Source: Patescibacteria group bacterium
GTDB taxonomy: Bacteria; Patescibacteriota; Minisyncoccia; Phycocordibacterales; UBA12079
Direction of reading: 5' to 3'
Length of the DNA stretch: 64,000 bases
Assembly (NCBI GenBank): GCA_043800905.1
Contig: JAZDMO010000007.1
Coordinates: 1,627-65,626 of the forward strand
This document shows positions 1 through 64,000 of the stretch, in pieces. Both the position numbers and the translations under genes were made by a program. The notes under the pieces were generated by a model, which saw only the letters and a program-made list of their open reading frames with translations, ran no database searches and was not told the DNA's origin. Positions within the stretch are counted from its first letter, which is position 1; each line of letters starts with the position of its first letter.

Positions 1-986
1 CGTCTAAAATGCCAGAAGGTAACAATGATGAAGATAATATTACTATAAGAAGTTGGGGAGATATTCCAAAATTTAGTTTTGAAACAAAAACGCATGATAT
101 TTTAGGAAAAGAATTGGATATATTAGATACTGATAAAGCCACGGAGGTTTCTGGATCACGCTTTTATTATTTGAAAGGTGATTTGGTTTTGTTGCAATTC
201 GCTTTAACAATGTTTGCTTTTGAAACATTAACCAATGAAAAAATAATAAAGAAAATTATAAAACAAAAAGGGTTAAATCTTTCTTCAAAACCGTTTGTAC
301 CTATGTTGCCACCTGTTATGATTAAAAATACAGTTCAAAATGCTATACATCGAGTTTTCGGTGATCAAACTTATAAAATTGGAAATGATGAAGGTTTGAA
401 TTTGGTTGCTTCTGCAGAACACACTATGGCTCCTTATCATATGAACGAAGTTTTAGACGAAAAGGATTTACCAAAACGATATATTGGTTACTCAACCGCT
501 TTTAGAAAAGAAGCAGGGACATATGGTAAAGACATGCAAGGATTTTTTAGAAACCATCAGTTTGATAAATCAGAAATGGAAAGTTTTACTACTGCTGAGA
601 CTGGAGAAGATGAACAAGAGATGATTGTTGGATTACAAGAATATATGATGCAACAATTGAAAATTCCTTATCGTGTGCAACAAATTTGTACTGGAGATAC
701 TGGAAAACCAGACTACCAACAATATGATATTGAATGCTGGATGCCTGGTCAAGGAAAATATCGCGAAACTCACACATCAGACTACATGACCGATTTTCAA
801 ACACGCGGTATTAAATCTTTTTATAGAACAAAAGATGGAGAGAAAAAATTATTACATACCAATGATGCTACCGCTTTTGCTGGCCGCCCAATGATCGCGA
901 TAATGGAAAATTATCAGCAAAAAGATGGAACAATTAAAATACCTGATGTATTACAAAAATATATTGGAAAAAAAATAATAAAATAA
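1..986 (+). CDS. serS: seryl-tRNA synthetase, class II catalytic region; 5' end lies outside the window, so partial
   Basis: ORF 9..986 stays open back to the window edge. Translation carries the SerRS signature VSGSRFYYLKGD and a motif-2-like FRKEAGTYGKDMQGFFRNHQFDKSEM. The N-terminal coiled-coil arm is missing and should be upstream of the window. Confidence 0.8.
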   Translation, partial: SKMPEGNNDEDNITIRSWGDIPKFSFETKTHDILGKELDILDTDKATEVSGSRFYYLKGDLVLLQFALTMFAFETLTNEKIIKKIIKQKGLNLSSKPFVPMLPPVMIKNTVQNAIHRVFGDQTYKIGNDEGLNLVASAEHTMAPYHMNEVLDEKDLPKRYIGYSTAFRKEAGTYGKDMQGFFRNHQFDKSEMESFTTAETGEDEQEMIVGLQEYMMQQLKIPYRVQQICTGDTGKPDYQQYDIECWMPGQGKYRETHTSDYMTDFQTRGIKSFYRTKDGEKKLLHTNDATAFAGRPMIAIMENYQQKDGTIKIPDVLQKYIGKKIIK

Positions 987-1224
987 AATAAAATTAAAAT
1001 TAATTTATTTAATTTCCACAACTTTTTTAGTTATTATAATCTTAGATTTAAAACATCCCATCAACTCTCTTTTTTCTTCGTTAGTTCCATCTTTTAAAAT
1101 ATATTTAGCATAGGTTTTTAAATCTATGTCTTTGTGTTTTGTGTTTTTATCTTGAACACCCAAAACCCTCTATTTCTTCTTTTGTACAATATTTTTTATC
1201 TAAGACGATGGTGAAAATATAAAA

Positions 1225-1536
1225 TTGTTTGAAATGGATAATGACGGAAAAAAATTTGTAAAAATAAGGAAGTGTAATTTTGATGTCGAAATTTCAGTTG
1301 ATGCGATTAAAAAAATAGATAAGTATGATACCTTTTGTTTATTTTCAGGAGACGCTGATTTTGTTTATTTGAATAACTTTTTAAGAAAAAGGGGCAAAAA
1401 GGTTATTTTAATAAAAGGGGGTTATATTACAAGTAAATTACGGAAATCGACTGATTTAATTATAAACGCACAGAAAATCAAAAAACATATCGCTAGAATA
1501 GAACAAAGACCTGACAAGTCAGGTCTTTGTGGATAG
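1225..1536 (+). pseudogene. NYN (LabA-like PIN-fold RNase) domain C-terminal fragment, probable gene remnant
   Basis: 103-aa ORF with a TTG start. It matches the C-terminal half of NYN domains (DTFCLFSGDADFVYLNNFLRKRGKKVILIKG). The upstream in-frame sequence hits a stop at 1201 and no N-terminal NYN half (vfiDGeN motif) is found in any frame. Confidence 0.4.
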
Positions 1537-1678
1537 TTTTGCCGAATGACCTCGGCTAAGGTGTACTAATATACTATACCGAGAGGTCGCTAAAGTCAAC
1601 AAAAATCTTGGGGATAAATATATAGAATTTCAGGATATATGGTTTGAAAATAAAGATTAAAAGTTATATAAATAGCTT

Positions 1679-2770
1679 ATGAAAATAGAATTAAATAAGA
1701 TTAAAATAAGGGAAGTAATTGAGGGCTATAAGGATAGTGCTGAGGAGGGTGTTGTGGCTTACAAAGGAAAACTTGATATTCGTCCTAAATATCAAAGAGA
1801 ATTTGTTTATTCAGGAAAACAGAGAGATGCAGTGCTTGAAACTATCAAGCAAGGTTTCCCTTTGAATGTGATGTATTGGATGATACGCGATGACGGAGGT
1901 TTTGAATTATTGGACGGGCAACAAAGAACAATTAGTATTGGGCAATATGTGGCTGGAGATTTTTCTTTAGGTGATAGGTTTTTTCATAATTTAACAAAAG
2001 AAGAACAAGAGCAAGTTTTAGATTATGAATTGATGATTTATTTTTGTGAAGGAACAGACAAAGAGAGATTAGATTGGTTTAAAACAATTAATATTGCAGG
2101 AGAGAAATTAACTGATCAAGAATTGAGAAATGCAGTTTACACAGGATCATGGCTTTCCGATGCTAAATTGAAATTTAGTAAAACTCATTGCGCCGCATAT
2201 CTTTTGGCGAATGACGGAGGAGCTCTTTTGAAAGGTTCTCCAATCAGACAAGAATATCTTGAGACAGCTCTTGCTTGGATAAATAACGGGGAAGTAGCTG
2301 ATTATATGGCAAAACATCAACATAATAAAAATGCTGACGAATTGTGGAATTATTTTCAAGATGTGATTACTTGGGTGCGAAAAACTTTTGTAAATTATCG
2401 AAAAGAAATGACTGGTGTGAATTGGGGAGAACTATATAATTCATTCAAAGATAAAAAACTTAATGCGATAAAATTAGAAACAGAGATTGCTGAATTGATG
2501 CAAGACGAAGATGTCACCAAAAAGTCAGGGATTTATCCTTATGTTTTAACAAGACAAGAAAAATATCTTTCAATCCGAGCTTTTGATGATAAAACGAAAA
2601 GAGAAACTTATGAAAAACAAAAAGGAATTTGTGTGAAGTGTGGAGAGAAATTTGTGATAGATGAGATGGAGGCGGACCACATTACTCCTTGGTATGAGGG
2701 CGGAAAAACAATCACAGAAAATTGTCAGATGTTGTGTAAAGATTGCAATAGGAGAAAATCAGGAAAATAA
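1679..2770 (+). CDS. DUF262 (ParB-like NTPase, DGQQR motif) fused to a C-terminal HNH endonuclease; GmrSD/type IV restriction-like defence nuclease
   Basis: The N-terminus has KYQREFVYSGKQ and LLDGQQRT, typical of the DUF262/ParB-like nuclease-NTPase domain. The C-terminus has the CxxC...DHIxP...N...CxxCN pattern (CVKCGEKF..ADHITPW..ENCQMLCKDCNRRK) of an HNH nuclease. Confidence 0.6.
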   Translation: MKIELNKIKIREVIEGYKDSAEEGVVAYKGKLDIRPKYQREFVYSGKQRDAVLETIKQGFPLNVMYWMIRDDGGFELLDGQQRTISIGQYVAGDFSLGDRFFHNLTKEEQEQVLDYELMIYFCEGTDKERLDWFKTINIAGEKLTDQELRNAVYTGSWLSDAKLKFSKTHCAAYLLANDGGALLKGSPIRQEYLETALAWINNGEVADYMAKHQHNKNADELWNYFQDVITWVRKTFVNYRKEMTGVNWGELYNSFKDKKLNAIKLETEIAELMQDEDVTKKSGIYPYVLTRQEKYLSIRAFDDKTKRETYEKQKGICVKCGEKFVIDEMEADHITPWYEGGKTITENCQMLCKDCNRRKSGK

Positions 2771-2825
2771 TTTGATAAAATCCAACTATATTAAAAAAAC
2801 AGGGATTTAATAAAAAACCAAAATC

Positions 2826-3665
2826 ATGAAATTTAAATTATTTGATAGGGAGAGGGATAAAAAAGTTTTAAAGGCGGTTATTATTGCCGTTGTTGTGATA
2901 GGTTGTTCTATCACAATTAAAGATGAATTGGTTTGGCAATTTGGAGGAGAAAGTGATTACTATGATGATTATTCTTATACAGAAAATTATTTGGGTGAAT
3001 GTAATGTGGCTAAAATAGATATTAAGGGTTTCCTTGATGTTGAAGCTTATGAAGAAGGAGCTATTTCTTCTAGTGAAATTGTTGGGGCCATTGAAGATAT
3101 TCAAAATAATCCTGATCTTAAGGCCATTATTTTAGACATTGATTCTACTGGTGGAGTTCCTGTGGCTGGTGAAGAAATATCTAATGCTCTTAGCCGTATA
3201 GATAAGCCCACAGTGGCTTTGATTAGAGGTTTTGGTAATTCTTCTGCTTATTGGGTAGCTGTTGGTACAGATAAAATTTTTGCTTCTGCTAATTCTGATG
3301 TGGGATCTATTGGAGTGACAATGTCTTATTTAGATAATGCACAACAAAATCAAATTACAGGTTTGAATTATAATTCAATCAGTTCGGGAAAGTTTAAAGA
3401 CACTGGAGATCCTAATAAAACTTTAACTTGGGAAGAAAAACAATACCTAATGCGAGATGTGAATATCATCAATGATAATTTTATAAAAGCCGTAGCGGAA
3501 AAAAGAAATTTAGAGATTGCAAAAGTTAAAAAACTAGCTGATGGCTCTTCGATGTTAGGACAAATGGCTTTGGAGAATGGTTTGATTGATGAAATTGGTG
3601 ATATGTATGCTGTGAAAAAATATCTTGAAGACCTTATCGGCGAAGAAGTGATTTTGTGTGATTAA
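2826..3665 (+). CDS. sppA: signal peptide peptidase SppA (S49 family, ClpP/crotonase fold)
   Basis: N-terminal TM helix. Motifs KAIILDIDSTGGVPVAGEEI and RGFGNSSAYWVAVGTDKIFASANSDVGSIGV are typical of S49 protease IV. Confidence 0.7.
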   Translation: MKFKLFDRERDKKVLKAVIIAVVVIGCSITIKDELVWQFGGESDYYDDYSYTENYLGECNVAKIDIKGFLDVEAYEEGAISSSEIVGAIEDIQNNPDLKAIILDIDSTGGVPVAGEEISNALSRIDKPTVALIRGFGNSSAYWVAVGTDKIFASANSDVGSIGVTMSYLDNAQQNQITGLNYNSISSGKFKDTGDPNKTLTWEEKQYLMRDVNIINDNFIKAVAEKRNLEIAKVKKLADGSSMLGQMALENGLIDEIGDMYAVKKYLEDLIGEEVILCD

Positions 3666-3785
3666 ATGATATTTGGATATTTGGTTTTTTTAATTAGTAT
3701 ATTATTTTTTTTGAGTTTAATTTAGATGTCAAATTTACTAACATCTATGTTTGACTTTTTTACATCAAAAGATATACTATAAAAT

Positions 3786-4469
3786 ATGAGCAATAAATAT
3801 TCTATTCTCTTAAAAGATTTAAGACTTAAAAAAGGTTTAACTCAAAAGGAATTAGCTAAAAAATTAGGAATTTCTCGTCCTTCCTATATTGCTATCGAGC
3901 AAGGGAAGAGAGACATCACCCTGAATGAATTTGAAAAATTGTCAGGTGTTTTGAGTGTGTCTTTTGATGATTTTGAGAGAGGGGAATTGCCTGATTATGA
4001 AAAATATAAACAAATGATTTTAACCTTTTTGAGAATGAGTGATGGAATAACCAAAACTAAGTTAGCTAAGTTGGTGTATCTTTCTGATTTTGCTTGGTTT
4101 TATTTTAATTTAAAAAGCATGAGTGGAATGCCTTATAGGAAGATTCAATACGGTCCTGTTCCTGATGCTTACTTTAGAGCTATTGATGAATTAGAAAATA
4201 GTGGAAAAATTTTAATTAATTGTAAACAGAAAGATGATAAAGAAATGTTTATTATTTCTGAATCAGAGAGCAATAAAAACCAAAAGTTAGATTCCATTTT
4301 GAAAGATGAGGTTGATTTAATGAAAAATATTTTTAAAAAGTGGAAAAATAAAAAGACAGCAGAAATTGTTAATTTTACCCATAATCAATTGCCGTATTTA
4401 ATCGCAGAAGATGAAGAGATTATTTCTTATGGCCTTATAACTCAAGAAAATCCAGATGAAATCTATTAA
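3786..4469 (+). CDS. XRE-family HTH fused to a Panacea/DUF4065 (SocA/PanA-like) domain; antitoxin-like
   Basis: N-terminal LKKGLTQKELAKKLGISRPSYIAIEQGKRDITLNEFEKL is a Cro/C1-type HTH. The C-terminal ITKTKLAKLVYLSDFAWFY...YGPVPD resembles the DUF4065/Panacea antitoxin domain. It overlaps the next ORF by 14 bp. Confidence 0.55.
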   Translation: MSNKYSILLKDLRLKKGLTQKELAKKLGISRPSYIAIEQGKRDITLNEFEKLSGVLSVSFDDFERGELPDYEKYKQMILTFLRMSDGITKTKLAKLVYLSDFAWFYFNLKSMSGMPYRKIQYGPVPDAYFRAIDELENSGKILINCKQKDDKEMFIISESESNKNQKLDSILKDEVDLMKNIFKKWKNKKTAEIVNFTHNQLPYLIAEDEEIISYGLITQENPDEIY

Positions 4470-4854
4470 ATATGAAGTTGTTTTTAAGCCTTTTGCTGAA
4501 AAACATTTTATAAAAAGTTTTGCGAAAAAATATAAGAATACTTGGGATTTTACTTTTGAGATCATTATAGAAGAATTTAAAAGAATAGATGTTTTGTTTT
4601 TTAAAACTATTGCTGAAATAATTTCTGATCCAAATAAGAGCATCATTATTTGTAAGACTGAGTTTAAAATTGCAGGAACAAAAGATTCAAGACATCGTTC
4701 TGGAAACCGTTGTATTGTGGCTTTGCATAAAGAAATTAATGAAGTTCGGGTTTTACTTGTTTACCACAAGAAAGATTTAAAAGGGAATAATGAAACCGTA
4801 GCTTGGAAAAAAATAATTAAAGAAAATTATCCTGAATATAACGATTTAATTTAA
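4456..4854 (+). CDS. RelE/ParE-superfamily-like toxin candidate; cognate toxin of the upstream Panacea-HTH gene
   Basis: 132 aa, translationally coupled to the upstream gene by overlap. The C-terminal half (KIAGTKDSRHRSGNRCIVALHKEINEVRVLLVYHKKDL) follows the RelE/YafQ pattern: beta strands ending in a basic/His-containing tail. The N-terminus YEVVFKPFAEKHFIKSF resembles the RelE start. Confidence 0.4.
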   Translation: MKSIKYEVVFKPFAEKHFIKSFAKKYKNTWDFTFEIIIEEFKRIDVLFFKTIAEIISDPNKSIIICKTEFKIAGTKDSRHRSGNRCIVALHKEINEVRVLLVYHKKDLKGNNETVAWKKIIKENYPEYNDLI

Positions 4855-4881
4855 ACATTTATTTTGTGTTAAAATCTATCT

Positions 4882-6456
4882 ATGCAAAAGGTTATAGATT
4901 TTATTCAAAAACATACTAACTTAAGTTTTTTTATTTTAGCGCTAGTTTTGGTTTTGGTGATGTATGGTAGTAGTCTAGCCGGCTCTTTTGTTTTTGATGA
5001 TAGGTCTATTATTAGTTATCAAAGTTTTTTTCAAAATCCCGCAAATTGGTGGGAAGTTTTAAAGATGCCCTATTGGGGTTATGAAGCGGGGCTTTATCGT
5101 CCGGTGACAATTTTTTCCTATGGGCTAAATTTTGCTATTTTTGGTTCTGGAGCTTGGAGTTTTCATCTTATCAATATTCTTTTGTATGTTTTTTCGGGTT
5201 ATCTTTTATTTTTGTTTCTCAAAAAAGTTTTATGGGGAAAATATCGCAGGCAGATTGCTTGGGTGAGTGCACTTTTATTTTTGATTTTACCGATTCATAC
5301 CGAAGTGGTGGCAAATATTGTAGGGCGAGCGGAAATTTTTGCCTTAATGTTTTCTTTATTAGGTCTTCTTGAGCTGATTAAAAAAAATCCAAACAAATGG
5401 ATAACCGCTTTATGGTTTTTCTTAGCTATGGGTAGTAAGGAAACGGCTATCGCGGTTTTGCCTATTGCGTTTTTAGTGTGGTTTTCTCGATCTAAGTTTT
5501 TAGAAAAAAAGAAAATTACTCTTCGAGATTTAGAGTTTTATTTTTTCCCAGCTTTTTTGTCGGCTTTTGTTTATTTAAGTTTCCGTTTTCTGATTTTAGG
5601 TTTTTATTTTTTTTCCAATAACGCGAGTCTCGTAGAAAATCCTTTAAAATTTGTTTCTGTTTCAGAAAGAATTTTTACAGCTTTGAAAATTTTATCTATG
5701 TATGTTTATAAAAGTTTAGTGCCCTTCAATCTTTGTTCTGATTATTCTTATAATCAGATTGTAGTTAGTTCTAGTTTTTGGGAAAGCGGAGTAATCGTCG
5801 GTTTTCTGATTTTAGTTTTTTCTTTTGTGGGAATTTTCTATTTTTTTAAAAAGAATTTTAATTTTACTTTGGCGTTGATATTCTTCTTCTTTCCTTTTTT
5901 TATAGTTTCTAATTTATGGAATGCTATCGGGACAATTGCAGGGGAGAGGCTTTTCTTTTATCCTTCAGTGGGTTTATGTATTTTCTTAGGAATATTTTTT
6001 GTTTGGTTGTGGAACTTAGCTAAAAGCGAAAATATCAAAAAAATTTTAATCACTCTATTTGTGTTATTGAGTTTTTTTTATACAATCCGCAGTTTTGACC
6101 GAGCCTTAGATTGGATGAGCGAAGAAAAACTTTTTATTTCTGCAAGTCAGTGTGCACCTCAAAGTGTATTATCTCTTTCTAATTTAGCCACGGTTTATTA
6201 TTTTAAAGGAGATTATGAACAAGCAGAAAAGATTATTTTAGATTCTTATGAAATTTATGATGGTTATACAAAAGCTAATAATAATCTTGGTTTAATTTAT
6301 TGGAGAGGGGGAGAAATAGAAAAAGCTAAAGAGCAATTTTTTAAAACTTTTGAGCACTTTCCGCCCTATGAAGGGGTTTATGAAAATTTAGTTTTATTTT
6401 ATTTATCTCAAAATAATGAAAAAGAAGCTATGAAGTGGTATAAAATAGGTTATTAG
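4882..6456 (+). CDS. polytopic membrane protein with N-terminal GT-C-like (PMT/ArnT-type) glycosyltransferase region and C-terminal TPR repeats
   Basis: About 11 predicted TM helices. The early FVFDD loop motif is typical of GT-C aspartate-rich loops. The C-terminal approx. 120 aa has TPR-like repeats (ATVYYFKGDYEQAEKI, NNLGLIYWRGGEIEKAKEQF). Confidence 0.5.
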   Translation: MQKVIDFIQKHTNLSFFILALVLVLVMYGSSLAGSFVFDDRSIISYQSFFQNPANWWEVLKMPYWGYEAGLYRPVTIFSYGLNFAIFGSGAWSFHLINILLYVFSGYLLFLFLKKVLWGKYRRQIAWVSALLFLILPIHTEVVANIVGRAEIFALMFSLLGLLELIKKNPNKWITALWFFLAMGSKETAIAVLPIAFLVWFSRSKFLEKKKITLRDLEFYFFPAFLSAFVYLSFRFLILGFYFFSNNASLVENPLKFVSVSERIFTALKILSMYVYKSLVPFNLCSDYSYNQIVVSSSFWESGVIVGFLILVFSFVGIFYFFKKNFNFTLALIFFFFPFFIVSNLWNAIGTIAGERLFFYPSVGLCIFLGIFFVWLWNLAKSENIKKILITLFVLLSFFYTIRSFDRALDWMSEEKLFISASQCAPQSVLSLSNLATVYYFKGDYEQAEKIILDSYEIYDGYTKANNNLGLIYWRGGEIEKAKEQFFKTFEHFPPYEGVYENLVLFYLSQNNEKEAMKWYKIGY

Positions 6457-6496
6457 TTATCTAGTTGTTTAGGAAAAATTTACAAAGCAAATTTTT

Positions 6497-7057
6497 ATGT
6501 TTAAAAAAATTATTTATTTGTTGTTAATAATTGTAGGAATAGGTTTTTTAATATTGCTTTGGCAGTATTTTGATTTTTACAATTTCAAACCAGAACAAGA
6601 AATTCTTCTTTCAGAACAAAATGAAAAAAATAATTTAAATCCACAATTGAAAAAAACAATTGAAGATTATTTAGTGACTTTAGATGATTTAGCTTGGCAA
6701 ACAGAGGATGAAACTTCAAATATTTGTGTCTTCGAAAATTTAGATTCAGATAATGAATTATTCCCTTTATCTTTGTGGGTTTATTGTGTTGAATATCGGA
6801 TAGACGAAAGTGGAGAGATAGAAAAATTTAGTGGAGTTTCTTTACCTTTGTTACTGGATTATCCCAATGAACTTTCTTTTTATGATCTAGAAAAATTTAC
6901 TTTTAAGATTCCTCGTGATGGTGCTTTTTACGGCGCTGATATAAGGGAAATTTTTTCAGAAAATATTCAAGAAAAAATTCTTTCGCATAATTCGGTAGAA
7001 ATTTTGGAAACCAAATTGGATGAAAAGATAAAAGCGAAGAATATTTCTGAGGAGTAA
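6497..7057 (+). CDS. hypothetical membrane-anchored/secreted protein
   Basis: 186-aa ORF with a single N-terminal TM/signal-anchor (IIYLLLIIVGIGFLILLW). No recognisable domain. Confidence 0.3.
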   Translation: MFKKIIYLLLIIVGIGFLILLWQYFDFYNFKPEQEILLSEQNEKNNLNPQLKKTIEDYLVTLDDLAWQTEDETSNICVFENLDSDNELFPLSLWVYCVEYRIDESGEIEKFSGVSLPLLLDYPNELSFYDLEKFTFKIPRDGAFYGADIREIFSENIQEKILSHNSVEILETKLDEKIKAKNISEE

Positions 7058-7140
7058 TCGACTTGTATTTTCTTTTAATTAAAGCTAATATTTTAATTCG
7101 GATAGTAATTTAAACTAACACTTTTTAGGGGGGTTCTACA

Positions 7141-7401
7141 ATGAATGGAACAACTTCTTTGGGGGTGGCAGAATTAAACAAAACAAGCTTTTCTGAAACC
7201 TTGTCGGTGGATCTTGGCGACAAGGTTCAGCTAATGGGATTAAAACAGGCGGTTCTTTTCCTCGTGGATGTTTTACGTCGAGAAGAACCTGTTTTAAAGA
7301 AAATGCCGAGCGATTGGCCGGTCCAAGAATTAGAAAGACTATGTTTATCTATATGTAAAAAAATAGACGGGACAAAGGTTCCTCCTGTCGTTAGAAGATA
7401 G
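7141..7401 (+). CDS. hypothetical small protein (86 aa) in a GC-rich islet; a structured ncRNA is an alternative
   Basis: ATG is preceded by the SD-like aggggggttctaca. The segment is clearly more GC-rich than its flanks and contains several stable hairpins (accttgtcg..cgacaaggt; gttcttttcctcg..cgagaagaac). It ends in the intrinsic terminator ggggtggtctacggatcaccctttt at 7418-7444. Confidence 0.25.
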   Translation: MNGTTSLGVAELNKTSFSETLSVDLGDKVQLMGLKQAVLFLVDVLRREEPVLKKMPSDWPVQELERLCLSICKKIDGTKVPPVVRR

Positions 7402-7449
7402 TGTTTTGTTTTTAAGGGGTGGTCTACGGATCACCCTTTTGTTTTATTT

Positions 7450-8118
7450 TTAGTGAGCTACGGTGACACAAATAATTTGTTTTGGTTTATATTTTTTCAG
7501 TGTTCGCATAGCTTCTTTGAGAGTGGCTCCTGTGGTAATAACATCGTCTAATAAAATAATATTTTTATCTTTAATTAATTTAGGCATAATTACTTTAAAA
7601 CAATTTTTTAAATTAATTTCTCTTTCTTCTTTGGAATGAGTTCGAGATTGTGGGGTAGTGTGTTTGATTTTTTTTAAAATATTTTTTCTATATTCAAAAG
7701 ATAAACGCTTATCTAAATTGTTTAATTCTTGAGCAATTAATTCTGTTTGGTTATAGCCCCTTTCTTGAAGTTTTTTGTGAGAGATTGGAATTGGAATTAA
7801 AAGAGGATTATCAAAATTATGTGTTAATTTTAAATCGGCTAATTCTTCAATTAAATTATCATAAATTATTTTCGCAAAAATTTTTGCTATTTTCCGATTA
7901 TTTTTGAATTTTAAAGACCAAATACTTTGTCGTACTAATTCATTTTGATAACTCAAAAATGAAAAGGTATTTTTGAGTGGTGGTGGAGAATTTTTAATCG
8001 GTAAAGATAGTAGTGTTTCCGCAGTCATTTTTTCTATTTTTTTCTGGGTAGGGTTTAAGGGAAGTATGGCATTCAGGATAATTCCACAGATTTCTTTAAG
8101 AGACTTGTCAGTTTGCAT
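7450..8118 (-). CDS. comFC: ComF-family phosphoribosyltransferase-domain protein (competence protein ComFC)
   Basis: PRTase-type motif IILLDDVITTGATLKEA plus upstream LIPIPISHKKLQERGYNQTELIA, typical of ComFC/ComF. Confidence 0.7.
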   Translation of the reverse strand: MQTDKSLKEICGIILNAILPLNPTQKKIEKMTAETLLSLPIKNSPPPLKNTFSFLSYQNELVRQSIWSLKFKNNRKIAKIFAKIIYDNLIEELADLKLTHNFDNPLLIPIPISHKKLQERGYNQTELIAQELNNLDKRLSFEYRKNILKKIKHTTPQSRTHSKEEREINLKNCFKVIMPKLIKDKNIILLDDVITTGATLKEAMRTLKKYKPKQIICVTVAH

Positions 8119-8144
8119 ATATTATATGATATAATAATTGAATA

Positions 8145-9320
8145 ATGTTGGAAAATTTTTTAAGTAAAATTACGTTGCCGTCTTTTTTGCAAAAGAAAAA
8201 TAAAAGTTTTCTGGGTATTGATATTGGAAGCTCGGCGATTAAAATTGTGCAATTAAAGAAAGAAAAGGGTACGGCTGTTTTAGAAACTTATGGTGAACTA
8301 GCTTTGGGACCCAAAGCTGGTTTAGAAGTGGGGAGAGCTACTAATCTATCAGATAAGGAAATCAGTGTCGCTTTGATGGATTTAATTCAAGAATCAAGAG
8401 TGAGTGTAACTGAAAGTGGGGCTTCTATTCCGGTGCGTTCTAGTTTAGTTTTTGATATGGAAATTCCTGATATGCCTTTTGAACAATTAAAAAAAATTGT
8501 TCCCATTGAAGCTCGTCGTTATATTCCAGTTCCTATTTCAGAAGTAATGTTGGATTGGAGAATTGTTCCTAAGGAAATAAAAGAAGAGGATGAAGAAGAT
8601 CCTGAAGACAAGAGATTGGCCGCTCAAAGACCTGCTGATAATTTTGTTGATACTGACCAACAAAAGATAATTGGAAAAACAAAAGTTTTTGTGGTGGCTA
8701 TTCATAAAAATGCTCTGGAAAAGTGTCAGGGAATTATAAAAAACGCTCAATTAAATTTAAATTTTTTAGAAATAGAAATTTTCAGTACCATTCGTTCTGC
8801 AGTAAACCATAATATTGGAACGGTGGCACTTTTAGATATAGGGGCGGGGGTAAGTAAAATGTATATTGTAGAATATGGGGTGATTAAAGATTCTCATATT
8901 ATTAATCGTGGCTCACAAGATATTTCTTTGGCGATTTCTCATGCTATTGGTGTGTCTGTAGATGAGGCTGAAGAAAAAAAGAGAAGTATTGGGCTTACAG
9001 GGCAAGACGGAGTGCAGAAGGAGGTTTCTGATATTATCTCGGCTAATCTTAAATACATTTTAACGGAAGCCAATAACGCCATTAAGCATTATCAAACAAT
9101 CAATAATAAGAATATTAGTGAATTGATTTTTACTGGGGGAGGTTCTGTTATAAAAGGTTTACCAGCTTTTGCTTCTTCTGTTTTAGAAATTAATTCTGAA
9201 ATCGCCAATCCTTTTAGTAAGGTTAAAACACCAGCTTTTTTGGATGACGTGCTAAAAGAAATTGGTCCGGAGTTTGCTGTGGCAGTAGGTTTGGCTTTAA
9301 GAGGTTTAGAAGATAATTAA
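8145..9320 (+). CDS. pilM: type IV pilus assembly protein PilM (actin-like ATPase fold)
   Basis: LGIDIGSSAIKIVQL start, ALLDIGAGVSKMYIV, and a C-terminal FAVAVGLALRG, typical of PilM. First gene of a pilM-N-O arrangement. Confidence 0.8.
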   Translation: MLENFLSKITLPSFLQKKNKSFLGIDIGSSAIKIVQLKKEKGTAVLETYGELALGPKAGLEVGRATNLSDKEISVALMDLIQESRVSVTESGASIPVRSSLVFDMEIPDMPFEQLKKIVPIEARRYIPVPISEVMLDWRIVPKEIKEEDEEDPEDKRLAAQRPADNFVDTDQQKIIGKTKVFVVAIHKNALEKCQGIIKNAQLNLNFLEIEIFSTIRSAVNHNIGTVALLDIGAGVSKMYIVEYGVIKDSHIINRGSQDISLAISHAIGVSVDEAEEKKRSIGLTGQDGVQKEVSDIISANLKYILTEANNAIKHYQTINNKNISELIFTGGGSVIKGLPAFASSVLEINSEIANPFSKVKTPAFLDDVLKEIGPEFAVAVGLALRGLEDN

Positions 9321-9425
9321 TTAAAAAAAATAAAAGAGATCTTGAATTTTATTTTATTATCTTTTTATTTTTTCTTTGTCCACACTTTTATTGTGTTGGA
9401 TCTTTTTTTTGTTATATAATATTAA

Positions 9426-9998
9426 TTGATGGATACTTCTTTTATTCCAAAAAAAGATTTCACTCGTAAAGAAAATAGTAAGAATTATATTGGTTTTGCT
9501 ACCATAGTTTCTATTGTTATTTTTATTGTCGCATTATTTGCTGCGGGAGGGGTTTACTTTTATAAACAGTTTTTAATGGGAGAAATTGAAAATAAATCTA
9601 TTACTTTGACTCAAGAAAAAGGCGGTTTAGATTTAAATGTAATTCAAGAACTTTCTCGTTTCGATGAACGAATAGAATCTGCTACTAAATTATTAAATTC
9701 TCACGTTTCTTTGATTCCTCTTTTTGAATTTTTAGAAGAGAATACTTTAAAAGGGGTTCGTTACGAGCGTTTTACTTTTTCGGTAGAAAAAGGAGGCTTA
9801 GCTCTTGATTTAAAAGGTGAGGCAAGTAGCTACGCAACCGTAGCTTTACAGTCAGAAATTTTTGGAAGTAATAAAAATATTATTGATCCTATTTTTTCTG
9901 ATTTAGGAGTAAGCCCTTCTGGTAATATTACTTTTTCTTTTTCTTCTAAATTAGATCCACGATTAATTTCTTATCGAGATAATTTAACTACTGAATAA
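9426..9998 (+). CDS. pilN: PilN-like bitopic pilus alignment protein
   Basis: Position directly after pilM. A single TM helix near the N-terminus (FATIVSIVIFIVALFAAGGVYFY) followed by a periplasmic domain. No strong sequence signature. Confidence 0.5.
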   Translation: MMDTSFIPKKDFTRKENSKNYIGFATIVSIVIFIVALFAAGGVYFYKQFLMGEIENKSITLTQEKGGLDLNVIQELSRFDERIESATKLLNSHVSLIPLFEFLEENTLKGVRYERFTFSVEKGGLALDLKGEASSYATVALQSEIFGSNKNIIDPIFSDLGVSPSGNITFSFSSKLDPRLISYRDNLTTE

Positions 9999-9999
9999 T

Positions 10000-10536
10000 A
10001 TGTTTAAATTTGCATTACCAATTATATTAATAATAACTTCTGGGGGATTGTTTTTTTCCTATGTTGATCCTAATTATCAAGAAATCCAATCTTTAGAAGA
10101 TTTAAATGGGCAGTATGATGAAGCCTTAAATAAGTCTAAGGAATTACGAGATGTTCGTGATTCTTTGCTTTCTAAATTTACTGCTTTTAAAGTGGAAGAA
10201 ACTGAAAAATTAGAAAAATTATTACCAGATCATTTTGACAACATTAGATTAATTATGGATATTGATGCTATTGCTTCGAAATATAATGTTTTAATAAGAA
10301 AGGTTGACGTATCCAATGCAGGTTCGACTGAGAGTGGTTTAGGAAAAAATACTGATAGTTATAATTCTCTTAGTTTAGATTTTACCATTGAAGCTACCTA
10401 TGATAATTTCCAAAGATTTTTGGATGATTTAACTAATAGTCTTAGAATGGTGGATGTGACAAATCTTTCTTTTCAAGCTTCAAGTTTAAATTTATTTAGA
10501 TACAGTTTAAGTCTTAAAACATATTGGTTAAAATAA
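10000..10536 (+). CDS. pilO: PilO-like bitopic pilus alignment protein
   Basis: Abuts pilN with a 1-bp gap. N-terminal TM helix plus a coiled-coil-like segment, consistent with PilO. Confidence 0.5.
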   Translation: MFKFALPIILIITSGGLFFSYVDPNYQEIQSLEDLNGQYDEALNKSKELRDVRDSLLSKFTAFKVEETEKLEKLLPDHFDNIRLIMDIDAIASKYNVLIRKVDVSNAGSTESGLGKNTDSYNSLSLDFTIEATYDNFQRFLDDLTNSLRMVDVTNLSFQASSLNLFRYSLSLKTYWLK

Positions 10537-10542
10537 AAATTT

Positions 10543-10902
10543 ATGGAAAAAGTAAAAAATAAAAAAACAAATATATTTTCTTTGCTAGGTATTATGGCGG
10601 TTTTGTTTTTTGCTTATCTTTTTATGGCTTCGGCAGCGACTGGTGGTTCTCAATTAGTATCTTTGGGGGCTAAAAATACCAGTGGGGATGTGGGGAGAGA
10701 GACTCTTGAAACTTTATTAAAACTTAAATCTTTGAGATTGGATGGAACCATTTTTGAAGATCAGGTTTTTCTTTCTCTAAAAGATTTTAGCGTTGAATTA
10801 AAAGAACAGCCAAAGGGAAGAAATAATCCTTTTGCTGTTTTGGGAGATGATACTGATTATATTGTTTCGGACGAAGTGTCGGCGGATGAAGAATCAAACT
10901 AG
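10543..10902 (+). CDS. hypothetical small membrane protein with acidic C-terminus, in the pilus operon
   Basis: 119 aa, one TM helix (LLGIMAVLFFAYLFMA). Sits between pilO and pilB. Confidence 0.3.
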   Translation: MEKVKNKKTNIFSLLGIMAVLFFAYLFMASAATGGSQLVSLGAKNTSGDVGRETLETLLKLKSLRLDGTIFEDQVFLSLKDFSVELKEQPKGRNNPFAVLGDDTDYIVSDEVSADEESN

Positions 10903-10917
10903 CAGAAGATTACAATT

Positions 10918-12639
10918 ATGGGTTTTACAGATATTTTAATAAAGAAAAATATCATTTCTGCTTCTCAGCTAGCAGAGTTTCAAAAAGAAGTTGACTCCTC
11001 TAAAGATTTAGAGGAAGTTTTGGTTGAAAAAAATATTTCTCGTGAAGAAATAAATAAAGCCAAAGAAGAATATTATAATCTTCCCGTTAAAGATTTAAAT
11101 GTTGATAATTTTAATTATAAGGCTTTAAAATATGTTCCAGAAAAATCCGCGGTTCATTATGAATTTATTCCTTTGGGAGTTAAGGATGGTTTTTTAGAGG
11201 TGGGTATTGTTGATCCATCTAATATTGAAGCGAGAGATGCCATTGAATTTATTTCCTCAAAAGTTAAATTGCCTTTTAAACTTTTTTTGATTTCCAAGGC
11301 TAATTTTAGAATTGCTTTAGATGGCTATAAAGGTTTGCGAGGAGAAGTTTCTCAAGCTTTAACAGAACTAGAGTTGGAACTTAACGAAGAAGAAGAAAAG
11401 ATTAGTAACGCTGTTTCTAAAATAAAAAAAGGACATTCTGATTATGATGCTACGATTACTGAAGACGCACCAGTAACTAAGATTGTGGCAACTATTTTGA
11501 GATATGCTTCTGAGGGAGAAGCTTCTGATGTTCATATTGAACCTTCGGCAGAAAAAGTTCGAGTACGTTTTCGTGTTGATGGAATTTTGGATACTCATCT
11601 AGTTTTACCAACCAAAGTTCATGGGGCGGTGGTAGCTAGAATAAAAATTTTATCTCAGATGCGTTTGGATGAAAAAAGAAAACCGCAAGATGGAAGATTT
11701 TCTGCCAAAATAGATAGTCATAAAGTTGATTTTCGTGTTTCTACTTTTCCTACTTACTATGGAGAAAAAGTAGTTATGCGTCTTCTTGAAGCGGATAAAG
11801 GAGCAGGGCGATTGGAAGAAACTGGTTTGAGTGATAGTCATTTGAAAATTATTAAAAGATGTATTCAAAGACCGCATGGTTTAATTTTAATTTCTGGTCC
11901 GACTGGTTCAGGAAAAAGTACCACTTTATATTCTATTTTGAGTGAAATTGATCGTTTAAGTAAAAATGTGTTATCTCTGGAAGATCCTGTTGAAAGAAAT
12001 GTTGAAGGGGTTAGTCAGTCACAGGTGCGAGCTGAGATTGGTTACACTTTTGCTAGTGGATTAAGAACTATTTTGCGACAAGACCCAGATGTTATCATGG
12101 TGGGAGAGATTCGAGATAAGGAAACAGCTGGTTTGGCTATTCAAGCTGCCTTAACTGGTCACTTAGTTTTTTCGACCATTCACACCAATGACGCAGTGGG
12201 GGTAATTCCTCGTTTAATTGAAATGGATGTGGATCCTTATTTGATTGCCCCAACTCTTATTTTAGCTATGGCACAAAGACTAACTCGTCGTTTGTCTGAA
12301 GGCTCTGGCAAACCTTTACCAATAGAGGGGAGTATTAAGATGATGATAGATAAGGCTTTTGAAAGTTTGCCTCAAGAATTTAGAAAAGATATTGTTTTTC
12401 CAGAAAATGTTTATGAAGCTAGTCCGACTAAAGATAACCCTACTGGATTAAAGGGGAGAATTGGTGTTTATGAGTTGATTGAAATGGATAGAGATATTGA
12501 AGAAACTATTTTAAAAAACCCAGACAGTATGGATTTGGAAACTTTAGTTCGTCAGAAAGGAATGATTACCATGAAACAAGATGCTTTGATTAAGGCTTTT
12601 AATAAAATTATCCCTTTTGAAGAAGCTAATAAACTTTAA
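10918..12639 (+). CDS. pilB: type IV pilus assembly ATPase PilB (GspE family)
   Basis: Walker A GPTGSGKSTTLYS, Asp box, His box TIHTNDAVG. The N-terminal GSPII-like domain is typical of PilB. Confidence 0.85.
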   Translation: MGFTDILIKKNIISASQLAEFQKEVDSSKDLEEVLVEKNISREEINKAKEEYYNLPVKDLNVDNFNYKALKYVPEKSAVHYEFIPLGVKDGFLEVGIVDPSNIEARDAIEFISSKVKLPFKLFLISKANFRIALDGYKGLRGEVSQALTELELELNEEEEKISNAVSKIKKGHSDYDATITEDAPVTKIVATILRYASEGEASDVHIEPSAEKVRVRFRVDGILDTHLVLPTKVHGAVVARIKILSQMRLDEKRKPQDGRFSAKIDSHKVDFRVSTFPTYYGEKVVMRLLEADKGAGRLEETGLSDSHLKIIKRCIQRPHGLILISGPTGSGKSTTLYSILSEIDRLSKNVLSLEDPVERNVEGVSQSQVRAEIGYTFASGLRTILRQDPDVIMVGEIRDKETAGLAIQAALTGHLVFSTIHTNDAVGVIPRLIEMDVDPYLIAPTLILAMAQRLTRRLSEGSGKPLPIEGSIKMMIDKAFESLPQEFRKDIVFPENVYEASPTKDNPTGLKGRIGVYELIEMDRDIEETILKNPDSMDLETLVRQKGMITMKQDALIKAFNKIIPFEEANKL

Positions 12640-12679
12640 AAATTTAGGGATCGTTTAATAAATTATGTTTCTTTTTGTG

Positions 12680-12712
12680 AAGGATTTTGCAGAGCAAAAT
12701 CCTTCCGTTTGT
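12680..12712 (+). terminator. intrinsic terminator after pilB
   Basis: Hairpin gaaggattttgc-agag-caaaatccttc followed by a T-run. Confidence 0.5.
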
Positions 12713-12754
12713 TTTATTTATTATTACTAGATTACGAAGTAATTTAGTATTCAT

Positions 12755-12843
12755 CGTCTGTCTGTTCGTCATTACGAGGAAAAAATTAAGGTTCAAAAGT
12801 TTTAAAACTTTTGAACCTTAATTTTTGACGTGGTAATCCAGAA
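12755..12843. repeat. copy of an approx. 90-bp hairpin repeat (cgtcattacgagg..aaggttcaaaagttttaaaacttttgaacctt..gacgtggtaatccag)
   Basis: Near-identical to 19029-19132. The internal hairpin differs from that copy by compensatory changes (ggttc/gaacc here, gcctc/gaggc there). Confidence 0.6.
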
Positions 12844-12859
12844 TTATATATTAAGACTT

Positions 12860-13340
12860 AATGAAAAATTAATCAGGCTGTTTTATAAAATTCTTTCTGG
12901 ATTGCTTCGTCACTCCACTGCGTTCCGTTCCTCGCAATGACGGACGACGAAAAGCAAAACGTCTCTGCGAGATCAGATTTTTTAATAAAAATCTGATCGT
13001 GGCAGTCCAGACTTGTGAAATCACGAAGTGATTTAATTAAAAAACTAAAACCTCACTCGCAAAGACGAAAAACAAAGTTTTTCGTTACGTTTTGCGTTAA
13101 GCAAAACGTCTCTGCGAGGCACGAAGCAGTCCAGTAATAAAGTGTTTTTAGGAGGAGTGAAATAATATGATACTTGTCCGCCTTGCCTGCCCCTGCACGC
13201 CGGCAGGCGGGGGTAGACAGGTTGCTTCGTAAACTCGCAATGATGAATGACGAGATGCTGGGTTGATTTATAGACTTGTAATGATAAGTGAATGGATTTT
13301 TTAAAGTAAGATCCCCCTTCCTAAATTTATTCGCCGTGGC
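12860..13340. mobile_element. composite cluster of nested GC-rich MITE-like modules filling the pilB-pilT intergenic region
   Basis: No ORF. Contains atcaggctg..ctggattgcttcg (an inverted copy of the terminus seen at 16090-16129), cctcgcaatgacg, gtctctgcgag twice, cagtccag, and ccttgcctgcccctgcacgccggcaggcggg (an inverted copy of the 58556/63797 module). Modules recur at 15894, 19029, 25482, 31203, 58337 and 63775. Confidence 0.55.
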
Positions 13341-13461
13341 GGGTGGTGGTGAATTTGCGGGTTTTCCCCAGCAAGAGAATATATTTCTTTTCTGTTTTCT
13401 TGTATAATTATAATTAAGATTTGGGTTTTAAAAAATCCAATAGCTCAATAAATTAAATTTT

Positions 13462-14520
13462 ATGGAAAATAAAACTTTATTAAATGAATTAGTCGCTGAT
13501 GTCATCAAAGAAAATGCTTCTGATATTCACTTATCTGTAAATCAAAACCCGTCTATTCGAATTCATGGGGCTCTTTTTGAACTTAAAAAATATCCCGTGG
13601 TCACTGAAGAAAATTTAATTGGAATTATTGATGAAATTTTAACTCCGTCGTTTAAAGAAAGGTTTTTAAAAGAAAAAGAAATTGATTTTTCTTATGAAAT
13701 TGCCGAAGCACGATTTAGAGGAAGTTGTTTTTTTAGCCAGAAATCTATTTGTATTAGTCTGCGATTAATTCCCAAGGTGGTGGGGACTTTGGATGAACTT
13801 AATTTGCCCCCATCTTTACTTAATTTTACAAGAAAGGAACAAGGATTTTTTTTAGTGGTTGGTCCTATGGGTCATGGTAAATCCACAACCTTAGCATCTA
13901 TGATTGATTCTATAAATAAAGAAAGAACTGAACATATTGTGACCATTGAAGACCCTGTGGAATATGTTTATCTTAAAGATAAATCTCTTATTGATCAGAG
14001 AGAGGTGGGGGTTGATACTAAAGATTTTCCTACCGCTTTGAAATCAGCTTTTAGACAGGATGCTGATGTTATTATGATTGGTGAGATGCGAGGTTTGGAA
14101 ACTATTTCAACGGCTGTCACGGCTGCAGAAACAGGACATTTGGTTTTTTCAACTTTACATACCAATAACGCAGCTCAAACCGTTGATAGGATTATTGATG
14201 CTTTTCCTGCTAATCAACAGGATCAAATTAGAGTGCAGTTAGCAGGGTCGCTTTTGGGAATTTTTTCTCAAAGATTAATTCCTAGAATTTCTGGAGGAGT
14301 AATTCCAGCCTATGAACTACTAATTAATAATAACGCTATTTCTAATTTGATTCGTGAAGGTCGTTCTTTTGAAATTCAAAATGTTATTGAAACTTCTTCT
14401 AATGAAGGTATGGTAAGTTTAAATAGGTCTTTAGCTGAATTGGTTCGCTTAGGTGAGGTTACTATGGAGAATGCTAGAAAATATTCAACTACTGAAGGTG
14501 ATTTGGATAAATTGTTTTAG
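13462..14520 (+). CDS. pilT: twitching-motility/retraction ATPase PilT
   Basis: Walker A GPMGHGKSTTLAS, His box TLHTNNAAQT. Its 352-aa size is typical of PilT, shorter than PilB. Confidence 0.85.
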   Translation: MENKTLLNELVADVIKENASDIHLSVNQNPSIRIHGALFELKKYPVVTEENLIGIIDEILTPSFKERFLKEKEIDFSYEIAEARFRGSCFFSQKSICISLRLIPKVVGTLDELNLPPSLLNFTRKEQGFFLVVGPMGHGKSTTLASMIDSINKERTEHIVTIEDPVEYVYLKDKSLIDQREVGVDTKDFPTALKSAFRQDADVIMIGEMRGLETISTAVTAAETGHLVFSTLHTNNAAQTVDRIIDAFPANQQDQIRVQLAGSLLGIFSQRLIPRISGGVIPAYELLINNNAISNLIREGRSFEIQNVIETSSNEGMVSLNRSLAELVRLGEVTMENARKYSTTEGDLDKLF

Positions 14521-14532
14521 GAAAAAATAATT

Positions 14533-15738
14533 ATGTTATTTAAATATAAAGTTGTTGATAATAAAGGAATAGAAAAAGAAGGAAGTATTGAAGCTACCAG
14601 CGAGGAGGTGGCTATTGCTTCTTTGCAAGATCGAGCCTATGTTATTACTTATATTGCTCCAGTTAAGAATACAAACTTTTTAAATTTTGAATTCACTTTT
14701 TTTCAAAAAGTTTCTAATAAGGATGTTGTTATGTTGTCTAAACAAATGGCAACTTTGTTTGGAGCGCAAGTTTCCGCTTTGAGAATTTTTAGACTATTGG
14801 GAGATGAATCAGAAAACCCAATGTTAAAAAGGGTTTTGAAAAAAGTGGCGGATGATATTCAAGGAGGTAATCCGATTTCTCTGGCTTTATCTAAACACCC
14901 AAAGGTTTTTTCTGAATTTTACGTCAATATGGTTAAGTCGGGTGAGGAAGCGGGAACTTTAAACGATACTTTTGCTTATTTAGCAGAGCATCTTGATAGA
15001 AATTATGACTTGGTTTCAAAAGTAAAAAATGCTTTGATTTATCCTATTTTCGTGGTGATTGTTTTTTTTGTGGTTATGGTTTTGATGTTAACTATGGTTA
15101 TTCCTAAAATTAGCTTGATTTTGTTAGACGCTGGACAGGATTTACCTTTTCTTACTAGGGTAGTTATCGGAATTAGTAATTTTTTTGTTAATTACGGTAT
15201 TTTTTTGTTAGTGGCAGTTATCGTTGGTATTTTTATGTTTATTCGTTTTTCCAGAACTCAAGCGGGGAAAATGTCCATCGGTCGTTTTTCTCTAGCCGTT
15301 CCTTATATAGGAGACTTGTATAAAAAAATGTATTTAGCAAGAATTGCTGGAAATATGCAAACCATGTTGGCGAGCGGGGTTTCTATTGTTAAAGCTGTAG
15401 AAACCACGGCTGATGTAGTCGATAGTGTTATTTATCGTGAAATTTTGGAAAAAGCTGCTCAATCAATTAAAACAGGAATTTCTGTTTCTGGAGCTTTGAG
15501 TGGTTATGATGAGGTTCCTAATATCATGGTGCAAATGATTAAGATTGGAGAGGAAACAGGAGAATTAAGTAATATTTTAAGTACTCTTTCTCGTTTCTAT
15601 GAAAGAGAAGTTAACGGAGCGGTTGATATGTTAGTTGGAATGATTGAACCAGCGATGATTGTTTTTCTTGGCTTGGGAGTAGGGGGATTGATGGCAGCAG
15701 TGTTGATGCCAATTTACAATATCTCTTCAGCGATTTAA
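14533..15738 (+). CDS. pilC: type IV pilus inner-membrane platform protein PilC (GspF family)
   Basis: Two GspF-like repeats with TM segments. Approx. 400 aa, directly downstream of pilT. Confidence 0.8.
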   Translation: MLFKYKVVDNKGIEKEGSIEATSEEVAIASLQDRAYVITYIAPVKNTNFLNFEFTFFQKVSNKDVVMLSKQMATLFGAQVSALRIFRLLGDESENPMLKRVLKKVADDIQGGNPISLALSKHPKVFSEFYVNMVKSGEEAGTLNDTFAYLAEHLDRNYDLVSKVKNALIYPIFVVIVFFVVMVLMLTMVIPKISLILLDAGQDLPFLTRVVIGISNFFVNYGIFLLVAVIVGIFMFIRFSRTQAGKMSIGRFSLAVPYIGDLYKKMYLARIAGNMQTMLASGVSIVKAVETTADVVDSVIYREILEKAAQSIKTGISVSGALSGYDEVPNIMVQMIKIGEETGELSNILSTLSRFYEREVNGAVDMLVGMIEPAMIVFLGLGVGGLMAAVLMPIYNISSAI

Positions 15739-15800
15739 ACAGTTTTCAACTTTCAATTATCAGTTTTCATTAAATTTTCAATTGATAAATTATCAGTGAC

Positions 15801-16429
15801 ATGACCTATAATTTAGAGGAAAGAACCGCTAAATACTCTGAAAATGTTATTTCTTTGATTAAAAGTGTCAAAATAAGGCTTAATGAAAAAAATATCAGGC
15901 TGAAAATGATAAACTAGCTAGTCTTAATATTATTTAAAATGATTTTTAATTAAAAACTTAAATATTTAAATTATAAAGAATTTAATTGTTTTAAAAATTT
16001 CTAGACTGCTTCGCAAGCTCGCAGAGACGAATGATTTCATCGTCCATTCGTTATTGCGAGGAATAAGATGCAGAGAAACAGAATCTTATGACGAAGCAAT
16101 CCAGAAAGAATTTCATAAAATAGCCTGATTAATTTACTATTAAGCTCAAAATAACATTGTTAAACAAAAACATAGTTGAACAATTATCAAAATCAGCCAC
16201 AAGTATCGGGGTTAACTATCATGAAACGAATAACGCTAGTTCTAAGAAAGATTTTATAAATAAGATTTATTTTTGTAAAAAAGAGGCTAACGAAACAAGA
16301 TATTGGTTAGATTTATTAAATAAAAATGAAATAAAGTTTACAGAAGATATTGGTTTATTGAAAAAAGAGAATCAAGAACTAGTCATGATTTTCCAGAAAA
16401 TAATCAATACTTCAAACAACAAACATTGA
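15801..16429 (+). pseudogene. four-helix-bundle protein (23S-rRNA-IVS-protein family) gene, split into an N-fragment (15801-15920) and a C-fragment (16157-16429) by an inserted repeat element
   Basis: The N-fragment translation MTYNLEERTAKYSENVISLIKSVKIRLNEKNI... matches the family N-terminus and ends at a stop inside the inserted element. The C-fragment QLSKSATSIGVNYHETNNASSKKDFINKIYFCKKEANETRYWLDLL matches the family C-terminal half. Confidence 0.5.
15894..16129. mobile_element. 236-bp MITE-like element with 8-bp terminal inverted repeats (atcaggct/agcctgat), inserted into the four-helix-bundle gene
   Basis: Termini atcaggct (15894) and agcctgat (16122). Inside are ctcgcagagacg, cgttattgcgagg and gacgaagcaatccag modules. 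The same terminus plus adjoining approx. 35 bp occurs inverted at 12872-12906. Confidence 0.5.
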
Positions 16430-16574
16430 AAATTGAGAATTGTAAACTGAAAATTGTTTTGATTTATCCCCAGAAAGACTTTCTTTTCTTTGCTTTTTGG
16501 GAGTATAATCAAATAAACGCAAATTATATTTGTTATTAATTATTAGTTATTAATTTAATATTATTAAAAATAAT

Positions 16575-17069
16575 ATGAAGAAATTTATGAAAAAGGATAC
16601 AAAAGGTTTTTCTCTTATCGAACTTTTGATTGTGGTTGCGATCATGGGAATTCTATCCGCCGTTGTTTTAAGTTCTTTGGGAACTGCTCGACAAAAAGCG
16701 AGAGATGCTAGAAGAATTTCAGACGTAAAGGATGCCGCTAAGATTTTAGTTATTGCTTCTGATGTGGGAGGAATAAATATTTCAGGTTGTACCACCGCTA
16801 ACGTAGCTTTGAATACTTGTGGAGATGGAACTGATCAATTTATGGATTTAAGAAGTTATTCTGACCCATCAACAGCAACAGCTGTTTGTAGCGGTACAAC
16901 AACTGAAGGTCCTTGTGAATATGGTATTGCAAATATAGATGGAGACGCAAGAGCAACTACAGAAGATTACCAAATTTGTTTTTATCTTGAATATGGAGCA
17001 GGAGATCTTTCTTCTGGTTTAAATTCAGTTGTGGGTCCAATTGGAAACTTGGTAGCTGGTTGTAATTAA
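16575..17069 (+). CDS. type IV (major) pilin, paralog A
   Basis: Class III signal KKDTKG|FSLIELLIVVAIMGILSAVV with Glu at +5. Cys-rich C-terminal domain. The 5' flank and both ends are nearly identical to the gene at 18408. Confidence 0.75.
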   Translation: MKKFMKKDTKGFSLIELLIVVAIMGILSAVVLSSLGTARQKARDARRISDVKDAAKILVIASDVGGINISGCTTANVALNTCGDGTDQFMDLRSYSDPSTATAVCSGTTTEGPCEYGIANIDGDARATTEDYQICFYLEYGAGDLSSGLNSVVGPIGNLVAGCN

Positions 17070-17077
17070 TCTAAATT

Positions 17078-17500
17078 TTGATGATGTTTAATAAACAAAA
17101 TCAAATTGAAAAAGTAGAAACTCTGGGATGTTTAAAAACATCTCGGGGTTTTTCTTTGGTGGAATTGTTAGTATCTATTGCGATCATTGGTATTTTATCT
17201 TCCATTGTTTTAGTTTCTTTAGGAAGTGCTAGAGAAAAGGCCCGTTTAAGTAGAGTTCAAAGTCAAATGACCGCCTTACATCCTCATTTAATAATGTGTA
17301 TTAATGATGGAGTTTCTGTTGACTTTTCTTCTTCTGCTCCTACAGTTGGGGCATCTTTATGTTCTAGTACTAATGTTAATTTTCCAGAATTACCAGCGGG
17401 ATGGTCTTATGTTGTTAGTCCGGTTGGAAGTTATAGGGCTTCAGGAGAAGGGTATCAGGTTAATTGTACAGAAACTGGTTGTGTAACAACTACCCCTTAA
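17078..17500 (+). CDS. type IV pilin-like protein
   Basis: The prepilin motif SRG|FSLVELLVSIAIIGILSSIVLVSL lies after an approx. 20-aa leader. 140 aa. Confidence 0.6.
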   Translation: MMMFNKQNQIEKVETLGCLKTSRGFSLVELLVSIAIIGILSSIVLVSLGSAREKARLSRVQSQMTALHPHLIMCINDGVSVDFSSSAPTVGASLCSSTNVNFPELPAGWSYVVSPVGSYRASGEGYQVNCTETGCVTTTP

Positions 17501-18198
17501 TTATGTTTTTTAATTTTATAAAAAAAGAAAAGCAAGGTTTTCTAGAATATCAGACGGGGTTTACCCCATCAGAAATTTTTATGAAGATATTTGGTGATAT
17601 AAAGAAAAAAATAAGCAGTTTTTTAAAAAATGAAAAGCAAGGTTTTCTAGAATATCAGACGGGGTTTACCCCGTCAGGAATTTTTAATAGTTTGTTATCT
17701 ATAATAAGAAACAAAATGAAAAAAAATCTTTTTAATAAAAAACAAGATTCTTTGAAATTCCAATCGGGGTTTACTTTAACTGAACTTTTGGTGGCTATCG
17801 CGATTATTGGAATTTTATCTTCCATTGTTTTAACTTCAATGAGTGGGGCGAGAGAAAGGGCTAAGGATGGAAAAAGAATTTCTGATATTAAACAAATTCA
17901 GTTAGCTTTAGAATTATATTACGATGTAAATTCTGCTTATCCTGTAGATAATGGTTCTCAAAATATTTTGTATAACGATCCTAAACCTTTAACTAATTTT
18001 TTAAAAATTTCTCAAGACCCCGATGGAACTAATTACCATTATTGGAGTACGGGACAAGATTATCACCTAGGAGCTGTCTTACAACAAACAAATAATGCTT
18101 TAGATGACGACGATGATGCTACTGGTGGTTTTGAAGGTTCTAGTTCTGATTGTGGTTCTGTGACCGGAACAGATTTTTGTTACGATGTAACTCCTTAA
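17464..18198 (+). CDS. type IV pilin preceded by two tandem degenerate prepilin-leader cassettes; the functional start is probably the ATG at 17716
   Basis: The ORF contains two copies of an approx. 107-bp unit encoding KEKQGFLEYQTGFTPSEIF (17527-17580 and 17633-17687). These are followed by a canonical prepilin MKKNLFNKKQDSLKFQSG|FTLTELLVAIAIIGILSSIVL. Confidence 0.6.
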   Translation: MYRNWLCNNYPLIMFFNFIKKEKQGFLEYQTGFTPSEIFMKIFGDIKKKISSFLKNEKQGFLEYQTGFTPSGIFNSLLSIIRNKMKKNLFNKKQDSLKFQSGFTLTELLVAIAIIGILSSIVLTSMSGARERAKDGKRISDIKQIQLALELYYDVNSAYPVDNGSQNILYNDPKPLTNFLKISQDPDGTNYHYWSTGQDYHLGAVLQQTNNALDDDDDATGGFEGSSSDCGSVTGTDFCYDVTP

Positions 18199-18204
18199 AT
18201 TAAA

Positions 18205-18246
18205 AATGAAAAAAGCGGTGGGCTGGTGTCCACCGCTTTTTTTAAT
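18205..18246 (+). terminator. intrinsic terminator after the pilin at 17464
   Basis: aaaaagcggtgggctggtgtccaccgcttttttt: a GC hairpin plus a T-run. Confidence 0.6.
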
Positions 18247-18407
18247 AGAGTTATAAAAAGTAATCATTGTTTTGTTTAATTATTAATTATATTATTTAAA
18301 TGGGATAATTTTTAATCCTTTTAATTGAAGGTATTGTTTAATCAAATAGACACAAATTACATTTGTTATTAATTATTAGTTATTAATTTAATATTATTAA
18401 AAATAAG

Positions 18408-18917
18408 ATGAAGAAATTTATGAAAAAGGATATAAAAGGTTTTTCCCTTATTGAACTTTTGATTGTGGTTGCAATCATGGGAATTCTATCTGCTGTTGTT
18501 TTGAGTTCTCTAGGAACCGCTCGTCAAAAAGCAAGAGACGCTAGAAGAATTTCAGACGTAAAGGATGCCGCTAAGATTTTAGTTATTGCTTCTGATGTGG
18601 GAGGGGTGAGCATCTCAGGTTGTGGTTCTCCTGATGTCGCCTTAAAAACTTGTGGAGACCCTGATATTGAAAATGATCCTTTTATGGATTTAAGAAGTTA
18701 TTCTGACCCTTCTGTTTCTGAAGAAGTTTGTTCAAGTGGAAGAATTATTGCCGACGGTCCCTGTGAGTACGGAATATCTGATATGACTGGTGATGAAGCG
18801 CCCACCACAGAAGATTACCAAATCTGTTTTTTCCTTGAATATGGAGCGGGAGATCTTTCCGCTGGCCTAAATTCTGTTGTGGGTCCAATTGGAAACTTGG
18901 TAGCTGGTTGTAACTAA
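18408..18917 (+). CDS. type IV (major) pilin, paralog B
   Basis: The first approx. 60 aa and last approx. 35 aa are nearly identical to the gene at 16575. The central approx. 70 aa diverge. 78 bp of upstream sequence is conserved with 16497-16574. Confidence 0.75.
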   Translation: MKKFMKKDIKGFSLIELLIVVAIMGILSAVVLSSLGTARQKARDARRISDVKDAAKILVIASDVGGVSISGCGSPDVALKTCGDPDIENDPFMDLRSYSDPSVSEEVCSSGRIIADGPCEYGISDMTGDEAPTTEDYQICFFLEYGAGDLSAGLNSVVGPIGNLVAGCN

Positions 18918-18984
18918 ATTAATTTTTTAAGAAATTTAAGGTTTTTAATAACATAAATAATTATTATTTTCTTCTATTATTTAC

Positions 18985-19022
18985 TTATAAAGTAAAACCC
19001 GTCTTTAGGCGGGTTTTTATTA
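18985..19022 (+). terminator. intrinsic terminator after pilin paralog B
   Basis: gtaaaacccgtctttaggcgggtttttatt. Confidence 0.55.
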
Positions 19023-19028
19023 TCCTTT

Positions 19029-19132
19029 CTCGCAATGACGGTCCGCTTAGGGCGGACCGTCATTGCGAGGAAAAAATTAAGCCTCAAAAGTTTTAAAACT
19101 TTTGAGGCTTAATTTTTGACGTGGCAATCCAG
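19029..19132. repeat. palindromic repeat element (ctcgcaatgacggtccgc..gcggaccgtcattgcgagg + aagcctcaaaagttttaaaacttttgaggctt + gacgtggcaatccag)
   Basis: Two perfect hairpins in series. Same family as 12755-12843 and 31203-31302. Confidence 0.6.
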
Positions 19133-19225
19133 TAAAAATTTAAGTCTTTAAATCTAACCGAAACTATTTTTCAGATGGAAGGGTTTTGTTTTAATGTTCT
19201 GGTGTTTTAATGCTATAATATTTTT

Positions 19226-20050
19226 ATGGAAAAATACCTACTTTATTTTTTTGTTTTTGTTTTGGGAACTATTATTGGTTCTTTTTTGAATGTAGTGATT
19301 TTACGTTTTAAAAAAAATTCTTTAAATGGAAGTTCTTCTTGTCCCCGATGTAAAAAAAATTTAAGATGGTTTGAATTGATTCCAGTTTTAAGCTTCCTTT
19401 TTTTGAAGGGCAGATGTCGCTATTGTCAAAAGAAAATTTCTTGGCAGTATCCTTTAGTAGAAATAGCAACAGGATTATTATTTTTATTTTCTTTTATTTT
19501 TTCCGCCCAAGGCGGATCCGCCTTGGGCGGACAATTTTTCATTAACCTTATTATTTTATGGGTTGTTTTTAGTTTATTGGTAGTAATTTTTGTTTATGAT
19601 TTATACCATAAAATTATTCCTAATATTTTTGTATATCTTTTTATATTATTTTCTTTTTTAAAAGTCATCATAACTTTTCAAAATTTTTCTTTCGGGGCTG
19701 ATATTTGGGCGGGGTTTTTAGTCTCTTTTCCTTTTGCTTTTTTATGGTTTGTTTCAGGAGGAAGGTGGCTTGGTTTTGGAGATGTAAAATTAGCCTTAGG
19801 TATTGGTTGGTTTTTAGGTTTAGTTCAGGGTTCTACTGCAGTTATTTTAGCTGTTTGGATGGGAGCCTTGGTTGGTTTGATTTTGGTTGGTTTAACAAAG
19901 TTATCCGAAAAACATAGATTGTTTTTTAGGCTTAATAATTTTACAATTAAAAGTGAATTACCTTTTGCCCCCTTTTTAATATTAGGTATTGTGATCACTT
20001 TTTTCTTTGACTTAGATGTTTGGGGCTTGGGAGCTTTGCTTCATGGTTAA
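19226..20050 (+). CDS. pilD: prepilin peptidase PilD (A24 family) carrying an in-frame palindromic insertion
   Basis: N-terminal zinc-ribbon CPRC...CRYC, a polytopic membrane domain, and the C-terminal GFGDVKL catalytic Asp region. 19503-19530 is the perfect palindrome ccgcccaaggcggatccgccttgggcgg, which encodes SAQGGSALGGQ in frame. Confidence 0.8.
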   Translation: MEKYLLYFFVFVLGTIIGSFLNVVILRFKKNSLNGSSSCPRCKKNLRWFELIPVLSFLFLKGRCRYCQKKISWQYPLVEIATGLLFLFSFIFSAQGGSALGGQFFINLIILWVVFSLLVVIFVYDLYHKIIPNIFVYLFILFSFLKVIITFQNFSFGADIWAGFLVSFPFAFLWFVSGGRWLGFGDVKLALGIGWFLGLVQGSTAVILAVWMGALVGLILVGLTKLSEKHRLFFRLNNFTIKSELPFAPFLILGIVITFFFDLDVWGLGALLHG

Positions 20051-20055
20051 TCTTT

Positions 20056-20631
20056 ATGAAATTTAAATTCTCCAAAATTTTTTTAGGAAATAATCAGAGA
20101 GGATTTTCTTTGATGGAACTTTTAGTGACCATTGCTATTTTAATGGTGGTTTCTGGTTTAGTTTTTTTTAATCAATCACAATTTAATAATAGTACTTTGA
20201 TAGAAAATTTGGCTTATGAAATGTCCTTAGCTATTCGACAAGCCCAGTCTTTCGGCTTACAAGTAAAAGGAATTGGGGCAGATTTTGATAATGGTTATGG
20301 TGTTTATTTTGAAAAGGACTCTGATGAATTTTTAATTTTTTCTGATACCTATCCTGTAACCCCTAATTTTGTTTATGATGACGGTTATGATGAGATTATT
20401 GATCGCTTGAAGATGACCAACAAAAATCGTATAGACTATTTATGTATTGATGAAAATTGTTTAGTTGATACCTTGAATATTAGTTTTAAAAGACCAAATC
20501 CCAATGCAATTATTAAAGTTGATGATTCGGGAACAGAAGGTTCAGAGGGATCCATTCATATTATTTCACCGAAGGGTTTAGAAAAGAATATTAATGTGAA
20601 TGGCGTTGGCCAAATTTATATAGGATCGTAA
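20056..20631 (+). CDS. pseudopilin/minor pilin (prepilin-type N-terminus)
   Basis: MKFKFSKIFLGNNQRG|FSLMELLVTIAILMVVSGLVFF. The ATG at 20056 is taken as the start because the tracked ORF's 5' end overlaps the pilD stop. Confidence 0.6.
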   Translation: MKFKFSKIFLGNNQRGFSLMELLVTIAILMVVSGLVFFNQSQFNNSTLIENLAYEMSLAIRQAQSFGLQVKGIGADFDNGYGVYFEKDSDEFLIFSDTYPVTPNFVYDDGYDEIIDRLKMTNKNRIDYLCIDENCLVDTLNISFKRPNPNAIIKVDDSGTEGSEGSIHIISPKGLEKNINVNGVGQIYIGS

Positions 20632-20651
20632 AAGTCAAAAAACATTAAAGC

Positions 20652-21371
20652 ATGAAAATATTAAAACAAAAATTAAAAAGAATTAATTCTCTAGAATATC
20701 AGATGGGGTTTATCCTGTCAGTAATTTTTAAAAATATGATTAATTTTTTAAAAAACAAAACGACTAAAATATTCAAAGATAAAAAAGAGGGTTCTTTGAA
20801 ATTTCAAACAGGGTTTACATTGGTGGAAATGATTACAGCTGTAGCAATTTTTGCTTTGGTGATGGTTGTGGCTATGGGTTCTTTATTGAATGTCCTATCT
20901 GCTAATAGACAAAGCCAAGCAATTCAAACCGCAGTGAATAACCTTAATCTTGCAATGGAAACCATGTCTCGTGAGATTAGAACAGGTTACAATTATCATT
21001 GTGGTTCCTGTTTTGGGTCAGATTGTACTACTGATAATGACTGCCCCGCAGGTGATTCTTCTATTGCCTTTGAACCTTATAATGGGAATCCCTCTTCTTA
21101 TAGTGATCAAGTAATTTTTATGTTTGATCAGGATAATCAACAGATTCTAAAATCGACTAACAACGGAGATGATTATTTAGGATTAACTTCTCCTGAATTA
21201 CATGTGGAAGATTTGACTTTTATTGTAGTCGGTTCGGATCCTAGTGATACTAGACATCCTAAGGTCTTAATTACCGCTAGCGGTTATGTTCAAAGCGATT
21301 CTAATACTCAAACTTCTTTTAACTTACAAACAACAGTTTCTCAAAGGTTAATTGATTTTGATTTATGGTAA
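20652..21371 (+). CDS. pseudopilin with one upstream degenerate leader cassette; probable true start at the ATG at 20736
   Basis: Upstream cassette NSLEYQMGFILSVIF, then MINFLKNKTTKIFKDKKEGSLKFQTG|FTLVEMITAVAIFALVMVV. Confidence 0.55.
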   Translation: MKILKQKLKRINSLEYQMGFILSVIFKNMINFLKNKTTKIFKDKKEGSLKFQTGFTLVEMITAVAIFALVMVVAMGSLLNVLSANRQSQAIQTAVNNLNLAMETMSREIRTGYNYHCGSCFGSDCTTDNDCPAGDSSIAFEPYNGNPSSYSDQVIFMFDQDNQQILKSTNNGDDYLGLTSPELHVEDLTFIVVGSDPSDTRHPKVLITASGYVQSDSNTQTSFNLQTTVSQRLIDFDLW

Positions 21372-22219
21372 AAATAATGAATTTAAAAAATAAAAAACAA
21401 GATTCTTTGAAATTCCAATCGGGGTTTACCCCGTCAGAAATTTTTAGTAGTTTGCTATCTATAATAAGAAACAAAATGAAAAAAAATCTTTTTAATAAAA
21501 AACAAGATTCTTTGAAATATCAGACGGGGTTTACCCCATCAGAAATTTTTATAAAGATATTTGGTAATATAAAGAAAAAAATAAGCAGGTTTTTAAAAAA
21601 TGAAAAGCAAGGTTTTGTAGAATATCAGACGGGGTTTACCCTGTCAGTAATTTTTAAAAATATGATTAATTTTTTAAAAAACAAAACGACTAAAATATTC
21701 AAAGATAAAAAAGTGGGTTCTTTGAAATTTCAAACAGGGTTTACCCTGATAGAAACTTTTGTGGCTGTTACGGTTTTGTTGATTGCCATCACCGGTCCTT
21801 TGTATTTAGTAGCAAAAGGTTTGTCAGTTTCTAAATCTGCTAAAAATCAGGTGACAGCTATGTATTTGGCTCAAGAAGCTGTTGAATATATTCGAAATAT
21901 TCGAGATGAAAATATTTTAAAAGGTCAGGATTGGCTGACTGGTTTAGATTATTGTTTAAATGGTAGTAAGTGTGCTATTGATTCGCCTCAAGAAGAAATC
22001 CTCTTGTGTTCGGGAGTTTGTAATTTTTTGAAATATGATGAAGATAAATATCTTTATACCTATTCCAGCGGGACAGCTAGTCCTTTTCGTCGAGAAATTA
22101 GTCTTTTACCTATTGGCAACACTGGGACAGAGGTAGAAATTTTAGTTGATATGTATTGGAATGATGGACCAAATCAAAAAGATTTTGAGGTTAGAGAACA
22201 TTTGTTGAATTGGCAATAA
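21365..22219 (+). CDS. pseudopilin whose 5' region is a mosaic of four prepilin-leader cassettes
   Basis: Encoded cassettes: KKQDSLKFQSGFTPSEIF, KKQDSLKYQTGFTPSEIF, KQGFVEYQTGFTLSVIF, and finally VGSLKFQTG|FTLIETFVAVTVLLIAITG. DNA blocks are near-identical to 17583-17680, 17700-17760 and 20736-20820. Confidence 0.55.
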   Translation: MVKIMNLKNKKQDSLKFQSGFTPSEIFSSLLSIIRNKMKKNLFNKKQDSLKYQTGFTPSEIFIKIFGNIKKKISRFLKNEKQGFVEYQTGFTLSVIFKNMINFLKNKTTKIFKDKKVGSLKFQTGFTLIETFVAVTVLLIAITGPLYLVAKGLSVSKSAKNQVTAMYLAQEAVEYIRNIRDENILKGQDWLTGLDYCLNGSKCAIDSPQEEILLCSGVCNFLKYDEDKYLYTYSSGTASPFRREISLLPIGNTGTEVEILVDMYWNDGPNQKDFEVREHLLNWQ

Positions 22220-22275
22220 GGTTAGTAGATTAGAGAACTTAGATAAATTTAGAGAATTAGGATAAAAAATAAAAA

Positions 22276-22833
22276 ATGTTTAATTTAAGAAAAATATTAA
22301 AACAAAATAAAAAAATAAACAAAGAAAATTTACGAAGTAAATTTTCTCCTTTACGAAATTTCAACTTTATGAACCTTAAGACTAGTTCTGGATTTGTTTC
22401 TATGATTGCCTTATTATTAGCAAATATTTTTTTGATAATTGGTTTGTCCGTTTTTAATATTGCTTTAAGAGAATTTACTCTTTCCTCTGGCTCGCGGGAA
22501 TCTCTTTTTGCTTTTTATGCAGCTGATGGAGGAATGGAATGTGCTTTATATTGGGATTTAAAAGAAGGTGTTTTTGCTACTAGTACTTCTGCTACAGAAT
22601 TAAATTGTAATAACCAGACTATTGCCATAACCTCTGATAGGTCTGTGGCTGGAGATGGAAGAGAGAATTCTTTTAGCTATAGTTTTATAGAAGGTGAGTT
22701 AAATTCACCTTGTGTTACTGTTTATTTAAATAAAAAAGATGATGGAGGGACTGTTATCCGCTCTTATGGTAAAAATTCTTGTGATGAAAGCAATAATCGA
22801 CGAGTAGAAAGAGCTTGGCAAGTGACTTATTAA
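22276..22833 (+). CDS. hypothetical PilX-like minor pilin/pilus-associated protein
   Basis: N-terminal basic leader, then a hydrophobic helix SSGFVSMIALLLANIFLIIGLSVF and a Cys-containing C-domain. Last gene of the pilus block. Confidence 0.35.
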   Translation: MFNLRKILKQNKKINKENLRSKFSPLRNFNFMNLKTSSGFVSMIALLLANIFLIIGLSVFNIALREFTLSSGSRESLFAFYAADGGMECALYWDLKEGVFATSTSATELNCNNQTIAITSDRSVAGDGRENSFSYSFIEGELNSPCVTVYLNKKDDGGTVIRSYGKNSCDESNNRRVERAWQVTY

Positions 22834-22903
22834 ACAAAAGATCTTAAAATATAAAAATATGGCGAACGGAGTTTCAGCTTCGTTCGTCTTGTTTTTAGCT
22901 TAA

Positions 22904-24943
<2,040 letters not shown>

Positions 24944-24947
24944 ATAA

Positions 24948-24986
24948 AAAGACGGGCGAGGCTTTAGCCTCGCCCGTCTTTTTATT
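24948..24986 (+). terminator. intrinsic terminator after ligA
   Basis: aaaaagacgggcgaggctttagcctcgcccgtcttttt. Confidence 0.65.
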
Positions 24987-25186
24987 TCTATCGTTTTTTT
25001 GAATCTACTATTTTTTGATTGTTTTAATAATAGATTCTGAAAAATGTATAAATTGTTGTTGAGATGATATAAATTGTTTCCATAATTTTTATAGATATTT
25101 AAGTATCTATAATATATATTATATAACAGTATGCTTGTGTTTGTCAAGTGTTTTAAAAACAATGGTTTTGGGCTATAATTAGAACT

Positions 25187-25465
25187 ATGGAAATACAAAA
25201 TATAGAGAATTTAGCTAATTTGTGTCGAATAAAATTATCTGAAAGTGAAAAACAAGAGCTCTTAAATGAAATGGGCTCTATTCTTAATTTTATTGAACAA
25301 ATTCAACAGGTGAAGACTGAAGATCTAAAAAATGAAGCGGGAGAACTAAGAAATGTGATGCGAGATGATGAAGCTTTAAATAAAGGAGGTGAATTTACTG
25401 ATGCTATTTTAGCTGAAGCACCGAATCGAGAAGGACAATATATTAAAGTAAAAAAAATACTTTAA
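25187..25465 (+). CDS. gatC: aspartyl/glutamyl-tRNA amidotransferase subunit C
   Basis: 92 aa. IENLANLCRIKLSESEKQELLNEMGSILNFIEQIQQV is typical of GatC. Directly upstream of gatA. Confidence 0.75.
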   Translation: MEIQNIENLANLCRIKLSESEKQELLNEMGSILNFIEQIQQVKTEDLKNEAGELRNVMRDDEALNKGGEFTDAILAEAPNREGQYIKVKKIL

Positions 25466-25481
25466 CATATTTTTCAAATGT

Positions 25482-25618
25482 TGGATTGCCACGATTAAAT
25501 TTTTATTAAAAAATTTAATCTCGCAAAGACGGATTTTGCAAAGCAAAATTCGTTAGGAAAATCAAAGATTTTCGTCTTTGCGAGGAGTGAAGTGAAACGG
25601 AACGACGAAGCAATCCAG
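25482..25618. repeat. MITE-like element with ctggattgcc / gcaatccag ends between gatC and gatA
   Basis: Termini ggattgcc (25483-25490) and gcaatccag (25610-25618). Interior palindrome ctcgcaaagacg...cgtctttgcgag. The tracked gatA ORF start at 25592 lies inside it, so the real start is probably downstream. Confidence 0.55.
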
Positions 25619-25642
25619 TATAAAAATAAATTAAATACAATT

Positions 25643-27070
25643 ATGAAAATAGACTTACAAAACTTAACAATCAAAAAAGCGCATGAGGCCATGAAAGCTG
25701 GCGAATATACGGCTCAAGATTTAGCTCAAGCTTATTTAGACAATATTGATGAAAGTCTAAATGCTTTCCTTGTGGTTTTTGATGATGTTTTAGAACAAGC
25801 TAAAAAAGCGGATGAAAAATTTAAAGATGGAACAGCCGAGTTATTGACAGGAATCCCGATGGCAATTAAAAATAATATTTTGATTGAAGGGAAAAAAACC
25901 ACAGCTGGTTCAAAAATTTTAGAAAATTATCGTGCCACTTATGATGCTACTGTCATTAAAAAATTAAAAAGAGCGGGAGTGGTATTTATTGGCGGAACTA
26001 ACTTAGATGAATTTGCTATGGGTTCTTCCACAGAAAATTCAGCTTTTGGTGTGGTAAAAAATCCTTATGACATTACACGAGTTCCGGGAGGTTCTTCGGG
26101 TGGATCAGCAGTGGCAGTCGCAGCTAATATGGCTTTAGTAGCTTTAGGAACTGATACGGGTGGTTCTATTCGTCAGCCAGCTGGTTTTACTGGTCTTTAT
26201 GGTTTAAAGACTACCTACGGACGAGTTTCTCGTTATGGAGCGATTGCTATGGGATCTTCTTTGGATCAAATAGGACCTTTTGCTAAAAATATTGATGATT
26301 TAAAAATTGTTTATGATTGTATTAAAGGTGAAGACAAAAATGACAGCACCTCATTGTCTAAAAGAATAATAGAAAAAGAAGAAATAAAAATTGATTTAGC
26401 TAAAATTAAAACTATCGGAGTGCCAATGTCATTTTTGGAAGGAGTGGATGAAGATGTCAAAAAAAACTTTGAAAAATCAGTGGAAAAATTAAAAACTCTT
26501 GGTTACGAAATTAAGAATATAGATTTGCCAAATGTGAATCATATTTTGGCTGTTTATTATATAGTGATGTTTGCAGAGGTTTCTACTAACTTAGCGCGTT
26601 TTGACGGGGTGCGTTATGGTTTGCATGTGGAAGGAGAAAATCTTTTAGAGAATTACAAAAAAACTAAAGGACAGGGTTTTGGAAAGGAGGTGCGTCGCAG
26701 AATTATGTTGGGAACCTATATTTTATCGGCAGGTTATAAAGATGCTTATTACAAAAAAGCTCAAGCCTTGAGAGAACTAATTAAAAGAGATTTTAAAAAA
26801 GCTTTTGAAGGAGTAGGCGCTATAATAACTCCGACTTCACCTACTCCGGCTTTTAAAATTGGAGAAAAAGCGAGTGACCCTTTGCAAATGTATTTAGCTG
26901 ATGTATTTACTGTGCCTGCAAACGTGGTTGGTATTCCAGCAATTTCTGTACCAGAAGGAGAAGTAGAGCGAGATGGAAAAAAATTACCGACTGGCTTATT
27001 GGTGAGTGCTCCTTATTTGCATGAAAATGTTTTATTTAAGATAAGCGAAGACTTACAAAATATTTCTTAA
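25643..27070 (+). CDS. gatA: glutamyl-tRNA(Gln)/aspartyl-tRNA(Asn) amidotransferase subunit A (amidase signature family)
   Basis: Amidase signature GGSSGGSAVAVAAN with a Ser-cisSer-Lys arrangement. Start placed at ATG 25643 (MKIDLQNL), in frame with the tracked ORF and outside the repeat element. Confidence 0.9.
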   Translation: MKIDLQNLTIKKAHEAMKAGEYTAQDLAQAYLDNIDESLNAFLVVFDDVLEQAKKADEKFKDGTAELLTGIPMAIKNNILIEGKKTTAGSKILENYRATYDATVIKKLKRAGVVFIGGTNLDEFAMGSSTENSAFGVVKNPYDITRVPGGSSGGSAVAVAANMALVALGTDTGGSIRQPAGFTGLYGLKTTYGRVSRYGAIAMGSSLDQIGPFAKNIDDLKIVYDCIKGEDKNDSTSLSKRIIEKEEIKIDLAKIKTIGVPMSFLEGVDEDVKKNFEKSVEKLKTLGYEIKNIDLPNVNHILAVYYIVMFAEVSTNLARFDGVRYGLHVEGENLLENYKKTKGQGFGKEVRRRIMLGTYILSAGYKDAYYKKAQALRELIKRDFKKAFEGVGAIITPTSPTPAFKIGEKASDPLQMYLADVFTVPANVVGIPAISVPEGEVERDGKKLPTGLLVSAPYLHENVLFKISEDLQNIS

Positions 27071-27210
27071 GAAATACTTTGAATTATAAATTTAAAATTT
27101 TAAATTATAAAATGGCGAGGCTTTAACTTTTCCTCCTTTTGTCTTTTTAAATATACTTTTTCACTTTTAGCTTTTCCTTTTTAGTTTTTGGTTGTGTTAT
27201 AATTTATTAT

Positions 27211-27795
27211 ATGGAGCATATTGACTTTTTAAATATTCAGCAAATATATTATTGGATTTATCTTTTAATTAAAAATATTTTTTATTTTTTAAATCCGGCT
27301 CACTTAATTGAGTTTTTTTATGAATACTGGCCTATATTCATGTTCTATTCTTTTTTTATTTCAGGGGCTTTGTTTTTGGGAATTATTTATACTTATAAAA
27401 AAAGAGCGATTGTTCTTGAGGCTAACGCAAAAATATTTGATACTGTAATTTCAGGAGCTGGTTTTTCAAACGGTGAAATTAAAAATGAACGTTGGGAAAA
27501 GATTTTACAACAGATTAATTCTGAATCACAGTCTGATTGGAAAATGGCCATTATTGATGCCGATGTAATTTTGGATGAAATTTTAGTTAGTTCTGGATAT
27601 CATGGAGATTCTTTAGGAGAAAGATTGAGGAGTGTTGAGATTAGCGATTTTACAACTTTGAATAGTGCTTGGGAAGCCCACAAAATAAGAAATATGATAG
27701 CTCATGGAGGAGCTGATGCTATGTTGACTAGTCGAATGGCAAAAAGAGCAATTTCTTTATATAAAGAAGTTTTTGAAGAATTTGAATATATCTAA
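27211..27795 (+). CDS. hypothetical membrane protein
   Basis: 194 aa with two N-terminal TM helices and a soluble C-domain ending HKIRNMIAHGG. No confident family. Confidence 0.3.
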   Translation: MEHIDFLNIQQIYYWIYLLIKNIFYFLNPAHLIEFFYEYWPIFMFYSFFISGALFLGIIYTYKKRAIVLEANAKIFDTVISGAGFSNGEIKNERWEKILQQINSESQSDWKMAIIDADVILDEILVSSGYHGDSLGERLRSVEISDFTTLNSAWEAHKIRNMIAHGGADAMLTSRMAKRAISLYKEVFEEFEYI

Positions 27796-27998
27796 ATTAG
27801 TAAGTTAGTTATTAGATAAACTTAGTTTTTAGGAGGCGAGCTGTAGGTCCGCCTCCATACTTTTCAATATTTTTTGTTTGATTTTTCACGTTTTTTGTTA
27901 TATATTACATAGGTTAGTTAAAAGTTTTGAGGCAAGAAAAATCACAAAGTAATTTTTTCTAATTCTCTAAAAACTAAAAGCTAATCTACTAAACATAT

Positions 27999-28065
27999 CG
28001 CGGGATGGTGTAGTGGTCGCACGCATGAGTCTTATGACTCATAACCTCAAAGGAGGTTAGATTGT
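27999..28065 (+). pseudogene. degenerate partial duplicate of the downstream tRNA-Met gene (pseudo-tRNA)
   Basis: The first 30 nt (catatcgcgggatggtgtagtggtcgcacg) are identical to the 5' part of the tRNA at 28095. The rest (catgagtcttatgactcataacctcaaaggagg...) is rearranged and cannot form a T-arm or acceptor stem. Confidence 0.4.
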
Positions 28066-28094
28066 TTATAAAATTGAAAGTTGAAAACATATAT

Positions 28095-28165
28095 CGCGGG
28101 ATGGTGTAGTGGTCGCACGGGAGGCTCATAACCTCCAGGGGTTTGTTCGATTCAAACTTCCGCAA
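28095..28165 (+). tRNA. tRNA-Met (anticodon CAU), initiator-like with a C1·A72 mismatch
   Basis: Manual fold: acceptor cgcggga/ttccgca with 1-72 C·A; D-stem gtgt/gcac; anticodon stem ggagg/cctcc with loop ctCATaa; 4-nt variable loop; T-arm gtttg-ttcgatt-caaac. CCA is not encoded. Followed by terminator aaaaccaccttaattaaggtggtttt (28170-28205). Confidence 0.6.
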
Positions 28166-28261
28166 CAAGTAAACAAAACCACCTTAATTAAGGTGGTTTT
28201 GTTTTGGGAAGTATTTAAAATTTTTTGTAAATATGTTATATTGTTTTTCGTATTAATAAAT

Positions 28262-28335
28262 GTCGGCGTAGCTCAGTTGGTTAGAGCGCAGCACTCATAA
28301 AGCTGAGGTCGAAGGTTCAACTCCTTCCGTCGACA
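28262..28335 (+). tRNA. tRNA with CAU anticodon: elongator Met or Ile2 (lysidine)
   Basis: Acceptor gtcggcg/cgtcgac; D-arm gctc-agttggtta-gagc; anticodon loop ctCATaa; T-arm gaagg-ttcaact-ccttc. Confidence 0.65.
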
Positions 28336-28387
28336 CACAGATTGTTGAGAAAATTAAGGATATCTGTTAAAGTATGTGTGCACTTTG

Positions 28388-28460
28388 CGGGTGTAGCTCA
28401 GCTGGTTAGAGCGTCCGCCTGTCACGCGGAAGGTCGAGGGTTCAAGTCCCTTCACTCGCG
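28388..28460 (+). tRNA. tRNA-Asp (GUC)
   Basis: Acceptor gcgggtg/cactcgc; anticodon stem tccgc/gcgga with loop ctGTCac; T-arm gaggg-ttcaagt-ccctt. A terminator hairpin follows at 28470-28500. Confidence 0.75.
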
Positions 28461-28551
28461 CAAAATTAAAAAACTGAAACTTTTTGTTTCGGTTTTTTAA
28501 TTTATATTGAAAATATATAGTTTTTCATATATTATTTAAATTGGTTTAAAA

Positions 28552-28627
28552 GCCAATGTAGCTCAGTTGGTAGAGCACCCCCATGGTCAGGGGGAGGTCT
28601 GCGGTTCAATCCCGCACATTGGCTCCA
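28552..28627 (+). tRNA. tRNA-Thr (GGU), CCA encoded
   Basis: Acceptor gccaatg/cattggc; anticodon stem ccccc/ggggg with loop atGGTca; T-arm tgcgg-ttcaatc-ccgca; 3' tcca. Confidence 0.75.
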
Positions 28628-28648
28628 ATTATAGAGGAGATGAGTTTC

Positions 28649-28721
28649 GCCCTCTTAGCTCATCTGGTAGAGCAACGGTATCGTAAATCGTAGGTGGTCG
28701 GTTCAAGTCCGACAGAGGGCT
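28649..28721 (+). tRNA. tRNA-Thr (CGU)
   Basis: Acceptor gccctct/agagggc; D-arm gctc-atctggta-gagc; anticodon stem acggt/atcgt with loop atCGTaa; T-arm gtcgg-ttcaagt-ccgac. Confidence 0.65.
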
Positions 28722-28807
28722 CAATAGATATTTTGGTAGTCGCCTCATCGGCGACCCGCTGGAGAGGAGGGTTCAATTCTGCGAGGTGACTCATGAGTTT
28801 TAATTAT

Positions 28808-28841
28808 ATATTTCAGAATGACATTCTATCATTCTATAGAA
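28808..28841. promoter_or_regulatory. perfect 17-bp-arm palindrome between the tRNA cluster and rsmI; candidate operator or terminator
   Basis: gacattctatcattcta|tagaatgatagaatgtc. AT-rich, approx. 60 bp upstream of the rsmI start. Confidence 0.35.
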
Positions 28842-28899
28842 TGATAGAATGTCTTTAAATTAGCTGGATACAAAATACCAAATACTATATACTAATTTC

Positions 28900-29592
28900 A
28901 TGAATAATTTTTATATTGTCGCTACACCCATAGGAAATTTAGAAGATATTACTTTGCGAGCTTTGAGAATTCTTAAAGAAGTGGATTTAATATTGTGCGA
29001 AGATACTCGGGTGACCAAAAAACTTTTAGATAAATATGAAATACAAACTCCGACTCTTTCTTATCATTCTTTTAGCGGGAAAATTAAAACAGATAAAATT
29101 TTAGATTTGTTGGGAGAAGGAAAAAATTTAGCTTTGGTTTCTGATGCGGGAACTCCAACAATTTCTGATCCCGGATTTCAATTAGTTAAAGAGGTTAAGG
29201 AAAAATTTGGTGAAAAGGTTGTGATTTTACCAATCCCTGGTCCTAGTGCTGTGGTTTCTGCGCTTTCAGTTAGTGGTTTACTAGCGGATTCTTTTACCTT
29301 TTTAGGATTTCTTCCTCATAAAAAAGGGAAACAAACTTTAATTCAAGAAATTTTTGATTCAAAGCGAACTATGGTTTTTTATGAATCTCCACATCGAGTT
29401 TTAAAAACTTTGAAAATGTTGGAAGCAGTAGATGAGCAAAAAGAAAAAAAGATTGTAGTTGCTCGAGAGTTAACTAAAATGTTTGAACAAATCGTTTCTG
29501 GAAATATTTCGGAAGTAATTTTATATTTTGAACAAAATCCAGATAAAGTAAAAGGAGAGTTTGTTGTTTTGGTTGGAGCGATAAAGCATTAA
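28900..29592 (+). CDS. rsmI: 16S rRNA (cytidine1402-2'-O)-methyltransferase RsmI (tetrapyrrole-methylase fold)
   Basis: FYIVATPIGNLEDITLRALRILKEVDLILCEDTRVTKKLL is the canonical RsmI N-terminus. 230 aa. Confidence 0.85.
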   Translation: MNNFYIVATPIGNLEDITLRALRILKEVDLILCEDTRVTKKLLDKYEIQTPTLSYHSFSGKIKTDKILDLLGEGKNLALVSDAGTPTISDPGFQLVKEVKEKFGEKVVILPIPGPSAVVSALSVSGLLADSFTFLGFLPHKKGKQTLIQEIFDSKRTMVFYESPHRVLKTLKMLEAVDEQKEKKIVVARELTKMFEQIVSGNISEVILYFEQNPDKVKGEFVVLVGAIKH

Positions 29593-29610
29593 AACACAAA
29601 AACATAAAAA

Positions 29611-29630
29611 CCTGCCTGCCGGCAGGCAGG
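29611..29630. repeat. 20-bp perfect palindrome cctgcctgccggcaggcagg
   Basis: The same 20-mer occurs at 37292-37311 (inside a CDS) and 58439-58458. Partial copies at 13185 and 63945. Confidence 0.7.
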
Positions 29631-29741
29631 CATTAAAACAAAGACGGTTGCAAAATGACAGTTTTTGTTTTTTGTTCTCGTGCTTTAATGTTCTTGTGTC
29701 TCTAATTTTGTATTCTAAAACAAATACAGTATAATACGGCT

Positions 29742-29957
29742 ATGAAGAAGATAATTTTACTATCATTTATAATAATGGTCACTCCATTTTTAGGGATTCC
29801 AAGTCTTTGGAAAAATGTAATTTTTGTTTTTGCTGGTTTAATTATCATTTTGAATACTTTTTCTGAAAATAAAAAAAATACATCTCATAGTCGTGAAGAA
29901 GTGAAAGATAATGTTTATGTTGAAAATGATAGTTCTGCAGAAATTAAAACAGAATAA
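29742..29957 (+). CDS. hypothetical small membrane protein
   Basis: 71 aa, two TM helices. Overlaps the start of the next ORF. Confidence 0.25.
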   Translation: MKKIILLSFIIMVTPFLGIPSLWKNVIFVFAGLIIILNTFSENKKNTSHSREEVKDNVYVENDSSAEIKTE

Positions 29958-31116
29958 GAAAAAAACTTTTGGTTTTATTGGCATTGGTGCTCTTTTTATG
30001 GGAGTGCTTTTATTGTTTTTCTTAACAGATTTATTTGATTTAACTATTAATTTTAAAAATTCTCGAATTATTGTTGAAAGTAAAACTGAAGAGGTAAAAG
30101 AAGCTTCTCATGTTGAATTACCAAATTCAGTTAGGGGTTTATATATGACTAGTTGGGTAGCTGGAACTAAAAGTATTCGAACTCCTTTGGTGCAATTAAT
30201 TGAAGACACAGAAATTAACGCTATTGTAATTGATATTAAAGACTATACAGGTAAGATCGCTTTTGAGGTGGAAGATGAATATTTGAAAAAATTTGATGCG
30301 GTGGAAAATCGTATTCCTGATATTAAAGAATTTTTGGAATATTTGCATAGCAAAGGTATTTATGTGATTGGGAGAATTTCTGTTTTTCAAGACCCCAACC
30401 TTGTAGCCTTAAGACCAGATTTAGCTGTTAAACAGTCAAAAAATGGACCGGTATGGAAAGATCGAAAAGGGATTTCTTGGCTAGATGCTGGTTCTCAGGA
30501 TGTTTGGGATTATGTAATTGCCATAGCGCATGAATCCTATAAGTTTGGTTTTGATGAATTAAATTTTGATTATATTCGTTTTCCTTCAGATGGCGATATG
30601 AATAATATTTATTATCCTATCAGTGAAGAACGGGTAGAGGCTGATCCTGAAAAAGGAAAAGCTAAAGTAATGCAAGAGTTCTTTGTTTATTTAGATAATA
30701 AAATGAGTGACATTGATGCAGTAATTTCAGCAGATTTATTTGGAATGGTAACAACCAATTCAGATGATTTAAATATCGGTCAGGTTTTGGAATATGCTTT
30801 GCCATTTTTTGATTTCATTTGTCCCATGGTTTACCCTTCACATTATCCAACTGGTTTTATTGGTTTGAAGAATCCAGCTGAACATCCCTATGAAGTAGTT
30901 AAATATTCTATGGAGAGAGCAGTGGGGAAAGCTTTGAATGCTAGTTCAACTCCAAGTAAATTAAGACCATGGTTACAAGATTTTGATTTAGGCGCCGATT
31001 ATACAGCCTCTATGGTACGAGCCCAAATTCAAGCGACTTATGATGTTGGATTAAATTCTTGGTTATTGTGGTCGGCGTCGAACAAATATACTAAAGAAGC
31101 TCTCTACGATAAATAA
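29911..31116 (+). CDS. putative glycoside-hydrolase-like TIM-barrel protein (DUF4015/GHL-type), membrane anchored
   Basis: N-terminal TM helix. NAIVIDIKDYTGKIAFE...GIYVIGRISVFQD...ISWLDAGSQDVWDYVIAIAHESYKFGFDELNFDYIRFP is characteristic of the DUF4015 putative glycosyl hydrolase family. Confidence 0.45.
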   Translation: MFMLKMIVLQKLKQNKKKTFGFIGIGALFMGVLLLFFLTDLFDLTINFKNSRIIVESKTEEVKEASHVELPNSVRGLYMTSWVAGTKSIRTPLVQLIEDTEINAIVIDIKDYTGKIAFEVEDEYLKKFDAVENRIPDIKEFLEYLHSKGIYVIGRISVFQDPNLVALRPDLAVKQSKNGPVWKDRKGISWLDAGSQDVWDYVIAIAHESYKFGFDELNFDYIRFPSDGDMNNIYYPISEERVEADPEKGKAKVMQEFFVYLDNKMSDIDAVISADLFGMVTTNSDDLNIGQVLEYALPFFDFICPMVYPSHYPTGFIGLKNPAEHPYEVVKYSMERAVGKALNASSTPSKLRPWLQDFDLGADYTASMVRAQIQATYDVGLNSWLLWSASNKYTKEALYDK

Positions 31117-31123
31117 AAATTAA

Positions 31124-31162
31124 AATAAAAGGCTCGGCGCTAAAGCGCTGAGCCTTTTATTT
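31124..31162 (+). terminator. intrinsic terminator
   Basis: aaaataaaaggctcggcgctaaagcgctgagccttttatttt. Confidence 0.6.
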
Positions 31163-31202
31163 TAGTATATAGTATTCGGTATTTTGTATTTTGTATAAAT
31201 AA

Positions 31203-31302
31203 GTGACGGTCGCCGAAGGCGACCGTCATTGCGAAATATTTTTAGAGAATTTTTTTGAAAAAATTTTTCAAAAAAATTCTCTAAAAATATTGTGGCAATC
31301 CA
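31203..31302. repeat. palindromic repeat element (gtgacggtcgccgaaggcgaccgtcattgcg + long AT palindrome + gtggcaatccag)
   Basis: gacggtcgccgaaggcgaccgtc hairpin; tagagaatttttttgaaaaaatttttcaaaaaaattctcta palindrome; family terminus gcaatccag. Confidence 0.55.
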
Positions 31303-31404
31303 GAAAAAACTCTTAAATTTTAAACGGCTCAACCTGTTGAGCCGTTTAACAAGGCTATATTGCTTGTTATTTTATGAAAGAAAGTTATTTTTAAAAATTC
31401 ACAC

Positions 31405-31440
31405 TAATGTTGGTTTAACATTGGTGTGTTGTGTTATAAT
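31405..31440 (+). promoter_or_regulatory. candidate sigma70-type promoter with extended -10 (TGtTATAAT) for the ATPase gene
   Basis: ttggtg (31411-31416) ...18 bp... tgttataat (31432-31440). This lies inside the 5' end of the tracked ORF, so the real start codon is probably downstream (possibly GTG 31450, leaderless). Confidence 0.3.
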
Positions 31441-33234
31441 TACAAGAACGTGGAAGAAGAAAAAAACCCAATTACATATTTTGCTGAAGTTGATCGACGA
31501 AATAGGAAAACCCCTTTCGGAATTAAAGCTTCCGATAGAACTCGTCATGTCTATGTCATCGGAAAAACCGGAATGGGAAAATCTACTATGTTGGAAAACA
31601 TGGCTGTGCAAGATATTCAACAAGGAAATGGCCTATGTTTTATTGACCCGCACGGTAGTTCAGTAAAAAAATTTTTAGATTATGTGCCTGAAAATAGAAT
31701 TGATGATGTAATCTATTTTGCCCCTTTTGATGTGGATCACCCCATTGCTTTTAATGTAATGGAAGACGTGGGAGCAGACAAAAGACACTTAGTAGCTCAG
31801 GGTTTGCTTTCGGCTTTCAAGAAAATCTGGGGTGAAGAAACTTTTTCAGACAGAATGGAACACATTACTAATAATACTTTATTGGCTCTTTTGGAATATC
31901 CAGGATCTACCATGTTGGGAATGACTAAAATATTTACCGATGCTAAATATCGAAAGAAGGTGGTGGATAATGTAACTGACCCTTCGGTAAAAGCTTTTTG
32001 GACAGAGGAGTTTGCTGGTTGGGATGATCGTTACCGAAAAGATGCCTATGCCGCTATTTTGAACAAGGTGGGGCAATTTACTTCTAATCCTTTGATTCGA
32101 AATATTATTGGACAAGAAAAATCTTCTTTTGATTTTAGGGATATTTTAGATTCAAAAAAAATTTTGTTGGTGAATCTTTCTATTGGGCAAATTGGTGAAG
32201 CTAACGCAGATTTGTTGGGTTCTATGTTGACTACCAAAATTTATTTAGCCGCCATGAGCCGTGCCGATGTGCGTTCAGCTGAATTACATAATTTACCGAA
32301 TTTTTATTTATATATTGATGAATTTCAAAATTTAGCCAATGATTCTTTTGCTGATATTCTTTCACAGGCGAGAAAGTATAAATTAAATTTAACTTTAGCT
32401 CACCAGTATATTGAACAGATGCCAGAGAAGGTCGCTGCTGCTGTCTTTGGAAACGTGGGGACCATGATTACTTTTAGAGTTGGTGCTACTGATGCAGAAG
32501 TTTTAGAAAAAGAATTTGCGCCTGAATTTACTGCTGAAGATTTAGTTAATCTTGGTTTTGCTCAAATATATCTAAAATTAATGATAGATGGAATTGGTTC
32601 TAATCCTTTTTCAGCAAAAACTTTACCACCAATTCAAGTTCCAAATTTGTCTTTTAAAAATGAAATTCTGGAAGCTTCTCGAAAAAGTTTTACTGTACCA
32701 AGAGAAGAAATCGAAAAGAAAATTATGGAATGGCATGCTTCTGGTGATCCTGCTGGGAAAAAACAAAATCAACCAGTTGTGCCTGTTCCGGTTCAAGAAA
32801 GAAAAGAAATTCCTAATAAAAATTTTAAACCAAGAGATTTTTCTTCAAAAAACAATATTAATCAAGCAAATTCAGCTCCGGTTCGCACTCCAGAAAAACG
32901 TCTAAGTTTAAATGAATTAGGAAATCAGTCCAAAAACATTCGTCAATCAAAATTTGTTAAGCCTAAAATAATTATGCCAGATACTAAGGATTTGAGAACG
33001 GCATTGTCTGAAGCCTTACAAAATGTACAAAATAATTCTTTGAAAAAAGAGAATGAAATGAAAGTTGAAGTAAAGGCGCAGGAAGATACTACTCCAAAAA
33101 CAATTATTAACCCTCCTACAGAAGTAAAAAAGGAAATCAAAGAAAGAGATGAAAGAAAATTGGTGGTACAAGAAATTCCTAAAGATCGGTTGGAAAAACT
33201 TTTGTATGTAAAAAGTCCCGATGAGGAAAAATAG
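31426..33234 (+). CDS. TraD/VirD4/TraG-like (type IV coupling protein family) or DUF87 HerA-like P-loop ATPase with a long K/E-rich low-complexity tail
   Basis: Walker A VIGKTGMGKST; CFIDPHG; Walker B/DE IDEFQNL; the ARKY(K/G)..L.LAHQ motif shared by T4CP and DUF87 ATPases. The C-terminal approx. 170 aa are low-complexity and charged. Confidence 0.55.
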   Translation: MLCYNYKNVEEEKNPITYFAEVDRRNRKTPFGIKASDRTRHVYVIGKTGMGKSTMLENMAVQDIQQGNGLCFIDPHGSSVKKFLDYVPENRIDDVIYFAPFDVDHPIAFNVMEDVGADKRHLVAQGLLSAFKKIWGEETFSDRMEHITNNTLLALLEYPGSTMLGMTKIFTDAKYRKKVVDNVTDPSVKAFWTEEFAGWDDRYRKDAYAAILNKVGQFTSNPLIRNIIGQEKSSFDFRDILDSKKILLVNLSIGQIGEANADLLGSMLTTKIYLAAMSRADVRSAELHNLPNFYLYIDEFQNLANDSFADILSQARKYKLNLTLAHQYIEQMPEKVAAAVFGNVGTMITFRVGATDAEVLEKEFAPEFTAEDLVNLGFAQIYLKLMIDGIGSNPFSAKTLPPIQVPNLSFKNEILEASRKSFTVPREEIEKKIMEWHASGDPAGKKQNQPVVPVPVQERKEIPNKNFKPRDFSSKNNINQANSAPVRTPEKRLSLNELGNQSKNIRQSKFVKPKIIMPDTKDLRTALSEALQNVQNNSLKKENEMKVEVKAQEDTTPKTIINPPTEVKKEIKERDERKLVVQEIPKDRLEKLLYVKSPDEEK

Positions 33235-34675
33235 TTTACAAAAAAACACAGAGAAGTTTATTTTTATGATCGCTCTGTGTTTTTTATTGCCTATTATTTC
33301 TATGGCTCAAGTTGAAATCGTGGAAATTATGTATGACTTACCTGAAGGAAGTGATAGTGGAAGGGAGTGGATAAGAATTTATAATAATGATTCAGAAAGT
33401 GTTAATTTGGATGGTTGGAGACTTTTTGAAGCAGAGACTAATCATAAAATAGTTTCCAGTATTGAAGGCGATTCTATGATTTTGGCAGGAAATACTTCAG
33501 CAATTATTGTAGATAATGTGGAAAAATTTAAAATAGATTGGCCTAATTTTAGTGGTTTAATTTTTGATAGTGCTTTTTCACTTTCCAATACCGGTGAACA
33601 ATTAATTTTAAGAAATATGGATTTAGAAGATGTAGATTCTGTTTCCTACCAAAAAGAGGATGGAGCCAATGGTGATGGAAATACTTTGCAAAAAATTAAT
33701 GGATTTTGGTCCTCTGCTTTGCCCACCTTAGGAACACCTAGCCCCTCCGACTCAGAAGAACAAGACTTGGAGATAGTATCTCCAAGTGATGAAAGTTCGG
33801 GTGAGGAAGAGGTTTCTTTTTCAAATCAGTCTGGAGTTTCTTATTTTCAGCCAAAAATAAAAGCTCATATTTTAGTTTCTCCAAATTTACCAACAGCAGG
33901 AGCAGATTTTTTATTTGAAGGCGAGTCTGTTGGTTTGAATAATTTTCCTTTGGAAAATGAAAAATATATTTGGTCTTTCGGAGATGGGGCTAGAGTGGAA
34001 GGTCAGAAAGTTTTACATGCTTTTGTTTATCCAGGAGATTATTTAGTAACTCTAGAAGTGGTTTCTGGAAAATATTCAGCTATAGATAGAATTAAAATGA
34101 AGGTGGTTGCTCCTGAAATTTTTATTTCGAATGTTTCTAGAGAAATGAATAATTCGTTTATAGAATTAAATAATCCTTCAAAAAATAATATTGATTTATC
34201 GTGGTGGCGTTTTCGGATAGATAATCAATTTTTTACTTTACCTAAAAATACAATACTTTTAGCCAATACTAAAATTGCTTTTTCATCCAAGGTTACTAAC
34301 CTGTATCCACAAATAGGACAGATGGTCTATTTGCTTTATCCTAACGGAGAAATTTTTTATAATTATTTAGAAAATAAAATTGCTGAAGTTCTTCCTCAAT
34401 CAAGTGTCGCTGTTAAAGTTTCTGAACCAATTCAAAAAGAAAACATTATTCCAGAAATAAAAAACACTCAAACCCAAACAGCTTCGGTGGCGGGGAGCCT
34501 TTCTTTTTTGGGAACTTCAACCGAGCAAAAAATAGATGAAGAAAAATTAGATTTTTCTTCTGAAGAGCCTACAGAAAAATCAAAACTATTAAATAAATGG
34601 AGATTGCTTACTATTGCCATCGCTACCATGGCCGTGGGTGGAACAATTTTTGTTTCGGCTATCGATTCAAAATAG
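33221..34675 (+). CDS. secreted/anchored protein with two lamin-tail domains (LTD)
   Basis: Signal peptide. LTD-like repeat 1 EIVEIMYDLPEGSDSGREWIRIYNNDSESVNLDGWRLFE; repeat 2 EIFISNVSREMNNSFIELNNPSKNNIDLSWWRFRI. C-terminal TM anchor TIAIATMAVGGTIFV. Confidence 0.55.
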   Translation: MRKNSLQKNTEKFIFMIALCFLLPIISMAQVEIVEIMYDLPEGSDSGREWIRIYNNDSESVNLDGWRLFEAETNHKIVSSIEGDSMILAGNTSAIIVDNVEKFKIDWPNFSGLIFDSAFSLSNTGEQLILRNMDLEDVDSVSYQKEDGANGDGNTLQKINGFWSSALPTLGTPSPSDSEEQDLEIVSPSDESSGEEEVSFSNQSGVSYFQPKIKAHILVSPNLPTAGADFLFEGESVGLNNFPLENEKYIWSFGDGARVEGQKVLHAFVYPGDYLVTLEVVSGKYSAIDRIKMKVVAPEIFISNVSREMNNSFIELNNPSKNNIDLSWWRFRIDNQFFTLPKNTILLANTKIAFSSKVTNLYPQIGQMVYLLYPNGEIFYNYLENKIAEVLPQSSVAVKVSEPIQKENIIPEIKNTQTQTASVAGSLSFLGTSTEQKIDEEKLDFSSEEPTEKSKLLNKWRLLTIAIATMAVGGTIFVSAIDSK

Positions 34676-34711
34676 CTTAAAAAACAAGATTTTTTATAGT
34701 ATTATAGGGGA

Positions 34712-35581
34712 ATGAAAAAGAAAATAGTTTTAGTGACCGGCGGTGCTGGTTTTATAGGTTCTCATCTAATTGAAGAGTTAGTTAAAGATGAAAATAACCG
34801 AGTTATCTCTCTTGATAATTATTTTACTGGTAAAAAAGAAAATCATATTGTTGGGGCTGAATATATCGAAGGGCATACTAAAGATATTGAATTCCTTGTG
34901 ACTGAAATTCCCGACATTGTTTATCATTTAGGTGAATATTCTCGGGTGTTAACCTCTTTTGAAGATATTGCTTTGGTTTGGGAAATGAATAAATTGGGAA
35001 CTTTTAAAGTTTTAGAATTTTGTCGTAAGAATAAAATTCGTTTGATTTACGCGGGATCAAGTACTAAATTCGGAGAATTCAGTGATAATAATGGAAATGG
35101 TAAAGATCAAAGTCCCTATGCTTGTTTTAAGGCATCGAATACTGATTTGGTAAATAATTATGGAAATTGGTTTGGTTTGGATTATGCGATTACTTATTTT
35201 TATAATGTTTCTGGTGGGCGAGAAATGCGTACTGGAAAATATGCAACTTTGATTGGAATTTTTACTGATAAAAAATTAAAAGGCGAAAAACTTTCAGTGG
35301 TGGCTCCAGGGACACAAAAAAGAGCTTTTACTCATGTGGAAGATACTGTTCGTGGACTTATCTTAGTCGGAGAGAAAGGTCAGGGTGATGGTCACTGTAT
35401 TAGTTCTGAAAAAGAATATTCTATTTTAGAAATTGCTCAAATGTTTGGAGGAGAAATAGAAATGTTGCCAGAAAAAAGAGGTGATAGAAATTTTTCAAAA
35501 ATGGATTTAACTAAAATGAAAGAGTTAGGCTGGGTTGCTGAAAAAGATATAAAAGATTATATTCAAAATATAATTAAATAA
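34712..35581 (+). CDS. NAD-dependent epimerase/dehydratase (extended SDR; UDP-glucuronate decarboxylase/UXS-like)
   Basis: Rossmann VLVTGGAGFIGSHL, DNYFTGKKEN, catalytic YACFK (YxxxK). Confidence 0.7.
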   Translation: MKKKIVLVTGGAGFIGSHLIEELVKDENNRVISLDNYFTGKKENHIVGAEYIEGHTKDIEFLVTEIPDIVYHLGEYSRVLTSFEDIALVWEMNKLGTFKVLEFCRKNKIRLIYAGSSTKFGEFSDNNGNGKDQSPYACFKASNTDLVNNYGNWFGLDYAITYFYNVSGGREMRTGKYATLIGIFTDKKLKGEKLSVVAPGTQKRAFTHVEDTVRGLILVGEKGQGDGHCISSEKEYSILEIAQMFGGEIEMLPEKRGDRNFSKMDLTKMKELGWVAEKDIKDYIQNIIK

Positions 35582-35586
35582 CATAT

Positions 35587-36753
35587 ATGCGAAAAAAGAT
35601 TTTAATATTTTCAACAGCCTACGAGCCCTTTATGTCTGGGGCAGAAGTGGCTGTTAAAGAAATCACTGATCGTTTAGGCGAAAGCTGTGAATTTTTCATG
35701 ATTACAGCACGGATGGATAAAAATTTGTCTAAGAAAGAAAAAATAGGAAATATAAATGTTTTTCGTGTGGGTTTTGGTTTTAAAAATCTGGATAAATTTC
35801 TCCTGCCTTTTTGCGGATTGTGGGTGGCTTTAAAAAATTATAAGAAAGAGAATTATCAAATTGTTTGGTCTATTATGGCAAGTCAGGCGAGTATCGGAGC
35901 TTCTTTTTTTAAGATTTTAAAACCACAGGTTAAATTATTGTTAACTTTGCAAGAAGGAGATGAAGAGGAATATTTAAAAAGATATGTTGGGGGGAGTGAT
36001 TTTTTGTATCGATTTTTAATTCAACCATGGCATCTTTTGGTTTTTCATAAGGCGGATTTGATTCAGACTATTAGTTTTGATTTAAAAAATAGAGCTTTGA
36101 AAAATGAGGTTGTTTGTCCTATTGAGGTTATTCCTAACGGAGTAGATATTGAAAATTTTAGTCAAAAATATTCGGTGACGGAATTAGATTCTTTAGCGAA
36201 AAGTTTAGGTAAAGAAGAAGACGACATTTTTTTAGTACACACGGGGCGTTTTAATTATAAAAATGGTTTAGAAGATTTGATCAAGTCTTTAATTTATTTA
36301 CCCCTTAATATTAAATTACTTTTATTGGGTGGGGGGATTGATGAAGAAAAATTAAAGGAGGTTGTGATGGAACGAAGTTTGGAAAAAAGAGTTAAGTTTT
36401 TGGGTTTTATTAATCATCAAGAATTACCAAAGTATTTGAGAATATCAGATATCTTTGTTCGTCCTTCTTTATCGGAAGGTTTGGGAAATTCTTTTTTGGA
36501 AGCCATGGTGGTTAAATTAGCAGTGATTGCTACCCCAGTGGGAGGTATTCCTGATTTTTTAAAAGACGAAGAAACCGGTTTATTTTGTATCGTACATAAT
36601 CCGGAATCCATAGCCGAAAGAGTGAAGAAAATTTTGGCTGATAAAAAATTGAAAGATTATATAGTTGAAAAAGCTTATAAAATGGTTATTAAAAAATATG
36701 ATTGGAATTTGATTGCTGTTGATATGGGAAAAATATTTGATTCTTTGGTATGA
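35587..36753 (+). CDS. glycosyltransferase family 4 (GT-B, group 1)
   Basis: C-terminal PSLSEGLGNSFLEAMVVKLAVIATPVGGIPDF (EX7E-type motif). Confidence 0.7.
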   Translation: MRKKILIFSTAYEPFMSGAEVAVKEITDRLGESCEFFMITARMDKNLSKKEKIGNINVFRVGFGFKNLDKFLLPFCGLWVALKNYKKENYQIVWSIMASQASIGASFFKILKPQVKLLLTLQEGDEEEYLKRYVGGSDFLYRFLIQPWHLLVFHKADLIQTISFDLKNRALKNEVVCPIEVIPNGVDIENFSQKYSVTELDSLAKSLGKEEDDIFLVHTGRFNYKNGLEDLIKSLIYLPLNIKLLLLGGGIDEEKLKEVVMERSLEKRVKFLGFINHQELPKYLRISDIFVRPSLSEGLGNSFLEAMVVKLAVIATPVGGIPDFLKDEETGLFCIVHNPESIAERVKKILADKKLKDYIVEKAYKMVIKKYDWNLIAVDMGKIFDSLV

Positions 36754-37859
36754 AAAATATTTTAATTACAACTGGGGTTTATCCTCCAGAAATAGGTGGT
36801 CCTGCGACTTATTCTAAGTTACTTTTTGATGAATTGCCTAAACGAGGCTATGAAGTAGAAGTTTTGCCTTTTAATGAAGTCCGCCATTTACCAAAAGGGA
36901 TTCGTCATATTGTCTATTTTTTTAAAATTTTAAAAAAGGCTAAGGGTGTTGATATTATTTATGCCCAAGATCCAGTTAGTGTTGGTTTCCCTTCAATGTT
37001 GATGGCTAGAATTTTAAACAAAAGATTTTTTGTGAGAATTGCTGGTGATTATGCTTGGGAACAGGGAGTTCAGAGATTTGGGATTACGGAAGATTTAGAT
37101 TCTTTTGCTGAAAAAGAAAAAGGTTATAATTTTTTTGTAAAAATATTTAAAACAATTCAAACTTGGGTGGCTGGAGATGCTGAAAATGTCATTGTCCCTA
37201 GTTATTATTTTAAAGGAATTATTGAAAAATGGGGAATAGATTCTGAAAAAATAAAGGTAATTTACAACGGAATTAGATTAAACGAGTCAAACCTGCCTGC
37301 CGGCAGGCAGGAGTCGAAAGTCCATAATGTCGAAGGGAAGGTTTTGTTGTCAGTGGGGAGATTGGTTCCATGGAAAGGTTTTAAAGTTTTAATTGAATGT
37401 ATACCAGAGCTTTTGAAAGAAATTCCGAATTTAAAATTAAAAATTGTGGGAAGTGGTCCGCAAAAAGAAGAATTAGAAAATTTAATTAATGAATTGGATT
37501 TAAACGAAAGTGTGGTTTTGGCAGGGCAATTATCTAGAGAGGAATTGTTGGAAGAAAAGAAAAGGGCTGATATTTTTGTTTTTAATACTAATTGGGAATC
37601 TTTTTCTTTTGATACTGTGGAAGCCATGTCTTTGGGTTTGCCTGTGATTGCAACAGAAGTGGGGCCTTTGCCTGAATTGATAGAAAATGGAAAAGAAGGA
37701 ATTTTAGTTGAACCGAATAATAAAGACCAGATTATAGAATCGATTCTGTTTGTTCTAAAAAATAATAAATTTAGAGAAAAAATTATTAAAAATGCGAGAT
37801 TAAAAGTTCAGCGATTTTCTATTGAAAATACTTTGGATGAATTAGAAAAAGTTCTTTAA
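36750..37859 (+). CDS. glycosyltransferase family 4 carrying an in-frame copy of the 20-bp palindrome
   Basis: GT4 C-domain SFDTVEAMSLGLPVIATEVGPLPELI. 37292-37311 cctgcctgccggcaggcagg is translated as LPAGRQ in the interdomain region. Confidence 0.7.
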   Translation: MKNILITTGVYPPEIGGPATYSKLLFDELPKRGYEVEVLPFNEVRHLPKGIRHIVYFFKILKKAKGVDIIYAQDPVSVGFPSMLMARILNKRFFVRIAGDYAWEQGVQRFGITEDLDSFAEKEKGYNFFVKIFKTIQTWVAGDAENVIVPSYYFKGIIEKWGIDSEKIKVIYNGIRLNESNLPAGRQESKVHNVEGKVLLSVGRLVPWKGFKVLIECIPELLKEIPNLKLKIVGSGPQKEELENLINELDLNESVVLAGQLSREELLEEKKRADIFVFNTNWESFSFDTVEAMSLGLPVIATEVGPLPELIENGKEGILVEPNNKDQIIESILFVLKNNKFREKIIKNARLKVQRFSIENTLDELEKVL

Positions 37860-37898
37860 TTTTAAATACTGGATACCAAATACTGAATACTATATACT

Positions 37899-39029
37899 AT
37901 GTATATGAGGCTTTTATTGCTTAGTACTGATAAAAAAATATTGGAGGAAAATAGTGCTGTTCGTCAAAGAATGCTTGATTACGCTGGTTTAGTGGACCAT
38001 TTAGATATAACTGTTTTTAATTTGGCCGATAAAGATAAGGAGATTAAGGATAAAATTAAAATTGCCCAGAATGCTTTTGTTTATCCCACTAATTCAAAAT
38101 TTAAGTTAAATTACTACAAAGACGCCATCAACATTGCCATTGAAGAACTAGACGAAATTGACTTAGTGAGTGCTCAAGATCCTTATGAAACAGGTTTTAT
38201 TGCTTATAAAATTTCAGAGAAGATAAATACAAAATTAGAATTACAAATTCATACAGATATTTTTAATCCTAATTTTATTAGATTTTCTTGGGGAAATCGT
38301 TTCCGTTATTTTGTGGCAAAATTTTTATTGGATAAAGCGGATTCTATTCGGGTAGTTTCTAAAAGAATTAAATTGTCTTTACCAGAAAAATATCAAAGTA
38401 GAATAACTGTTTTACCAATTTTTATTGATCCTTTTTTTATTTCTAATCAAAAAGTTGGTTTTGACTTACATAAAAAATATCCACGTTTTAAATTTATTAT
38501 TGTGATGATAAGTCGTTTATCTCGGGAAAAAAACATTGGTTTAGCTTTGTACGCTTTGAAAGATGTTTTAAAAATTCTTCCTAAAACTGGTTTAGTAATT
38601 GTAGGAGACGGTCCTGAAAGAAAAAATTTAAAGAGGATCGCTAGAAAAACAGGAGTAGAAGAAAATGTTATTTTTAAATCTTGGGTAGAAAATCCTGTGC
38701 CTTATTACAAGAGTGCGAATTTATTTTTAAACACTTCTTTTTATGAAGGCTATGGAATGTCTTTAGTTGAAGCAACTTTATCAGGTTGCCCAGTGATGAC
38801 CACTAAGGTTGGAATTGTGGGGGAAATTTTGAGTAGTAATAATGCTTTCTTGGTGGAAATGAATAATCGAAAAAATTTAGCGAAAAATATAATCAATGCA
38901 CAACAACATCCTGAATTATTGGAAGCTTGTGCTAAAAAAGCTCAACAAGATTATATGAACAAATCTTTTCATTCAAGAAATGAATATTTAAGAGGTTTTA
39001 AAGAAATGTGGGAGAAAACTTCCCTATAA
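37899..39029 (+). CDS. glycosyltransferase family 4
   Basis: TSFYEGYGMSLVEATLSGCPVMTTKVGIVGEIL. Confidence 0.7.
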   Translation: MYMRLLLLSTDKKILEENSAVRQRMLDYAGLVDHLDITVFNLADKDKEIKDKIKIAQNAFVYPTNSKFKLNYYKDAINIAIEELDEIDLVSAQDPYETGFIAYKISEKINTKLELQIHTDIFNPNFIRFSWGNRFRYFVAKFLLDKADSIRVVSKRIKLSLPEKYQSRITVLPIFIDPFFISNQKVGFDLHKKYPRFKFIIVMISRLSREKNIGLALYALKDVLKILPKTGLVIVGDGPERKNLKRIARKTGVEENVIFKSWVENPVPYYKSANLFLNTSFYEGYGMSLVEATLSGCPVMTTKVGIVGEILSSNNAFLVEMNNRKNLAKNIINAQQHPELLEACAKKAQQDYMNKSFHSRNEYLRGFKEMWEKTSL

Positions 39030-39035
39030 AAAGAA

Positions 39036-39078
39036 AAGGCCCTACAAGGACGAAACCTTGTAGGGTGATCTTTTCCGT
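39036..39078 (+). terminator. intrinsic terminator
   Basis: aaggccctacaaggacgaaaccttgtagggtgatctttt. Confidence 0.55.
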
Positions 39079-39120
39079 TGGTGATTACTACTATAATATA
39101 CTACTATAATATACAAGTCA

Positions 39121-40203
39121 ATGAAATTATTAATCGTAACGCAAAAAGTAGATAAGAATGATGATGTACTCGGTTTTATGCACGGGTGGATTTCTGAATT
39201 TGCAAAACATTGTGAAAAGGTGACAGTAATTGCTTTAGGTGTGGGTGAATATGATTTACCTCGAAATGTAAAAGTCTTATCCTTGGGAAAGAATAATTTG
39301 TTATTGCGAGGAGTGAAGCGAAGCGGAACGACGTGGCAATCCAGCAACAAAAGTCGTAAAAAATATATTTTTAATTTTTATAAATATATCTGGCAGGAGC
39401 GAAAAAATTACGATAATGTGTTTGTTCACATGAACCCCGAATACGTGGTTCTAGGGTCAATTTTATGGCGATTTTGGGGTAAAAGGGTGGGACTTTGGTA
39501 CACACATAAGGCTGTTAATTTAAAGTTAAGGATAGCTGAGAAAATGGCTAATTTGGTGTTCTCGGCTAGTTCAGAATCTTTTGGTTTAAAAAGCAAAAAA
39601 CTTCATATTACGGGTCATGGAATTAATTTAGAACAGCTTAAAATTAAGAAAGATAAAATTCAAAATGAGATTTTCAAAATGATTTTAGTCGGAAGGATTG
39701 CTCCCATAAAAAATCAAGACATCTTGATTAAATCGGCGGTAATTTTAAAAAATAAATATCTGGATTTTAAATTTAAAATTGATTTAATTGGTGGGGCTGA
39801 TTCATATGTTCAAAGAGAATATAAAGTGCTTCTTGAAAGTTTGGTTAAAACAAATAATTTAGAAAATGAAATTAGTTTCGTTTCTCCTGTCGCTAATAAA
39901 GAAATCAATGCTATTTATGAAAAAGCGAATTTAAGTTTAAATTTGTGTCCCACAGGAGGAGCTGACAAAGTGGTTTTGGAATCAATGGCTTGTGAATTGC
40001 CTGTTATAGTTTTTAATAAAACCTTTGAGAATATTTTACCCGAAGAATTAATTTTAGAAAAATTAGAACCAGAACTTTTAGCAGAAAAAATTTATGAAAT
40101 TTCTCAGAAGAAAAATTTGAATTTTGGATTAAGAGAAAGGGTTGAAAAAAGTCATAATTTGAAAAAATTAATCATTAAGATTTTAAATTTATATTATGCT
40201 TAA
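39121..40203 (+). CDS. GT-B glycosyltransferase (GT4-like) carrying an in-frame repeat-element fragment
   Basis: GT-B C-domain features (CPTGGADKVVLESMACELPVIVF). 39301-39344 ttattgcgaggagtgaagcgaagcggaacgacgtggcaatccag is a family half-element, translated as LLRGVKRSGTTWQSS. Confidence 0.5.
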   Translation: MKLLIVTQKVDKNDDVLGFMHGWISEFAKHCEKVTVIALGVGEYDLPRNVKVLSLGKNNLLLRGVKRSGTTWQSSNKSRKKYIFNFYKYIWQERKNYDNVFVHMNPEYVVLGSILWRFWGKRVGLWYTHKAVNLKLRIAEKMANLVFSASSESFGLKSKKLHITGHGINLEQLKIKKDKIQNEIFKMILVGRIAPIKNQDILIKSAVILKNKYLDFKFKIDLIGGADSYVQREYKVLLESLVKTNNLENEISFVSPVANKEINAIYEKANLSLNLCPTGGADKVVLESMACELPVIVFNKTFENILPEELILEKLEPELLAEKIYEISQKKNLNFGLRERVEKSHNLKKLIIKILNLYYA

Positions 40204-41225
40204 AGTTTGTTTTTTTGGAATTTATAATCCTGAGTATTCGAGAAACCGGGTGTTGATGAACGGTTTACGTCAAAACGATGTGGTTGTTTTAGAATGTCGT
40301 TCAGAAAAGACTGGTTTTAAAAAATATATTGATTTAATTAAAAAACATTGGAAGATAAGAAAAGATTATAATGTTTTGTTCGTGGCGTTTCCGGGTTTCC
40401 AAACAATGATTTTAGCTCGTTTTCTTACTAGAAAGAAAATAATTTTTGATTCCTTTGCCCCCATTTATGAATCTGAAGTTTTGGATAGAAAAAATATAAA
40501 AAAAGAAAGTTTAAAAGCTAAATATTATTGGTTGCTTGATTGGGCTTCTTTTAAATTAGCAGATATTGTTTTAGTTTTTACTGATGAATACAGAAAATAC
40601 TTTATAGAAAGTTTTAATATTGATGAAAAAAAAGATAAGAAAAATTTTATTGGGGACTTCGACTGATTTATTTTTTCCCCAAAATGCTATTGAAGACGGA
40701 AAGTTTAAGATTTATTTTTATGGACATTTGATTCCCTTACAAGGACAGGAATATATTCTTGAGGCAGCTTGTTTGTTAGAAAAACACGATGATATTGTTT
40801 TTTTGATGGGTGGGTCGGTTGCTAAGAAAAAATATGATGACGGTTCTTTCAAAAATGTAATTTTTAAAGAAAATGTTTTTAAAGAAAAATTGGCCGAGGA
40901 TATTCAAGGAAGTGATGTTTGTTTAGGAATTTTTGGTGACACAATAAAATCAAAAAGAGTTATTCCGAATAAAATTTATGATTATGTCGCTTGTAGAAAA
41001 CCAGTAATTACAGCCGATACACCTGCTATTAGAGAATTATTTGACGAGAATGATTTATATTTAGTGCCAACCGCTAATTCAGAGGCTTTAGCTAAAGCTA
41101 TTTTGAAATTAAAAGAAGATTCTGACTTAAGAGAAAAATTAGCTGAAAATAGTTATAATAAGTTTACTCAAAACTGTACTCCCAAAATATTAGGTAAAGA
41201 ATTGTTAAAGATTATCTCTTTTTAA
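40196..41225 (+). pseudogene. WcaI-like group 1 glycosyltransferase, split into two ORFs (40196-40666 and 40620-41225) by a +1 frameshift at or near an A8 tract
   Basis: ORF1 is a GT-B N-domain and ORF2 a GT-B C-domain (RVIPNKIYDYVACRKPVITADTPAIRELF). They overlap in different frames around gatgaaaaaaaagat (A8, 40626-40633). Confidence 0.5.
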
Positions 41226-41229
41226 AATA

Positions 41230-42258
41230 ATGAAAATTTATATAAGTAAAATTTTAGATTTACCATACCTTCCAATTTTGTACCCCAATTTAGGATTTCA
41301 AACAAAAGGAGGTTTTTTATTTTTAAATAAAGGTCAAAACTTTTTTGATAAAACTTTTTTTGATTTAGTTTTTGAACCTGAAGAAGCTGATTTTTTAATG
41401 TTGCCCCATAATTACCCTTTGATAAAAAATCAAGAAAATTATTTAAAAGAAATAATAGACCTTTCTAAAAAATTACAAAAGAAAATTATTGTTTTTGTAT
41501 ATGGAGATTCAGACGGGGAAGTTAATATAGAAAATTCTGTGGTTTTTAGAACTTCACAATATAAATTTAAAAAGAAATTTAATGAAATTATCGCCCCTCC
41601 TTTTATAGAAGATTTGTTAGAAAATACAAATATTTCTTTGCGAGAGAAAAAAGAAAAACCAAGAGTTGGTTTTTGTGGTTTTGCTGATATCAGAGGTTGG
41701 AAAGGAAAATTAAAATTTTGGATTAAAACTTTTTTTGCTTCAAGAGAAGTTTATCGGCAAGGAATTTTCTTTAGGAAAAAAGCTATTAAGGTTTTAGAAA
41801 AATCTAATTTAGTAAAAACTAATTTTATTTTAAGGGACTTTTATTCAGGAAATTTAAAAACGATTAAAATTCTTCCTGAAATTGCAAGAAATGAATATAT
41901 AAATAACCTTTTAAATTCTGATTTCGTCTTAGCTCCTAAAGGTGACGGTAATTTTTCTTTGAGATTTTTTGAAGCTCTTTCTCTTGGAAGAATCCCTGTG
42001 TTAATTGATACTGAGTGTATTCTTCCTTTGGAAGAAGTAGCTAATTATGATGATTTTGTTTTAAGAATTGACTATAAGAATATCTCTAACTTAGATAAGA
42101 TTATTTTTGATTTTTATGATAAATTATCTGATAAGGATTGGGAAAATATGCAAAAAATGGCGAGAGAAAGTTTTGTTAATTATCTTAATGTGAAAAGCTT
42201 TTACCAACTCTTTTTTTCTGATAACGGTTTTTTGATGAAAAATTATTTGAATCTATGA
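41230..42258 (+). CDS. exostosin-like (GT47-type) putative glycosyltransferase
   Basis: C-terminal DFVLAPKGDGNFSLRFFEALSLGRIPVLIDTECILPLEEVANYDDFVL resembles the exostosin/GT47 C-terminal motif. Confidence 0.45.
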   Translation: MKIYISKILDLPYLPILYPNLGFQTKGGFLFLNKGQNFFDKTFFDLVFEPEEADFLMLPHNYPLIKNQENYLKEIIDLSKKLQKKIIVFVYGDSDGEVNIENSVVFRTSQYKFKKKFNEIIAPPFIEDLLENTNISLREKKEKPRVGFCGFADIRGWKGKLKFWIKTFFASREVYRQGIFFRKKAIKVLEKSNLVKTNFILRDFYSGNLKTIKILPEIARNEYINNLLNSDFVLAPKGDGNFSLRFFEALSLGRIPVLIDTECILPLEEVANYDDFVLRIDYKNISNLDKIIFDFYDKLSDKDWENMQKMARESFVNYLNVKSFYQLFFSDNGFLMKNYLNL

Positions 42259-43292
42259 AATATAAAAATTTAATTTATTTTCAAAACGGGTCCATGGGGG
42301 ATTTTTTAATGACAATTTTCTTCTTGGAAAATGTTTATTTAAATAATCCTGAATTGAATCTTTATGTCGTGGTGCCAAAAAGTGAAAAGCTTCTACAACA
42401 ATTTTTAGAAAAATATTCTTACATTAAAATAATTTTAGTAAATCGTAAATCCTATAAGGGGATTTCGGGAATGATAAAATTATTAAAATTTTATTTTTCT
42501 TCTAATTTGGTTTTAACAGCTCCCACCCCAGGAAAACTTTCCTTGTTGGTAAAGTTGCAAGCTAAAATGATAGCTTTGATGCCATATTCTAAATTGGTAG
42601 GTTTTGACGATGGAGAGAAAATAAATGAAACTATTTATAATGAAGTTTTAGACTATCATACAGATATAATTTATCCCGAATTTTTAAAACAAGTTTTGCT
42701 TTCACTAGGTTTTGAAATCAAAATAGAAAATCCTTTATTTAGATATCAAAAAGACGAAAACATCTTGAAAAGAATGGATTTAACAGAAAATAGTTTTGTG
42801 GTAATTAATCCTTTGGCGGCTACACAAGGAAGAAGTTTAAACGGAAAAGAAATGTCAGATTTTATAAAAGAAATTAAAAAAATAAATAATAATTTAAAAA
42901 TTGTTTTAACTGGAGGAGGAAATGATAGCGAAATTCTTCAAAATTTCTCTAAAATTTTTGACAATGTTTTTGTTTTTGTTAATTTAAGAATAACTGATTT
43001 ATGTAATTTAATTGAGGGAGCAAATTTATTTGTGGGGGTAGACACGGGGACTACTCACCTTGCTTCTTTTTTAAATAAAAAATCTTTGGTTATCGCTAAA
43101 AACGGAACTCCAAATTGGTTGCCTTATTACAATAAAAATGCTCGTATTTTATTTTCAATTAACAATTGCAACCAAGTGATTTATGAAGGAAGAGATTTTT
43201 TGGAAAAAAATAGGGGTAGTAAATTAAGATGTTTAGAAAATGTTCCTGTTGAGGTTGTTAAAAGATCTTTAGGCGAAATATTAACAAAATAA
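42255..43292 (+). CDS. glycosyltransferase family 9 (heptosyltransferase-like)
   Basis: VVINPLAATQGRSLNGKEMSDFIKEI and NLFVGVDTGTTHLASFLNKKSLVI match GT9 signatures. Confidence 0.6.
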   Translation: MKYKNLIYFQNGSMGDFLMTIFFLENVYLNNPELNLYVVVPKSEKLLQQFLEKYSYIKIILVNRKSYKGISGMIKLLKFYFSSNLVLTAPTPGKLSLLVKLQAKMIALMPYSKLVGFDDGEKINETIYNEVLDYHTDIIYPEFLKQVLLSLGFEIKIENPLFRYQKDENILKRMDLTENSFVVINPLAATQGRSLNGKEMSDFIKEIKKINNNLKIVLTGGGNDSEILQNFSKIFDNVFVFVNLRITDLCNLIEGANLFVGVDTGTTHLASFLNKKSLVIAKNGTPNWLPYYNKNARILFSINNCNQVIYEGRDFLEKNRGSKLRCLENVPVEVVKRSLGEILTK

Positions 43293-44444
43293 ATGGAAAA
43301 AGAAACATATTCAAAAAGAATAGCTTTTTATACGATTGCTTTGCATAGCGGTGGTGGTGAAAGAGTGCTTTTGGATTTGGCACAGGGATTTGTGGAAGAC
43401 GGTTTTAAGGTGGATTTGCTTTTATTTCGTCGCGAAGGTTCGTTAAAAGATAAAGTAGACTCTAGAATAAATATTATTGAACTAGAATCTTCTCGGATTG
43501 CTTTTTCTATTTTCCCAATAATAAAATATCTGAGAGAAAAAAAACCTTTGTTTATTTTAGGAACCTCCGAGCATGCTAACTTGATTTTAATTTTAGCTAA
43601 AATGATTTCTATGACTAAGACAAAAATTTTTGTTAGAGTTGGAATGACTTTTTCTGATTTATTTAAGCAGTATAAAAATAAACGAGACAGATTAATCCCT
43701 TTTTTGATTAAATTTTTGTATCCCTATGCGGATAAAATAATTGCTAATTCTCAAAATGTAGCTTTTGATTTAGAAAGGGTTTCTAAAATTCCAAAAAATA
43801 AAATACAGGTTATTTATAATCCAAAGTTTATTTCAGAGATAGAAAAAAGAGCAGTTCAGGGAGAGTGGAAATATTCTGATAAATTTACTATTTTGGCTAT
43901 TGGAAGATTACAAAAACAAAAAGATTTTGAAACCTTAATTAAAGCTTTTTCTTTAGTAAAACAAAAAATAGATGCTCAACTAATTATTTTAGGGGAGGGA
44001 GGGGAAAAAGATAATTTAAATAATTTAATTTATGAATTGAATTTGAGAGGATATGTTTATTTGGTTGGTTTTGTGGAAAATCCTTATTTGTATATGAAAA
44101 ACGCAGATGTTTTTGTTTCCTCTTCACTTTGGGAAGGCTTTTCTAATGCTCTAGTAGAAGCCGGTATTTTATCTTTGCCGATTATCGCTACTGATTGCGG
44201 ATCCGGGTCAAGGGAATTATTGGCCCCTCGCTCTGACTTTAATAAAACCTTAGAAAAAGGTAAAATAGAATATGTACAAAATGGAATCTTGGTAGCAAAA
44301 CAAGATATAGAAAAAATAGCGGAAGCTATTATTTGTCTTTTTGAGGATGAAGTTTTAAGAAAAAAATATTCAGAAAGAATTCAAAAACAAAGTCAAAAAT
44401 TTGAAATAAAGAAAATATTAGAAGAGTATAAAAAATTAATTTAA
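43293..44444 (+). CDS. glycosyltransferase family 4
   Basis: FVSSSLWEGFSNALVEAGILSLPIIATDCGSGSRELL. Confidence 0.7.
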   Translation: MEKETYSKRIAFYTIALHSGGGERVLLDLAQGFVEDGFKVDLLLFRREGSLKDKVDSRINIIELESSRIAFSIFPIIKYLREKKPLFILGTSEHANLILILAKMISMTKTKIFVRVGMTFSDLFKQYKNKRDRLIPFLIKFLYPYADKIIANSQNVAFDLERVSKIPKNKIQVIYNPKFISEIEKRAVQGEWKYSDKFTILAIGRLQKQKDFETLIKAFSLVKQKIDAQLIILGEGGEKDNLNNLIYELNLRGYVYLVGFVENPYLYMKNADVFVSSSLWEGFSNALVEAGILSLPIIATDCGSGSRELLAPRSDFNKTLEKGKIEYVQNGILVAKQDIEKIAEAIICLFEDEVLRKKYSERIQKQSQKFEIKKILEEYKKLI

Positions 44445-44445
44445 A

Positions 44446-45117
44446 GTGAAAGTATTTATATTAAAATTAATAGTAAAATACAGAAAATTAGAAAGTATAT
44501 TCTTGTGGTTGTTAAAAGATATTACTGTAAAAGTTCATGATGTAAGAATTAAAACCCATATTACTGATATGTCAGATGCTCAAACTTTTAGGGAAATATT
44601 TTTAAAAGGAGAATATGATAGAGAATTAGGAACTCCAAAAACAATTTTAGACTTAGGTTCTAATGTTGGTTATTCAATATTATTTTTTAAGGCAAAATAT
44701 CCGGATGCTGTGATTTGTGGATATGAGGCAAACCCCGAAACTTTTAAAAAATTAAAAAGAAATGTGGGCCATTTAAATAATGTAAAGATTTTTAATAAGG
44801 CCATAAGTGACAAAAACGGTTTTGAAAAAATGTATTTAGGTAGTAGTTCAGCATCATCTTCTTTAGTGGATAGATTTGATGAAAATTTTCCTACAGCGCA
44901 AGTAGAATGTATAGAGTTACCCAAGCAAGATTTTGATTTAATTAAATTTGATATAGAGGGAGGGGAACATAAGGTTATAAAGAACCCAACAAATACTAAA
45001 TATATTATAGGAGAGGTTCATTATGATTTAGGGAGTGGATTTAAATTAGATAATTTTGATTTAAAAATTATTAAAATATCAAGGTACCGAGAAGTTGTAT
45101 GGGGTTATCTTAAATAA
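44446..45117 (+). CDS. FkbM-family methyltransferase
   Basis: ILDLGSNVGYSILFF...GYEANPETFKKLKRN...IKFDIEGGEHKV, the FkbM pattern. The true start may be the internal ATG near 44569. Confidence 0.6.
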   Translation: MKVFILKLIVKYRKLESIFLWLLKDITVKVHDVRIKTHITDMSDAQTFREIFLKGEYDRELGTPKTILDLGSNVGYSILFFKAKYPDAVICGYEANPETFKKLKRNVGHLNNVKIFNKAISDKNGFEKMYLGSSSASSSLVDRFDENFPTAQVECIELPKQDFDLIKFDIEGGEHKVIKNPTNTKYIIGEVHYDLGSGFKLDNFDLKIIKISRYREVVWGYLK

Positions 45118-45756
45118 ATGATCAAAATTAAAATATATAAATCAAAAGAAAAGTTAATTAAAGATAAAATTTCTAAAGATGATGTAGTTTTGGATGTGGG
45201 TTTTTGGGGGCAGAATACGAATATAGATAGTAAAGATTGGGTGCATAAAATTTTATTATCTCAGAGTAGTAATGTTTTTGGTGTTGATTTAAATTTCGAT
45301 GGTGGTCGATTGAGAAATCTTGGAAATTATAGAAAACAATCAGCTGAAAATTTTGATTTTGATAAAAAATTTGATGTAATTTTTGCCGGAGATTTAATTG
45401 AGCACCTTTCAAATTTAGGTTTATTTTTGGATTCTTGTAAGAGAAATTTAAAAGATGAAGGAACATTGATAATTACTACCCCAAACGCTTTTGGTCTTTT
45501 TAATATAATGGAAAAACTTTTAAAAAAAGAGCCAAGTGTAAATAGTGATCATACTGTCTATTTTAATTTTATAGTTCTTAAAAAATTATTAGAAAAGAAT
45601 GGCTGGGAAGTTACAGAAGAAAGTTATTTAGATGATGTGTGGCCTAAATATAGACAAAGTCTAAAAAGAAAATTTCTCTATTTGATTTATAAATTTTTTA
45701 ATTTTTTTACTGATAAGTTTGTGGAAAATCTAGTAATTATTGTTAAAAAAAAATGA
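45118..45756 (+). CDS. class I SAM-dependent methyltransferase
   Basis: VLDVGFWGQ (motif I), FDVIFAGDLIEHLSN (motif II/III), TPNAF. Confidence 0.6.
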   Translation: MIKIKIYKSKEKLIKDKISKDDVVLDVGFWGQNTNIDSKDWVHKILLSQSSNVFGVDLNFDGGRLRNLGNYRKQSAENFDFDKKFDVIFAGDLIEHLSNLGLFLDSCKRNLKDEGTLIITTPNAFGLFNIMEKLLKKEPSVNSDHTVYFNFIVLKKLLEKNGWEVTEESYLDDVWPKYRQSLKRKFLYLIYKFFNFFTDKFVENLVIIVKKK

Positions 45757-46475
45757 AAAATAAAGTTGTAATTTATACAGCCATTTTTGGCGGAAAAGAT
45801 AACTTGATTGAACCGGAATTTATTCCTGAAGGATGTGATTTTGTGTGTTTTACTGATTCAGATTTTGTTTCGGGTGTTTGGGAAGTTAGAAAAGTAAAAC
45901 CTGAGTTTGAAGATCCAAACAGAAGCGCAAAAATTTACAAAATTTTGCCTCATAAATATTTTCCAGAATATGAAATTAGTATTTGGATTGATGGAAATAT
46001 GTTGGTGAAAGGGGATGTGAGTGAGTTAATAAAAAAATATTTAAAAGATGTTAACTTTTCAGCTTTTGACCATACCCCCTATAGAAAATTTTGGAAAAAG
46101 TTTTTTCCTTTGAAATTCGAAGAATATCGTGATTGTGTTTACGATGAAGCAAGATTCATTTTAGAGCTTGGTAAAAAGAGAGTGAAATATAAAGATGATC
46201 CTGAATTAATTAAATTTCAAATAGAAAAATATCGTAAAGAAAATTATCCCAAACATAGTGGTTTAATAGTGGGGATGGTTTTGTTGAGAAGACATAATGA
46301 AGAAGATGTCATACAAACAATGGAAGCTTGGTGGCAAGAAATTCAAAATGGAAGTTGTAGAGACCAATTAAGTTTTAATTATGTCGCTTGGAAAAATAAT
46401 TTTAATTTTTGTTATATAGAACAAAGTTCTAGAAAAAACAGGTGGTTTCTACATACACAACACAGGTTAAAATAG
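45753..46475 (+). CDS. DUF616/TOD1-like putative glycosyltransferase
   Basis: VIYTAIFGGKDNL...CFTDSDF...IWIDGNM. Confidence 0.45.
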   Translation: MKNKVVIYTAIFGGKDNLIEPEFIPEGCDFVCFTDSDFVSGVWEVRKVKPEFEDPNRSAKIYKILPHKYFPEYEISIWIDGNMLVKGDVSELIKKYLKDVNFSAFDHTPYRKFWKKFFPLKFEEYRDCVYDEARFILELGKKRVKYKDDPELIKFQIEKYRKENYPKHSGLIVGMVLLRRHNEEDVIQTMEAWWQEIQNGSCRDQLSFNYVAWKNNFNFCYIEQSSRKNRWFLHTQHRLK

Positions 46476-46484
46476 AGCTTTAAA

Positions 46485-47342
46485 TTAAATTTTAAGTATC
46501 TTTTTTAAGATGAGTTTAATTTTCTTTTTAATGCTTGTTTTTTGCCCATAAAACCATTTGTTTTCTCTTTCTGCATATAGTCCTGCATTCAAATATTTTT
46601 TAATATTAATTCTTTCTTTATATTTTTTCCTTTGCTGTTTTAATCTTTCCCCTGTTATGTTTGTGTGGAAGACTGTCCAGTCTTCATCTTCTTCCTTCAT
46701 CAAAGTATAAACTTTGTGTTTTTGAATGTAATTTTCCCAAGCTACCTCGACAGTTCTTCTTTGGTTTGGTTCAGGATTATTTTCTCTAAAACCGGAATCA
46801 ATAAAATCACCTGCATATTCTCGCATAGCTTTTGTGTGAGTGTCTCTTTTTATAAGCGCGAAGTTTTCGCTTAATCTGTCGCTGAAATAATAACCGTCCC
46901 AAGCATTATGATGTTTTGCTTTATAGTTAGAAGAACCGCCAAAGGCAAAAATTTCTCCTTTATTAAGAAAGGAAATTGCTTTTTCTAACCAGCCATCATT
47001 TTTTTGACAATAAGGGAGAGTATCAAATTTAAAAAATAACAAATATTTTTTTCGTGACAAATTGGCAACATGATATTCTCGTATATGAGCAAAATCTTTT
47101 CCTTTTTCTGGATGATTTTCTTTATTTAATGAGAGAGTATCTATTAATCCTTGATCTAATAATTCAAGATAGGCTTTTTTTGTGTTTTGATTGCTTCCTG
47201 CGTCCATAATAATAACTTCTGCTGGTTTTCCACCAAGGAATTTAAACCAGTCCAAAAGAACATCTTTTAAATTTTCATGATTGCCATAATTGGCACAAAC
47301 CATAGAAATTTCATTTAGAATATTTTGTTTATTTTCGCTCAT
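46485..47342 (-). CDS. hypothetical protein, possibly a GT-A-like nucleotide-sugar transferase
   Basis: 285 aa. The VIIMDAGSNQNT segment is only weakly reminiscent of the GT-A DxD region. No firm family. Confidence 0.3.
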   Translation of the reverse strand: MSENKQNILNEISMVCANYGNHENLKDVLLDWFKFLGGKPAEVIIMDAGSNQNTKKAYLELLDQGLIDTLSLNKENHPEKGKDFAHIREYHVANLSRKKYLLFFKFDTLPYCQKNDGWLEKAISFLNKGEIFAFGGSSNYKAKHHNAWDGYYFSDRLSENFALIKRDTHTKAMREYAGDFIDSGFRENNPEPNQRRTVEVAWENYIQKHKVYTLMKEEDEDWTVFHTNITGERLKQQRKKYKERINIKKYLNAGLYAERENKWFYGQKTSIKKKIKLILKKILKI

Positions 47343-47349
47343 AAGTTTA

Positions 47350-48249
47350 TTATTTTTCTATCCATGCAAATAATTTGGTTTTGGTTTTGTATATTGTGTA
47401 TTTCGGAACAAACAATTTTATTTTACTTTCAATTATTTCAGGGTCGTCTGGGAGGTGATAGGTACAAATAGCTATTTTCGGTTTATACTTTTGAATGGTA
47501 TTTCTCGCCCCATCTAGAAATTTTCTTTCAGCTCCCTCTATATCTATTTTTATAAAGTCTATTTTAGTTATAGTTTGATTTTTTTCAATAAAAGAATCTA
47601 GAGTAATTTGTTGTACTTCTTCAATTTCTGTATTTTTCCCTTGTCTTTCGCTAGAGCTACTAACCAATTTATCTTTATTTACAAAAAAATTAATATTTGT
47701 ATTGATATCACCCAGTGCATATGGGAGATATTGAATATTAGTTATATTATTTGTTTTTATATTTTTGTTTAAAAAAATACCCGTTTCTTTTATTGGTTCA
47801 AAGGAAAAAATTTTTCCACCACCTCCTATTTGTTGTGACGCAAATATAGAAAAAAGTCCTATATTTGATCCTGCATCAATGACAACATCATCTTTTTCTA
47901 AAAATACTCCGTTTTCTTCATAGGGGCCTTCAAAATCTAAAAGTAAATTATTATTTAATATGTTCTTTTTTATAAATTCATTTTTAGACAGTAATATTGA
48001 AACAATATCACCCACAGGAAGGTGATTATTGTAAAAAAAAGTATAACCCATACAGACAAAGTTTTTTTCGTTCTGATTATAATCAATGAGATTTCTTTTT
48101 TTTAAAATATTAGGAATCCAATTTCTTTTTTTTAATCTTTTAAAAACAAGATTAGGAGATATTGAGTAAATAATAATAAAAATATTTTTCCCCCAGGATT
48201 CTTTAATAAGAAAATTTATTCTTGGAATTATCTTTTTTAATAAATTCAT
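47350..48249 (-). CDS. FkbM-family methyltransferase
   Basis: VIDAGSNIGLFSIFASQQIGGGGKIFSFEP and IKIDIEGAERKFL. Confidence 0.6.
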   Translation of the reverse strand: MNLLKKIIPRINFLIKESWGKNIFIIIYSISPNLVFKRLKKRNWIPNILKKRNLIDYNQNEKNFVCMGYTFFYNNHLPVGDIVSILLSKNEFIKKNILNNNLLLDFEGPYEENGVFLEKDDVVIDAGSNIGLFSIFASQQIGGGGKIFSFEPIKETGIFLNKNIKTNNITNIQYLPYALGDINTNINFFVNKDKLVSSSSERQGKNTEIEEVQQITLDSFIEKNQTITKIDFIKIDIEGAERKFLDGARNTIQKYKPKIAICTYHLPDDPEIIESKIKLFVPKYTIYKTKTKLFAWIEK

Positions 48250-48328
48250 AAAATTATTATATCATAAAGTTGGGTTCGTTGAGAAAACCTTTATTTTAAG
48301 TGCATATTTGTTTATACTTTAGTTAAAT

Positions 48329-49249
48329 ATGTCTTTAAATCCTAAAATTAGTGTTATTATTCCAACTCACAATAGACCTGAATTATTGGAAAGGGCTATT
48401 CAAAGTGTTTTATGTCAAACATTTCAAGACTTTGAAATTATTGTTATTGATGATGGTTTAGAGAAACGAGCGGATAAAATTATTAGCCAAATTTCAGATG
48501 AAAGAATCCAATATATTCAGAATATTAAAAATTTAGGGGCTTCTGCTTCAAGAAATGTTGGTATTAACAAAGCGAAGGGTAAATACATTACTTTTTTAGA
48601 TGATGATGACGAATTCTATCCAGAGAAAATAGAAAAACAGTATCAAATTATTGAAGCTAGTTTTGAAAAAATAGATTTTGTGTATTGTATTGTTGATGTT
48701 TATTCTCAACAGAGTGGTGATTTTATTTACACACAAAAACATGATTTCAAAGAAGGTGTGCAATCTTTTTTTGAAGAAGCTCTTTCTTTGAAAATGGCAG
48801 TAGCTACCCCTTCAATTTTTTGTAAAAAGAAGAAGGTTTTGGAAATAGGGGGTTTTGATGAAAATTTTCCTAATGCAGAAGATAAAGATTTTTTTATAAG
48901 ATTGTCAAAAAATAGTCAGGGATTTTTTATAAATCAGTCTTTGGTCAAGGTTAATTTTTTTGATGAAAAAGAAAATCGTTTAAGTGGAAATTTAAAATCT
49001 AGAATTATAGGTCGTGAAATGTTAATAAAAAAATATAATACTGATTTATTTAAAAGACCAAAGATTTTAGGTAAACATCTTTTTCTATTAGCTTTTCTTT
49101 ATCAAGAAGATGGTAATTTAAAGAAAACTCAGGAATTGTTTTTTCAGGCGTGGAAATTAGATAAAACAAACTTTATTTTTTTGAAACAGATTTTAAAGAA
49201 TTTATATCTAAGATTTTTTCAAAAGACATTTAATAAAAAATCTAGATAG
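48329..49249 (+). CDS. glycosyltransferase family 2
   Basis: ISVIIPTHNRPELLERAIQSVLCQTFQDFEIIVIDDG...DDDD. Confidence 0.75.
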   Translation: MSLNPKISVIIPTHNRPELLERAIQSVLCQTFQDFEIIVIDDGLEKRADKIISQISDERIQYIQNIKNLGASASRNVGINKAKGKYITFLDDDDEFYPEKIEKQYQIIEASFEKIDFVYCIVDVYSQQSGDFIYTQKHDFKEGVQSFFEEALSLKMAVATPSIFCKKKKVLEIGGFDENFPNAEDKDFFIRLSKNSQGFFINQSLVKVNFFDEKENRLSGNLKSRIIGREMLIKKYNTDLFKRPKILGKHLFLLAFLYQEDGNLKKTQELFFQAWKLDKTNFIFLKQILKNLYLRFFQKTFNKKSR

Positions 49250-50254
49250 AGTTTTCCAGTTTCGCCATTCTTTTAAATCTAATTTTCTTCGTAAAGATGA
49301 CTTCCAAAATTTTTTCCAAATTACCCAGTTTTGATTTGAATTTATACTGCATATTTGTAGCCAGCGTTGAGAAATCATTTCTGAAAATATAGGTTCTTTA
49401 TAAAAATTTGTTATTTTATTTTGAGCTATTAATTTAGATAACCAAAGTTCTTCTTTTTTGAGAAAATCATGGGTTTTATAATTTTCTGGCTTGTATACCT
49501 CTCCATGAATTAAGAGATTTTCTTCTGTTGGTGTAATGTCGAGATTATCTTTCAGTAGGGTGGTTCTTAATTGTGCAATTGCCATTTTTTGTTTTGCAGA
49601 TTGAATTTTACCTGTGTTAGAATCATGAATTCTATATTGAATTAAAGCTTTTTTGATGTTTGTTATAGGAAAATATTTAACAGCATTGCTCCATAAACCA
49701 TAATCTTCTGCATGTTCGTAATTAATGTTATATCTTAAATTATATTTTTCTAGAATATTTTTTCGGGTTATTATTGATGGATGAATTATTATGCATCTAA
49801 ATAACAGAGCAATTTTGATTTTTTCTGGATGAGAAATGGGTTTTGAATATTTATTTATTTTTTTATTTCCTATAATTATTTTTGCCCAAGATCCAGCAAT
49901 ACCAATGTGTGGGTTTTTCTTCATGAATTTTATTTGAATTTCTAGTCTTTTAGGGAAACTAATATCATCTGCATCCATTCTTGCGATGTATTCCCCCCTT
50001 GCTTGATCAAGTCCTTTGTTTAACGATTTAATGACCCCTAAATTAACCTCGTTACTGATGAGTTTAATTCTAGAGTCATTATAGGATTTGATTATTTTTT
50101 CGCTGTTATCGGTTGAGCCATCATTGATAATTAAAAATTCAAAATCAGTGAAGGTTTGGTTAAGAATACTTTCAATTGATTTTTTTAGATATTTTTCACT
50201 ATTATAAACAGGCATTAAGACTGTTATTTTGGGGTTTTTGATATTATTATCCAT
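49208..50254 (-). CDS. glycosyltransferase family 2
   Basis: ITVLMPVYNSEKYLKKSIESILNQTFTDFEFLIINDGSTDNS...ARMDADD. Confidence 0.75.
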   Translation of the reverse strand: MDNNIKNPKITVLMPVYNSEKYLKKSIESILNQTFTDFEFLIINDGSTDNSEKIIKSYNDSRIKLISNEVNLGVIKSLNKGLDQARGEYIARMDADDISFPKRLEIQIKFMKKNPHIGIAGSWAKIIIGNKKINKYSKPISHPEKIKIALLFRCIIIHPSIITRKNILEKYNLRYNINYEHAEDYGLWSNAVKYFPITNIKKALIQYRIHDSNTGKIQSAKQKMAIAQLRTTLLKDNLDITPTEENLLIHGEVYKPENYKTHDFLKKEELWLSKLIAQNKITNFYKEPIFSEMISQRWLQICSINSNQNWVIWKKFWKSSLRRKLDLKEWRNWKTLSRFFIKCLLKKS

Positions 50255-50450
50255 GTTGTTTTAATTTATAGTAATTATTAAAGCATTTTTTAACAATGAC
50301 AGCAATTTTGTTTGAATTCAGGAATTAATTTGTGGGATGAGTCTTAATATTTTTGAGTAAAATATATTGCTATTTTGGGATAAAGGGTGTAGTTTGATAG
50401 GTAGACTGTTCTTTAATTTCAAAATAAAAAAACTAAAAGAGGAGGCAAAA

Positions 50451-51752
50451 ATGAGGAAAAGAATATTACTTATAGATCCGCCCTTTCAAAGATTTATGGG
50501 ATTTTCCAAAACAGGAATTCCTCTCGGGCTGTTGTCTTTGGCAGGAGTTTTGAAAAAAAGAGGTCATTGGGTTGAAGTTCTGGATTCGGATTATAATCCA
50601 AATGGAACCCCTTACCCTTTTATGGATAAAATAGGCCACTATGATGAATACCTTGATAATTTAAATAATGGAAACCATTTAATTTGGGAGGACATTTCTT
50701 CCCAGATTGAGAAATCAAAACCAGATGTGGTTGGTATTTCTTTTATTTCTACCAAATTAAGGAGCGGATTAAGGGTCGCGCAAATTGCAAAAAAGATGGG
50801 TGTAAAAAGAATTGTGGGAGGGGGTCCTCATGTAATAATTCGTCCAGATGATGTTGCTGGCAAAGGTAGTGCTGTTGATTATTTAATTATTGGAGAGGCT
50901 GAAGAACAATTGGATGTTTTTGAAGGAAGCCCTTCTAATAGCGTTATAAAAGCAAGCAGAATAAAAAATTTAGATTCATTGCCTTGGATGGCCAGGGAAA
51001 GTCTTGTGGGGATTCACCATTATCGACCTTCTGATCTTGGTTTTATGATAACCTCAAGAGGGTGTTCTGGGTCTTGCAATTTTTGCTGTTCTGAGAAATT
51101 GTGGGGCAAAAAAGTCAGATTCAGGAGTATTCAAGATGTCATTGCAGAAATGGTTTATGTTAACAAAAAATATGGTACCAAAAAGTTTTATATGACAGAT
51201 GATACTTTTACAATGAATAGAAAAAGAGTTTTTGAATTTACTGACGGGCTTCTTGGAAAAAAATATGAATGGGGTTGTTTGACTCGAGTAGATAGAATAA
51301 ATAGTAAAATGCTTGAACAAATGGTTTTGTCTGGTTGTAATATGATTAAAGTCGGTGTTGAGAGTGGAAGTCAGAGGGTATTAAATTTAATGAACAAGGG
51401 AACAACCCTCAGTCAGGCAAGAGCTGTTGCAAAGTTGCTTAATGATTTTTCTGTAACTTGGCTAGCTTATATAATGGTTGGAGTTCCTGGGGAAACCTCT
51501 GAAGATGTTGATGCCACTATGAAGTTTGTCGATGAAATCAAACCCACTTATGTTAGTGCTTCAATTTATACTCCGTATGTTGGAACTGGTTTTTACAAAA
51601 ACGGTTACGACCATTTATTAAAAGGGAAAATTATGGGCGATTATGCTATCGAAGAAGCAAATCACCACAGTTTAAAAGTTATAGCGGGAGATGTTCCTCG
51701 TGAAAAGATTGTTGAATTCATGAGATTTGCGGATAGTTATAATTCACCCTAG
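50451..51752 (+). CDS. B12-binding-domain radical SAM enzyme (class B radical SAM methylase-like)
   Basis: The N-terminal RILLIDPP...GIPLGLLSLAGVLKKRGHWVEVLD is a B12-binding Rossmann. It is followed by a CSGSCNFCC (Cx3Cx2C) radical SAM cluster motif. The start is placed at the ATG after the aggagg SD (frame of the tracked ORF). Confidence 0.7.
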   Translation: MRKRILLIDPPFQRFMGFSKTGIPLGLLSLAGVLKKRGHWVEVLDSDYNPNGTPYPFMDKIGHYDEYLDNLNNGNHLIWEDISSQIEKSKPDVVGISFISTKLRSGLRVAQIAKKMGVKRIVGGGPHVIIRPDDVAGKGSAVDYLIIGEAEEQLDVFEGSPSNSVIKASRIKNLDSLPWMARESLVGIHHYRPSDLGFMITSRGCSGSCNFCCSEKLWGKKVRFRSIQDVIAEMVYVNKKYGTKKFYMTDDTFTMNRKRVFEFTDGLLGKKYEWGCLTRVDRINSKMLEQMVLSGCNMIKVGVESGSQRVLNLMNKGTTLSQARAVAKLLNDFSVTWLAYIMVGVPGETSEDVDATMKFVDEIKPTYVSASIYTPYVGTGFYKNGYDHLLKGKIMGDYAIEEANHHSLKVIAGDVPREKIVEFMRFADSYNSP

Positions 51753-51901
51753 TGAGTATTTTTGAGAGGGGTCCTTTTATTTTTTTATTTCGAATTATTA
51801 TTGTATTAATGAGTTTTTTGAGACAAAGCGAGATTGGTTTATTCAATCTCGCTTTTCAATTTTCGTAAAATTTTAACAAAAAACTGTTTTTAAAAAATAA
51901 C

Positions 51902-52807
51902 CTAGATTTTCATCCAAGTTAAGGGTATTGGATTATATTTATTTTTTTCTAAATCAGTAAACCACTTTTCAGGGGCTATTACTATTTTGTCAGGGTTTGG
52001 GTTTAACCAAGCTCCCCACCAACTAAAAGAACTGTTAGCAATAACATTGTGTTTACACAAGCTCATCAATATTAAATCTTCATAATTTTTGTTTTCTTCA
52101 ACAAAGGTAATAGAGAATTCGGTTTTAAAATTTTCTTTTGCCCACCAGATATCATCAGAAAAAACAAAGATTTTTAGATCTTTGAATTTTTCTGAAATTT
52201 TTTGGATAGCGTTTTGATAATAATCTAAAGAACAGATTTCATAAATTTTGTTTGTTTTTTTATTATTGATATAATCGCTTCTGCGAATATGGATAGAAAT
52301 TGAATTTGTGTTTTCAATAATCCCTTTTAATTTTTGATTTTTAATTGAGAATTCATTTTTTAAAGTAAATTCTTCACGAATAATATTTTTAATATTTTTT
52401 CCGTTCGAGATAAATCCGTCTTGGGCGGAAAAATATTTTTCGTTTTGCCAATAACCATCTAGATAAATATCTTTGTTGGAATTTTCTAGTATTTTTTTAT
52501 TAAAATTATTCGGCTTTTCAGTAATATAAATTGAATTATCTGAAAAAAATAAATTATAAAAAAGATATTTCCAATTATTTATTTTTTTATATTTCTTTAA
52601 CTTTTTTATTTCGTCATTGTTCGCTATCTTTTCAACTATATTAAAAATTCCTAATTCATATTTGCGAGGAGTCGTGTTTTTTTTAATGTGATTAAACCAA
52701 GAGATATCTAATTTTAATTCGGTTTTATTTTTTTCAGCCAAAGCACGTCCAATTGCATATTGGAACATTTGATTTCCTAAACCGCCTGTTAATTTAACAA
52801 TAATCAT
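51902..52807 (-). CDS. glycosyltransferase family 11 alpha-1,2-fucosyltransferase (FutC-like)
   Basis: GGLGNQMFQYA at the N-terminus, HIRRSDY, CKHNVIANSSFSWWGAWL, KIVIAPEKWF: all four GT11 hallmarks. Confidence 0.7.
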   Translation of the reverse strand: MIIVKLTGGLGNQMFQYAIGRALAEKNKTELKLDISWFNHIKKNTTPRKYELGIFNIVEKIANNDEIKKLKKYKKINNWKYLFYNLFFSDNSIYITEKPNNFNKKILENSNKDIYLDGYWQNEKYFSAQDGFISNGKNIKNIIREEFTLKNEFSIKNQKLKGIIENTNSISIHIRRSDYINNKKTNKIYEICSLDYYQNAIQKISEKFKDLKIFVFSDDIWWAKENFKTEFSITFVEENKNYEDLILMSLCKHNVIANSSFSWWGAWLNPNPDKIVIAPEKWFTDLEKNKYNPIPLTWMKI

Positions 52808-52808
52808 A

Positions 52809-53393
52809 TTATTTATTTTTCAAACCGAGAGTCTCTGCGGCTGTTGTTTTTTGCCTGAATCCTACCACTTTTGCTGGGGCCCCGACAGCAATAGCATATT
52901 CGGGAATATCTTTGGTTACAACACTGCCAGCTCCGATAACGGCGCCTTTTTCTATGGTGACACCGTCTAGTATAGATGAATTTCCTCCTATCCAGACTTC
53001 GTCTTTTATTATGGTTCCTTTCATTTCGTTTCCGCTTGTTTTTATTGACTCTGTTGTTTTTATGTTGTGGTTAGCCCCGGGGATATTTACATTTGGGCCT
53101 ATTGAAACATTATTTCCTATCTTTACTTTTCCACAAATAAAGTTATTAACCCCTAAATCACAATTATCTCCAACAGTTAATTCAATAGGTGATATGAAAC
53201 AATTATGGTAAATCGTTATGTTTTTACCAAATTTAATTTTGTTTTTGTTCCTTATAAAAGTATTGTTGAAAAGCGTAATAGGGAGTTCTATTTTTTCAAA
53301 TTTATTTTTGTTTAAAAAATAAAAAAATAAACCATAAAGTTTTTGTTTGTTCTTAGAATATTTATATAAATAAAACAATCTTTTTCTTAACAT
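52809..53393 (-). CDS. hexapeptide-repeat (left-handed beta-helix) O-acetyltransferase
   Basis: Repeated [LIV]G..xx[IV] hexads (IGNNVSIGPNVNI, IGGNSSILDGVTIEKGAVIGAGSVV). Confidence 0.65.
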   Translation of the reverse strand: MLRKRLFYLYKYSKNKQKLYGLFFYFLNKNKFEKIELPITLFNNTFIRNKNKIKFGKNITIYHNCFISPIELTVGDNCDLGVNNFICGKVKIGNNVSIGPNVNIPGANHNIKTTESIKTSGNEMKGTIIKDEVWIGGNSSILDGVTIEKGAVIGAGSVVTKDIPEYAIAVGAPAKVVGFRQKTTAAETLGLKNK

Positions 53394-55006
53394 ATTGATA
53401 TAATATCATTTTTAACCTTGAATTTTAAGTTTTTGTTTTTATTTTTAATAAATTCTTTTAGTTTGCTTATTGTTGGATAATCATTTTCCCCCACAAAACA
53501 TCTTGCGTCATCAATGAGAATAACATGGTTTTTAATTGGATGATTAAAAATAGCAGTTAACTCTTTGAAGATTGGTGTGTTTAAATTACCTTTGGCGGTA
53601 ATATCTCCAGAATAATGACCGTCAAGCCAAAAAAGGCAAGGTTCATTTATCTCTTTTAAAATACTAGGAAGTATTTCTCCGCTATCCCCGTTTAAAATTA
53701 AAATATTGGTGTTTTGTTTAAACTTATCAACGGCTTTTCTATATAAAGAGATGTCTAATTCAATTGAATAAATCTTTTTAAACATTTTTTCCATTGCCTC
53801 CACCATTTTACCTTTATAGGTGCCCGTTTCTATGAAAGTTTTTATTCTATATTTTCTGGCATATTTTTTTATATTTTTTTGTTTGATTACGTGGGGAGGG
53901 GGGGTTGGTTTGCCTCTAGTTAACCAAATTAAAATAATTAATTGATTTTTTAGATAATTAGCAAATTTATTAAAAAGTATTTTTTTTACAAAAAGTTTAG
54001 ATATTAATTTTATTTTTAATAAAAATAGTTTTAGTTTTTTTAACATAATTTCTTTAATCGTGGGCGGATAGTTATTTTCTGGATTAATTTCTAAAATCTC
54101 ATACCGCAGAGGTTCACCACTCGATGTTTTTTTAATAATTTTTGTAATCATGGGAAAAAGATTATATTCGTCCAAAATCAATTCTTTCGATTGGATAATT
54201 TCTCCTTTCGATTTTTCATAAGTATTATTTTTTAGGGTGTCTTCAATAATTTTTATAGCTTCTCTTGGTTTTTTTATATCAATTACTGACAATGAATTTT
54301 TAGGAAAATATTCGTAAATATTTGAACACCCATAATAAAGTGGGTAACTTTCTCCTAAAAATGCATCAGAGAGTTTTTCTGACCAATAATCTCTATTAGA
54401 ACTATTTTCTAGAACAATATGATATTTATATGGGGCAATAATATCCCATTTATCAGTGAAATCTTTTATATCTTTACCCAAAATATCTATTTTATTTCCA
54501 AAATGTTTTTTTAATTTATTTATGAATTTTAATCTTTGACGGTGTCCTTTTGTGGAGTTTTTATTTGATGAAATTACTGAAATCAACCTACTTTTCTTTA
54601 TTTCTTGGGAACTTTTTAAATTGTCGTAATTTTTAGAAAAGTTTCCCCATGTGTTTATTTCTTTATTATACTCAGCACCAATCATCCATGGCAATGACTC
54701 TTGTTTGTTTAGTATATTTGGATGTTTGATGTTTCTTTGTGACGTAATAATAGTTTCAAATTGTTTTAAAAAATTAGAGTTATATTTTTTTATGTTTTTC
54801 GGTTCCGTTGTAATGAAAATTGTGTTTTTTTTAGGACAAATACAGCTCTCTTTTTGTACTAAACCGCCCAAAATAATCCAGTAATCACATTTTTCAATGT
54901 TTTTGTTTATTGAAAAATGGTAATTCTCCCAGATCCCTTTCGAATTTGGTGTCTGTCTTTCTATAGGCCATTCTGGGGAAGCTGTTGTTAATTTAATTTT
55001 TTGCAT
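53387..55006 (-). CDS. bifunctional: N-terminal GT10 alpha-1,3/4-fucosyltransferase-like domain fused to a C-terminal methyltransferase-like domain
   Basis: The N-domain has YKYHIVLENSSNRDYWSEKLSDAFLGESYPLYYGCSNIYEYFPKNSLSVIDI (GT10 FxLxFENSxxxDYxTEK..P.Y.G motif). The C-domain (approx. residues 340-539) has FIETGTYKG...LFWLDGHYSG...ILIDDARCF and is paralogous to ORF 54993-55709. Confidence 0.55.
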   Translation of the reverse strand: MQKIKLTTASPEWPIERQTPNSKGIWENYHFSINKNIEKCDYWIILGGLVQKESCICPKKNTIFITTEPKNIKKYNSNFLKQFETIITSQRNIKHPNILNKQESLPWMIGAEYNKEINTWGNFSKNYDNLKSSQEIKKSRLISVISSNKNSTKGHRQRLKFINKLKKHFGNKIDILGKDIKDFTDKWDIIAPYKYHIVLENSSNRDYWSEKLSDAFLGESYPLYYGCSNIYEYFPKNSLSVIDIKKPREAIKIIEDTLKNNTYEKSKGEIIQSKELILDEYNLFPMITKIIKKTSSGEPLRYEILEINPENNYPPTIKEIMLKKLKLFLLKIKLISKLFVKKILFNKFANYLKNQLIILIWLTRGKPTPPPHVIKQKNIKKYARKYRIKTFIETGTYKGKMVEAMEKMFKKIYSIELDISLYRKAVDKFKQNTNILILNGDSGEILPSILKEINEPCLFWLDGHYSGDITAKGNLNTPIFKELTAIFNHPIKNHVILIDDARCFVGENDYPTISKLKEFIKNKNKNLKFKVKNDIISIC

Positions 55007-55709
55007 AAATGATTTTTCTCAGTATCTTTTTAATCTTGCGATAATTAAAGCTCGCTTTTTGTCTGAACGGCTCTTTGTATGATTTTGATTTGATATATTT
55101 TATATTATCACACGGGACTATCCTTATAATATCGTTAGAAACTTTAAAATTGATATTACTATTTATTTTTTTTATAAAAGAGAATAGTTCTTTAACAGTT
55201 GGGTATTCATTTTCTCCCGTAAAACATCTTGCGTCATCGATAAGGATTATATGATTTTTAATACGATGATTTAATATAATTTCTAGTTCTTTTAAAATCG
55301 GGGTATTAAGATTACCTCTTGCTGTTATTCCTCCAGAGTAGTGGCCATCTAGCCAAAAAAGTGTGGGTTGATATAAAGTGGGAGTAACCACTTTTAAAAT
55401 ATCAGAACTATCTCCTTGAAGTATTGTTATATGGGTATTATAAATGAATTTTTCTTTTGATTTTTTATATAGATCTTTGTCTAATTCGATTGATATTAAT
55501 TTTTTGAATTTGTTTTTTAAAGCTTCCACTGTTTCTCCTAAGAAAGTACCGGTTTCAATAAAAATATCAATAGAAAATTCCTTAGCATAGTTTTCTATTG
55601 TTTGCCTTTTTATGGTATAGAGGGGAGGACTGATTGGCTTGCCAATAATAAATTTATATAGTTTATTATCAATAGTGTTTAATATCTTTTTAATTTGTTT
55701 TTTTACCAT
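54993..55709 (-). CDS. standalone paralog of the methyltransferase-like domain (TylF/MycF-like fold suspected)
   Basis: FIETGTFLGETVEAL...LFWLDGHYSGGITARGNLNTPILKELEIILNHRIKNHIILIDDARCF. Collinear with the C-domain of the upstream gene over approx. 190 aa. Confidence 0.5.
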   Translation of the reverse strand: MVKKQIKKILNTIDNKLYKFIIGKPISPPLYTIKRQTIENYAKEFSIDIFIETGTFLGETVEALKNKFKKLISIELDKDLYKKSKEKFIYNTHITILQGDSSDILKVVTPTLYQPTLFWLDGHYSGGITARGNLNTPILKELEIILNHRIKNHIILIDDARCFTGENEYPTVKELFSFIKKINSNINFKVSNDIIRIVPCDNIKYIKSKSYKEPFRQKASFNYRKIKKILRKIIYAKN

Positions 55710-56975
55710 TTAGCTATATTTATCTGTTGAATAATCTAAAACCGTAGCAATTTGTCCTTCACTTGACCCTTTAAATATTAGTGATTTTGGGTTGTTTACA
55801 TCAGTTATTTCAAAATAAATATCTTTTTTATGATCAAAAGATTCTATGCAAGGTTCGTGGATAGCAGTAGTGAAATTATAATTTCCTACATTAAACAAAA
55901 ATGACGGGATCTCAACAACGGTTGCGTATTTTCCTGGAGAATAGGTTTTTAGTTTTTTTGTTTTGTCTGATTCAGAAGATTTTAATAGTAGTGTATTTGA
56001 TGAGTAAAATAAGATAGAAAAAAGAGCATTCTCAACCTTTTTAAGAACTTTGTATTCTGTTTTAATAAAAAAGTTTTGGCTAATAGGTATATTGGTTGTT
56101 GGCTTTTTATTTTTATCTAGAATGGAAACTCTTGTGATTTGTGCTTTCTTTTTTTGATCAACTTCAAATTCAGTAACGGCTTTTTTTTCTTTTATCTTGT
56201 TTAAATAATGACTGATAACTTTTTTCGTTTCTCCGATCATTTTTATTTTTCCGTTTTCGATTAGAATACACCTTTTGCAAAGTTTTTTAACGGCTTCTAG
56301 GTTATGGCTTACGAATAGAATAGTTCTTCCTGCTTGGCTGGTGACCTCGTCCATTTTACCAAGGCATTTTTTTTGGAATTCTGCGTCGCCGACAGCAAGA
56401 ACTTCATCTACCAAAAGAATATCAGGTTCCATATGAGCTGCCACAGAAAAACCAAGACGCACTAGCATTCCAGAAGAATATCTTTTTACGGGCGTATCAA
56501 TAAATTTTCCTACTCCTGAAAATTCTACGATAGCATCAAATTTTTCAGCAATTTCTTTTTTAGTCATTCCTAAAATAGCTCCATTAAGAAAAATATTTTC
56601 TCGTCCAGTTAATTCAGAATGAAAACCGGTCCCAACTTCTAGAAGAGAGGCCACTTTTCCGTGCATTCTGATTTCTCCTGTGGTTGGTGGTGTGATTCCT
56701 GTTAAAATTTTAAGTAAAGTAGACTTACCCGCTCCATTGGCTCCGATAATTCCAACAGCTTCTCCTGCTTGAATTTCAAAATCAATGTCTTTTAATGCCC
56801 AAAATTCTTCATTAGTATTTCTCCCTGTAATTTGTTCAGCTTTCTTTTTTAGAAAAGAAAAAGGTTTTTTAGCTATATTGGTTAAAACATCGCGCATTGC
56901 AACATAACTACCTCGTTCATGAGTGATATTGTATTTTTTTGAAATGTTTTTAACAATTATTATTGGTTTATTCAT
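55710..56975 (-). CDS. wzt: ABC transporter ATP-binding protein of the glycan-export (Wzt/TagH) type with a C-terminal glycan-binding domain
   Basis: Walker A GANGAGKST, signature YSSGMLVRL, Walker B ILLVDE. An extra approx. 160-aa C-terminal beta-rich domain is typical of Wzt_C. Confidence 0.8.
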   Translation of the reverse strand: MNKPIIIVKNISKKYNITHERGSYVAMRDVLTNIAKKPFSFLKKKAEQITGRNTNEEFWALKDIDFEIQAGEAVGIIGANGAGKSTLLKILTGITPPTTGEIRMHGKVASLLEVGTGFHSELTGRENIFLNGAILGMTKKEIAEKFDAIVEFSGVGKFIDTPVKRYSSGMLVRLGFSVAAHMEPDILLVDEVLAVGDAEFQKKCLGKMDEVTSQAGRTILFVSHNLEAVKKLCKRCILIENGKIKMIGETKKVISHYLNKIKEKKAVTEFEVDQKKKAQITRVSILDKNKKPTTNIPISQNFFIKTEYKVLKKVENALFSILFYSSNTLLLKSSESDKTKKLKTYSPGKYATVVEIPSFLFNVGNYNFTTAIHEPCIESFDHKKDIYFEITDVNNPKSLIFKGSSEGQIATVLDYSTDKYS

Positions 56976-56987
56976 AATATTTTATAT

Positions 56988-57815
56988 TCATACAACGTCT
57001 GCAAAATATCTTTCGGTTTTTTTGAAAAAATAAAATCCTATTAATAAGACTATTAGACAAACAGTTCCTGAAATTGTTAAAAGTGTCCAATTTATTGGGG
57101 CATTTCCTAATAGAGCTGCACGAGAGGCTTTAATTACTCCAGTCATAGGATTTAAGGCCAAAAGCCATGAATATTTTCCTACAATACTAGCTGGATAAAT
57201 TACTGGGGTGACAAACATCATTATGGAAATGAAAAAAGGTAAAGCATAACGAACATCGCGATATTTAACATTTATAGAAGCAAGAAATAGACCACCTCCT
57301 ACTGAAGCCATAAAAGTAATAAATAGAAGTAGGGGAATAATTAAAAGCCCAATTAAATTTGGTGTGTATTGATAATAAATCATCATTCCAACTAAAATAG
57401 TGGAGGCTATGAAAAAATCAACAAATTTTGTGATTGTAGATGAAATAGGTAAAATTATTCTTGGAAAGTAAACCTTAGTGATAATTCCTTGATTAGAAAT
57501 TAAACAATTACTTACATCTGATAAAGAAGCAGAAAAAAATTGCCAAAATAAAAGTCCAGAGTAAACAAAGATTGGGTAAGGAATTCCGTCTGAAGGCATT
57601 TTAGCAAAGTTTCCGAAAAATATGGTGAAAACAACCATCGTCATGAAAGGTTGAAAAAGAGCCCATAAAATTCCTATGGCTGTTTGTTTGTAGCGAACTT
57701 TAATATCTCTCCAAGTTAGGAAATACAATAATTCTTTGTATTGCCAGATTTCTTTTAAATCGTTAAAACTAAAAGTTTTTTTCGGTTTAATTATGGTTGT
57801 CTTTGAGTTATACAT
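56988..57815 (-). CDS. wzm: ABC-2 type polysaccharide export permease
   Basis: Six TM helices, 275 aa, immediately upstream of and co-oriented with the ATPase. Confidence 0.75.
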   Translation of the reverse strand: MYNSKTTIIKPKKTFSFNDLKEIWQYKELLYFLTWRDIKVRYKQTAIGILWALFQPFMTMVVFTIFFGNFAKMPSDGIPYPIFVYSGLLFWQFFSASLSDVSNCLISNQGIITKVYFPRIILPISSTITKFVDFFIASTILVGMMIYYQYTPNLIGLLIIPLLLFITFMASVGGGLFLASINVKYRDVRYALPFFISIMMFVTPVIYPASIVGKYSWLLALNPMTGVIKASRAALLGNAPINWTLLTISGTVCLIVLLIGFYFFKKTERYFADVV

Positions 57816-57901
57816 AAATTGTTTGTTTATGAAATAATAACAATTTATTCATTTTTTTTCCACTGTTTGTCTGAAAATGGCTGTGATATAATTTTGATAT
57901 T

Positions 57902-58306
57902 ATGCTTGATAAAAAAAGATTTTCTATTGTTTTAATGGTTTTAATCTATGTAATTTTGATTATGGATATACTGGCTTTTAGATTTTTCCTTTATTGGCGC
58001 TTTTGGTGGTTTGATATAGTAATGCATTTTTTGGGTGGAATTTGGATAATGTTGGTGAGTTATTATATTTTTTATCTTTCGGATTATGCTGAGTATGTAA
58101 GACATTTGAGTAAAAAATATTCTCCTTTTATTTTATCTTTGTCTTCAATTGCTTTTGTGGGAATTTTTTGGGAATTGTTTGAATTGACAACTAAAGTTTC
58201 TATTCAATCAAATTATGTTTTAGACACAAGTTTAGACTTGTTTATGGATATGAGTGGTTGGATAGTGGCTTATACCTATGTGGAAAAAAGAACAAGAAAG
58301 CGTTGA
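57902..58306 (+). CDS. hypothetical integral membrane protein
   Basis: 134 aa, four predicted TM helices. Confidence 0.3.
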   Translation: MLDKKRFSIVLMVLIYVILIMDILAFRFFLYWRFWWFDIVMHFLGGIWIMLVSYYIFYLSDYAEYVRHLSKKYSPFILSLSSIAFVGIFWELFELTTKVSIQSNYVLDTSLDLFMDMSGWIVAYTYVEKRTRKR

Positions 58307-58336
58307 TATTTTTTAAATTAAAAAATTAAAACTTTA

Positions 58337-58641
58337 TTCGCAATGATATTTATTTACTGGATTGCCACACCGAGCGCCAAAAACTTTAATTAAAGTTTTT
58401 GGTGCTCGGCTCGCAATGACGAACGAACGGATGTTGGACCTGCCTGCCGGCAGGCAGGTTGCCATGATATCGCTCGCAATGACGAGATGCTGGGTTGCTT
58501 CGTAAACTCGCAATGACGAACTGACGAATAAACACTGGATTCCTCCCAAGCCTACCTGCCCCCGCCTGCCGGCGTGCAAGGGCAGGCAGGGCGGACAAAT
58601 GCCACAGAATTTTTTAAAACAAAAAATTCTTCGCAATGACG
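58337..58641. mobile_element. approx. 300-bp cluster of nested GC-rich repeat modules
   Basis: Contains ctggattgcc, ctcgcaatgacg three times, the 20-bp palindrome 58439-58458, gacgagatgctgggttgcttcgtaaactcgcaatgacg (inverted at 13215-13260), and tggattcctcccaagcctacctgcccccgcctgccggcgtgcaagggcaggcagggcgg (copy at 63775-63835). The ORFs tracked here on the minus strand are translations of the repeats. Confidence 0.6.
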
Positions 58642-58838
58642 ATAATTTTTTGGGATGTTTTTTCTTTGTTTTTTATGTTGTTTTTTGGTATAATTTTTCG
58701 GTTATACTTAACAGAGTTGCAAGTTTTTAAAGTTTATAAAATTCGTAAAGTTTATCTGTAGGTAGATAGAAAATTACTTTGTAATTTTTTCGAAATATTT
58801 TTTGACTTTAAATCTGTATTAGAAATTAAAATACTTTT

Positions 58839-60554
58839 ATGTTAAACAAAATAGGTTTAGGTAGTGTCCAAAATAGAATAATGAGGATCAAGGAACTTCG
58901 TCGCAATCAAAGAATTTTGATTTTATTAGTAATATTGATTTTGGCGGTGGTGTTATATCAACAGGTAGTCATCAAAGATATTTTAGAAGAAACTGTAATG
59001 ACTTCAGAGGCAAGACTGGTAGAAGTTTCTTCTGTTAAAGATTTAACACTTGATAATACTCCTTTACCTTTATTGGGAAAGGTTCAGTCTCAATCATCGG
59101 CAATAATTTATTCTCAGAGTGCTGGGGAGGTAATTGGTTTGTATAAAAAAGAAGGAGATTTTGTTTGGGCAGATCAAATCATCGGAGAAATAGATAATTG
59201 GGCTCAAAGATCAACTGTAATTCAAGCTGAAGCAAATGTTGAAATGGCAACTGCCCAACTGGAAAAAATTAAAAAAGGTGCTAGGGAAGAACAAATTTCT
59301 ATTCTAAAAGCCACTTTGAATAATTCCCAAAATTCTTTAAACGAAACTAAGGCATCGGTTATCAATACTTTAAATGATGCCTACGGAAAATCAGATGATG
59401 CTATTCGTAATAAAATAGATCCTATGTTTCGAGACCCTCGCAACGAGGCTCCGCAGTTACTTTTTTCTGTGAATGATTCTCAGTTAGAGATTGATTTGGA
59501 ATGGGGAAGAAGAATAATTGAAGAAATGTTGAAAGTTTGGGAAAAAGAATTAAGTGTTTTAAACACGGAAGCGGATTTAATTAAAGCTTTGAACACTGCA
59601 AAAGATAACGTGGATTCGGTGAGAACTTTTTTGGATAAAATGGCGACGGCTGTTAATGTGCTAACTCCTAATTCTAATTTATCAGAAACAACAATTGCTA
59701 CATGGAAAGCAAATGTAAGTGCTAGCCGATCGGTTATTAATTTGGTGGTGGCAAGTATTCCGGCTTCTATTAATTCTTTAAATGGAGCTAATTCATCTTT
59801 AAGTATCGCTCAATTAAATTATGAACAAGCTCTTTCTGGAGAGAGAACAGAAGATATCATCAGTGCTGAAGCTCAGTTAAAACAAGCGCAGGCAGGTTTA
59901 CAGGTGGCTTATTCTTCTTTAGAAAAAACTATTTTAAGAGCTCCGATTAGTGGAACCATTAATGATCTTGGTTTTGAAAAAGGTGACTTTGTATCAACCT
60001 ATGCTCCTTTGGTAACAATTGCGAATAATGCGAAACTTGAAATTGTTTCTTATATTACAGAAGTAGATCGAAGTGATATTCAGGTTGGAGCAAACGTTTT
60101 AGTTGGTAAAAAATGGAAGGGAACGGTAAAGACTATTGCTCCCGCTTTAGATTCTCAAACTAAAAAAATTAAAGTAGAAATTTCTTTGATTGATTCTGAT
60201 GTTCCTTTAACTAATGGACAATCTATTGCTTTGTTGGTTGAGAGGTTTGTTAAGAAAGAAGGTTCCTTAAGTGAATTTTCGGTGCCGATTTCTGCTATTA
60301 AAATTGGAGCTGATAACACGGTAGTTTTCACTATTAACAATGAAAATCGTTTGGTGGCCCATCCTGTTTTAACCGGTCCAATTTTAGGGGAAAAAATTAC
60401 TATTTTAGATGGAGTAACTGAAGATATGGTTATTGTGACGGACGCTCGTGGTTTGCGGGAAGGACAAGAGGTCGTTTTAGCTCCTTCTTTAGGAACCTCT
60501 AATCCAGAGAAAAAAGAAACAGATTCGACATTAAATAATCTAAATCAAAATTAA
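58839..60554 (+). CDS. HlyD-family membrane fusion (periplasmic adaptor) protein
   Basis: N-terminal TM anchor, long coiled-coil region, and a C-terminal beta-barrel/lipoyl-like segment (APISGTINDLGFEKGDFVS). Confidence 0.7.
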   Translation: MLNKIGLGSVQNRIMRIKELRRNQRILILLVILILAVVLYQQVVIKDILEETVMTSEARLVEVSSVKDLTLDNTPLPLLGKVQSQSSAIIYSQSAGEVIGLYKKEGDFVWADQIIGEIDNWAQRSTVIQAEANVEMATAQLEKIKKGAREEQISILKATLNNSQNSLNETKASVINTLNDAYGKSDDAIRNKIDPMFRDPRNEAPQLLFSVNDSQLEIDLEWGRRIIEEMLKVWEKELSVLNTEADLIKALNTAKDNVDSVRTFLDKMATAVNVLTPNSNLSETTIATWKANVSASRSVINLVVASIPASINSLNGANSSLSIAQLNYEQALSGERTEDIISAEAQLKQAQAGLQVAYSSLEKTILRAPISGTINDLGFEKGDFVSTYAPLVTIANNAKLEIVSYITEVDRSDIQVGANVLVGKKWKGTVKTIAPALDSQTKKIKVEISLIDSDVPLTNGQSIALLVERFVKKEGSLSEFSVPISAIKIGADNTVVFTINNENRLVAHPVLTGPILGEKITILDGVTEDMVIVTDARGLREGQEVVLAPSLGTSNPEKKETDSTLNNLNQN

Positions 60555-60558
60555 TTTC

Positions 60559-63500
60559 ATGAAAGATTTTTGGACTTTTTTTATAAGAAAAAGAGCGTTC
60601 ACTAGTTTATTAGTTATTTCTTTAACAATTGCTGGGATTTTTTCTTTGGTTAAAATTACCAAAGAGTCATCTCCTGAAATTCAAATTCCTTTAGCGATTG
60701 TTTCTACTTTTTTACCAGGGTCTTCTGCTTACGATACGGAAAGATTAATTACGGATAAGATTGAAGACCAATTGATTAATAATCTTGATACTGTAAGTAA
60801 GGTATCTTCTACTTCGGGGGAAGGAATTTCTTCAATTACAGTAGAATTTAATGCTGATGCTGATATTCCTAGTTCAATTCAAAAGGTTAAAGATGAGGTA
60901 GATAAAGTTAAGGGAGAATTGCCAACTGAAGCTGAGGATCCTATTATTTCTGATATTAATTTTGCCGATCAGCCGATTTTAATGTTTTCTATTTCTAGCG
61001 ATTTACCAACAACCGAGTTTATTAAATTAGCTGATAATGTTGAAGCAAAATTAAAAACTGTTAGTGGTGTTTCTAAGTTAGGTATTAGTGGTATTCAAAA
61101 AAGAGAGGTACAAGTTATCGTTGATAAGGCAGCCTTATCTAAATTTAATTTAGGGATTTCTGATTTAGTTTCTGCTATTTCTCGCGCCAATAGTTCTATT
61201 CCGGTAGGAAATATTGAAATTTCTGGAATTAAATATCCGTTAAAATTTAAAGGAGATATTACCGATACCGCCGTGATTAAAGATATTCCGGTTTTGAATT
61301 TGGGAGGGGAAGTTATTTATGTTAGAGATTTAGCCTTTGTTTCAGATGGGGTTTCCCAACAAAATTCTTATTCTCGTATTAGCTTGGACGGAGAGCCTTC
61401 TCAACAAGCGGTTTCTTTCTCTGTTTATAAAAAACGTGGTGGAGATATTACTTCTATTGTGAATGGAGTAAAAAAATCTATAGAAGAAATGCAAAACGGT
61501 GGAATTTTAGAGGGATCCGAAGTTTTGTATTCGGTGGATATGGCAGAATATTTGAAAGACGATTTAAATAATCTTTCGGGTTCTGGTTTGGTAACCGTCT
61601 TTCTGGTGGTGATGATTTTGTATTTATCTATCGGTTGGCGAGAAGCTTTAATCGCTGGTTTAGCTATTCCATTTTCCTTCTTAATTGCCTTTATCGGTTT
61701 GTATTCTAGTGGAAACACTATTAATTTTATTTCTTTGTTTGCTTTGATTTTAGCGGTCGGAATTTTGGTCGATTCTGCCATTGTGGTAACGGAAGCGATG
61801 CACACCAAAATTAAAGATGGAATGGGTGGAAAAGAATCAGCTATCGCAACTATAAAAGAATTTTATATGTCTTTGACCTCAGGGACCATGACTACGGTGG
61901 CCGCTTTTTTCCCTTTATTTTTTCTGTCAGGAATTATGGGTAAGTTTGTGAGTGGAATTCCTTATACTTTGATTTTTGTTTTGTTTGCTTCTTTGTTTGT
62001 TGCTTTAGGAATTGTGCCTTTAATTGCCATGTTAGTTTTGAAAAAAAATGGAAATTCAAATGGTAAGTTGTTTAAATTCCAAACTAAATACAATAATCTT
62101 CTTAAAGATTGGTATGAAGTTCGCTTGAAAAATATTATTTTAAATCGAAAATTTCAAAATAAATTTTTATGGGCTATGGGAATAGCTTTGGTGTTATCTT
62201 TTATTTTACCTTTAAGTGGTTTATTAAAAACGACCTTATTTCCAGATGAAGATCAAAAGTTTATTTATGTAGATGTGGAGATGCCTCAAGGAACTGTTTT
62301 GGCAGAAACTGATATGGCGGTGCGAGCAGTAGAGGAAATTCTTTATAATCAACCTTTTATAGAATCTTTTGAAACTAGTGTTGGGGCAACAAATTCTTTC
62401 AGTAATTCAGGATCTAGTTCTGGTGAAAAATTTGGAAATATGACGGTGATTTTGCGTAAGGATAGGAGTAAAACCAGTTACGAAATTGTTGAAGTTTTAA
62501 GAAAAGAATTGGCTCCTATTAAAATTGCAAAGGTAATTGTTGCTCAGCCAGGAAGCGGGCCTCCTTCAGGAGCACCGATTACAATTAAATTTTTTGGAGA
62601 TGATTTAGATAATTTGGAAAAGGTTGTTTTTCAAGCAGGTGAGGTTTTGAAAGAAATTTCTGGGACTGTTGATGTGACCAATAGTATGGAAAATAATGTA
62701 ATTGAATTTGTTTTATCTATTGATAGGGCAAAGCTGGCAGAAAATAATCTTTCTCCTGTTTCTTTAGCACAGGTTTTAAGAACTTCTATTTATGGTGTCG
62801 ATGCTACAACTATTAAAACAGCTGGGGAAGATATTGATGTTTTGGTTAAATTAAATTTAAATTCAGAAAATATTGATCCCAGCTTAACTTCTCAAACAAC
62901 AGTAGATGCTATTCGCCAAATGGAAATTAGTACACCACAAGGAAAGGTTTTGTTGGGTTCTTTGCTGGATATTAGTTTAAGTAAAAATAATTCTTCGATT
63001 ATTCATGAAGATGGAGATCGAGTAGCGACTGTTTCCAGTCAGTTGGCAAAGGGGGCAAACGCTGTAGAAATTAATAAAGAATTTCAAAAAAAGATTGATG
63101 ATGGAACCTTATCTATTCCAGAAGGGATTAGGTTGAAGACTGGAGGAGAAAATGAAGATATTATGAAAACTTTTACTGAAATGTTAATGGCTTTAGTTGC
63201 TGGATTGCTTTTGGTGATTGTGGTTTTGATTTTACAATTTGATTCTTTCAAACAAACTTTCTTTATTGTGGTGGGAGTGATGATGTCATTGATCGGAGTT
63301 TTGGTCGGTTTGACTATTACAGGAAATGCTTTTTCTTTCCCTTCTTTTATTGGAGTGATTGCTTTGGCTGGAATTGTGGTAAATAATGCTATTATTTTGA
63401 TTGATACCATGAATTCTATGCGAATGGAAAAACCAGATTTAGAATTAGTTGAGGTGGTAATTCAATCTTCAATTACACGTTTGCGTCCAATTTTGTTAAC

Positions 63501-63651
63501 GACCTTAACTACTGTGATTGGTATGGTACCTTTGATTTTTGCTTCTAGTATGTGGGCTCCTTTGTCATTTTCAATTATCTTTGGACTTTCTTTTGCAACT
63601 GTGATTACTTTAATTTTGGTACCAGTTTTGTATGTGAGATATACGAAATAA
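60559..63651 (+). CDS. RND superfamily efflux permease (AcrB/HAE-type, 12 TM, 1030 aa)
   Basis: Two large periplasmic loops and the duplicated 6-TM architecture. Conserved TM4-like GLAIPFSFLIAFIGLY and TM10-like segments. Confidence 0.85.
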   Translation: MKDFWTFFIRKRAFTSLLVISLTIAGIFSLVKITKESSPEIQIPLAIVSTFLPGSSAYDTERLITDKIEDQLINNLDTVSKVSSTSGEGISSITVEFNADADIPSSIQKVKDEVDKVKGELPTEAEDPIISDINFADQPILMFSISSDLPTTEFIKLADNVEAKLKTVSGVSKLGISGIQKREVQVIVDKAALSKFNLGISDLVSAISRANSSIPVGNIEISGIKYPLKFKGDITDTAVIKDIPVLNLGGEVIYVRDLAFVSDGVSQQNSYSRISLDGEPSQQAVSFSVYKKRGGDITSIVNGVKKSIEEMQNGGILEGSEVLYSVDMAEYLKDDLNNLSGSGLVTVFLVVMILYLSIGWREALIAGLAIPFSFLIAFIGLYSSGNTINFISLFALILAVGILVDSAIVVTEAMHTKIKDGMGGKESAIATIKEFYMSLTSGTMTTVAAFFPLFFLSGIMGKFVSGIPYTLIFVLFASLFVALGIVPLIAMLVLKKNGNSNGKLFKFQTKYNNLLKDWYEVRLKNIILNRKFQNKFLWAMGIALVLSFILPLSGLLKTTLFPDEDQKFIYVDVEMPQGTVLAETDMAVRAVEEILYNQPFIESFETSVGATNSFSNSGSSSGEKFGNMTVILRKDRSKTSYEIVEVLRKELAPIKIAKVIVAQPGSGPPSGAPITIKFFGDDLDNLEKVVFQAGEVLKEISGTVDVTNSMENNVIEFVLSIDRAKLAENNLSPVSLAQVLRTSIYGVDATTIKTAGEDIDVLVKLNLNSENIDPSLTSQTTVDAIRQMEISTPQGKVLLGSLLDISLSKNNSSIIHEDGDRVATVSSQLAKGANAVEINKEFQKKIDDGTLSIPEGIRLKTGGENEDIMKTFTEMLMALVAGLLLVIVVLILQFDSFKQTFFIVVGVMMSLIGVLVGLTITGNAFSFPSFIGVIALAGIVVNNAIILIDTMNSMRMEKPDLELVEVVIQSSITRLRPILLTTLTTVIGMVPLIFASSMWAPLSFSIIFGLSFATVITLILVPVLYVRYTK

Positions 63652-63677
63652 ATATATAAAAGCTTGATAAAAAATAA

Positions 63678-63712
63678 AAAAGCGATAATTTTAAATTATC
63701 GCTTTTTTATTA
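63678..63712 (+). terminator. intrinsic terminator after the RND gene
   Basis: aaaaagcgataattttaaattatcgcttttttatt. Confidence 0.6.
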
Positions 63713-63774
63713 TTCCATTTTTAGAAGTAAAACCTTCGCCTTTAGGTGATTATTCAAACATTTTTTTAAAATCT

Positions 63775-63965
63775 GGATTCCACCCAAGCCTACCTGCCCC
63801 CGCCTGCCGGCGTGCAGGGGCAGGCAAGGCGGACAGGTGCCACACAAGGTTTTTTGATTTTTCTTCAAAAATCAAAAAACTGTATAATTATGACGACCGT
63901 CATAATTATACAGTTTGTTTTTTTTGCTAGACCTGTCTACTGGCAGGCAGGCTTGGGTGGAATTC
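63775..63965. mobile_element. approx. 190-bp MITE-like element with approx. 25-bp terminal inverted repeats and nested internal palindromes; further family modules run to the window end
   Basis: Left end ggattccacccaagcctacctgcc, right end ggcaggcaggcttgggtggaattcc. Internal cctgccggcgtgcaggggcaggc, the hairpin ttgatttttcttcaaaaatcaa, and the perfect 16-bp-arm palindrome ctgtataattatgacg-a-ccgtcataattatacag (63880-63913). Confidence 0.6.
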
Positions 63966-64000
63966 CGCCTCTAACCGTCTCTGCGAGCTTGCGAAGCAGT

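What the first reader, a model, noticed from the sequence alone, without database searches (positions are those of the whole stretch)
19503..19530. In-frame palindromic insertions inside protein-coding genes (pilD, two glycosyltransferases), reminiscent of Rickettsia palindromic elements
Three CDSs contain GC-rich repeat-family sequence translated in frame without stops. pilD carries ccgcccaaggcggatccgccttgggcgg at 19503-19530, encoding SAQGGSALGGQ. The GT4 gene carries the 20-bp palindrome at 37292-37311, encoding LPAGRQ. The GT gene at 39121 carries a 44-bp half-element at 39301-39344, encoding LLRGVKRSGTTWQSS. The inserted stretches lie in loop/linker positions and are compositionally foreign to the host genes. 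This suggests selfish elements that are tolerated, or exapted, as small peptide insertions.
Basis: partly seen in the sequence, partly recalled or inferred. Interest (0 to 1): 0.75.

Follow-up and report, generated by a model that had tools for sequence, protein, structure and literature searches.

The report
Tiny palindromic repeats translated inside genes
Three genes of this small-genome (Patescibacteria) bacterium each carry a short, GC-rich palindromic repeat that is read through as a 6-16-residue loop; this is the known Rickettsia-style "selfish DNA inside genes" phenomenon, here in a new lineage, with much smaller elements and a strong reading-frame filter.

Summary
They belong to three different repeat families, not one.

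- palB (pilD): a 30-34 nt perfect palindrome, found in at least 120 metagenome contexts.
- palA (GT4): a 20-nt palindrome, also present in unrelated high-GC viral contigs.
- Site 3: a complete unit of a CGTC-tagged REP-like family, not a half-element.

Ortholog alignments show each is an insertion into a hypervariable loop or linker. Relatives carry other repeats, decayed remnants or nothing at the same spot.

palB sits in housekeeping genes of several CPR lineages, including AlaRS, MetRS, MiaA, KsgA, LigA and FtsK. In long ORFs, 54 of 58 copies use one of three stop-free frames (SAQGGSALGG); intergenic copies use all three equally. So the copies are translated and filtered by selection.

Near-identical AlaRS and phosphomannomutase alleles differ by exactly 33 and 30 nt. 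Neither has a target-site duplication, and each has a cluster of substitutions beside the element. Copies decay, so exaptation is unsupported.

What moves them is unknown. This is a new variant of a known kind (intragenic REPs / RPEs). Interest is moderate.

The parts
19500..19533 (.). palB: 30-nt perfect palindrome TCCGCCCAAGGCGGATCCGCCTTGGGCGGA (19502-19531) plus the semi-conserved T-N / N-A flanks. It is a 15-nt hairpin followed by its reverse complement. It is translated as S93-AQGGSALG-G102 of PilD.
   Evidence: (13-bp hairpin, -28.4 kcal/mol, z = -6.2).
19226..20050 (+). Host gene 1: prepilin peptidase (PilD-like, 274 aa). The element forms the loop between helices 74-94 and 102-128.
37285..37318 (.). 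palA: 20-nt perfect palindrome CCTGCCTGCCGGCAGGCAGG (37292-37311) flanked by the 7-nt direct repeat AGTCAAA / AGTCGAA. Together they encode N181-LPAGRQE-S189.
36750..37859 (+). Host gene 2: GT4-family glycosyltransferase (369 aa). The insert lies between the Glyco_transf_4 domain (16-178) and the Glycos_transf_1 domain (189-350), in a disordered linker.
39299..39343 (+). Complete unit of a CGTC-type REP-like family: TGTT-ATTGCGAGGA-GTGAAGCGAAGCGGAAC-GACGTGGCAATCC-A. The tag is degenerate here (TGTT). It is translated as L60-LLRGVKRSGTTWQS-S75.
39121..40203 (+). Host gene 3: glycosyltransferase (360 aa). The insert is in the variable loop after the LSLGK strand.
29611..29630 (.). Intergenic palA copy, flanked by cATAAAAA / cATTAAAA.
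58439..58458 (.). palA copy in a short (112-aa) open frame, probably non-coding. It has no flanking repeat.
12898..12942 (-). Intergenic complete unit of the CGTC-type family: CGTC-ATTGCGAGGA...GACGAAGCAATCC-A.
16049..16103 (+). Intergenic complete unit of the CGTC-type family: CGTT-ATTGCGAGGA...GACGAAGCAATCC-A.
19029..19069 (.). Intergenic composite palindrome upstream of pilD. Two inverted CGTCATTGCGAG arms surround a TCCGC-TTAGG-GCGGA hairpin that resembles half of palB.
   Evidence: (-40.9 kcal/mol, z = -11).
52415..52429 (-). Single half-hairpin TCCGCCCAAGACGGA (one mismatch to the palB half). It reads SAQDG in frame in a GT11-family gene (ORF 51902-52819).
   Evidence: Not checked against orthologs.

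Best explanation
The three sites are copies of three families of short, GC-rich, hairpin-forming repeats (REP-like, non-autonomous selfish DNA). These families are scattered through the AT-rich genomes of Patescibacteria (CPR bacteria).

Copies land, or are copied by recombination, both between and inside genes. Inside genes, the only copies that persist are those that:
- keep the reading frame;
- fall in a tolerant loop or linker;
- for palB, read in the one frame that gives a small, flexible Gly/Ser/Ala peptide (SAQGGSALGG).

They are transcribed and translated as part of the host protein. They are passengers, not adaptations. They decay by point mutation, and the same permissive loops are hit repeatedly by different families.

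What is shown: insertion status, dispersal, the frame filter, loop location, decay, and presence/absence polymorphism without target-site duplication.

What is inferred:
- Spread between homologous alleles occurs by short-tract gene conversion. This rests on one clean case plus two weaker ones.
- Colonisation of new sites uses a hairpin-recognising activity acting in trans. A RAYT-like Y1 (HUH) transposase is the most plausible candidate, but no such enzyme is linked to palA or palB here.
For: Insertion status.
- GT4: empty orthologs against window/L240, at protein and DNA level.
- GT3: eight orthologs have no insert.
- PilD: the loop is the only indel-rich segment of the protein. It carries palB, palA, a third palindrome, AT-rich repeats or nothing in different orthologs.
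- MiaA host against solved structure 2qgn_A: an exact 11-residue gap lies opposite SAQGGSALGGN.

Dispersal.
- The 58 host ORFs hit 124 Pfam families.
- Named hosts lie in Ca. Magasanikbacteria, Moranbacteria, Giovannonibacteria/Paceibacterota, Nomurabacteria and Parcubacteria. One MAG has at least 5 in-frame copies.

Translation and selection.
- 54 of 58 copies in open frames of 200 aa or more use the SAQGGSALGG frame.
- Copies in open frames under 100 aa split 10:9:10 across the three frames.
- The binomial p-value is 1.5e-21.

Location. AlphaFold models place the inserts in a transmembrane-helix connecting loop and in a disordered inter-domain linker. Positions along the host proteins are uniform.

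Recent gain or loss.
- AlaRS alleles 99.3% identical differ by exactly 33 nt.
- Phosphomannomutase alleles differ by exactly 30 nt.
- Neither has a target-site duplication.
- In AlaRS, all 14 mismatches of the gene lie in the 32 nt next to the element, and 6 of them are synonymous.

Decay.
- L002 palB has 2 substitutions.
- L240 palA has 2 C-to-T changes.
- L242 has a badly eroded palA.
- P0017 has a remnant SAQ--SRQ.

Y1 transposases. Y1 genes flanked by their own matched hairpins exist in related Patescibacteria.
Against: - No mobilising enzyme is identified. No Y1 homologue occurs in the window or in any palA/palB locus held. That DNA amounts to less than about one genome-equivalent, so the absence is weak evidence.
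- Flanking direct repeats are enriched: palB has 12 copies with 7 nt or more against 1.6 expected, and palA has 4 against 0.14. A transposase that makes no target-site duplication does not predict this. However, most of these flanks are short tandem arrays, and both clean polymorphisms lack any duplication.
- Window and L001 PilD share 12 of 12 identical codons across the element, against 57.6% elsewhere in the gene. This could mean constraint on the DNA or RNA rather than recent, independent insertion.
- palA is identical in unrelated high-GC viral contigs and sits in tRNA genes there. The Patescibacteria-centred picture does not explain this.
- Translation is inferred from the frame bias. 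No peptide has been observed.
Confidence: 0.78

Rival explanations
1. The palindromes are functional nucleic-acid signals placed inside genes. Candidates are intragenic transcription terminators or attenuators, RNase or recombination sites, or binding sites for a protein. On this view the peptide is a by-product.
For: - The pilD copy is a 13-bp GC hairpin (-28.4 kcal/mol) followed by CAATTTTTCA on the sense strand. It is called terminator-like.
- It is perfectly conserved at nucleotide level between the window and L001, although 42% of synonymous codons elsewhere in the gene differ.
- The exact 30-mer is shared across several CPR lineages.
Against: - Only 3 of 58 coding copies have a sense-strand T-run after the hairpin.
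- Copies sit at uniform positions in unrelated genes.
- Copies erode and lose their symmetry in relatives.
- Close relatives do without them.
- The strong frame bias shows that the peptide, not only the DNA, is under selection.
Confidence: 0.1
2. The inserted peptides have been exapted. They would serve as useful flexible linkers or hinges, or as variable surface loops in the pilus and glycosylation machinery, maintained by positive selection.
For: - SAQGGSALGG is an ideal flexible linker.
- Inserts sit at helix-helix and domain-domain junctions.
- The same loops are occupied again and again in orthologs.
- The residues next to the insert change together with it in AlaRS (W to F, H to N) and in phosphomannomutase (FA to WK). 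These could be compensatory changes.
Against: - Near-identical alleles and many orthologs lack the inserts.
- The occupants of one loop are unrelated in sequence: palA, palB, palC and AT-rich repeats.
- Copies decay.
- The same peptide occurs in at least 124 protein families with no common function.
Confidence: 0.07
3. The elements are present in the DNA but are not translated. Either the ribosome bypasses them, as with the byp elements derived from GC clusters in Magnusiomyces mitochondria, or they are removed from the mRNA.
For: This is a known fate of GC-rich hairpin elements inserted in the genes of an AT-rich genome (PMC8811140). The hairpins here are very stable.
Against: Bypass or excision would remove any constraint on frame. 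Yet 54 of 58 genic copies use one frame, against 10:9:10 for intergenic copies. The clean insertions are exact multiples of three: 30, 33 and 27 nt. Both facts are as expected only if the elements are read.
Confidence: 0.03
4. The residues are ancestral protein sequence, or the palindromes are sequencing or assembly artefacts.
For: In PilD the total protein length (274 aa) is typical of its orthologs. All the data come from metagenome assemblies.
Against: - Empty sites exist for all three genes.
- Identical nucleotide elements occur in unrelated genes.
- The same insertions appear in independent assemblies from NCBI, ENA, JGI and Logan, with point mutations and in-frame constraint.
- The elements match nothing in Rfam.
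Confidence: 0.02

Closest known systems
Rickettsia palindromic elements (RPEs; Ogata et al. 2000, as summarised in PMC10969869 and PMC3733652)
   Same: - Palindromic repeats inserted in frame in many unrelated housekeeping genes of a reduced genome.
- They encode a family-specific peptide.
- They sit at positions compatible with the protein fold.
- No transposase is known.
- RPE-4 and RPE-6 carry the CGTC tag, and the site-3 family here carries it too.
   Different: - RPEs are about 100-150 bp. The elements here are 20-45 nt.
- palA and palB are perfect palindromes without a tag.
- The hosts are free-living or episymbiotic CPR bacteria, not Rickettsia.
REPs (repetitive extragenic palindromes) with GTAG or CGTC tags, and intragenic REPs (Di Nocera et al. 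2013, PMC3733652)
   Same: - 20-40 bp GC-rich stem-loops.
- Often arranged as head-to-head dimers. palB is a hairpin plus its inverse.
- Some lie inside genes and are translated.
- The CGTC class lacks a dedicated transposase.
- The site-3 family has the CGTC/TGTC tag, an AT-starting stem and a CCA/CCC tail.
   Different: - palA and palB have no GTAG or CGTC tag.
- The site-3 family has a 5-bp outer stem and a 20-30 nt variable interior, not an 8-9 bp stem with a 4-5 nt loop.
- More than half of the palB copies are genic, whereas classical REPs are mostly extragenic.
Mobile GC clusters of yeast mitochondrial DNA, including the in-frame clusters of var1 (PMC8811140)
   Same: - Short GC-rich palindromes in a very AT-rich genome.
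- Found in frame in a protein gene.
- Spread between alleles by unidirectional gene conversion.
- They decay and merge quickly.
- They act as recombination hotspots.
- The AlaRS mosaic patch here resembles co-conversion.
   Different: - The yeast elements are organellar, not bacterial.
- GC clusters have AG/TAG terminal duplications, which are not seen here.
- There is no sequence relationship.
byp translational-bypass elements of Magnusiomyces mitochondria (Lang et al. 2014, cited in PMC8811140)
   Same: GC-rich hairpin elements sitting inside coding sequence of an AT-rich genome.
   Different: byps are skipped by the ribosome, so they need not be in frame. Here the frame bias and the multiple-of-three lengths argue for translation.
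MITEs
   Same: Non-autonomous, dispersed, terminal inverted symmetry. Flanking direct repeats occur in a minority of copies.
   Different: - MITEs are 70-300 bp with 15-30 bp terminal inverted repeats and a fixed target-site duplication.
- These elements are 20-34 nt.
- The flanking repeats here vary from 6 to 14 nt.
- They are absent from both clean polymorphic insertions.

Membership tests
REP superfamily (GTAG/CGTC-tagged, PMC3733652) | Short (20-40 bp) GC-rich palindromic stem-loop present in many dispersed copies | tested here: met
   palB is 30 nt and occurs in at least 120 contexts. palA is 20 nt, with 3 copies in the window, more in relatives and 35 viral stretches. The hairpins are stable.
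REP superfamily (GTAG/CGTC-tagged, PMC3733652) | Terminal GTAG or CGTC tetranucleotide at one end | tested here: not met
   For palB, of 117 copies only 5 have CGTC, 4 GACG, 2 GTAG and 2 CTAC within 12 nt of the core. palA flanks are heterogeneous. This row applies to palA and palB only.
CGTC-type REPs (class containing RPE-4/RPE-6, PMC3733652) | CGTC (or TGTC) tag, stem starting with A-T pairs, short unpaired CCA-like tail | tested here: met
   Site-3 family copies read (C/T)GTC-ATTGC...GCAAT-CC(A/C) in the window and in L087, L140, L158, L194, L221 and L241. The genic window copy has a degenerate tag, TGTT, and the tail CCA.
CGTC-type REPs (class containing RPE-4/RPE-6, PMC3733652) | Stem of 8-9 bp with a loop of 4-5 nt | tested here: not met
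   The outer stem is only ATTGC/GCAAT, enclosing a variable interior of 20-30 nt. The fold of the window copy is not significantly stable (z = -1.7).
REPtron (REP + RAYT) | A Y1 (RAYT) transposase gene flanked by the cognate repeats in the same genome | tested here: inconclusive
   tblastn finds no Y1 homologue in the window or in any palA/palB locus, but less than about one genome-equivalent was searched. Relatives L240 and L011 have Y1 genes flanked by their own, different hairpins. The L240 protein scores 28.9 bits against NCBIfam REP_Tyr_transpos, below the cut-off of 80.
Rickettsia palindromic elements | About 100-150 bp element encoding a conserved peptide, inserted in frame in many ORFs | tested here: not met
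   In-frame insertion in many ORFs is met. Size is not: 20-45 nt here. Sequence similarity to RPE families could not be tested because no RPE sequences were held.
MITE | Fixed-length target-site duplication flanking terminal inverted repeats, 70-300 bp | tested here: not met
   Direct repeats are enriched but variable (6-14 nt), found in roughly 10-20% of copies and mostly within tandem arrays. They are absent from the AlaRS and phosphomannomutase filled/empty pairs. The size is far below the MITE range.
Intrinsic terminators | GC-rich hairpin followed by a U-run on the transcribed strand | tested here: not met
   The pilD copy fits, but only 3 of 58 genic palB copies do.
Translational bypass (byp-like) elements | Element not decoded, so there is no constraint on frame or length | tested here: not met
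   54 of 58 genic copies use one frame, against 10:9:10 for intergenic copies. The insertions are 27, 30 and 33 nt. No direct protein data were available.

The most novel reading that the evidence does not exclude
palA and palB might not be passive debris. They might be actively homing hairpin elements that move between CPR lineages, and in the case of palA through phages and even tRNA genes. A hairpin-specific nuclease would cut empty alleles, and repair would copy in the element together with a short stretch of donor flank.

This would explain four observations:
- the mosaic patches next to the element;
- the absence of target-site duplications;
- the nucleotide-perfect conservation across candidate phyla;
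- the repeated occupation of the same loops.

It would amount to a new, extremely small (20-34 nt) class of horizontally spreading selfish element in bacteria that reshapes the loops of essential proteins.
Probability: 0.15. Interest if true: 0.8.

Novelty: new variant of a known kind. Interest (0 to 1): 0.55.

Why it matters
First, it extends the 'selfish DNA inside protein genes' phenomenon from Rickettsia and a few Proteobacteria to the Candidate Phyla Radiation, where it appears to be common. I found no description of this in the searchable literature.

Second, it matters practically for CPR genomics:
- These inserts inflate loop lengths.
- They create lineage-specific 'signature' peptides that are really repeat DNA.
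- They seed spurious small ORFs.
- They are likely hotspots of recombination and assembly breaks.

Third, the palB data set is a natural insertion-tolerance experiment. One 10-residue peptide is dropped into well over a hundred protein families, with a measurable frame filter (93% in one frame). This shows that selection on the encoded peptide decides which copies survive.

Fourth, the filled/empty allele pairs give a concrete handle on how such elements move, which remains unknown even for RPEs and CGTC-type REPs.

Tried and rejected
- PilD orthologous loci from species-representative genomes. This showed the families are absent from about 1.4 Mb of more distant DNA, but it was no help for close comparisons.
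- A fixed 7-nt target-site duplication with '20 + 7 = 27 nt, always in frame'. This looked attractive after L003 (TTTTCAA on both sides) and GT4. I rejected it as a general rule for four reasons. Repeat lengths and offsets vary. Most flanks are tandem arrays. P0025 gains only 7 aa. The AlaRS and phosphomannomutase polymorphisms have no duplication.
- The terminator hypothesis, rejected by the 3 of 58 result.
- A link to the Y1 transposase gene of L240. It has no homologue in the window or in the palB loci, and its flanking hairpins are a different sequence.
- Rfam: nothing at the palindromes, only five tRNAs.
- The ATP synthase gamma and NusA clusters as further filled/empty replicates. The length differences were a start-site call in one and an unrelated indel in the other.
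- FtsK filled against empty alleles. At 88% identity, in a hypervariable acidic linker, the comparison is too noisy to count as more than weak support.
- In-situ origin of the palindromes by template switching. This is excluded for palB by identical 30-mers at more than 100 unrelated loci.
Full report
**1. The observation**

The window is 31% GC. It comes from a Patescibacteria MAG: the exact PilD, GT4 and GT proteins are annotated as 'MAG... [Patescibacteria group bacterium]' on an 82-kb contig.

All three quoted sequences are at the stated coordinates and are read through in frame.

| Site | Coordinates | Host ORF | Peptide |
|---|---|---|---|
| 1 (palB) | 19503-19530 | prepilin peptidase, 19226-20050 | S93-AQGGSALG-G102 |
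| 2 (palA) | 37292-37311 | GT4 glycosyltransferase, 36750-37859 | LPAGRQ |
| 3 | 39301-39344 | glycosyltransferase, 39121-40203 | LLRGVKRSGTTWQSS |

Neither palindrome is expected by chance: 0.00 matches in 100 dinucleotide-preserving shuffles for each. All three elements are compositionally foreign to their hosts: GC 0.73, 0.80 and 0.54 against 0.29-0.31.

As RNA, palB folds into a 13-bp hairpin of -28.4 kcal/mol (z = -6.2) and palA into an 8-bp hairpin of -15 kcal/mol (z = -2.8). The site-3 element is not significantly structured (z = -1.7). Rfam recognises none of them.

**2. Three families, not one**

palB is TCCGCCCAAGGCGGATCCGCCTTGGGCGGA, a 15-nt hairpin joined to its own reverse complement. 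Across 105 contexts the 30 nt are about 98% invariant. They are flanked by a semi-conserved T (87 of 105) and A (84 of 105) two bases out.

palA is the 20-nt CCTGCCTGCCGGCAGGCAGG.

Site 3 is a full unit of a family with the consensus (C/T)GTC-ATTGCGAGGA-[variable 10-30 nt]-GACG(A/T)(A/G)GCAATCC(A/C). The window has two further complete, intergenic copies at 12898-12942 (minus strand) and 16049-16103. Its arms also form the large palindrome at 19029-19069 just upstream of pilD. The CGTC/TGTC tag, AT-starting stem and CCA tail are the hallmarks that Di Nocera et al. give for CGTC-type REPs, the class containing RPE-4 and RPE-6 (PMC3733652). The stem and loop dimensions differ, however.

**3. Are they insertions?**

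GT4. The closest orthologs read LNES-KVHKVH, while the window reads LNES|NLPAGRQES|KVH. At DNA level:
- The empty relative L239 has GAG TCA | GAA GTC CAT.
- The window and L240 have GAG TCA AA|palA|AG TCG AA|A GTY CAT.
- They share the same A-to-G change in the second repeat copy, so this is one ancestral event.
- L240's palindrome has since taken two C-to-T changes that break its symmetry.

The insert (N181-S189) lies between the two Pfam domains. It coincides with a disordered segment of the AlphaFold model (pLDDT below 50 at 181-194; mean pLDDT 88.3).

GT3. Eight orthologs have nothing between LSLGKE and the next helix. P0243 has SLRGVERSETTWQSK from the same family. Other orthologs carry unrelated repeat-like peptides. 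L241 shows the fuller element with its CGTC tag.

PilD. The loop between helices 74-94 and 102-128 of the model (mean pLDDT 85.9) is the only indel-rich part of the protein. Its occupants differ between orthologs:
- palB in the window, P0002, P0004 and P0005.
- palA at the very same codon in P0018/L003.
- An eroded palA plus a third palindrome (CCCTAACGGG-TAATC-CCCGTTAGGG) in P0008/L242.
- AT-rich FNFQF repeats in others.
- An apparent remnant (SAQ--SRQ) in P0017.
- A short plain loop in P0012, P0013, P0016 and P0025.

P0025 instead has a perfect palA in another loop and another frame (SCLPAGR).

On a neighbour-joining tree built without the loop, the palB-bearing PilDs fall in three separate clades (no bootstrap). 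Window and L001 share 12 of 12 identical codons over the element, against 57.6% for identical residues elsewhere (p about 0.001). L002's copy has two substitutions. The loop is therefore a recurrently hit, permissive site.

**4. palB is a dispersed element that is translated and filtered**

Dispersal. The viral collection had none. These give 103-105 non-redundant contexts in DNA of 0.28-0.52 GC. The 58 host ORFs match 124 Pfam families, including AlaRS, MetRS, EF-Tu-type GTPases, SMC, RecG, KsgA, MiaA, TGT, LigA, FtsK, PyrG, TrmD, RF1, NusA and ATP synthase gamma.

Hosts. Exact-sequence look-ups name the hosts as Ca. Magasanikbacteria, Moranbacteria, Giovannonibacteria/Paceibacterota, Nomurabacteria and Parcubacteria. 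One Magasanikbacteria MAG has the element in at least five proteins.

Frame. The palindrome has three stop-free frames, which are the same on both strands.

| Open frame through the copy | SAQGGSALGG | PPKADPPWA | RPRRIRLGR |
|---|---|---|---|
| 200 aa or more (58 copies) | 54 | 2 | 2 |
| under 100 aa, the intergenic control (29 copies) | 10 | 9 | 10 |

The binomial p-value is 1.5e-21. This is the strongest argument that the copies are decoded and that selection on the peptide decides which survive.

Context. The consensus is [F/L/I/M/V]-SAQGGSALGG-[K/E/D/N/Q]. Positions along the host proteins are uniform, from 0.01 to 0.94. KsgA and AlaRS are each hit at two different positions in different genomes.

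Independent check. Against a solved MiaA structure (2qgn_A), the peptide falls in an exact 11-residue gap between conserved segments.

**5. How do they move?**

Flanking direct repeats are enriched:
- palB: an exact repeat of 7 nt or more in 12 copies, against 1.6 expected by permutation.
- palA: 4 of 46 copies, against 0.14 expected.

They are variable in length (6-14 nt) and offset. They occur in a minority of copies even though all copies were selected as intact. Most lie in short tandem arrays that run on both sides of the element.

The two clean filled/empty comparisons are as follows.

AlaRS of Ca. Magasanikbacteria:
- The two contigs are 100% identical over 747 nt upstream and 99.86% over 2,804 nt downstream.
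- They differ by exactly 33 nt (TCC...GGA GAT).
- All 14 other mismatches lie in the 32 nt immediately after the element.
- Six of these are synonymous, and the patch still encodes a homologous peptide.

Phosphomannomutase:
- The insertion is exactly 30 nt.
- The two codons directly upstream are changed (TTT GCT to TGG AAA).
- The surrounding roughly 300 nt are otherwise identical.

Neither pair has a target-site duplication. FtsK shows the same one-sided scrambling, but in a hypervariable linker.

The AlaRS patch is best read as a short gene-conversion tract from a diverged allele that carried, or lacked, the element. That means exchange between homologous sites by recombination, much like the co-conversion described for the yeast mitochondrial var1 GC cluster (PMC8811140). 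The direction is undetermined, and this rests on one clean case.

How new, non-homologous sites are colonised remains open. A hairpin-recognising Y1 (RAYT-like) transposase is the obvious candidate:
- Related Patescibacteria loci encode Y1 proteins flanked by matched GC-rich hairpins. L240 has GAGAAACCCGGTTTCTC twice, and L011 has TGCGGGTGT...ACACCCGCA twice.
- The best NCBIfam hit is 'REP-associated tyrosine transposase', but below the cut-off.
- None is linked to palA or palB, and none is in the window.

**6. Rival readings**

- Terminator or other nucleic-acid function. The pilD copy looks like a terminator, but only 3 of 58 genic copies do, and copies decay.
- Exaptation. Near-identical alleles lack the inserts, one loop hosts unrelated occupants, and the host proteins are functionally unrelated.
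- Translational bypass or RNA excision. This is contradicted by the frame bias and by insert lengths of 27, 30 and 33 nt.
- Ancestral sequence or artefact. This is contradicted by the empty sites, and by independent assemblies that carry mutated copies.

**7. Comparison with what is known, and novelty**

The phenomenon is known:
- RPEs inserted in frame in Rickettsia genes (PMC10969869).
- Intragenic GTAG/CGTC REPs in several phyla (PMC3733652).
- In-frame GC clusters in yeast mitochondrial var1 (PMC8811140).

Site 3 is a member-like relative of the CGTC class. palA and palB fail the tag criterion and are untagged perfect palindromes three to seven times shorter than RPEs.

Three full-text searches found no description for CPR/Patescibacteria.

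What is new here:
- the lineage;
- the element type and size;
- identity of the 30-mer (exact over the 24-nt core searched) across several candidate phyla;
- the quantified frame filter;
- the hotspot loops;
- the filled/empty alleles with adjacent mosaic patches.

I therefore rate it a new variant of a known kind, of moderate interest.

**8. Unexplained**

- palA occurs with exact sequence in 35 stretches of IMG/VR contigs, most of them 54-68% GC. Some of these copies lie inside tRNA genes.
- The cause of the substitution clusters next to palB is unknown.
- The origin of the variable flanking repeats is unknown.

Noticed in passing
L108 2239-2330; L085 ~8616; L115 ~515 (IMG/VR contigs): The exact palA palindrome sits inside tRNA genes of unrelated viral contigs. 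In L108, ARAGORN accepts a 92-nt tRNA-Met(CAT) with palA as a long variable arm. L085 has the same context. In L115, palA interrupts a D-loop and no tRNA is called.
   Followed up: partly
L084-L118 (IMG/VR): palA is not confined to Patescibacteria. It has 35 exact-match stretches, most of them in contigs of 54-68% GC. One 29.5-kb contig (L104/L111/L112) has six copies, some of them as the core of longer palindromes.
   Followed up: partly
L240 10552-11296; L011 7199-7978: These are REPtron-like units in related Patescibacteria. Y1 (IS200/RAYT-like) genes are flanked on both sides by matched GC-rich hairpins (GAGAAACCCGGTTTCTC in L240; TGCGGGTGT...ACACCCGCA in L011). The hairpins are different from palA and palB.
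   Followed up: partly
window 39040-39065: A GTAG-ended hairpin, CCCTACAAGGACGAAACCTTGTAGGG, lies in the 92-nt spacer between two GT genes. This is exactly where the syntenic locus L240 carries its Y1 transposase gene, so it may be a REP left behind.
   Followed up: no
window 52415-52429 (minus strand), ORF 51902-52819: A lone half of palB with one mismatch (TCCGCCCAAGACGGA) reads SAQDG in frame in a Glyco_transf_11 gene. It was not compared with orthologs.
   Followed up: partly
window 59430-59456 (HlyD-like ORF 58830-60554) and 62541-62577 (AcrB-like ORF 60544-63651): Two further GC-rich in-frame stretches (RDPRNEAPQ and VAQPGSGPPSGAP). The first contains GTTGCGAGGG on the opposite strand and may be an eroded CGTC-family copy.
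   Followed up: no
window 13173-13225, 58542-58599, 63780-63843, 63940-63961: A family of longer (50-65 nt) GC-rich composite palindromes with a palA-like core (…GCCTGCCGGCGTGCA…). All lie in short open frames or intergenic DNA.
   Followed up: no
PilD, GT4 and GT3 ortholog alignments A1-A3; window ~37312-37340: AT-rich short tandem arrays fill the same variable loops as the palindromes. Examples are TTTTCAATTTT, giving FNFQF/IFNFQ, and (AAAGTCCAT)n, giving KVHKVH. They may be a separate class of loop-filling repeat, or a preferred target.
   Followed up: no
L186 2953-4065; L131 2022-4070: An ATP-grasp protein (L186) carries palB plus other repeat-derived peptides (EAQRSGEIP...IPRLPSVARDD). 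In L131, palB sits in the MiaA half of a MiaB-MiaA fusion ORF.
   Followed up: no
window 28095-28721: A cluster of five tRNA genes (Rfam). They account for several of the GC-rich islands in the composition scan and are unrelated to the repeats.
   Followed up: yes

What the first reader, a model, noticed from the sequence alone, without database searches (positions are those of the whole stretch)
31426..34675. TraD/VirD4-like coupling-protein ATPase with a long K/E-rich tail, translationally overlapping a double-LTD surface protein
The ATPase has Walker A, an IDEFQNL Walker B and the ARKY..L.LAHQ motif of T4CP/DUF87 translocases, but no obvious N-terminal TM anchor. Its approx. 170-aa C-terminus is a low-complexity charged tail. 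Its stop overlaps the start of the LTD protein (33221 vs 33234), suggesting co-expression. A DNA translocase-like motor coupled to an extracellular LTD protein is an unusual pairing and could form a DNA-handling module accessory to the pilus.
Basis: partly seen in the sequence, partly recalled or inferred. Interest (0 to 1): 0.5.

Follow-up and report, generated by a model that had tools for sequence, protein, structure and literature searches.

The report
Anchorless coupling-protein ATPase paired with surface protein
A candidate-phyla-radiation (Patescibacteria) chromosome encodes a VirD4/TrwB-like motor ATPase that has lost its membrane anchor and carries a long basic floppy tail. Its gene is tightly linked to a gene for an acidic, membrane-anchored LTD-PKD-LTD surface protein. 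This gene pair is conserved across many related uncultured bacteria, but nothing ties it to DNA handling or to the pilus.

Summary
ORF 31450-33234 (or from GTG 31426) encodes a VirD4/TrwB-type coupling-protein (T4CP) ATPase. It has Walker A and B motifs and an all-alpha domain, no transmembrane segment, and a 164-aa basic disordered tail. ORF 33221-34675 encodes a signal-peptide-bearing LTD-PKD-LTD ectodomain protein with a C-terminal membrane anchor; it overlaps the ATPase stop by 14 nt if ATG 33221 is used.

The pairing is conserved but not universal. 24 of 69 species-representative ATPase loci have the LTD gene immediately downstream. About three quarters of LTD homologue loci (about 90% of the close ones) have the ATPase just upstream. 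3 of 3 Nomurabacteria-type loci, picked only by ATPase similarity and contig length, also have the pair, in an unrelated genomic context.

The "DNA-handling module accessory to the pilus" reading is not supported. The first LTD domain is strongly acidic (pI about 4.1) in all 20 homologues examined. No nuclease or competence gene was found among the neighbours examined. The pilus cluster lies 11 kb away, beyond housekeeping genes. In this window the pair heads an operon that runs into a surface-glycan cluster.

The ATPase belongs to the "orphan" T4CP homologues already reported in 96% of Patescibacteria genomes. I found no earlier description of the anchorless long-tailed architecture or of the LTD partner. 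The function remains inferred.

The parts
31450..33234 (+). T4CP-like (VirD4/TrwB-type) ATPase gene, 594 aa. The longest ORF starts at GTG 31426; homologues and the NCBI model support GTG 31450.
31450..32739 (+). Nucleotide-binding domain with inserted all-alpha domain (aa 1-430). Extremely conserved: 55-73% identity across homologues.
   Evidence: Alignment A1. In the AF2 model, helices 112-234 are inserted between strands. Foldseek: TrwB E 3e-7, TM 0.50.
31561..31584 (+). Walker A motif, GKTGMGKS.
   Evidence: invariant in A1.
32305..32328 (+). Walker B motif, YLYIDEFQ (D290 and E291 invariant).
32740..33231 (+). 164-aa basic disordered tail with two conserved short motifs: L[KR]xA[LF], and a C-terminal [EK][IV]Px3-4Lxx[ILMV][LF] helix.
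33221..33234 (+). 14-nt overlap of the ATPase stop (TAG 33232-33234) with the LTD gene start (ATG 33221). The alternative start is ATG 33266.
   Evidence: (P0121 is 469 aa).
33221..34675 (+). LTD-PKD-LTD surface protein gene, 484 aa: signal peptide, three beta-sandwich domains, two disordered Ser/Glu-rich linkers, C-terminal TM helix, 3-aa cytoplasmic end.
33308..33736 (+). LTD domain 1 (aa 30-172), pI 4.07, net charge -16.
33866..34120 (+). PKD domain (aa 216-300).
   Evidence: Foldseek ColG PKD TM 0.78.
34121..34396 (+). LTD domain 2 (aa 301-392), near neutral.
34595..34663 (+). C-terminal transmembrane anchor (aa about 459-481).
31107..31178 (+). Terminator-like GC hairpin plus T-run after the DUF4015 gene. 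It separates that gene's transcript from the ATPase gene.
31204..31428 (.). Hairpin-rich leader upstream of the ATPase start. Hairpins at 31204-31228, 31235-31291 (28-nt perfect arms), 31320-31349 and 31400-31428.
   Evidence: no Rfam family above threshold.
34712..39029 (+). Co-directional downstream genes, probably in the same operon: NAD-dependent epimerase and three GT4 glycosyltransferases.
   Evidence: The gap is 36 nt with no terminator until 39039.
39039..39066 (+). First strong terminator-like hairpin downstream of the pair.
29911..31116 (+). DUF4015 putative glycosyl hydrolase with an N-terminal TM. It is the most frequent upstream neighbour of the ATPase (61 loci), but here a terminator separates the two.

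Best explanation
Shown: the first gene encodes the transmembrane-less, long-tailed paralogue of the VirD4/TrwB-type coupling-protein ATPase family that is near-universal in Patescibacteria. It has a RecA-like P-loop domain with an inserted all-alpha domain, intact Walker A and B motifs, and a basic disordered tail of 100-366 aa carrying two conserved short docking motifs. The second gene encodes a Sec-exported, C-terminally anchored, acidic LTD-PKD-LTD 'beads-on-a-string' surface protein. The two genes form an old, tightly linked pair, often with overlapping stop and start codons, in class Paceibacteria. In this window they head an operon that continues into a surface-glycan cluster of about 23 kb. 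Inferred: by homology to TrwB, the ATPase works as a cytoplasmic hexameric NTP-driven motor or substrate receptor. Lacking its own anchor, it would be recruited through its tail motifs. F-plasmid TraD docks TraM through its C-terminal peptide in a comparable way (that comparison rests on my own knowledge). Possible docking sites are a membrane partner such as the TM-anchored paralogue, the distant VirB4 machinery, or, in most lineages, the conserved acidic [DE]x[FIY]x[IL][IV][ED] cytoplasmic end of the LTD protein. The LTD protein is most likely a host- or surface-contact adhesin or envelope protein that is co-expressed with the motor. This would resemble the adhesins co-transcribed with T4SS genes on Gram-positive conjugative plasmids. 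The pair is therefore best read as a cell-surface / host-contact module, not a pilus accessory. The transported substrate (DNA or protein) is unknown.
For: T4CP identity: Pfam TrwB_AAD_bind, TraG-D_C and T4SS-DNA_transf score above their cut-offs. NCBIfam TraD and CD1115 VirD4-like models hit. In Foldseek, TrwB, DotL and Cagbeta (E about 3e-7) rank above HerA and VirB4. The protein is 30% identical (E 5e-52) to an 812-aa Embleya T4CP that sits between VirB4-like, PrgI and relaxase genes. No TM. Tail conservation across 114 proteins: net positive charge in 96%, motifs present in 80-84%. Family context: more than 8000 close hits, all those named being Patescibacteria; 21,689 50%-identity clusters at E<=1e-3. 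Published work reports T4CP homologues in 2,918 of 3,035 genomes, only 148 of them near virB4 (PMC12102498). Pair conservation: 24 of 69 GTDB loci have the LTD gene immediately downstream. 38 immediately upstream plus 6 nearby, out of 66 LTD loci. LTD+ and LTD- loci are interleaved across ATPase clusters. The pair is retained where DUF4015 and GT neighbours are absent. 3 of 3 Nomurabacteria loci picked without reference to LTD have the pair. Surface-protein nature. Operon structure.
Against: No experiment or interaction prediction links the two proteins. In this window the LTD protein has only 3 cytoplasmic residues, so direct binding by the cytoplasmic ATPase is hard to picture here. About 65% of species-representative ATPase loci have no LTD gene within 8 kb, and the ATPase tail motifs are equally conserved in those loci. 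DUF4015 and GT4 genes are more frequent neighbours than LTD within the closest 80 loci, so part of the adjacency reflects general synteny. The published t4cp of Ca. Southlakia was non-essential while the T4SS was essential. Hexamer formation and NTPase activity are inferred from homology only.
Confidence: 0.5

Rival explanations
1. The LTD ectodomain captures extracellular DNA and the T4CP-like motor pulls it into the cell (or pushes it out), as an accessory to the type IV pilus / competence system.
For: T4CPs are DNA-dependent translocase-like ATPases (TrwB fold). LTD domains occur in extracellular nucleases such as ExeM (PMC6085458). The ATPase tail is basic in 96% of homologues, and one subfamily has a treble-clef Zn finger at the start of the tail. 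A type IV pilus cluster lies at 8145-20050, and a pilin-like N_methyl gene sits next to the ATPase in a few loci. Patescibacteria are naturally competent (PMC10633639).
Against: LTD1 has pI 4.1-4.3 and net charge -9 to -21 in 20 of 20 homologues. No nuclease domain is present in the LTD protein. No ComEC, ComEA or nuclease appeared among the neighbour genes scanned in about 160 loci. The pilus cluster is 11 kb away, behind LigA, GatA and tRNA genes, and was not seen among the recurrent neighbours in other loci. The structural matches are to S-layer proteins and adhesins, not DNA-binding proteins.
Confidence: 0.15
2. The adjacency is conserved gene order without any direct functional link. The ATPase serves the distant VirB4-type T4SS, or some other cytoplasmic task, and the LTD protein is an independent surface protein that happens to sit at the edge of a variable envelope locus.
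For: 45 of 69 species-representative loci lack the LTD gene. The whole RsmI-like / small ORF / DUF4015 / ATPase / GT4 order is syntenic in these taxa. The window's LTD protein has almost no cytoplasmic part. The ATPase tail motifs do not depend on an LTD neighbour. LTD paralogues exist without the ATPase, next to LCAT-like lipases.
Against: The pair survives where all other synteny is gone: L101 next to EF-Tu, and L127, L147, L167 and L168 in a different context. It persists even though the LTD protein has diverged to about 31% identity. About 90% of close LTD orthologues are immediately downstream of the ATPase. Gaps are mostly between -30 and +40 nt.
Confidence: 0.25
3. The ATPase takes part in biogenesis or export of the surface glycan or envelope encoded by the flanking genes (DUF4015 hydrolase, epimerase, GT4s, Wzm/Wzt).
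For: In the window the ATPase is the first gene of an operon with an epimerase and three GT4 genes. DUF4015 lies upstream in 61 loci and GT/epimerase genes downstream in 56 loci. Other neighbours are Wzy_C, GT2, MurA/MurD, GH3 and M23 peptidase genes. The glycan cluster with Wzt extends to about 57.8 kb.
Against: I know of no T4CP-family ATPase that acts in glycan export (own knowledge). The cluster has its own Wzt ABC ATPase. A terminator separates DUF4015 from the ATPase gene. Deep-branch loci keep the ATPase-LTD pair but have no GT or DUF4015 genes.
Confidence: 0.1

Closest known systems
TrwB (R388) / VirD4 / DotL / Cagbeta type IV coupling proteins
   Same: P-loop NBD with an inserted all-alpha domain. 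Best structural matches, and the Pfam and NCBIfam T4CP models hit.
   Different: No N-terminal transmembrane domain. Chromosomal and highly conserved. No VirB4 gene in the 64-kb window. Sequence identity to TrwB is only about 16%.
'Orphan' VirD4-type T4CP homologues of Patescibacteria (Quinonero-Coronel et al. 2025, PMC12102498)
   Same: Same annotation (NCBI: type IV secretion system DNA-binding domain-containing protein) and same taxon. Near-universal and encoded away from virB4.
   Different: That paper did not describe, as far as my searches of it show, the anchorless versus TM-anchored architectures, the conserved basic tail, or the LTD partner (0 occurrences of 'LTD' and of 'transmembrane').
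F-plasmid TraD C-terminal extension that binds TraM (own knowledge)
   Same: A T4CP with a long disordered C-terminal extension ending in a short conserved docking peptide.
   Different: As I recall, the TraD tail is acidic and binds a relaxosome protein. Here the tail is basic, the partner is unknown, and no relaxase was found among the genes scanned nearby.
TM-anchored paralogues in the same family (e.g. P0421, P0427, P0435) and Bacillus phage G gp156 / SPO1 gp27.4 (phrog_5156)
   Same: 45-54% identical NBD for the Patescibacteria-like relatives, and these also carry long low-complexity tails. The phage proteins are 23-29% identical; phrog_5156 E 2e-51.
   Different: They carry an N-terminal extension of about 300-460 aa that begins with hydrophobic helices. 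The window protein starts directly at the NBD.
ExeM/NucH-type LTD-containing extracellular nucleases
   Same: A secreted or surface protein with a lamin-tail domain.
   Different: No nuclease domain. The architecture is LTD-PKD-LTD plus a TM anchor, and LTD1 is strongly acidic.
Surface adhesins co-transcribed with Gram-positive T4SS genes (e.g. PrgB of pCF10; own knowledge)
   Same: A multi-Ig-like-domain surface protein co-expressed with T4SS-family ATPases. This is a plausible functional analogy.
   Different: No sequence relationship was tested. The anchoring is different (a TM helix rather than, as I recall, LPXTG). No other T4SS genes are in the operon.

Membership tests
VirD4/TraD/TrwB type IV coupling protein (T4CP) | P-loop NTPase domain with Walker A and Walker B | tested here: met
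   GKTGMGKS and YLYIDEFQ are present and invariant in 20 homologues.
VirD4/TraD/TrwB type IV coupling protein (T4CP) | NBD plus inserted all-alpha domain fold; profile match above the family threshold | tested here: met
   TrwB_AAD_bind 37.4 bits vs cut-off 20.5; TraG-D_C 27.6 vs 22; T4SS-DNA_transf 24.5 vs 20.1. Foldseek top hits TrwB, DotL and Cagbeta, E about 3e-7, TM about 0.5. In the AF2 model, helices 112-234 are inserted in the NBD.
VirD4/TraD/TrwB type IV coupling protein (T4CP) | N-terminal transmembrane domain anchoring the hexamer | tested here: not met
   Walker A begins at residue 38. The maximum 19-aa hydropathy is 1.34, and at most 1.58 in all 20 homologues. Close relatives with an N-terminal extension of about 400 aa that begins with hydrophobic helices do exist.
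VirD4/TraD/TrwB type IV coupling protein (T4CP) | Encoded with a T4SS (VirB4) and/or a relaxase | tested here: not met
   Every ORF of 500 aa or more in the window was scanned, and none is VirB4-like. No recurrent ATPase or relaxase cluster appeared among neighbours in 80 loci. The literature reports only 148 of 5,713 near virB4.
VirD4/TraD/TrwB type IV coupling protein (T4CP) | Hexameric ring; substrate recruitment and transfer | not testable with these tools
   Only a monomer model was available; there is no biochemistry.
HerA / FtsK-SpoIIIE translocases | Profile match above threshold; HerA barrel or FtsK alpha/beta/gamma domains | tested here: not met
   DUF87 scores 20.6 bits, below its cut-off of 23.2. 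There is no FtsK_SpoIIIE hit. HerA ranks below all T4CP structures.
Lamin-tail-domain (PF00932) proteins | LTD beta-sandwich domain above the Pfam threshold | tested here: met
   69.1 bits vs 34.3, in two stretches. The AF2 model has beta-sandwich domains at 31-166 and 301-382.
ExeM/NucH LTD extracellular nucleases | Endonuclease/exonuclease/phosphatase catalytic domain | tested here: not met
   Only LTD and PKD domains were detected.
Type IV pilus / competence accessory component | Conserved linkage to pil/com genes, or a pilin-like or ComE-like domain | tested here: not met
   The pilus cluster at 8145-20050 is separated from the pair by housekeeping and tRNA genes. Linkage was not seen among recurrent neighbours in other loci, apart from a pilin-like gene in about 7 loci.

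The most novel reading that the evidence does not exclude
The anchorless long-tailed T4CP paralogue and its translationally coupled bitopic LTD-PKD-LTD partner form a previously unrecognised two-component, envelope-spanning module of Paceibacteria, in effect a 'split' coupling protein. The surface protein would supply the membrane anchor and an extracellular host- or ligand-binding head. Its acidic cytoplasmic [DE]x[FIY]xI[IV][ED] end would recruit the basic tail of the hexameric motor. Host contact would thereby be coupled to ATP-driven transfer of DNA or protein, independently of the VirB4 machinery.
Probability: 0.15. Interest if true: 0.75.

Novelty: new variant of a known kind. Interest (0 to 1): 0.5.

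Why it matters
T4CP homologues occur in about 96% of Patescibacteria genomes, mostly away from virB4, and published work says they may have been exapted for an unknown function (PMC12102498). This analysis gives the question some concrete handles. First, there is a distinct anchorless paralogue with a conserved basic tail and docking motifs. Second, it has a specific, anciently linked surface-protein partner. Third, there is a sister TM-anchored architecture. These are testable leads for how ultra-small episymbionts organise their host-contact and transport machinery. If the pair turns out to be only syntenic, the result is still a cleaner annotation of two abundant dark-matter families.

Tried and rejected
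(1) HerA/FtsK assignment: rejected.

(2) Defence-system membership: PADLOC gave only weak mad8/HerA P-loop-level hits and no system context. Rejected.

(3) Phage or plasmid origin: the phage (Bacillus phage G, SPO1) and plasmid homologues are distant, at 23-39% identity. The window has uniform GC and housekeeping neighbours. It is chromosomal.

(4) Profile re-search for divergent LTD genes in the LTD-negative loci: an HMM built from the 32 hits found no additional hits, so the absences are real within +/-8 kb.

(5) Gene fusions of the ATPase and LTD (Rosetta-stone evidence): none among the 120 best hits listed for each of the three searches.

(6) Co-variation of the ATPase C-terminus (LYVKxPxENK) with LTD proteins that lack the cytoplasmic motif: seen, but discounted, because that stretch physically overlaps the LTD start and would move with it in any recombination.

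(7) C-terminal helix as a membrane-targeting sequence: it is amphipathic (muH 0.5-0.75) but has negative mean hydrophobicity, so it is more likely a protein-docking peptide.

(8) Rfam search of the hairpin-rich leader: only sub-threshold miRNA-like palindrome hits.

(9) Metatranscriptome lead (PMC10936435: highly expressed Ig-like/PKD proteins in Paceibacterales): the stored supplement text was cut and did not contain the locus tags I searched for, so homology could not be checked.

(10) Looking up the window's own contig by the exact protein sequence: not on record.


Full report
**What is at the coordinates**

The window is AT-rich (about 31% GC, with uniform positive GC skew on the + strand) and almost all genes are co-directional.

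The first protein contains GKTGMGKS (Walker A), YLYIDEFQNL (Walker B) and QARKYKLNLTLAHQY. Pfam places it in the coupling-protein families above their curated cut-offs: TrwB_AAD_bind 37.4 bits (cut-off 20.5), TraG-D_C 27.6 (22) and T4SS-DNA_transf 24.5 (20.1). DUF87/HerA scores 20.6, below its cut-off of 23.2, and FtsK_SpoIIIE does not hit. The best NCBIfam hits are TraD families and the 'VirD4-like, CD1115 family' model.

An AlphaFold2 model built on 20 homologues is confident for residues about 50-330 and shows a block of helices (112-234) inserted between strands of the P-loop domain. Foldseek against the PDB ranks TrwB, DotL and Cagbeta first (E about 3e-7, TM about 0.5 on the target). HerA (1.8e-5) and VirB4 (1.4e-4) rank lower.

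**Start codon, anchor and tail**

Homologues begin two or three residues before the conserved NPITYF motif, and the NCBI model (P0001) is 594 aa. GTG 31450 is therefore a better start than GTG 31426.

Walker A begins at residue 38. No 19-residue window reaches transmembrane hydropathy in this protein (maximum 1.34) or in 19 homologues (at most 1.58). The absence of an N-terminal anchor is real.

It is also a meaningful difference within the family. In an exhaustive search of 1.84 billion representatives, the family has 21,689 clusters at E<=1e-3 and 5,861 at E<=1e-30. The closest roughly 60 clusters start directly at the NBD. However, 48 of the best 150, at 34-54% identity, carry an N-terminal extension of 240-575 aa. 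In the four I read, that extension begins with hydrophobic helices. Pfam found no family in the extension of the two of those four that I scanned.

The last 164 residues are K 15%, E 10%, P 9%, N 9%, with pI 9.6 and net charge +9. They are predicted disordered, apart from two short helices. Across 114 homologues a tail is always present (100-366 aa, median 176) and is net positive in 96%. It carries two short conserved motifs: L[KR]xA[LF] in 92 of 115, and a C-terminal [EK][IV]Px3-4Lxx[ILMV][LF] in 97 of 115. The terminal helix is amphipathic but not hydrophobic overall, which suits a protein-docking peptide better than a membrane-inserting one.

One deep subfamily (Nomurabacteria-type, 700-850 aa) has a treble-clef CxxC-x17-CxxC zinc finger at the start of the tail. 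That domain type has been shown to bind zinc in Methanosarcina small proteins (PMC12704099).

**The second protein**

Pfam finds LTD (69.1 bits, two stretches) and a PKD domain between them. The AF2 model (pLDDT 72) shows the following elements:
- an N-terminal signal helix;
- three beta-sandwich domains (31-166, 214-296, 301-382);
- two disordered Ser/Glu-rich linkers;
- a C-terminal TM helix (454-483).

Only three residues follow the TM helix. Structural neighbours are S-layer proteins, biofilm adhesins and the ColG PKD domain, which is a generic 'beads-on-a-string' surface protein pattern. The first LTD domain is strongly acidic here (pI 4.07, net -16) and in all 20 homologues examined (pI 4.1-4.3, net -9 to -21).

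Most homologues, but not the window protein or its nearest relatives, end in a conserved acidic cytoplasmic motif, [DE]x[FIY]x[IL][IV][ED].

The 14-nt overlap with the ATPase stop depends on using ATG 33221. The NCBI model starts at ATG 33266. Homologues share the K/R-rich n-region that only the longer form supplies, so I favour 33221. In either case no terminator lies between the genes.

**Is the pairing conserved?**

Forward test. A scan of one genome per GTDB species returned 565 relatives, of which the best 80 loci were kept. Of the 69 with at least 1.5 kb downstream, 25 contain an LTD homologue, and in 24 it is the very next gene on the same strand. Gaps are mostly between -28 and +50 nt. 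A profile built from those hits found no hidden LTD genes in the other loci.

Reverse test. A metagenome scan with an LTD alignment gave 80 loci. Of the 66 with at least 600 bp upstream, 38 have the ATPase immediately upstream, 6 have it within about 2 kb, and 22 have none. Restricting to close orthologues (at least 240 bits), about 27 of 30 have it. Of the LTD homologues without an ATPase, the two whose downstream gene I scanned (L139, L125) are followed by an LCAT-like lipase of about 1000 aa; several others are followed by similarly large genes. They look like a paralogous class.

Distribution across the family. LTD-positive and LTD-negative loci are interleaved across ATPase sequence clusters. 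That pattern indicates an old association with repeated loss or relocation.

Independence from general synteny. Within the closest 80 loci, DUF4015 (upstream, 61 loci) and epimerase/GT4 genes (downstream, 56 loci) are more frequent neighbours than LTD. Part of the adjacency could therefore be plain conserved gene order. However, the pair persists where those neighbours are gone. L101 sits next to EF-Tu. L127, L147 and L132 lie in different contexts; in L127 the neighbours include a methyltransferase and a MurA-like gene. I also picked three members of the zinc-finger subfamily solely by ATPase similarity and contig length. All three have an LTD(-PKD) gene 6-28 nt downstream, in a context with no DUF4015 or GT4 genes. 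This holds even though the LTD protein there is only about 31% identical to the window's over part of its length.

I conclude that the two-gene unit is genuinely conserved in class Paceibacteria. It is optional for the ATPase but close to obligatory for the orthologous LTD protein.

**Local context**

A GC-rich hairpin with a T-run follows the DUF4015 gene (31107-31178). Four more hairpins fill the 330-nt leader before the ATPase start.

Downstream, the LTD gene is followed after 36 nt by an epimerase and three GT4 genes. The first strong terminator is at 39039-39066. Glycan genes then continue to about 57.8 kb: GT47-like, GT9, GT2, GT10, a radical SAM enzyme and a Wzt ABC ATPase.

The type IV pilus cluster (PilM, PilB, PilT, PilC, prepilin peptidase) lies at 8145-20050. 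It is separated from the pair by LigA, GatA, five tRNA genes, an RsmI-like methylase and DUF4015. Every ORF of 500 aa or more in the window was scanned, and none is VirB4-like.

**What it most likely is and does**

The ATPase belongs to the VirD4-type T4CP homologues that Quinonero-Coronel et al. found in 2,918 of 3,035 Patescibacteria genomes. Only 148 of the 5,713 copies are near virB4. The authors noted that the copy in Ca. Southlakia is non-essential and that exaptation 'cannot be ruled out'. It is homologous to bona fide conjugative T4CPs: 30% identity (E 5e-52) to an 812-aa Embleya protein encoded among PrgI-, VirB4-like and relaxase genes.

My best reading has two levels.

- Shown: this is an anchorless, long-tailed T4CP paralogue, paired with a surface LTD-PKD-LTD protein, at the head of an envelope operon.
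- Inferred: it is a cytoplasmic hexameric motor or receptor that is recruited through its tail motifs. The recruiting partner could be the TM-anchored paralogue, the VirB4 machinery or, in most lineages, the acidic cytoplasmic end of the LTD protein. The motor would work in a cell-surface / host-contact pathway alongside the co-expressed adhesin-like protein.

Two analogies come from my own knowledge. One is the TraD tail docking TraM in the F plasmid. The other is the adhesins co-transcribed with T4SS genes on Gram-positive conjugative plasmids.

The substrate is unknown. DNA remains possible, given the basic tail, the zinc finger in one subfamily, and the family's history. But the acidic ectodomain, the lack of any nuclease or competence gene among the neighbours examined, and the missing pilus linkage all argue against the specific 'extracellular DNA receptor plus pilus accessory' model.

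**Weak points**

- Nothing here demonstrates a physical or functional interaction.
- The window's LTD protein has virtually no cytoplasmic part.
- The ATPase tail motifs are conserved whether or not an LTD gene is adjacent.
- I could not examine whole genomes to see whether LTD-negative loci have the gene elsewhere.
- The sampled loci are mostly from one class.

**Novelty**

The family and its odd genomic distribution are published, and both genes carry generic NCBI names. My searches found no description of the anchorless versus anchored architectures, the conserved basic tail with docking motifs, the zinc-finger subfamily, or the LTD partnership. I rate it a new variant of a known kind, of moderate interest.

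Noticed in passing
window 31107-31449: The 330-nt leader between the DUF4015 gene and the ATPase gene holds five consecutive hairpins: a terminator-like one at 31107-31178, a perfect palindrome with 28-nt arms at 31235-31291, and a hairpin ending 22 nt before the GTG 31450 start. No Rfam family reached threshold. It may be regulatory.
   Followed up: partly
L127:2729-5008, P0241-P0360 (e.g. L167:5001-7286): A deep Nomurabacteria-type subfamily of the ATPase (700-850 aa) has a treble-clef CxxC-x17-CxxC zinc finger (PF23477 / TIGR04272) at aa about 446-478, directly after the NBD. The window protein has none.
   Followed up: partly
L167:89-1588 and L168:114-1607: A second, short-tailed T4CP paralogue (about 498 aa, 46% identical to the window ATPase over the NBD in L167) lies 3.4 kb upstream of the long-tailed, LTD-linked copy. 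In L167 it is followed by an unannotated 547-aa gene.
   Followed up: partly
P0421, P0427, P0435, P0452 (library representatives): Close relatives (46-54% identity in the NBD) carry an N-terminal extension of about 380-420 aa that starts with hydrophobic helices and also have long low-complexity C-terminal tails. Pfam found no family in the extension of the two I scanned (P0421, P0435). Phage phrog_5156 (Bacillus phage G gp156, SPO1 gp27.4) has the same layout.
   Followed up: partly
L139:4938-9189, L125:1197-5706 (also L142, L161): LTD-PKD-LTD paralogues that lack the upstream ATPase are followed by a large gene. In L139 and L125 it is an LCAT-like lipase/esterase of about 1000 aa. This may be a separate surface module.
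   Followed up: partly
window 29742-29957: A 71-aa hydrophobic small ORF overlaps the DUF4015 start. Homologues occur at the same position in 26 loci. It has no Pfam family.
   Followed up: partly
window 8145-20050: A type IV pilus cluster: PilM-like, PilB (10918-12639), PilT (13462-14520), PilC (14533-15738) and prepilin peptidase (19226-20050). The small ORFs between them were not annotated.
   Followed up: partly
window 34712-57815: A surface-glycan cluster of about 23 kb: epimerase, several GT4 genes, GT47-like, GT9, GT2, GT10-like, a B12-radical SAM enzyme and a Wzt ABC ATPase (55710-56975), with a probable Wzm next to it.
   Followed up: partly
window 28095-28722: A cluster of five tRNA genes (Met, Met, Asp, Thr-GGT, Thr-CGT) between the GatA-side genes and the RsmI-like methylase.
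   Followed up: yes
window 58839-63651: A HlyD-type membrane-fusion protein plus a 1030-aa AcrB-family RND transporter, in a lineage the cited literature describes as monoderm. This is unexpected for an RND tripartite-type pump.
   Followed up: no
window 1679-4469: A GmrSD_N-HNH nuclease (1679-2770) and an HTH-SocA/Panacea antitoxin-like gene (3786-4469): a probable defence / toxin-antitoxin islet near the window start.
   Followed up: no
L015:6717-7148 and about 6 other loci: A pilin-like gene with a prepilin N-methylation motif (about 150 aa) sits between DUF4015 and the ATPase in a subset of loci.
   Followed up: partly

Follow-up and report, generated by a model that had tools for sequence, protein, structure and literature searches.

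A radical SAM (rSAM) gene situated within a glycan-assembly locus of a Patescibacteria group bacterium is, as judged from its sequence, real and intact and codes for a canonical two-domain enzyme. Its 433-aa product has an N-terminal B12-binding domain ahead of a radical SAM core, an intact cluster motif together with SAM motifs, conserved cobalamin (Cbl) motifs and a conserved glycan context. By analogy with characterised enzymes, we rate the chance as about even that it is a functional class B (cobalamin-binding) rSAM enzyme dedicated to the surrounding cell-surface glycan pathway. The relevant features of the analysed stretch of 64,000 nucleotides, here called the window, are compiled in Table 1.

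Table 1. Features of the rSAM gene, its product and the surrounding locus (positions in the window; conservation as number of family members out of 36)
Feature	Position	Strand	Evidence
Glycan-assembly locus, ~23 kb, low GC 0.288 (rSAM gene excluded)	34712..57815		Pfam, NCBIfam, GC
Upstream neighbour, opposite strand: GT2 glycosyltransferase	49208..50254	-	Glycos_transf_2, 3.6e-39
Shine-Dalgarno GAGGAGG	50439..50445	+	5 nt ahead of ATG 50451; read directly off the sequence
B12-binding-domain radical SAM gene, 433-aa product	50451..51752 (stop codon included)	+	ORF, Pfam, NCBI identity, AF2
N-terminal Rossmann-type B12-binding domain, Pfam PF02310, aa 22-155	50514..50915	+	56.7 bits, E=2.8e-15, cutoff 32.1
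Downstream Cbl-binding motif region G95-I-S97-F-I99-S-T-K102-L-R-S105, beta3 to alpha3	50733..50765	+	definition of PMC9204698
GG motif of beta4, G124-G125-P-H127	50820..50831	+	G124, G125 36/36; H127 35/36
GE motif at the start of alpha5, G148-E149-A-E151	50892..50903	+	G148 35/36, E149 36/36, E151 36/36
Radical SAM core, Pfam Radical_SAM PF04055, aa 199-360	51045..51530	+	79.2 bits, E=5.4e-22, cutoff 29.5
[4Fe-4S] cluster motif C205-SGS-C209-NF-C212 (CxxxCxxC)	51063..51086	+	invariant, 36/36
Terminator-like 13-bp hairpin with subsequent T-rich tail in the gap separating the convergent rSAM and GT11 genes	51825..51855	+	consensus scan only
Downstream neighbour, opposite strand: GT11 (alpha-1,2-fucosyltransferase family)	51902..52807	-	Glyco_transf_11, 1.7e-30
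Wzt: ABC ATPase with C-terminal glycan-cap-binding Wzt_C	55710..56975	-	ABC_tran 6.7e-22, Wzt_C 5.8e-11; NCBIfam
Wzm: ABC-2 permease of glycan exporter	56988..57815	-	ABC2_membrane, 1.6e-17

The open reading frame spans positions 50367..51752 of the forward strand, and translation from the ATG at 50451 yields the 433-aa product (MRKRILLIDPP...). This ATG follows a Shine-Dalgarno element, agrees with the N-termini of 35 homologues and is the start of a deposited 433-aa NCBI protein (P0001) with 100%/100% identity to the window protein. Therefore, we take it as the true start. An earlier reading, made from the sequence only, had given exactly this ATG-to-stop frame as the gene. It had also assigned the DNA to the CPR, in agreement with the closest homologues, which belong to Paceibacterota, and with the label of the deposited protein (Patescibacteria group bacterium). 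In the public record the gene already carries a generic annotation.

An N-terminal Rossmann-type B12-binding domain in front of the barrel is the class I architecture of class B radical SAM enzymes (PMC12931638). The window protein shows this arrangement both in the order of its Pfam domains and in the AF2 model, where beta/alpha repeats occupy aa 4-150 and the B12-binding domain precedes the radical SAM barrel. However, a match to this domain alone is no proof of cobalamin binding, as AprD4 and ArsL demonstrate (review PMC12931638), and for this reason the Cbl motifs were examined beyond the Pfam match. Three such motifs (a downstream GxSxL-type motif, GG and GE) are known from class B enzymes of solved structure (PMC9204698), and we counted their conservation over a family set of 36 members. 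All three (G95-x-S97-x-I99, G124-G125 and G148-E149) are conserved in 35-36 of the 36. Within the downstream motif, G95, S/T97, K102 and S105 are each found in 36/36, position 99 is hydrophobic (I/V/L/M) likewise in 36/36, and the invariant Lys102 sits beside Thr/Pro101, which lines up with the lower-axial Trp76 of TokK. G95-x-S97 is in register with A70-x-S72-x-Y74-x-W76 of TokK, and the GxSxL-type and GG motifs as a whole are in register with Cbl-bound TokK and MgmA. When cobalamin is bound base-off, its DMB/ribose tail lies in a pocket made by the GG motif; here the family consensus aGGPHv aligns with AGGPHV of TokK. The GE motif is in register with GEGE of MgmA, and the match to GEGE of TokK was read from the raw alignment. 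Against the family profile the Cbl domain of TokK gives a significant alignment of 26.3 bits, whereas the N-domain of AprD4 reaches 0.9 bits, i.e. no alignment. By these sequence comparisons the window protein is a putative class B (cobalamin-binding) enzyme.

The CxxxCxxC motif lies inside a partial TIM-barrel which is modelled at high confidence, as expected for the radical SAM superfamily. Three further stretches of the barrel, FYxxDDTFT, G302-x-E304-S-G306 (GxESGS) and G344-x-P346-x-E348 (GxPGE), are conserved in at least 34 of the 36 members and probably represent SAM-binding motifs, namely a GGE-like motif of beta2, the ribose motif and a GxIxGxxE-like motif of beta5. Thus, the identification as a B12-binding radical SAM enzyme in the sequence-only reading holds: the profile search returned the B12-binding domain as well as a radical SAM core with aligned CxxxCxxC, neither of them missing, both domains score above the curated Pfam cutoffs and the cluster motif is invariant.

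The AF2 model of the 433-aa protein has a pLDDT of 92.3 and a pTM of 0.91. In a structure search with this model, AprD4 was the top neighbour, MgmA, TsrM and CysS scored almost equally, TokK was also close, and OxsB was among the matches. Since AprD4, which is without cobalamin, and the B12-dependent methylases are equally close, the fold is uninformative on cofactor use.

Membership in known families was judged by the curated equivalog cutoffs of NCBIfam, and the window protein stays below every one of these. The best profile is ApyD (NF050148) with 137.4 bits against a cutoff of 750; lower scores are those of HpnJ (TIGR03471; 126.3 against 577.6), BchE (TIGR02026; 118.6 against 481.35), the ladderane rSAM (TIGR04072; 114.7 against 360), MgmA (TIGR04014; 97.3 against 360) and AprD4 (NF033070; 82.6 against 500, with a match covering only the barrel, aa 199-397). 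A KedN5-type C-methyltransferase (35 bits against 700) and the PhpK family were rejected on their curated cutoffs as well. Nine further proteins, four from the close family and five neighbours with ~38% identity, likewise stay below these cutoffs.

That the gene is embedded in a glycosylation locus, as had been proposed from the sequence, is borne out by the glycosyltransferase, methyltransferase, epimerase and Wzm/Wzt genes surrounding it. According to Pfam the locus codes for glycosyltransferases of the types GT4 (six), GT2 (two), GT47-like, GT9, GT11, GT10 and TOD1/MUCI70-like, and in addition for two FkbM and other methyltransferases, a hexapeptide acetyltransferase and an SDR epimerase/dehydratase. 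With a Wzm permease, a Wzt ATPase and at least 12 glycosyltransferase genes it has the make-up of a Wzm/Wzt-dependent locus. The ORFs scanned at 34.7-57.8 kb gave no Glycos_transf_4 or Bac_transf match that would indicate an initiating phosphoglycosyltransferase of the WecA/WbaP type; this enzyme may be encoded elsewhere in the genome. A type IV pilus cluster is located within the same window.

The window protein belongs to a narrow family of ~430 aa, which is small and uncharacterised. Its members occur in Paceibacteria, in DPANN archaea and on two phage contigs. The phage members were found in Logan contigs; a scan of IMG/VR gave only distant B12-rSAMs of 25-27% identity. The close family is represented by 12 distinct loci, and in 11 of them, the window included, the rSAM gene is part of a glycan-assembly cluster. 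Therefore, the link to glycans is no one-off and a sugar modification is probable. The immediate neighbours in these 11 loci are genes for glycosyltransferases, sugar methyltransferases or sugar-nucleotide enzymes, although the loci are organised very differently, and the DPANN archaeal homologues adjoin STT3/AglB protein-glycosylation genes. Two unannotated neighbours, unk289 and unk326, recur beside the rSAM gene in loci L003, L005, L010 and L011 (38-64% identity) and carry a DxD-like motif (ILEDDCLP), by which we read them as a putative GT-A glycosyltransferase. Since neither the window nor L001 contains them, they do not qualify as an obligate partner. A class I methyltransferase (Methyltransf_23) adjoins the rSAM gene in L003, L004, L005 and L011 and in L006 is fused into the neighbouring TPR-GT4 protein. 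In the window and in L001 it is 5-9 kb away, so this association is suggestive only.

By analogy with the characterised class B methylases, the [4Fe-4S] cluster at CxxxCxxC would reductively cleave SAM, and the resulting 5'-deoxyadenosyl radical would remove a hydrogen atom from one of the unactivated carbons of a sugar or sugar substituent. The substrate radical would then be methylated by methylcobalamin, which the N-terminal Rossmann domain would hold base-off, and a second SAM would re-methylate the cobalamin. Wzm/Wzt would export a heavily methylated and probably fucosylated glycan containing the resulting C-methylated sugar, either branched or chain-extended. Cobalamin binding, methyl transfer and a substrate such as a nucleotide sugar, a lipid-linked intermediate or the polymer terminus are what we infer here; C-methylation or another radical-mediated sugar modification, as suggested in the sequence-only reading, fits all of the evidence.

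With regard to cobalamin supply, no btu or cob genes for uptake or synthesis were found among the window ORFs scanned. A Tetrapyrrole (Corrin/Porphyrin) methylase match at 28900-29589 is not a corrin gene; its product is RsmI, the 16S rRNA C1402 2'-O-methyltransferase (244 bits for TIGR00096, cutoff 168). Cobalamin synthesis is not known from CPR or DPANN organisms or from phages. These points on supply, the top structural rank of AprD4, the closeness of the HpnJ and BchE profiles, the absence of the TokK Trp residues and the failure to reach any curated family all speak against the preferred reading of a cobalamin-binding methylase.

Some of these points lend themselves to a cobalamin-binding enzyme that is no methylase and rearranges a sugar by radical chemistry. 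In line with proposals for HpnJ, OxsB and BchE, it would contract the ring, cyclise the sugar or form a C-C bond, and cobalamin would serve as electron sink or second radical initiator. HpnJ, which is assigned to the ring contraction of hopanoid-linked glucosamine, and BchE are among the best NCBIfam profiles for the window protein and are the top ones for the ~38%-identical neighbours, OxsB matches structurally, and Trp residues specific to the methylase TokK are missing. We nevertheless consider such a rearrangement unlikely. Both profile scores are far under their cutoffs, position 99 is hydrophobic while it is polar in OxsB (Asn186) and TsrM (Arg69), which are non-radical-methylating (PMC12931638, PMC9204698), and methylases predominate strongly among the class B enzymes characterised so far (PMC12931638). 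Quite improbable, in our view, is a cobalamin-independent enzyme similar to AprD4, in which the Rossmann domain would be a mere scaffold and a sugar diol would become dehydrated, deoxygenated or epimerised. It would make the cofactor-supply problem of a CPR organism disappear, but the AprD4 profile is missed by a wide gap, the N-domain of AprD4 does not align with the family profile while the Cbl domains of TokK and MgmA do, and residues of the Cbl motifs conserved in 35-36 of 36 members are hard to explain for a ligand-free scaffold.

Another possibility concerns the substrate, which could be a lipid carrier, a pilin or S-layer glycoprotein acceptor or a peptide, the glycan context then reflecting co-regulation only. 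The best NCBIfam profile is that of a RiPP enzyme, ApyD, a type IV pilus cluster shares the window and STT3/AglB genes stand beside the archaeal homologues. But the ApyD score is a small part of its cutoff, precursor-peptide genes and RiPP machinery are absent among the annotated rSAM neighbours in all loci, and sugar-related immediate neighbours persist in 11 of 12 loci in spite of their very different organisations. A substrate other than a sugar therefore appears very unlikely to us.

Should the preferred reading, a class B enzyme of the glycan pathway, be right, the family would mark surface glycans of CPR bacteria, DPANN archaea and some phages as carrying a radical-installed change, probably a C-methyl sugar. 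It would also provide direct genetic evidence for a dependence of such organisms on imported cobamides. Characterised class B rSAM enzymes come almost exclusively from pathways for antibiotics, cofactors, lipids and RiPPs. Literature searches combining Cbl-rSAM with Patescibacteria/CPR, O-antigen, AglB/N-glycan or phage capsid glycosylation yielded nothing relevant. We tentatively propose, as a possibility with the odds rather against it, that the enzyme of the ~430-aa family truly depends on cobalamin, works as a sugar C-methyltransferase or tailors sugars in another way, and is horizontally shared by CPR, DPANN and phages. It would then be the first class B rSAM enzyme shown in surface-glycan assembly (Wzm/Wzt O-antigen-like and STT3/AglB N-glycan), and these ultra-reduced symbionts would have to scavenge cobamides of hosts or neighbours largely for an unusual C-branched sugar of the surface or virion. 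Two handles follow: the enzyme could be studied as a candidate in vitro, and its gene could serve as a marker of B12 dependence in minimal-genome symbionts. If the protein instead worked without cobalamin in the manner of AprD4, it would provide a useful second case of a degenerate B12 domain.

Compared with known systems, AprD4 (PDB 6FD2) is a radical SAM 1,2-diol dehydratase of apramycin biosynthesis and so belongs to an antibiotic pathway, in contrast to the surface-glycan context found here. It does not bind cobalamin (PMC12931638). It is the top structural neighbour, and its N-domain does not align with the window family. MgmA/QCMT (PDB 9CCB), the B12-dependent glutamine C-methyltransferase of methyl-coenzyme M reductase, acts on a protein and lacks the W274-x-C276 motif of the window family. 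HpnJ and BchE, among the highest-scoring curated profiles, are both non-methylases, and the proposed substrate of HpnJ is a lipid-linked amino sugar; genes for hopanoids or bacteriochlorophyll were not found in the window.

The cobalamin-dependent C-methyltransferases of the TokK/ThnK and CysS types (PDB 7KDX/7KDY, 9N1B) resemble the window protein in the Cbl domain, in GGPH and GEGE and in the fold. However, they are about 625-680 aa long with C-terminal cap domains, which the window protein does not have, and their substrates are carbapenem or polyketide intermediates. In the window family Thr/Pro101 takes the place of TokK Trp76 and Ser214 that of Trp215, thus the TokK-specific methylase residues are not reproduced. 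The nearest functional analogy is to GenK, GenD1 and Fom3 (PMC12931638, PMC4340712), a likeness which is drawn from the literature. These class B enzymes act on aminoglycoside sugars or small polar substrates and methylate unactivated sp3 carbons in a cobalamin-dependent manner, GenK and GenD1 on sugar rings (PMC12931638, PMC4340712). They are found in actinomycete antibiotic clusters, whereas the window family resides in surface-glycan loci of the Wzm/Wzt or STT3 type.

An ORF scan placed the gene within a longer open reading frame (see table). Judged from the sequence, the ATG at 50451 is its true start, since a GAGGAGG element, read directly from the sequence, precedes it by a 5-nt spacer, the start position is identical in 35 out of 35 aligned homologues, and the 433-aa product matches with 100% identity over 100% of its length a deposited protein from an 82-kb contig ('MAG: radical SAM protein [Patescibacteria group bacterium]'). 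Pfam assigns Radical_SAM to aa 199–360 (E=5.4e-22, 79.2 bits, cutoff 29.5) and B12-binding to aa 22–155 (E=2.8e-15, 56.7 bits, cutoff 32.1), and the cluster motif reads C205-SGS-C209-NF-C212. Thus, the sequence-only reading was right in the coordinates, in calling both domains, which score far above chance, and in the CxxxCxxC motif. This anatomy is canonical and the gene is already generically annotated in the public record. What makes it of interest is that a small family common to CPR bacteria, DPANN archaea and phages is so strictly tied to glycan loci.

The enzyme shows every sequence-testable feature of class B radical SAM enzymes with class I architecture, and it falls into none of the curated subfamilies. 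No NCBIfam model came near its curated cutoff; the best was ApyD with 137 bits (cutoff 750), followed by HpnJ (126; 577.6), BchE (119; 481), ladderane radical SAM (115; 360), MgmA (97; 360) and AprD4 (83; 500). Four other family members and five neighbours of 450–500 aa (about 38% identical; Planctomycetota, Brocadiales and Saccharibacteria) likewise matched no model near its cutoff. When 1.84 billion cluster representatives were searched exhaustively with a profile, 22,040 had E<=1e-30; only three of these scored above 540 bits, and the next had 478 bits or less. Therefore, the ~430-aa family is just a minor branch within a very large superfamily. A non-exhaustive scan of species-representative genomes with short peptide patterns placed one Paceibacterota MAG (75%) and five DPANN MAGs (Nanoarchaeota/'archaeon' 61–64%, Woesearchaeota 46%) in the close family (>=46% identity); a virus scan of the same non-exhaustive kind gave only distant B12-binding radical SAM proteins (25–27% identity). 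In the literature searched, no class B enzyme was described from CPR organisms or linked to O-antigen-type or N-glycan assembly. A distant branch of ~450-aa B12-binding radical SAM proteins (36–38% identity) occurs in Saccharibacteria, Shapirobacteria and an unclassified bacterial MAG; an RmlD-like reductase gene always follows, which suggests a nucleotide-sugar substrate for this branch.

The main evidence for function comes from gene context. Glycan clusters account for 11 of the 12 distinct loci (the window among them) despite wholly different organisation, so the enzyme appears to serve glycan biosynthesis. At 75% identity to the window protein (L001/L008), the gene lies between wzt and wzm, together with GT10, GT11, two SDR, a split transketolase and methyltransferases. 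Archaeal loci carry STT3, a phosphoglycosyltransferase, WecG, GT25, FkbM, an RmlC/D fusion and a second radical SAM gene (L003/L023, 63%), or adjoin a phosphoglycosyltransferase, two methyltransferases and STT3 (L004, 66%); the gene sets of L009, L010 and L011, also archaeal (61–64%), resemble them. L005 (47%) has TylF-/TylCIII-type sugar methyltransferases, UbiA, GT2 and GT4 genes and UDP-glucose dehydrogenase. L006 (46%) and L007 (42%) are phage contigs with SU10-type portal and major capsid genes, and the context of L024 (46%) is uninformative.

In both phages a glycosylation module follows the capsid gene immediately and contains the homologue, GT2 genes, SDR epimerases, further radical SAM genes and a gene for a giant TPR-GT4(-methyltransferase) protein. 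In L006 the further radical SAM genes number up to four, and the module also holds a second B12-binding radical SAM gene and a split transketolase. The arrangement suggests that these phages encode glycan tailoring by radical chemistry, to glycosylate the virion or to modify the host surface. By their locus GC contents (0.376 in L006, 0.504 in L007), the hosts are other than the window organism. A protein of ~290–330 aa (38–64% identity) with no Pfam match on record adjoins the radical SAM gene in DPANN loci and L005, and is absent in the window. Its DxD-like motif 'ILEDDCLP' makes it probably an undescribed GT-A glycosyltransferase family.

Coordinates of features in the window and in loci of homologues
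Sequence	Position	Strand	Feature
Window	8145-22219		Complete type IV pilus gene set: PilM-like, PilB-/PilT-type ATPases, PilC, several prepilins with N-methylation motifs, prepilin peptidase
Window	28900-29589		RsmI
Window	31426-34675		VirD4/TraG-like coupling ATPase, then LTD (Lamin-tail)/PKD surface protein
Window	34712-57815		Glycan-assembly locus, ~23 kb
Window	40196-41225		GT4 as two overlapping ORFs (156 aa, 201 aa)
Window	~40625-40632		A8 homopolymer with frameshift
Window	50367-51752	+	ORF containing the radical SAM gene
Window	50439-50445		GAGGAGG
Window	50451-51752	+	Radical SAM gene
Window	51825-51855		13-bp hairpin 3' of the radical SAM gene
Window	53387-55709		GT10 protein (539 aa) with extra methyltransferase-like domain; adjoining 238-aa methyltransferase
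Window	58839-63651		HlyD-type membrane-fusion protein, full-length AcrB-type RND transporter (588 bits)
L006	4207-21213		Phage locus
L007	1284-15053		Phage locus
L003	4149-5018		~290-330-aa recurring protein
L005	9024-10004		~290-330-aa recurring protein
L010	5006-5938		~290-330-aa recurring protein
L010	934-1848		~290-330-aa recurring protein
L011	673-1578		~290-330-aa recurring protein
L012	4290-5111		RmlD-like reductase, distant branch
L013	3581-4396		RmlD-like reductase, distant branch
L016	7376-8257		RmlD-like reductase, distant branch

The window's own locus encodes an SDR epimerase/dehydratase, five intact GT4 and one split by a frameshift, a GT47-like protein, GT9, two GT2, GT11, a TOD1/MUCI70-like protein, a GT10 joined to a methyltransferase-like domain, a hexapeptide O-acetyltransferase, two FkbM and three or more class I methyltransferases, and the exporter pair Wzt (ABC_tran plus the cap-binding Wzt_C domain) and Wzm. 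No gene for an initiating phosphoglycosyltransferase turned up in this stretch. The split GT4 reflects either a mistake in sequencing or assembly or phase-variable switching. The extra domain of the GT10 protein and the adjoining methyltransferase are paralogues, and a 208-aa L001 protein matches them with 69% and 50% identity, which points to a duplicated and fused glycan methyltransferase module. Upstream of the locus lie the pilus cluster (~12 kb away), LigA, a GatA-type amidase, RsmI and a DUF4015 protein; the glycan may be attached to the pilins. The LTD/PKD protein, encoded just upstream, looks secreted. The HlyD and AcrB genes directly follow Wzm/Wzt, and the window ORFs scanned included none recognised as an outer-membrane factor.

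The radical SAM gene, with its own Shine-Dalgarno sequence, is a single plus-strand gene between minus-strand GT2 and GT11 genes, and in L001 it is likewise the lone opposite-strand gene. Its GC content is 0.365, versus 0.288 in the remaining locus and 0.25–0.28 in the immediate neighbours. After other Paceibacteria, the nearest relatives are DPANN proteins (61–66%) encoded beside STT3/AglB, and in a rough neighbour-joining distance tree the Paceibacteria clade is sister to the DPANN clade, with the phage copies on their own branch. Together these features suggest, tentatively since few sequences in the tree bear taxon labels, that the gene entered the glycan locus by horizontal transfer between domains. 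Cobalamin transport, salvage or synthesis genes were absent among the window ORFs scanned. A 'Tetrapyrrole (Corrin/Porphyrin) methylase' Pfam match, the sole 'corrin methylase' family match among them, was ruled out, being RsmI (TIGR00096, 244 bits, cutoff 168). Of further interest is the dependence on imported cobamides that the enzyme would imply for the organisms sharing the family.

With its cluster ligands and SAM-contacting motifs intact, the enzyme is expected to cleave SAM reductively and to abstract a hydrogen. The recurring GT10, GT11, GT25, FkbM, class I methyltransferase and SDR neighbours point to a glycan that would be deoxyhexose-rich and heavily methylated; candidate substrates are a nucleotide sugar, a lipid-linked intermediate or the chain end that Wzt_C recognises. 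A substrate other than a sugar is very unlikely. With a cobalamin site, the default would be the class B methylase cycle, in which methylcobalamin gives its methyl to the substrate radical and a second SAM re-methylates the cobalamin. A cobalamin-dependent rearrangement without methylation, of HpnJ/OxsB/BchE type, is in our view rather unlikely. Position 99 is hydrophobic, as in the lower-face environment of radical methylases, and the TokK-specific tryptophans are not reproduced.

A Pfam B12-binding match is insufficient as proof of cobalamin binding, because AprD4 and ArsL homologues have Rossmann-like domains yet do not bind cobalamin (2026 review, Berteau and colleagues, PMC12931638). The AF2 model (pLDDT 92.3, pTM 0.91, disorder only at aa 384–396) has cobalamin-free AprD4 as top neighbour (31.0, Foldseek TM 0.71), followed by the cobalamin-dependent MgmA/QCMT (28.1, 25% identity), TsrM (26.5), CysS (26.1), TokK (18.0) and OxsB (17.0); the non-cobalamin methylthiotransferases RimO and MiaB also score well. 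As both kinds rank closely, the modelled fold by itself says nothing on cobalamin use. A 2022 review (PMC9204698) defined three binding signatures in solved class B enzymes: a 'downstream' GxSxL-type motif (beta3-alpha3), GG (beta4) and GE at the start of alpha5. The family has G95-x-S97-x-I99, then S100, T101, K102 and S105; G124-G125-P-H127; and G148-E149-x-E151, kept in 35–36 of 36 members, CPR, DPANN and phage sequences included. On sequence grounds, the N-terminal domain is likely to be a real cobalamin site. An AprD4-like dehydration independent of cobalamin would suit the top structural neighbour but appears quite improbable: the family profile aligns to AprD4 via the barrel only (118 bits), its N-domain adding 0.9 bits, whereas its alignment to MgmA spans positions 86–383, and TokK is aligned through the N-domain (26.3 bits, i-E 2.9e-5). 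The N-domain alone as query recovered only TokK (E=0.02) and the isolated cobalamin domain 4Q37 (E=0.15). In TokK, A70-x-S72-x-Y74-x-W76 corresponds to G95-x-S97-x-I99-x-T101 of the family, and 'GGPH' and 'GEGE' match.
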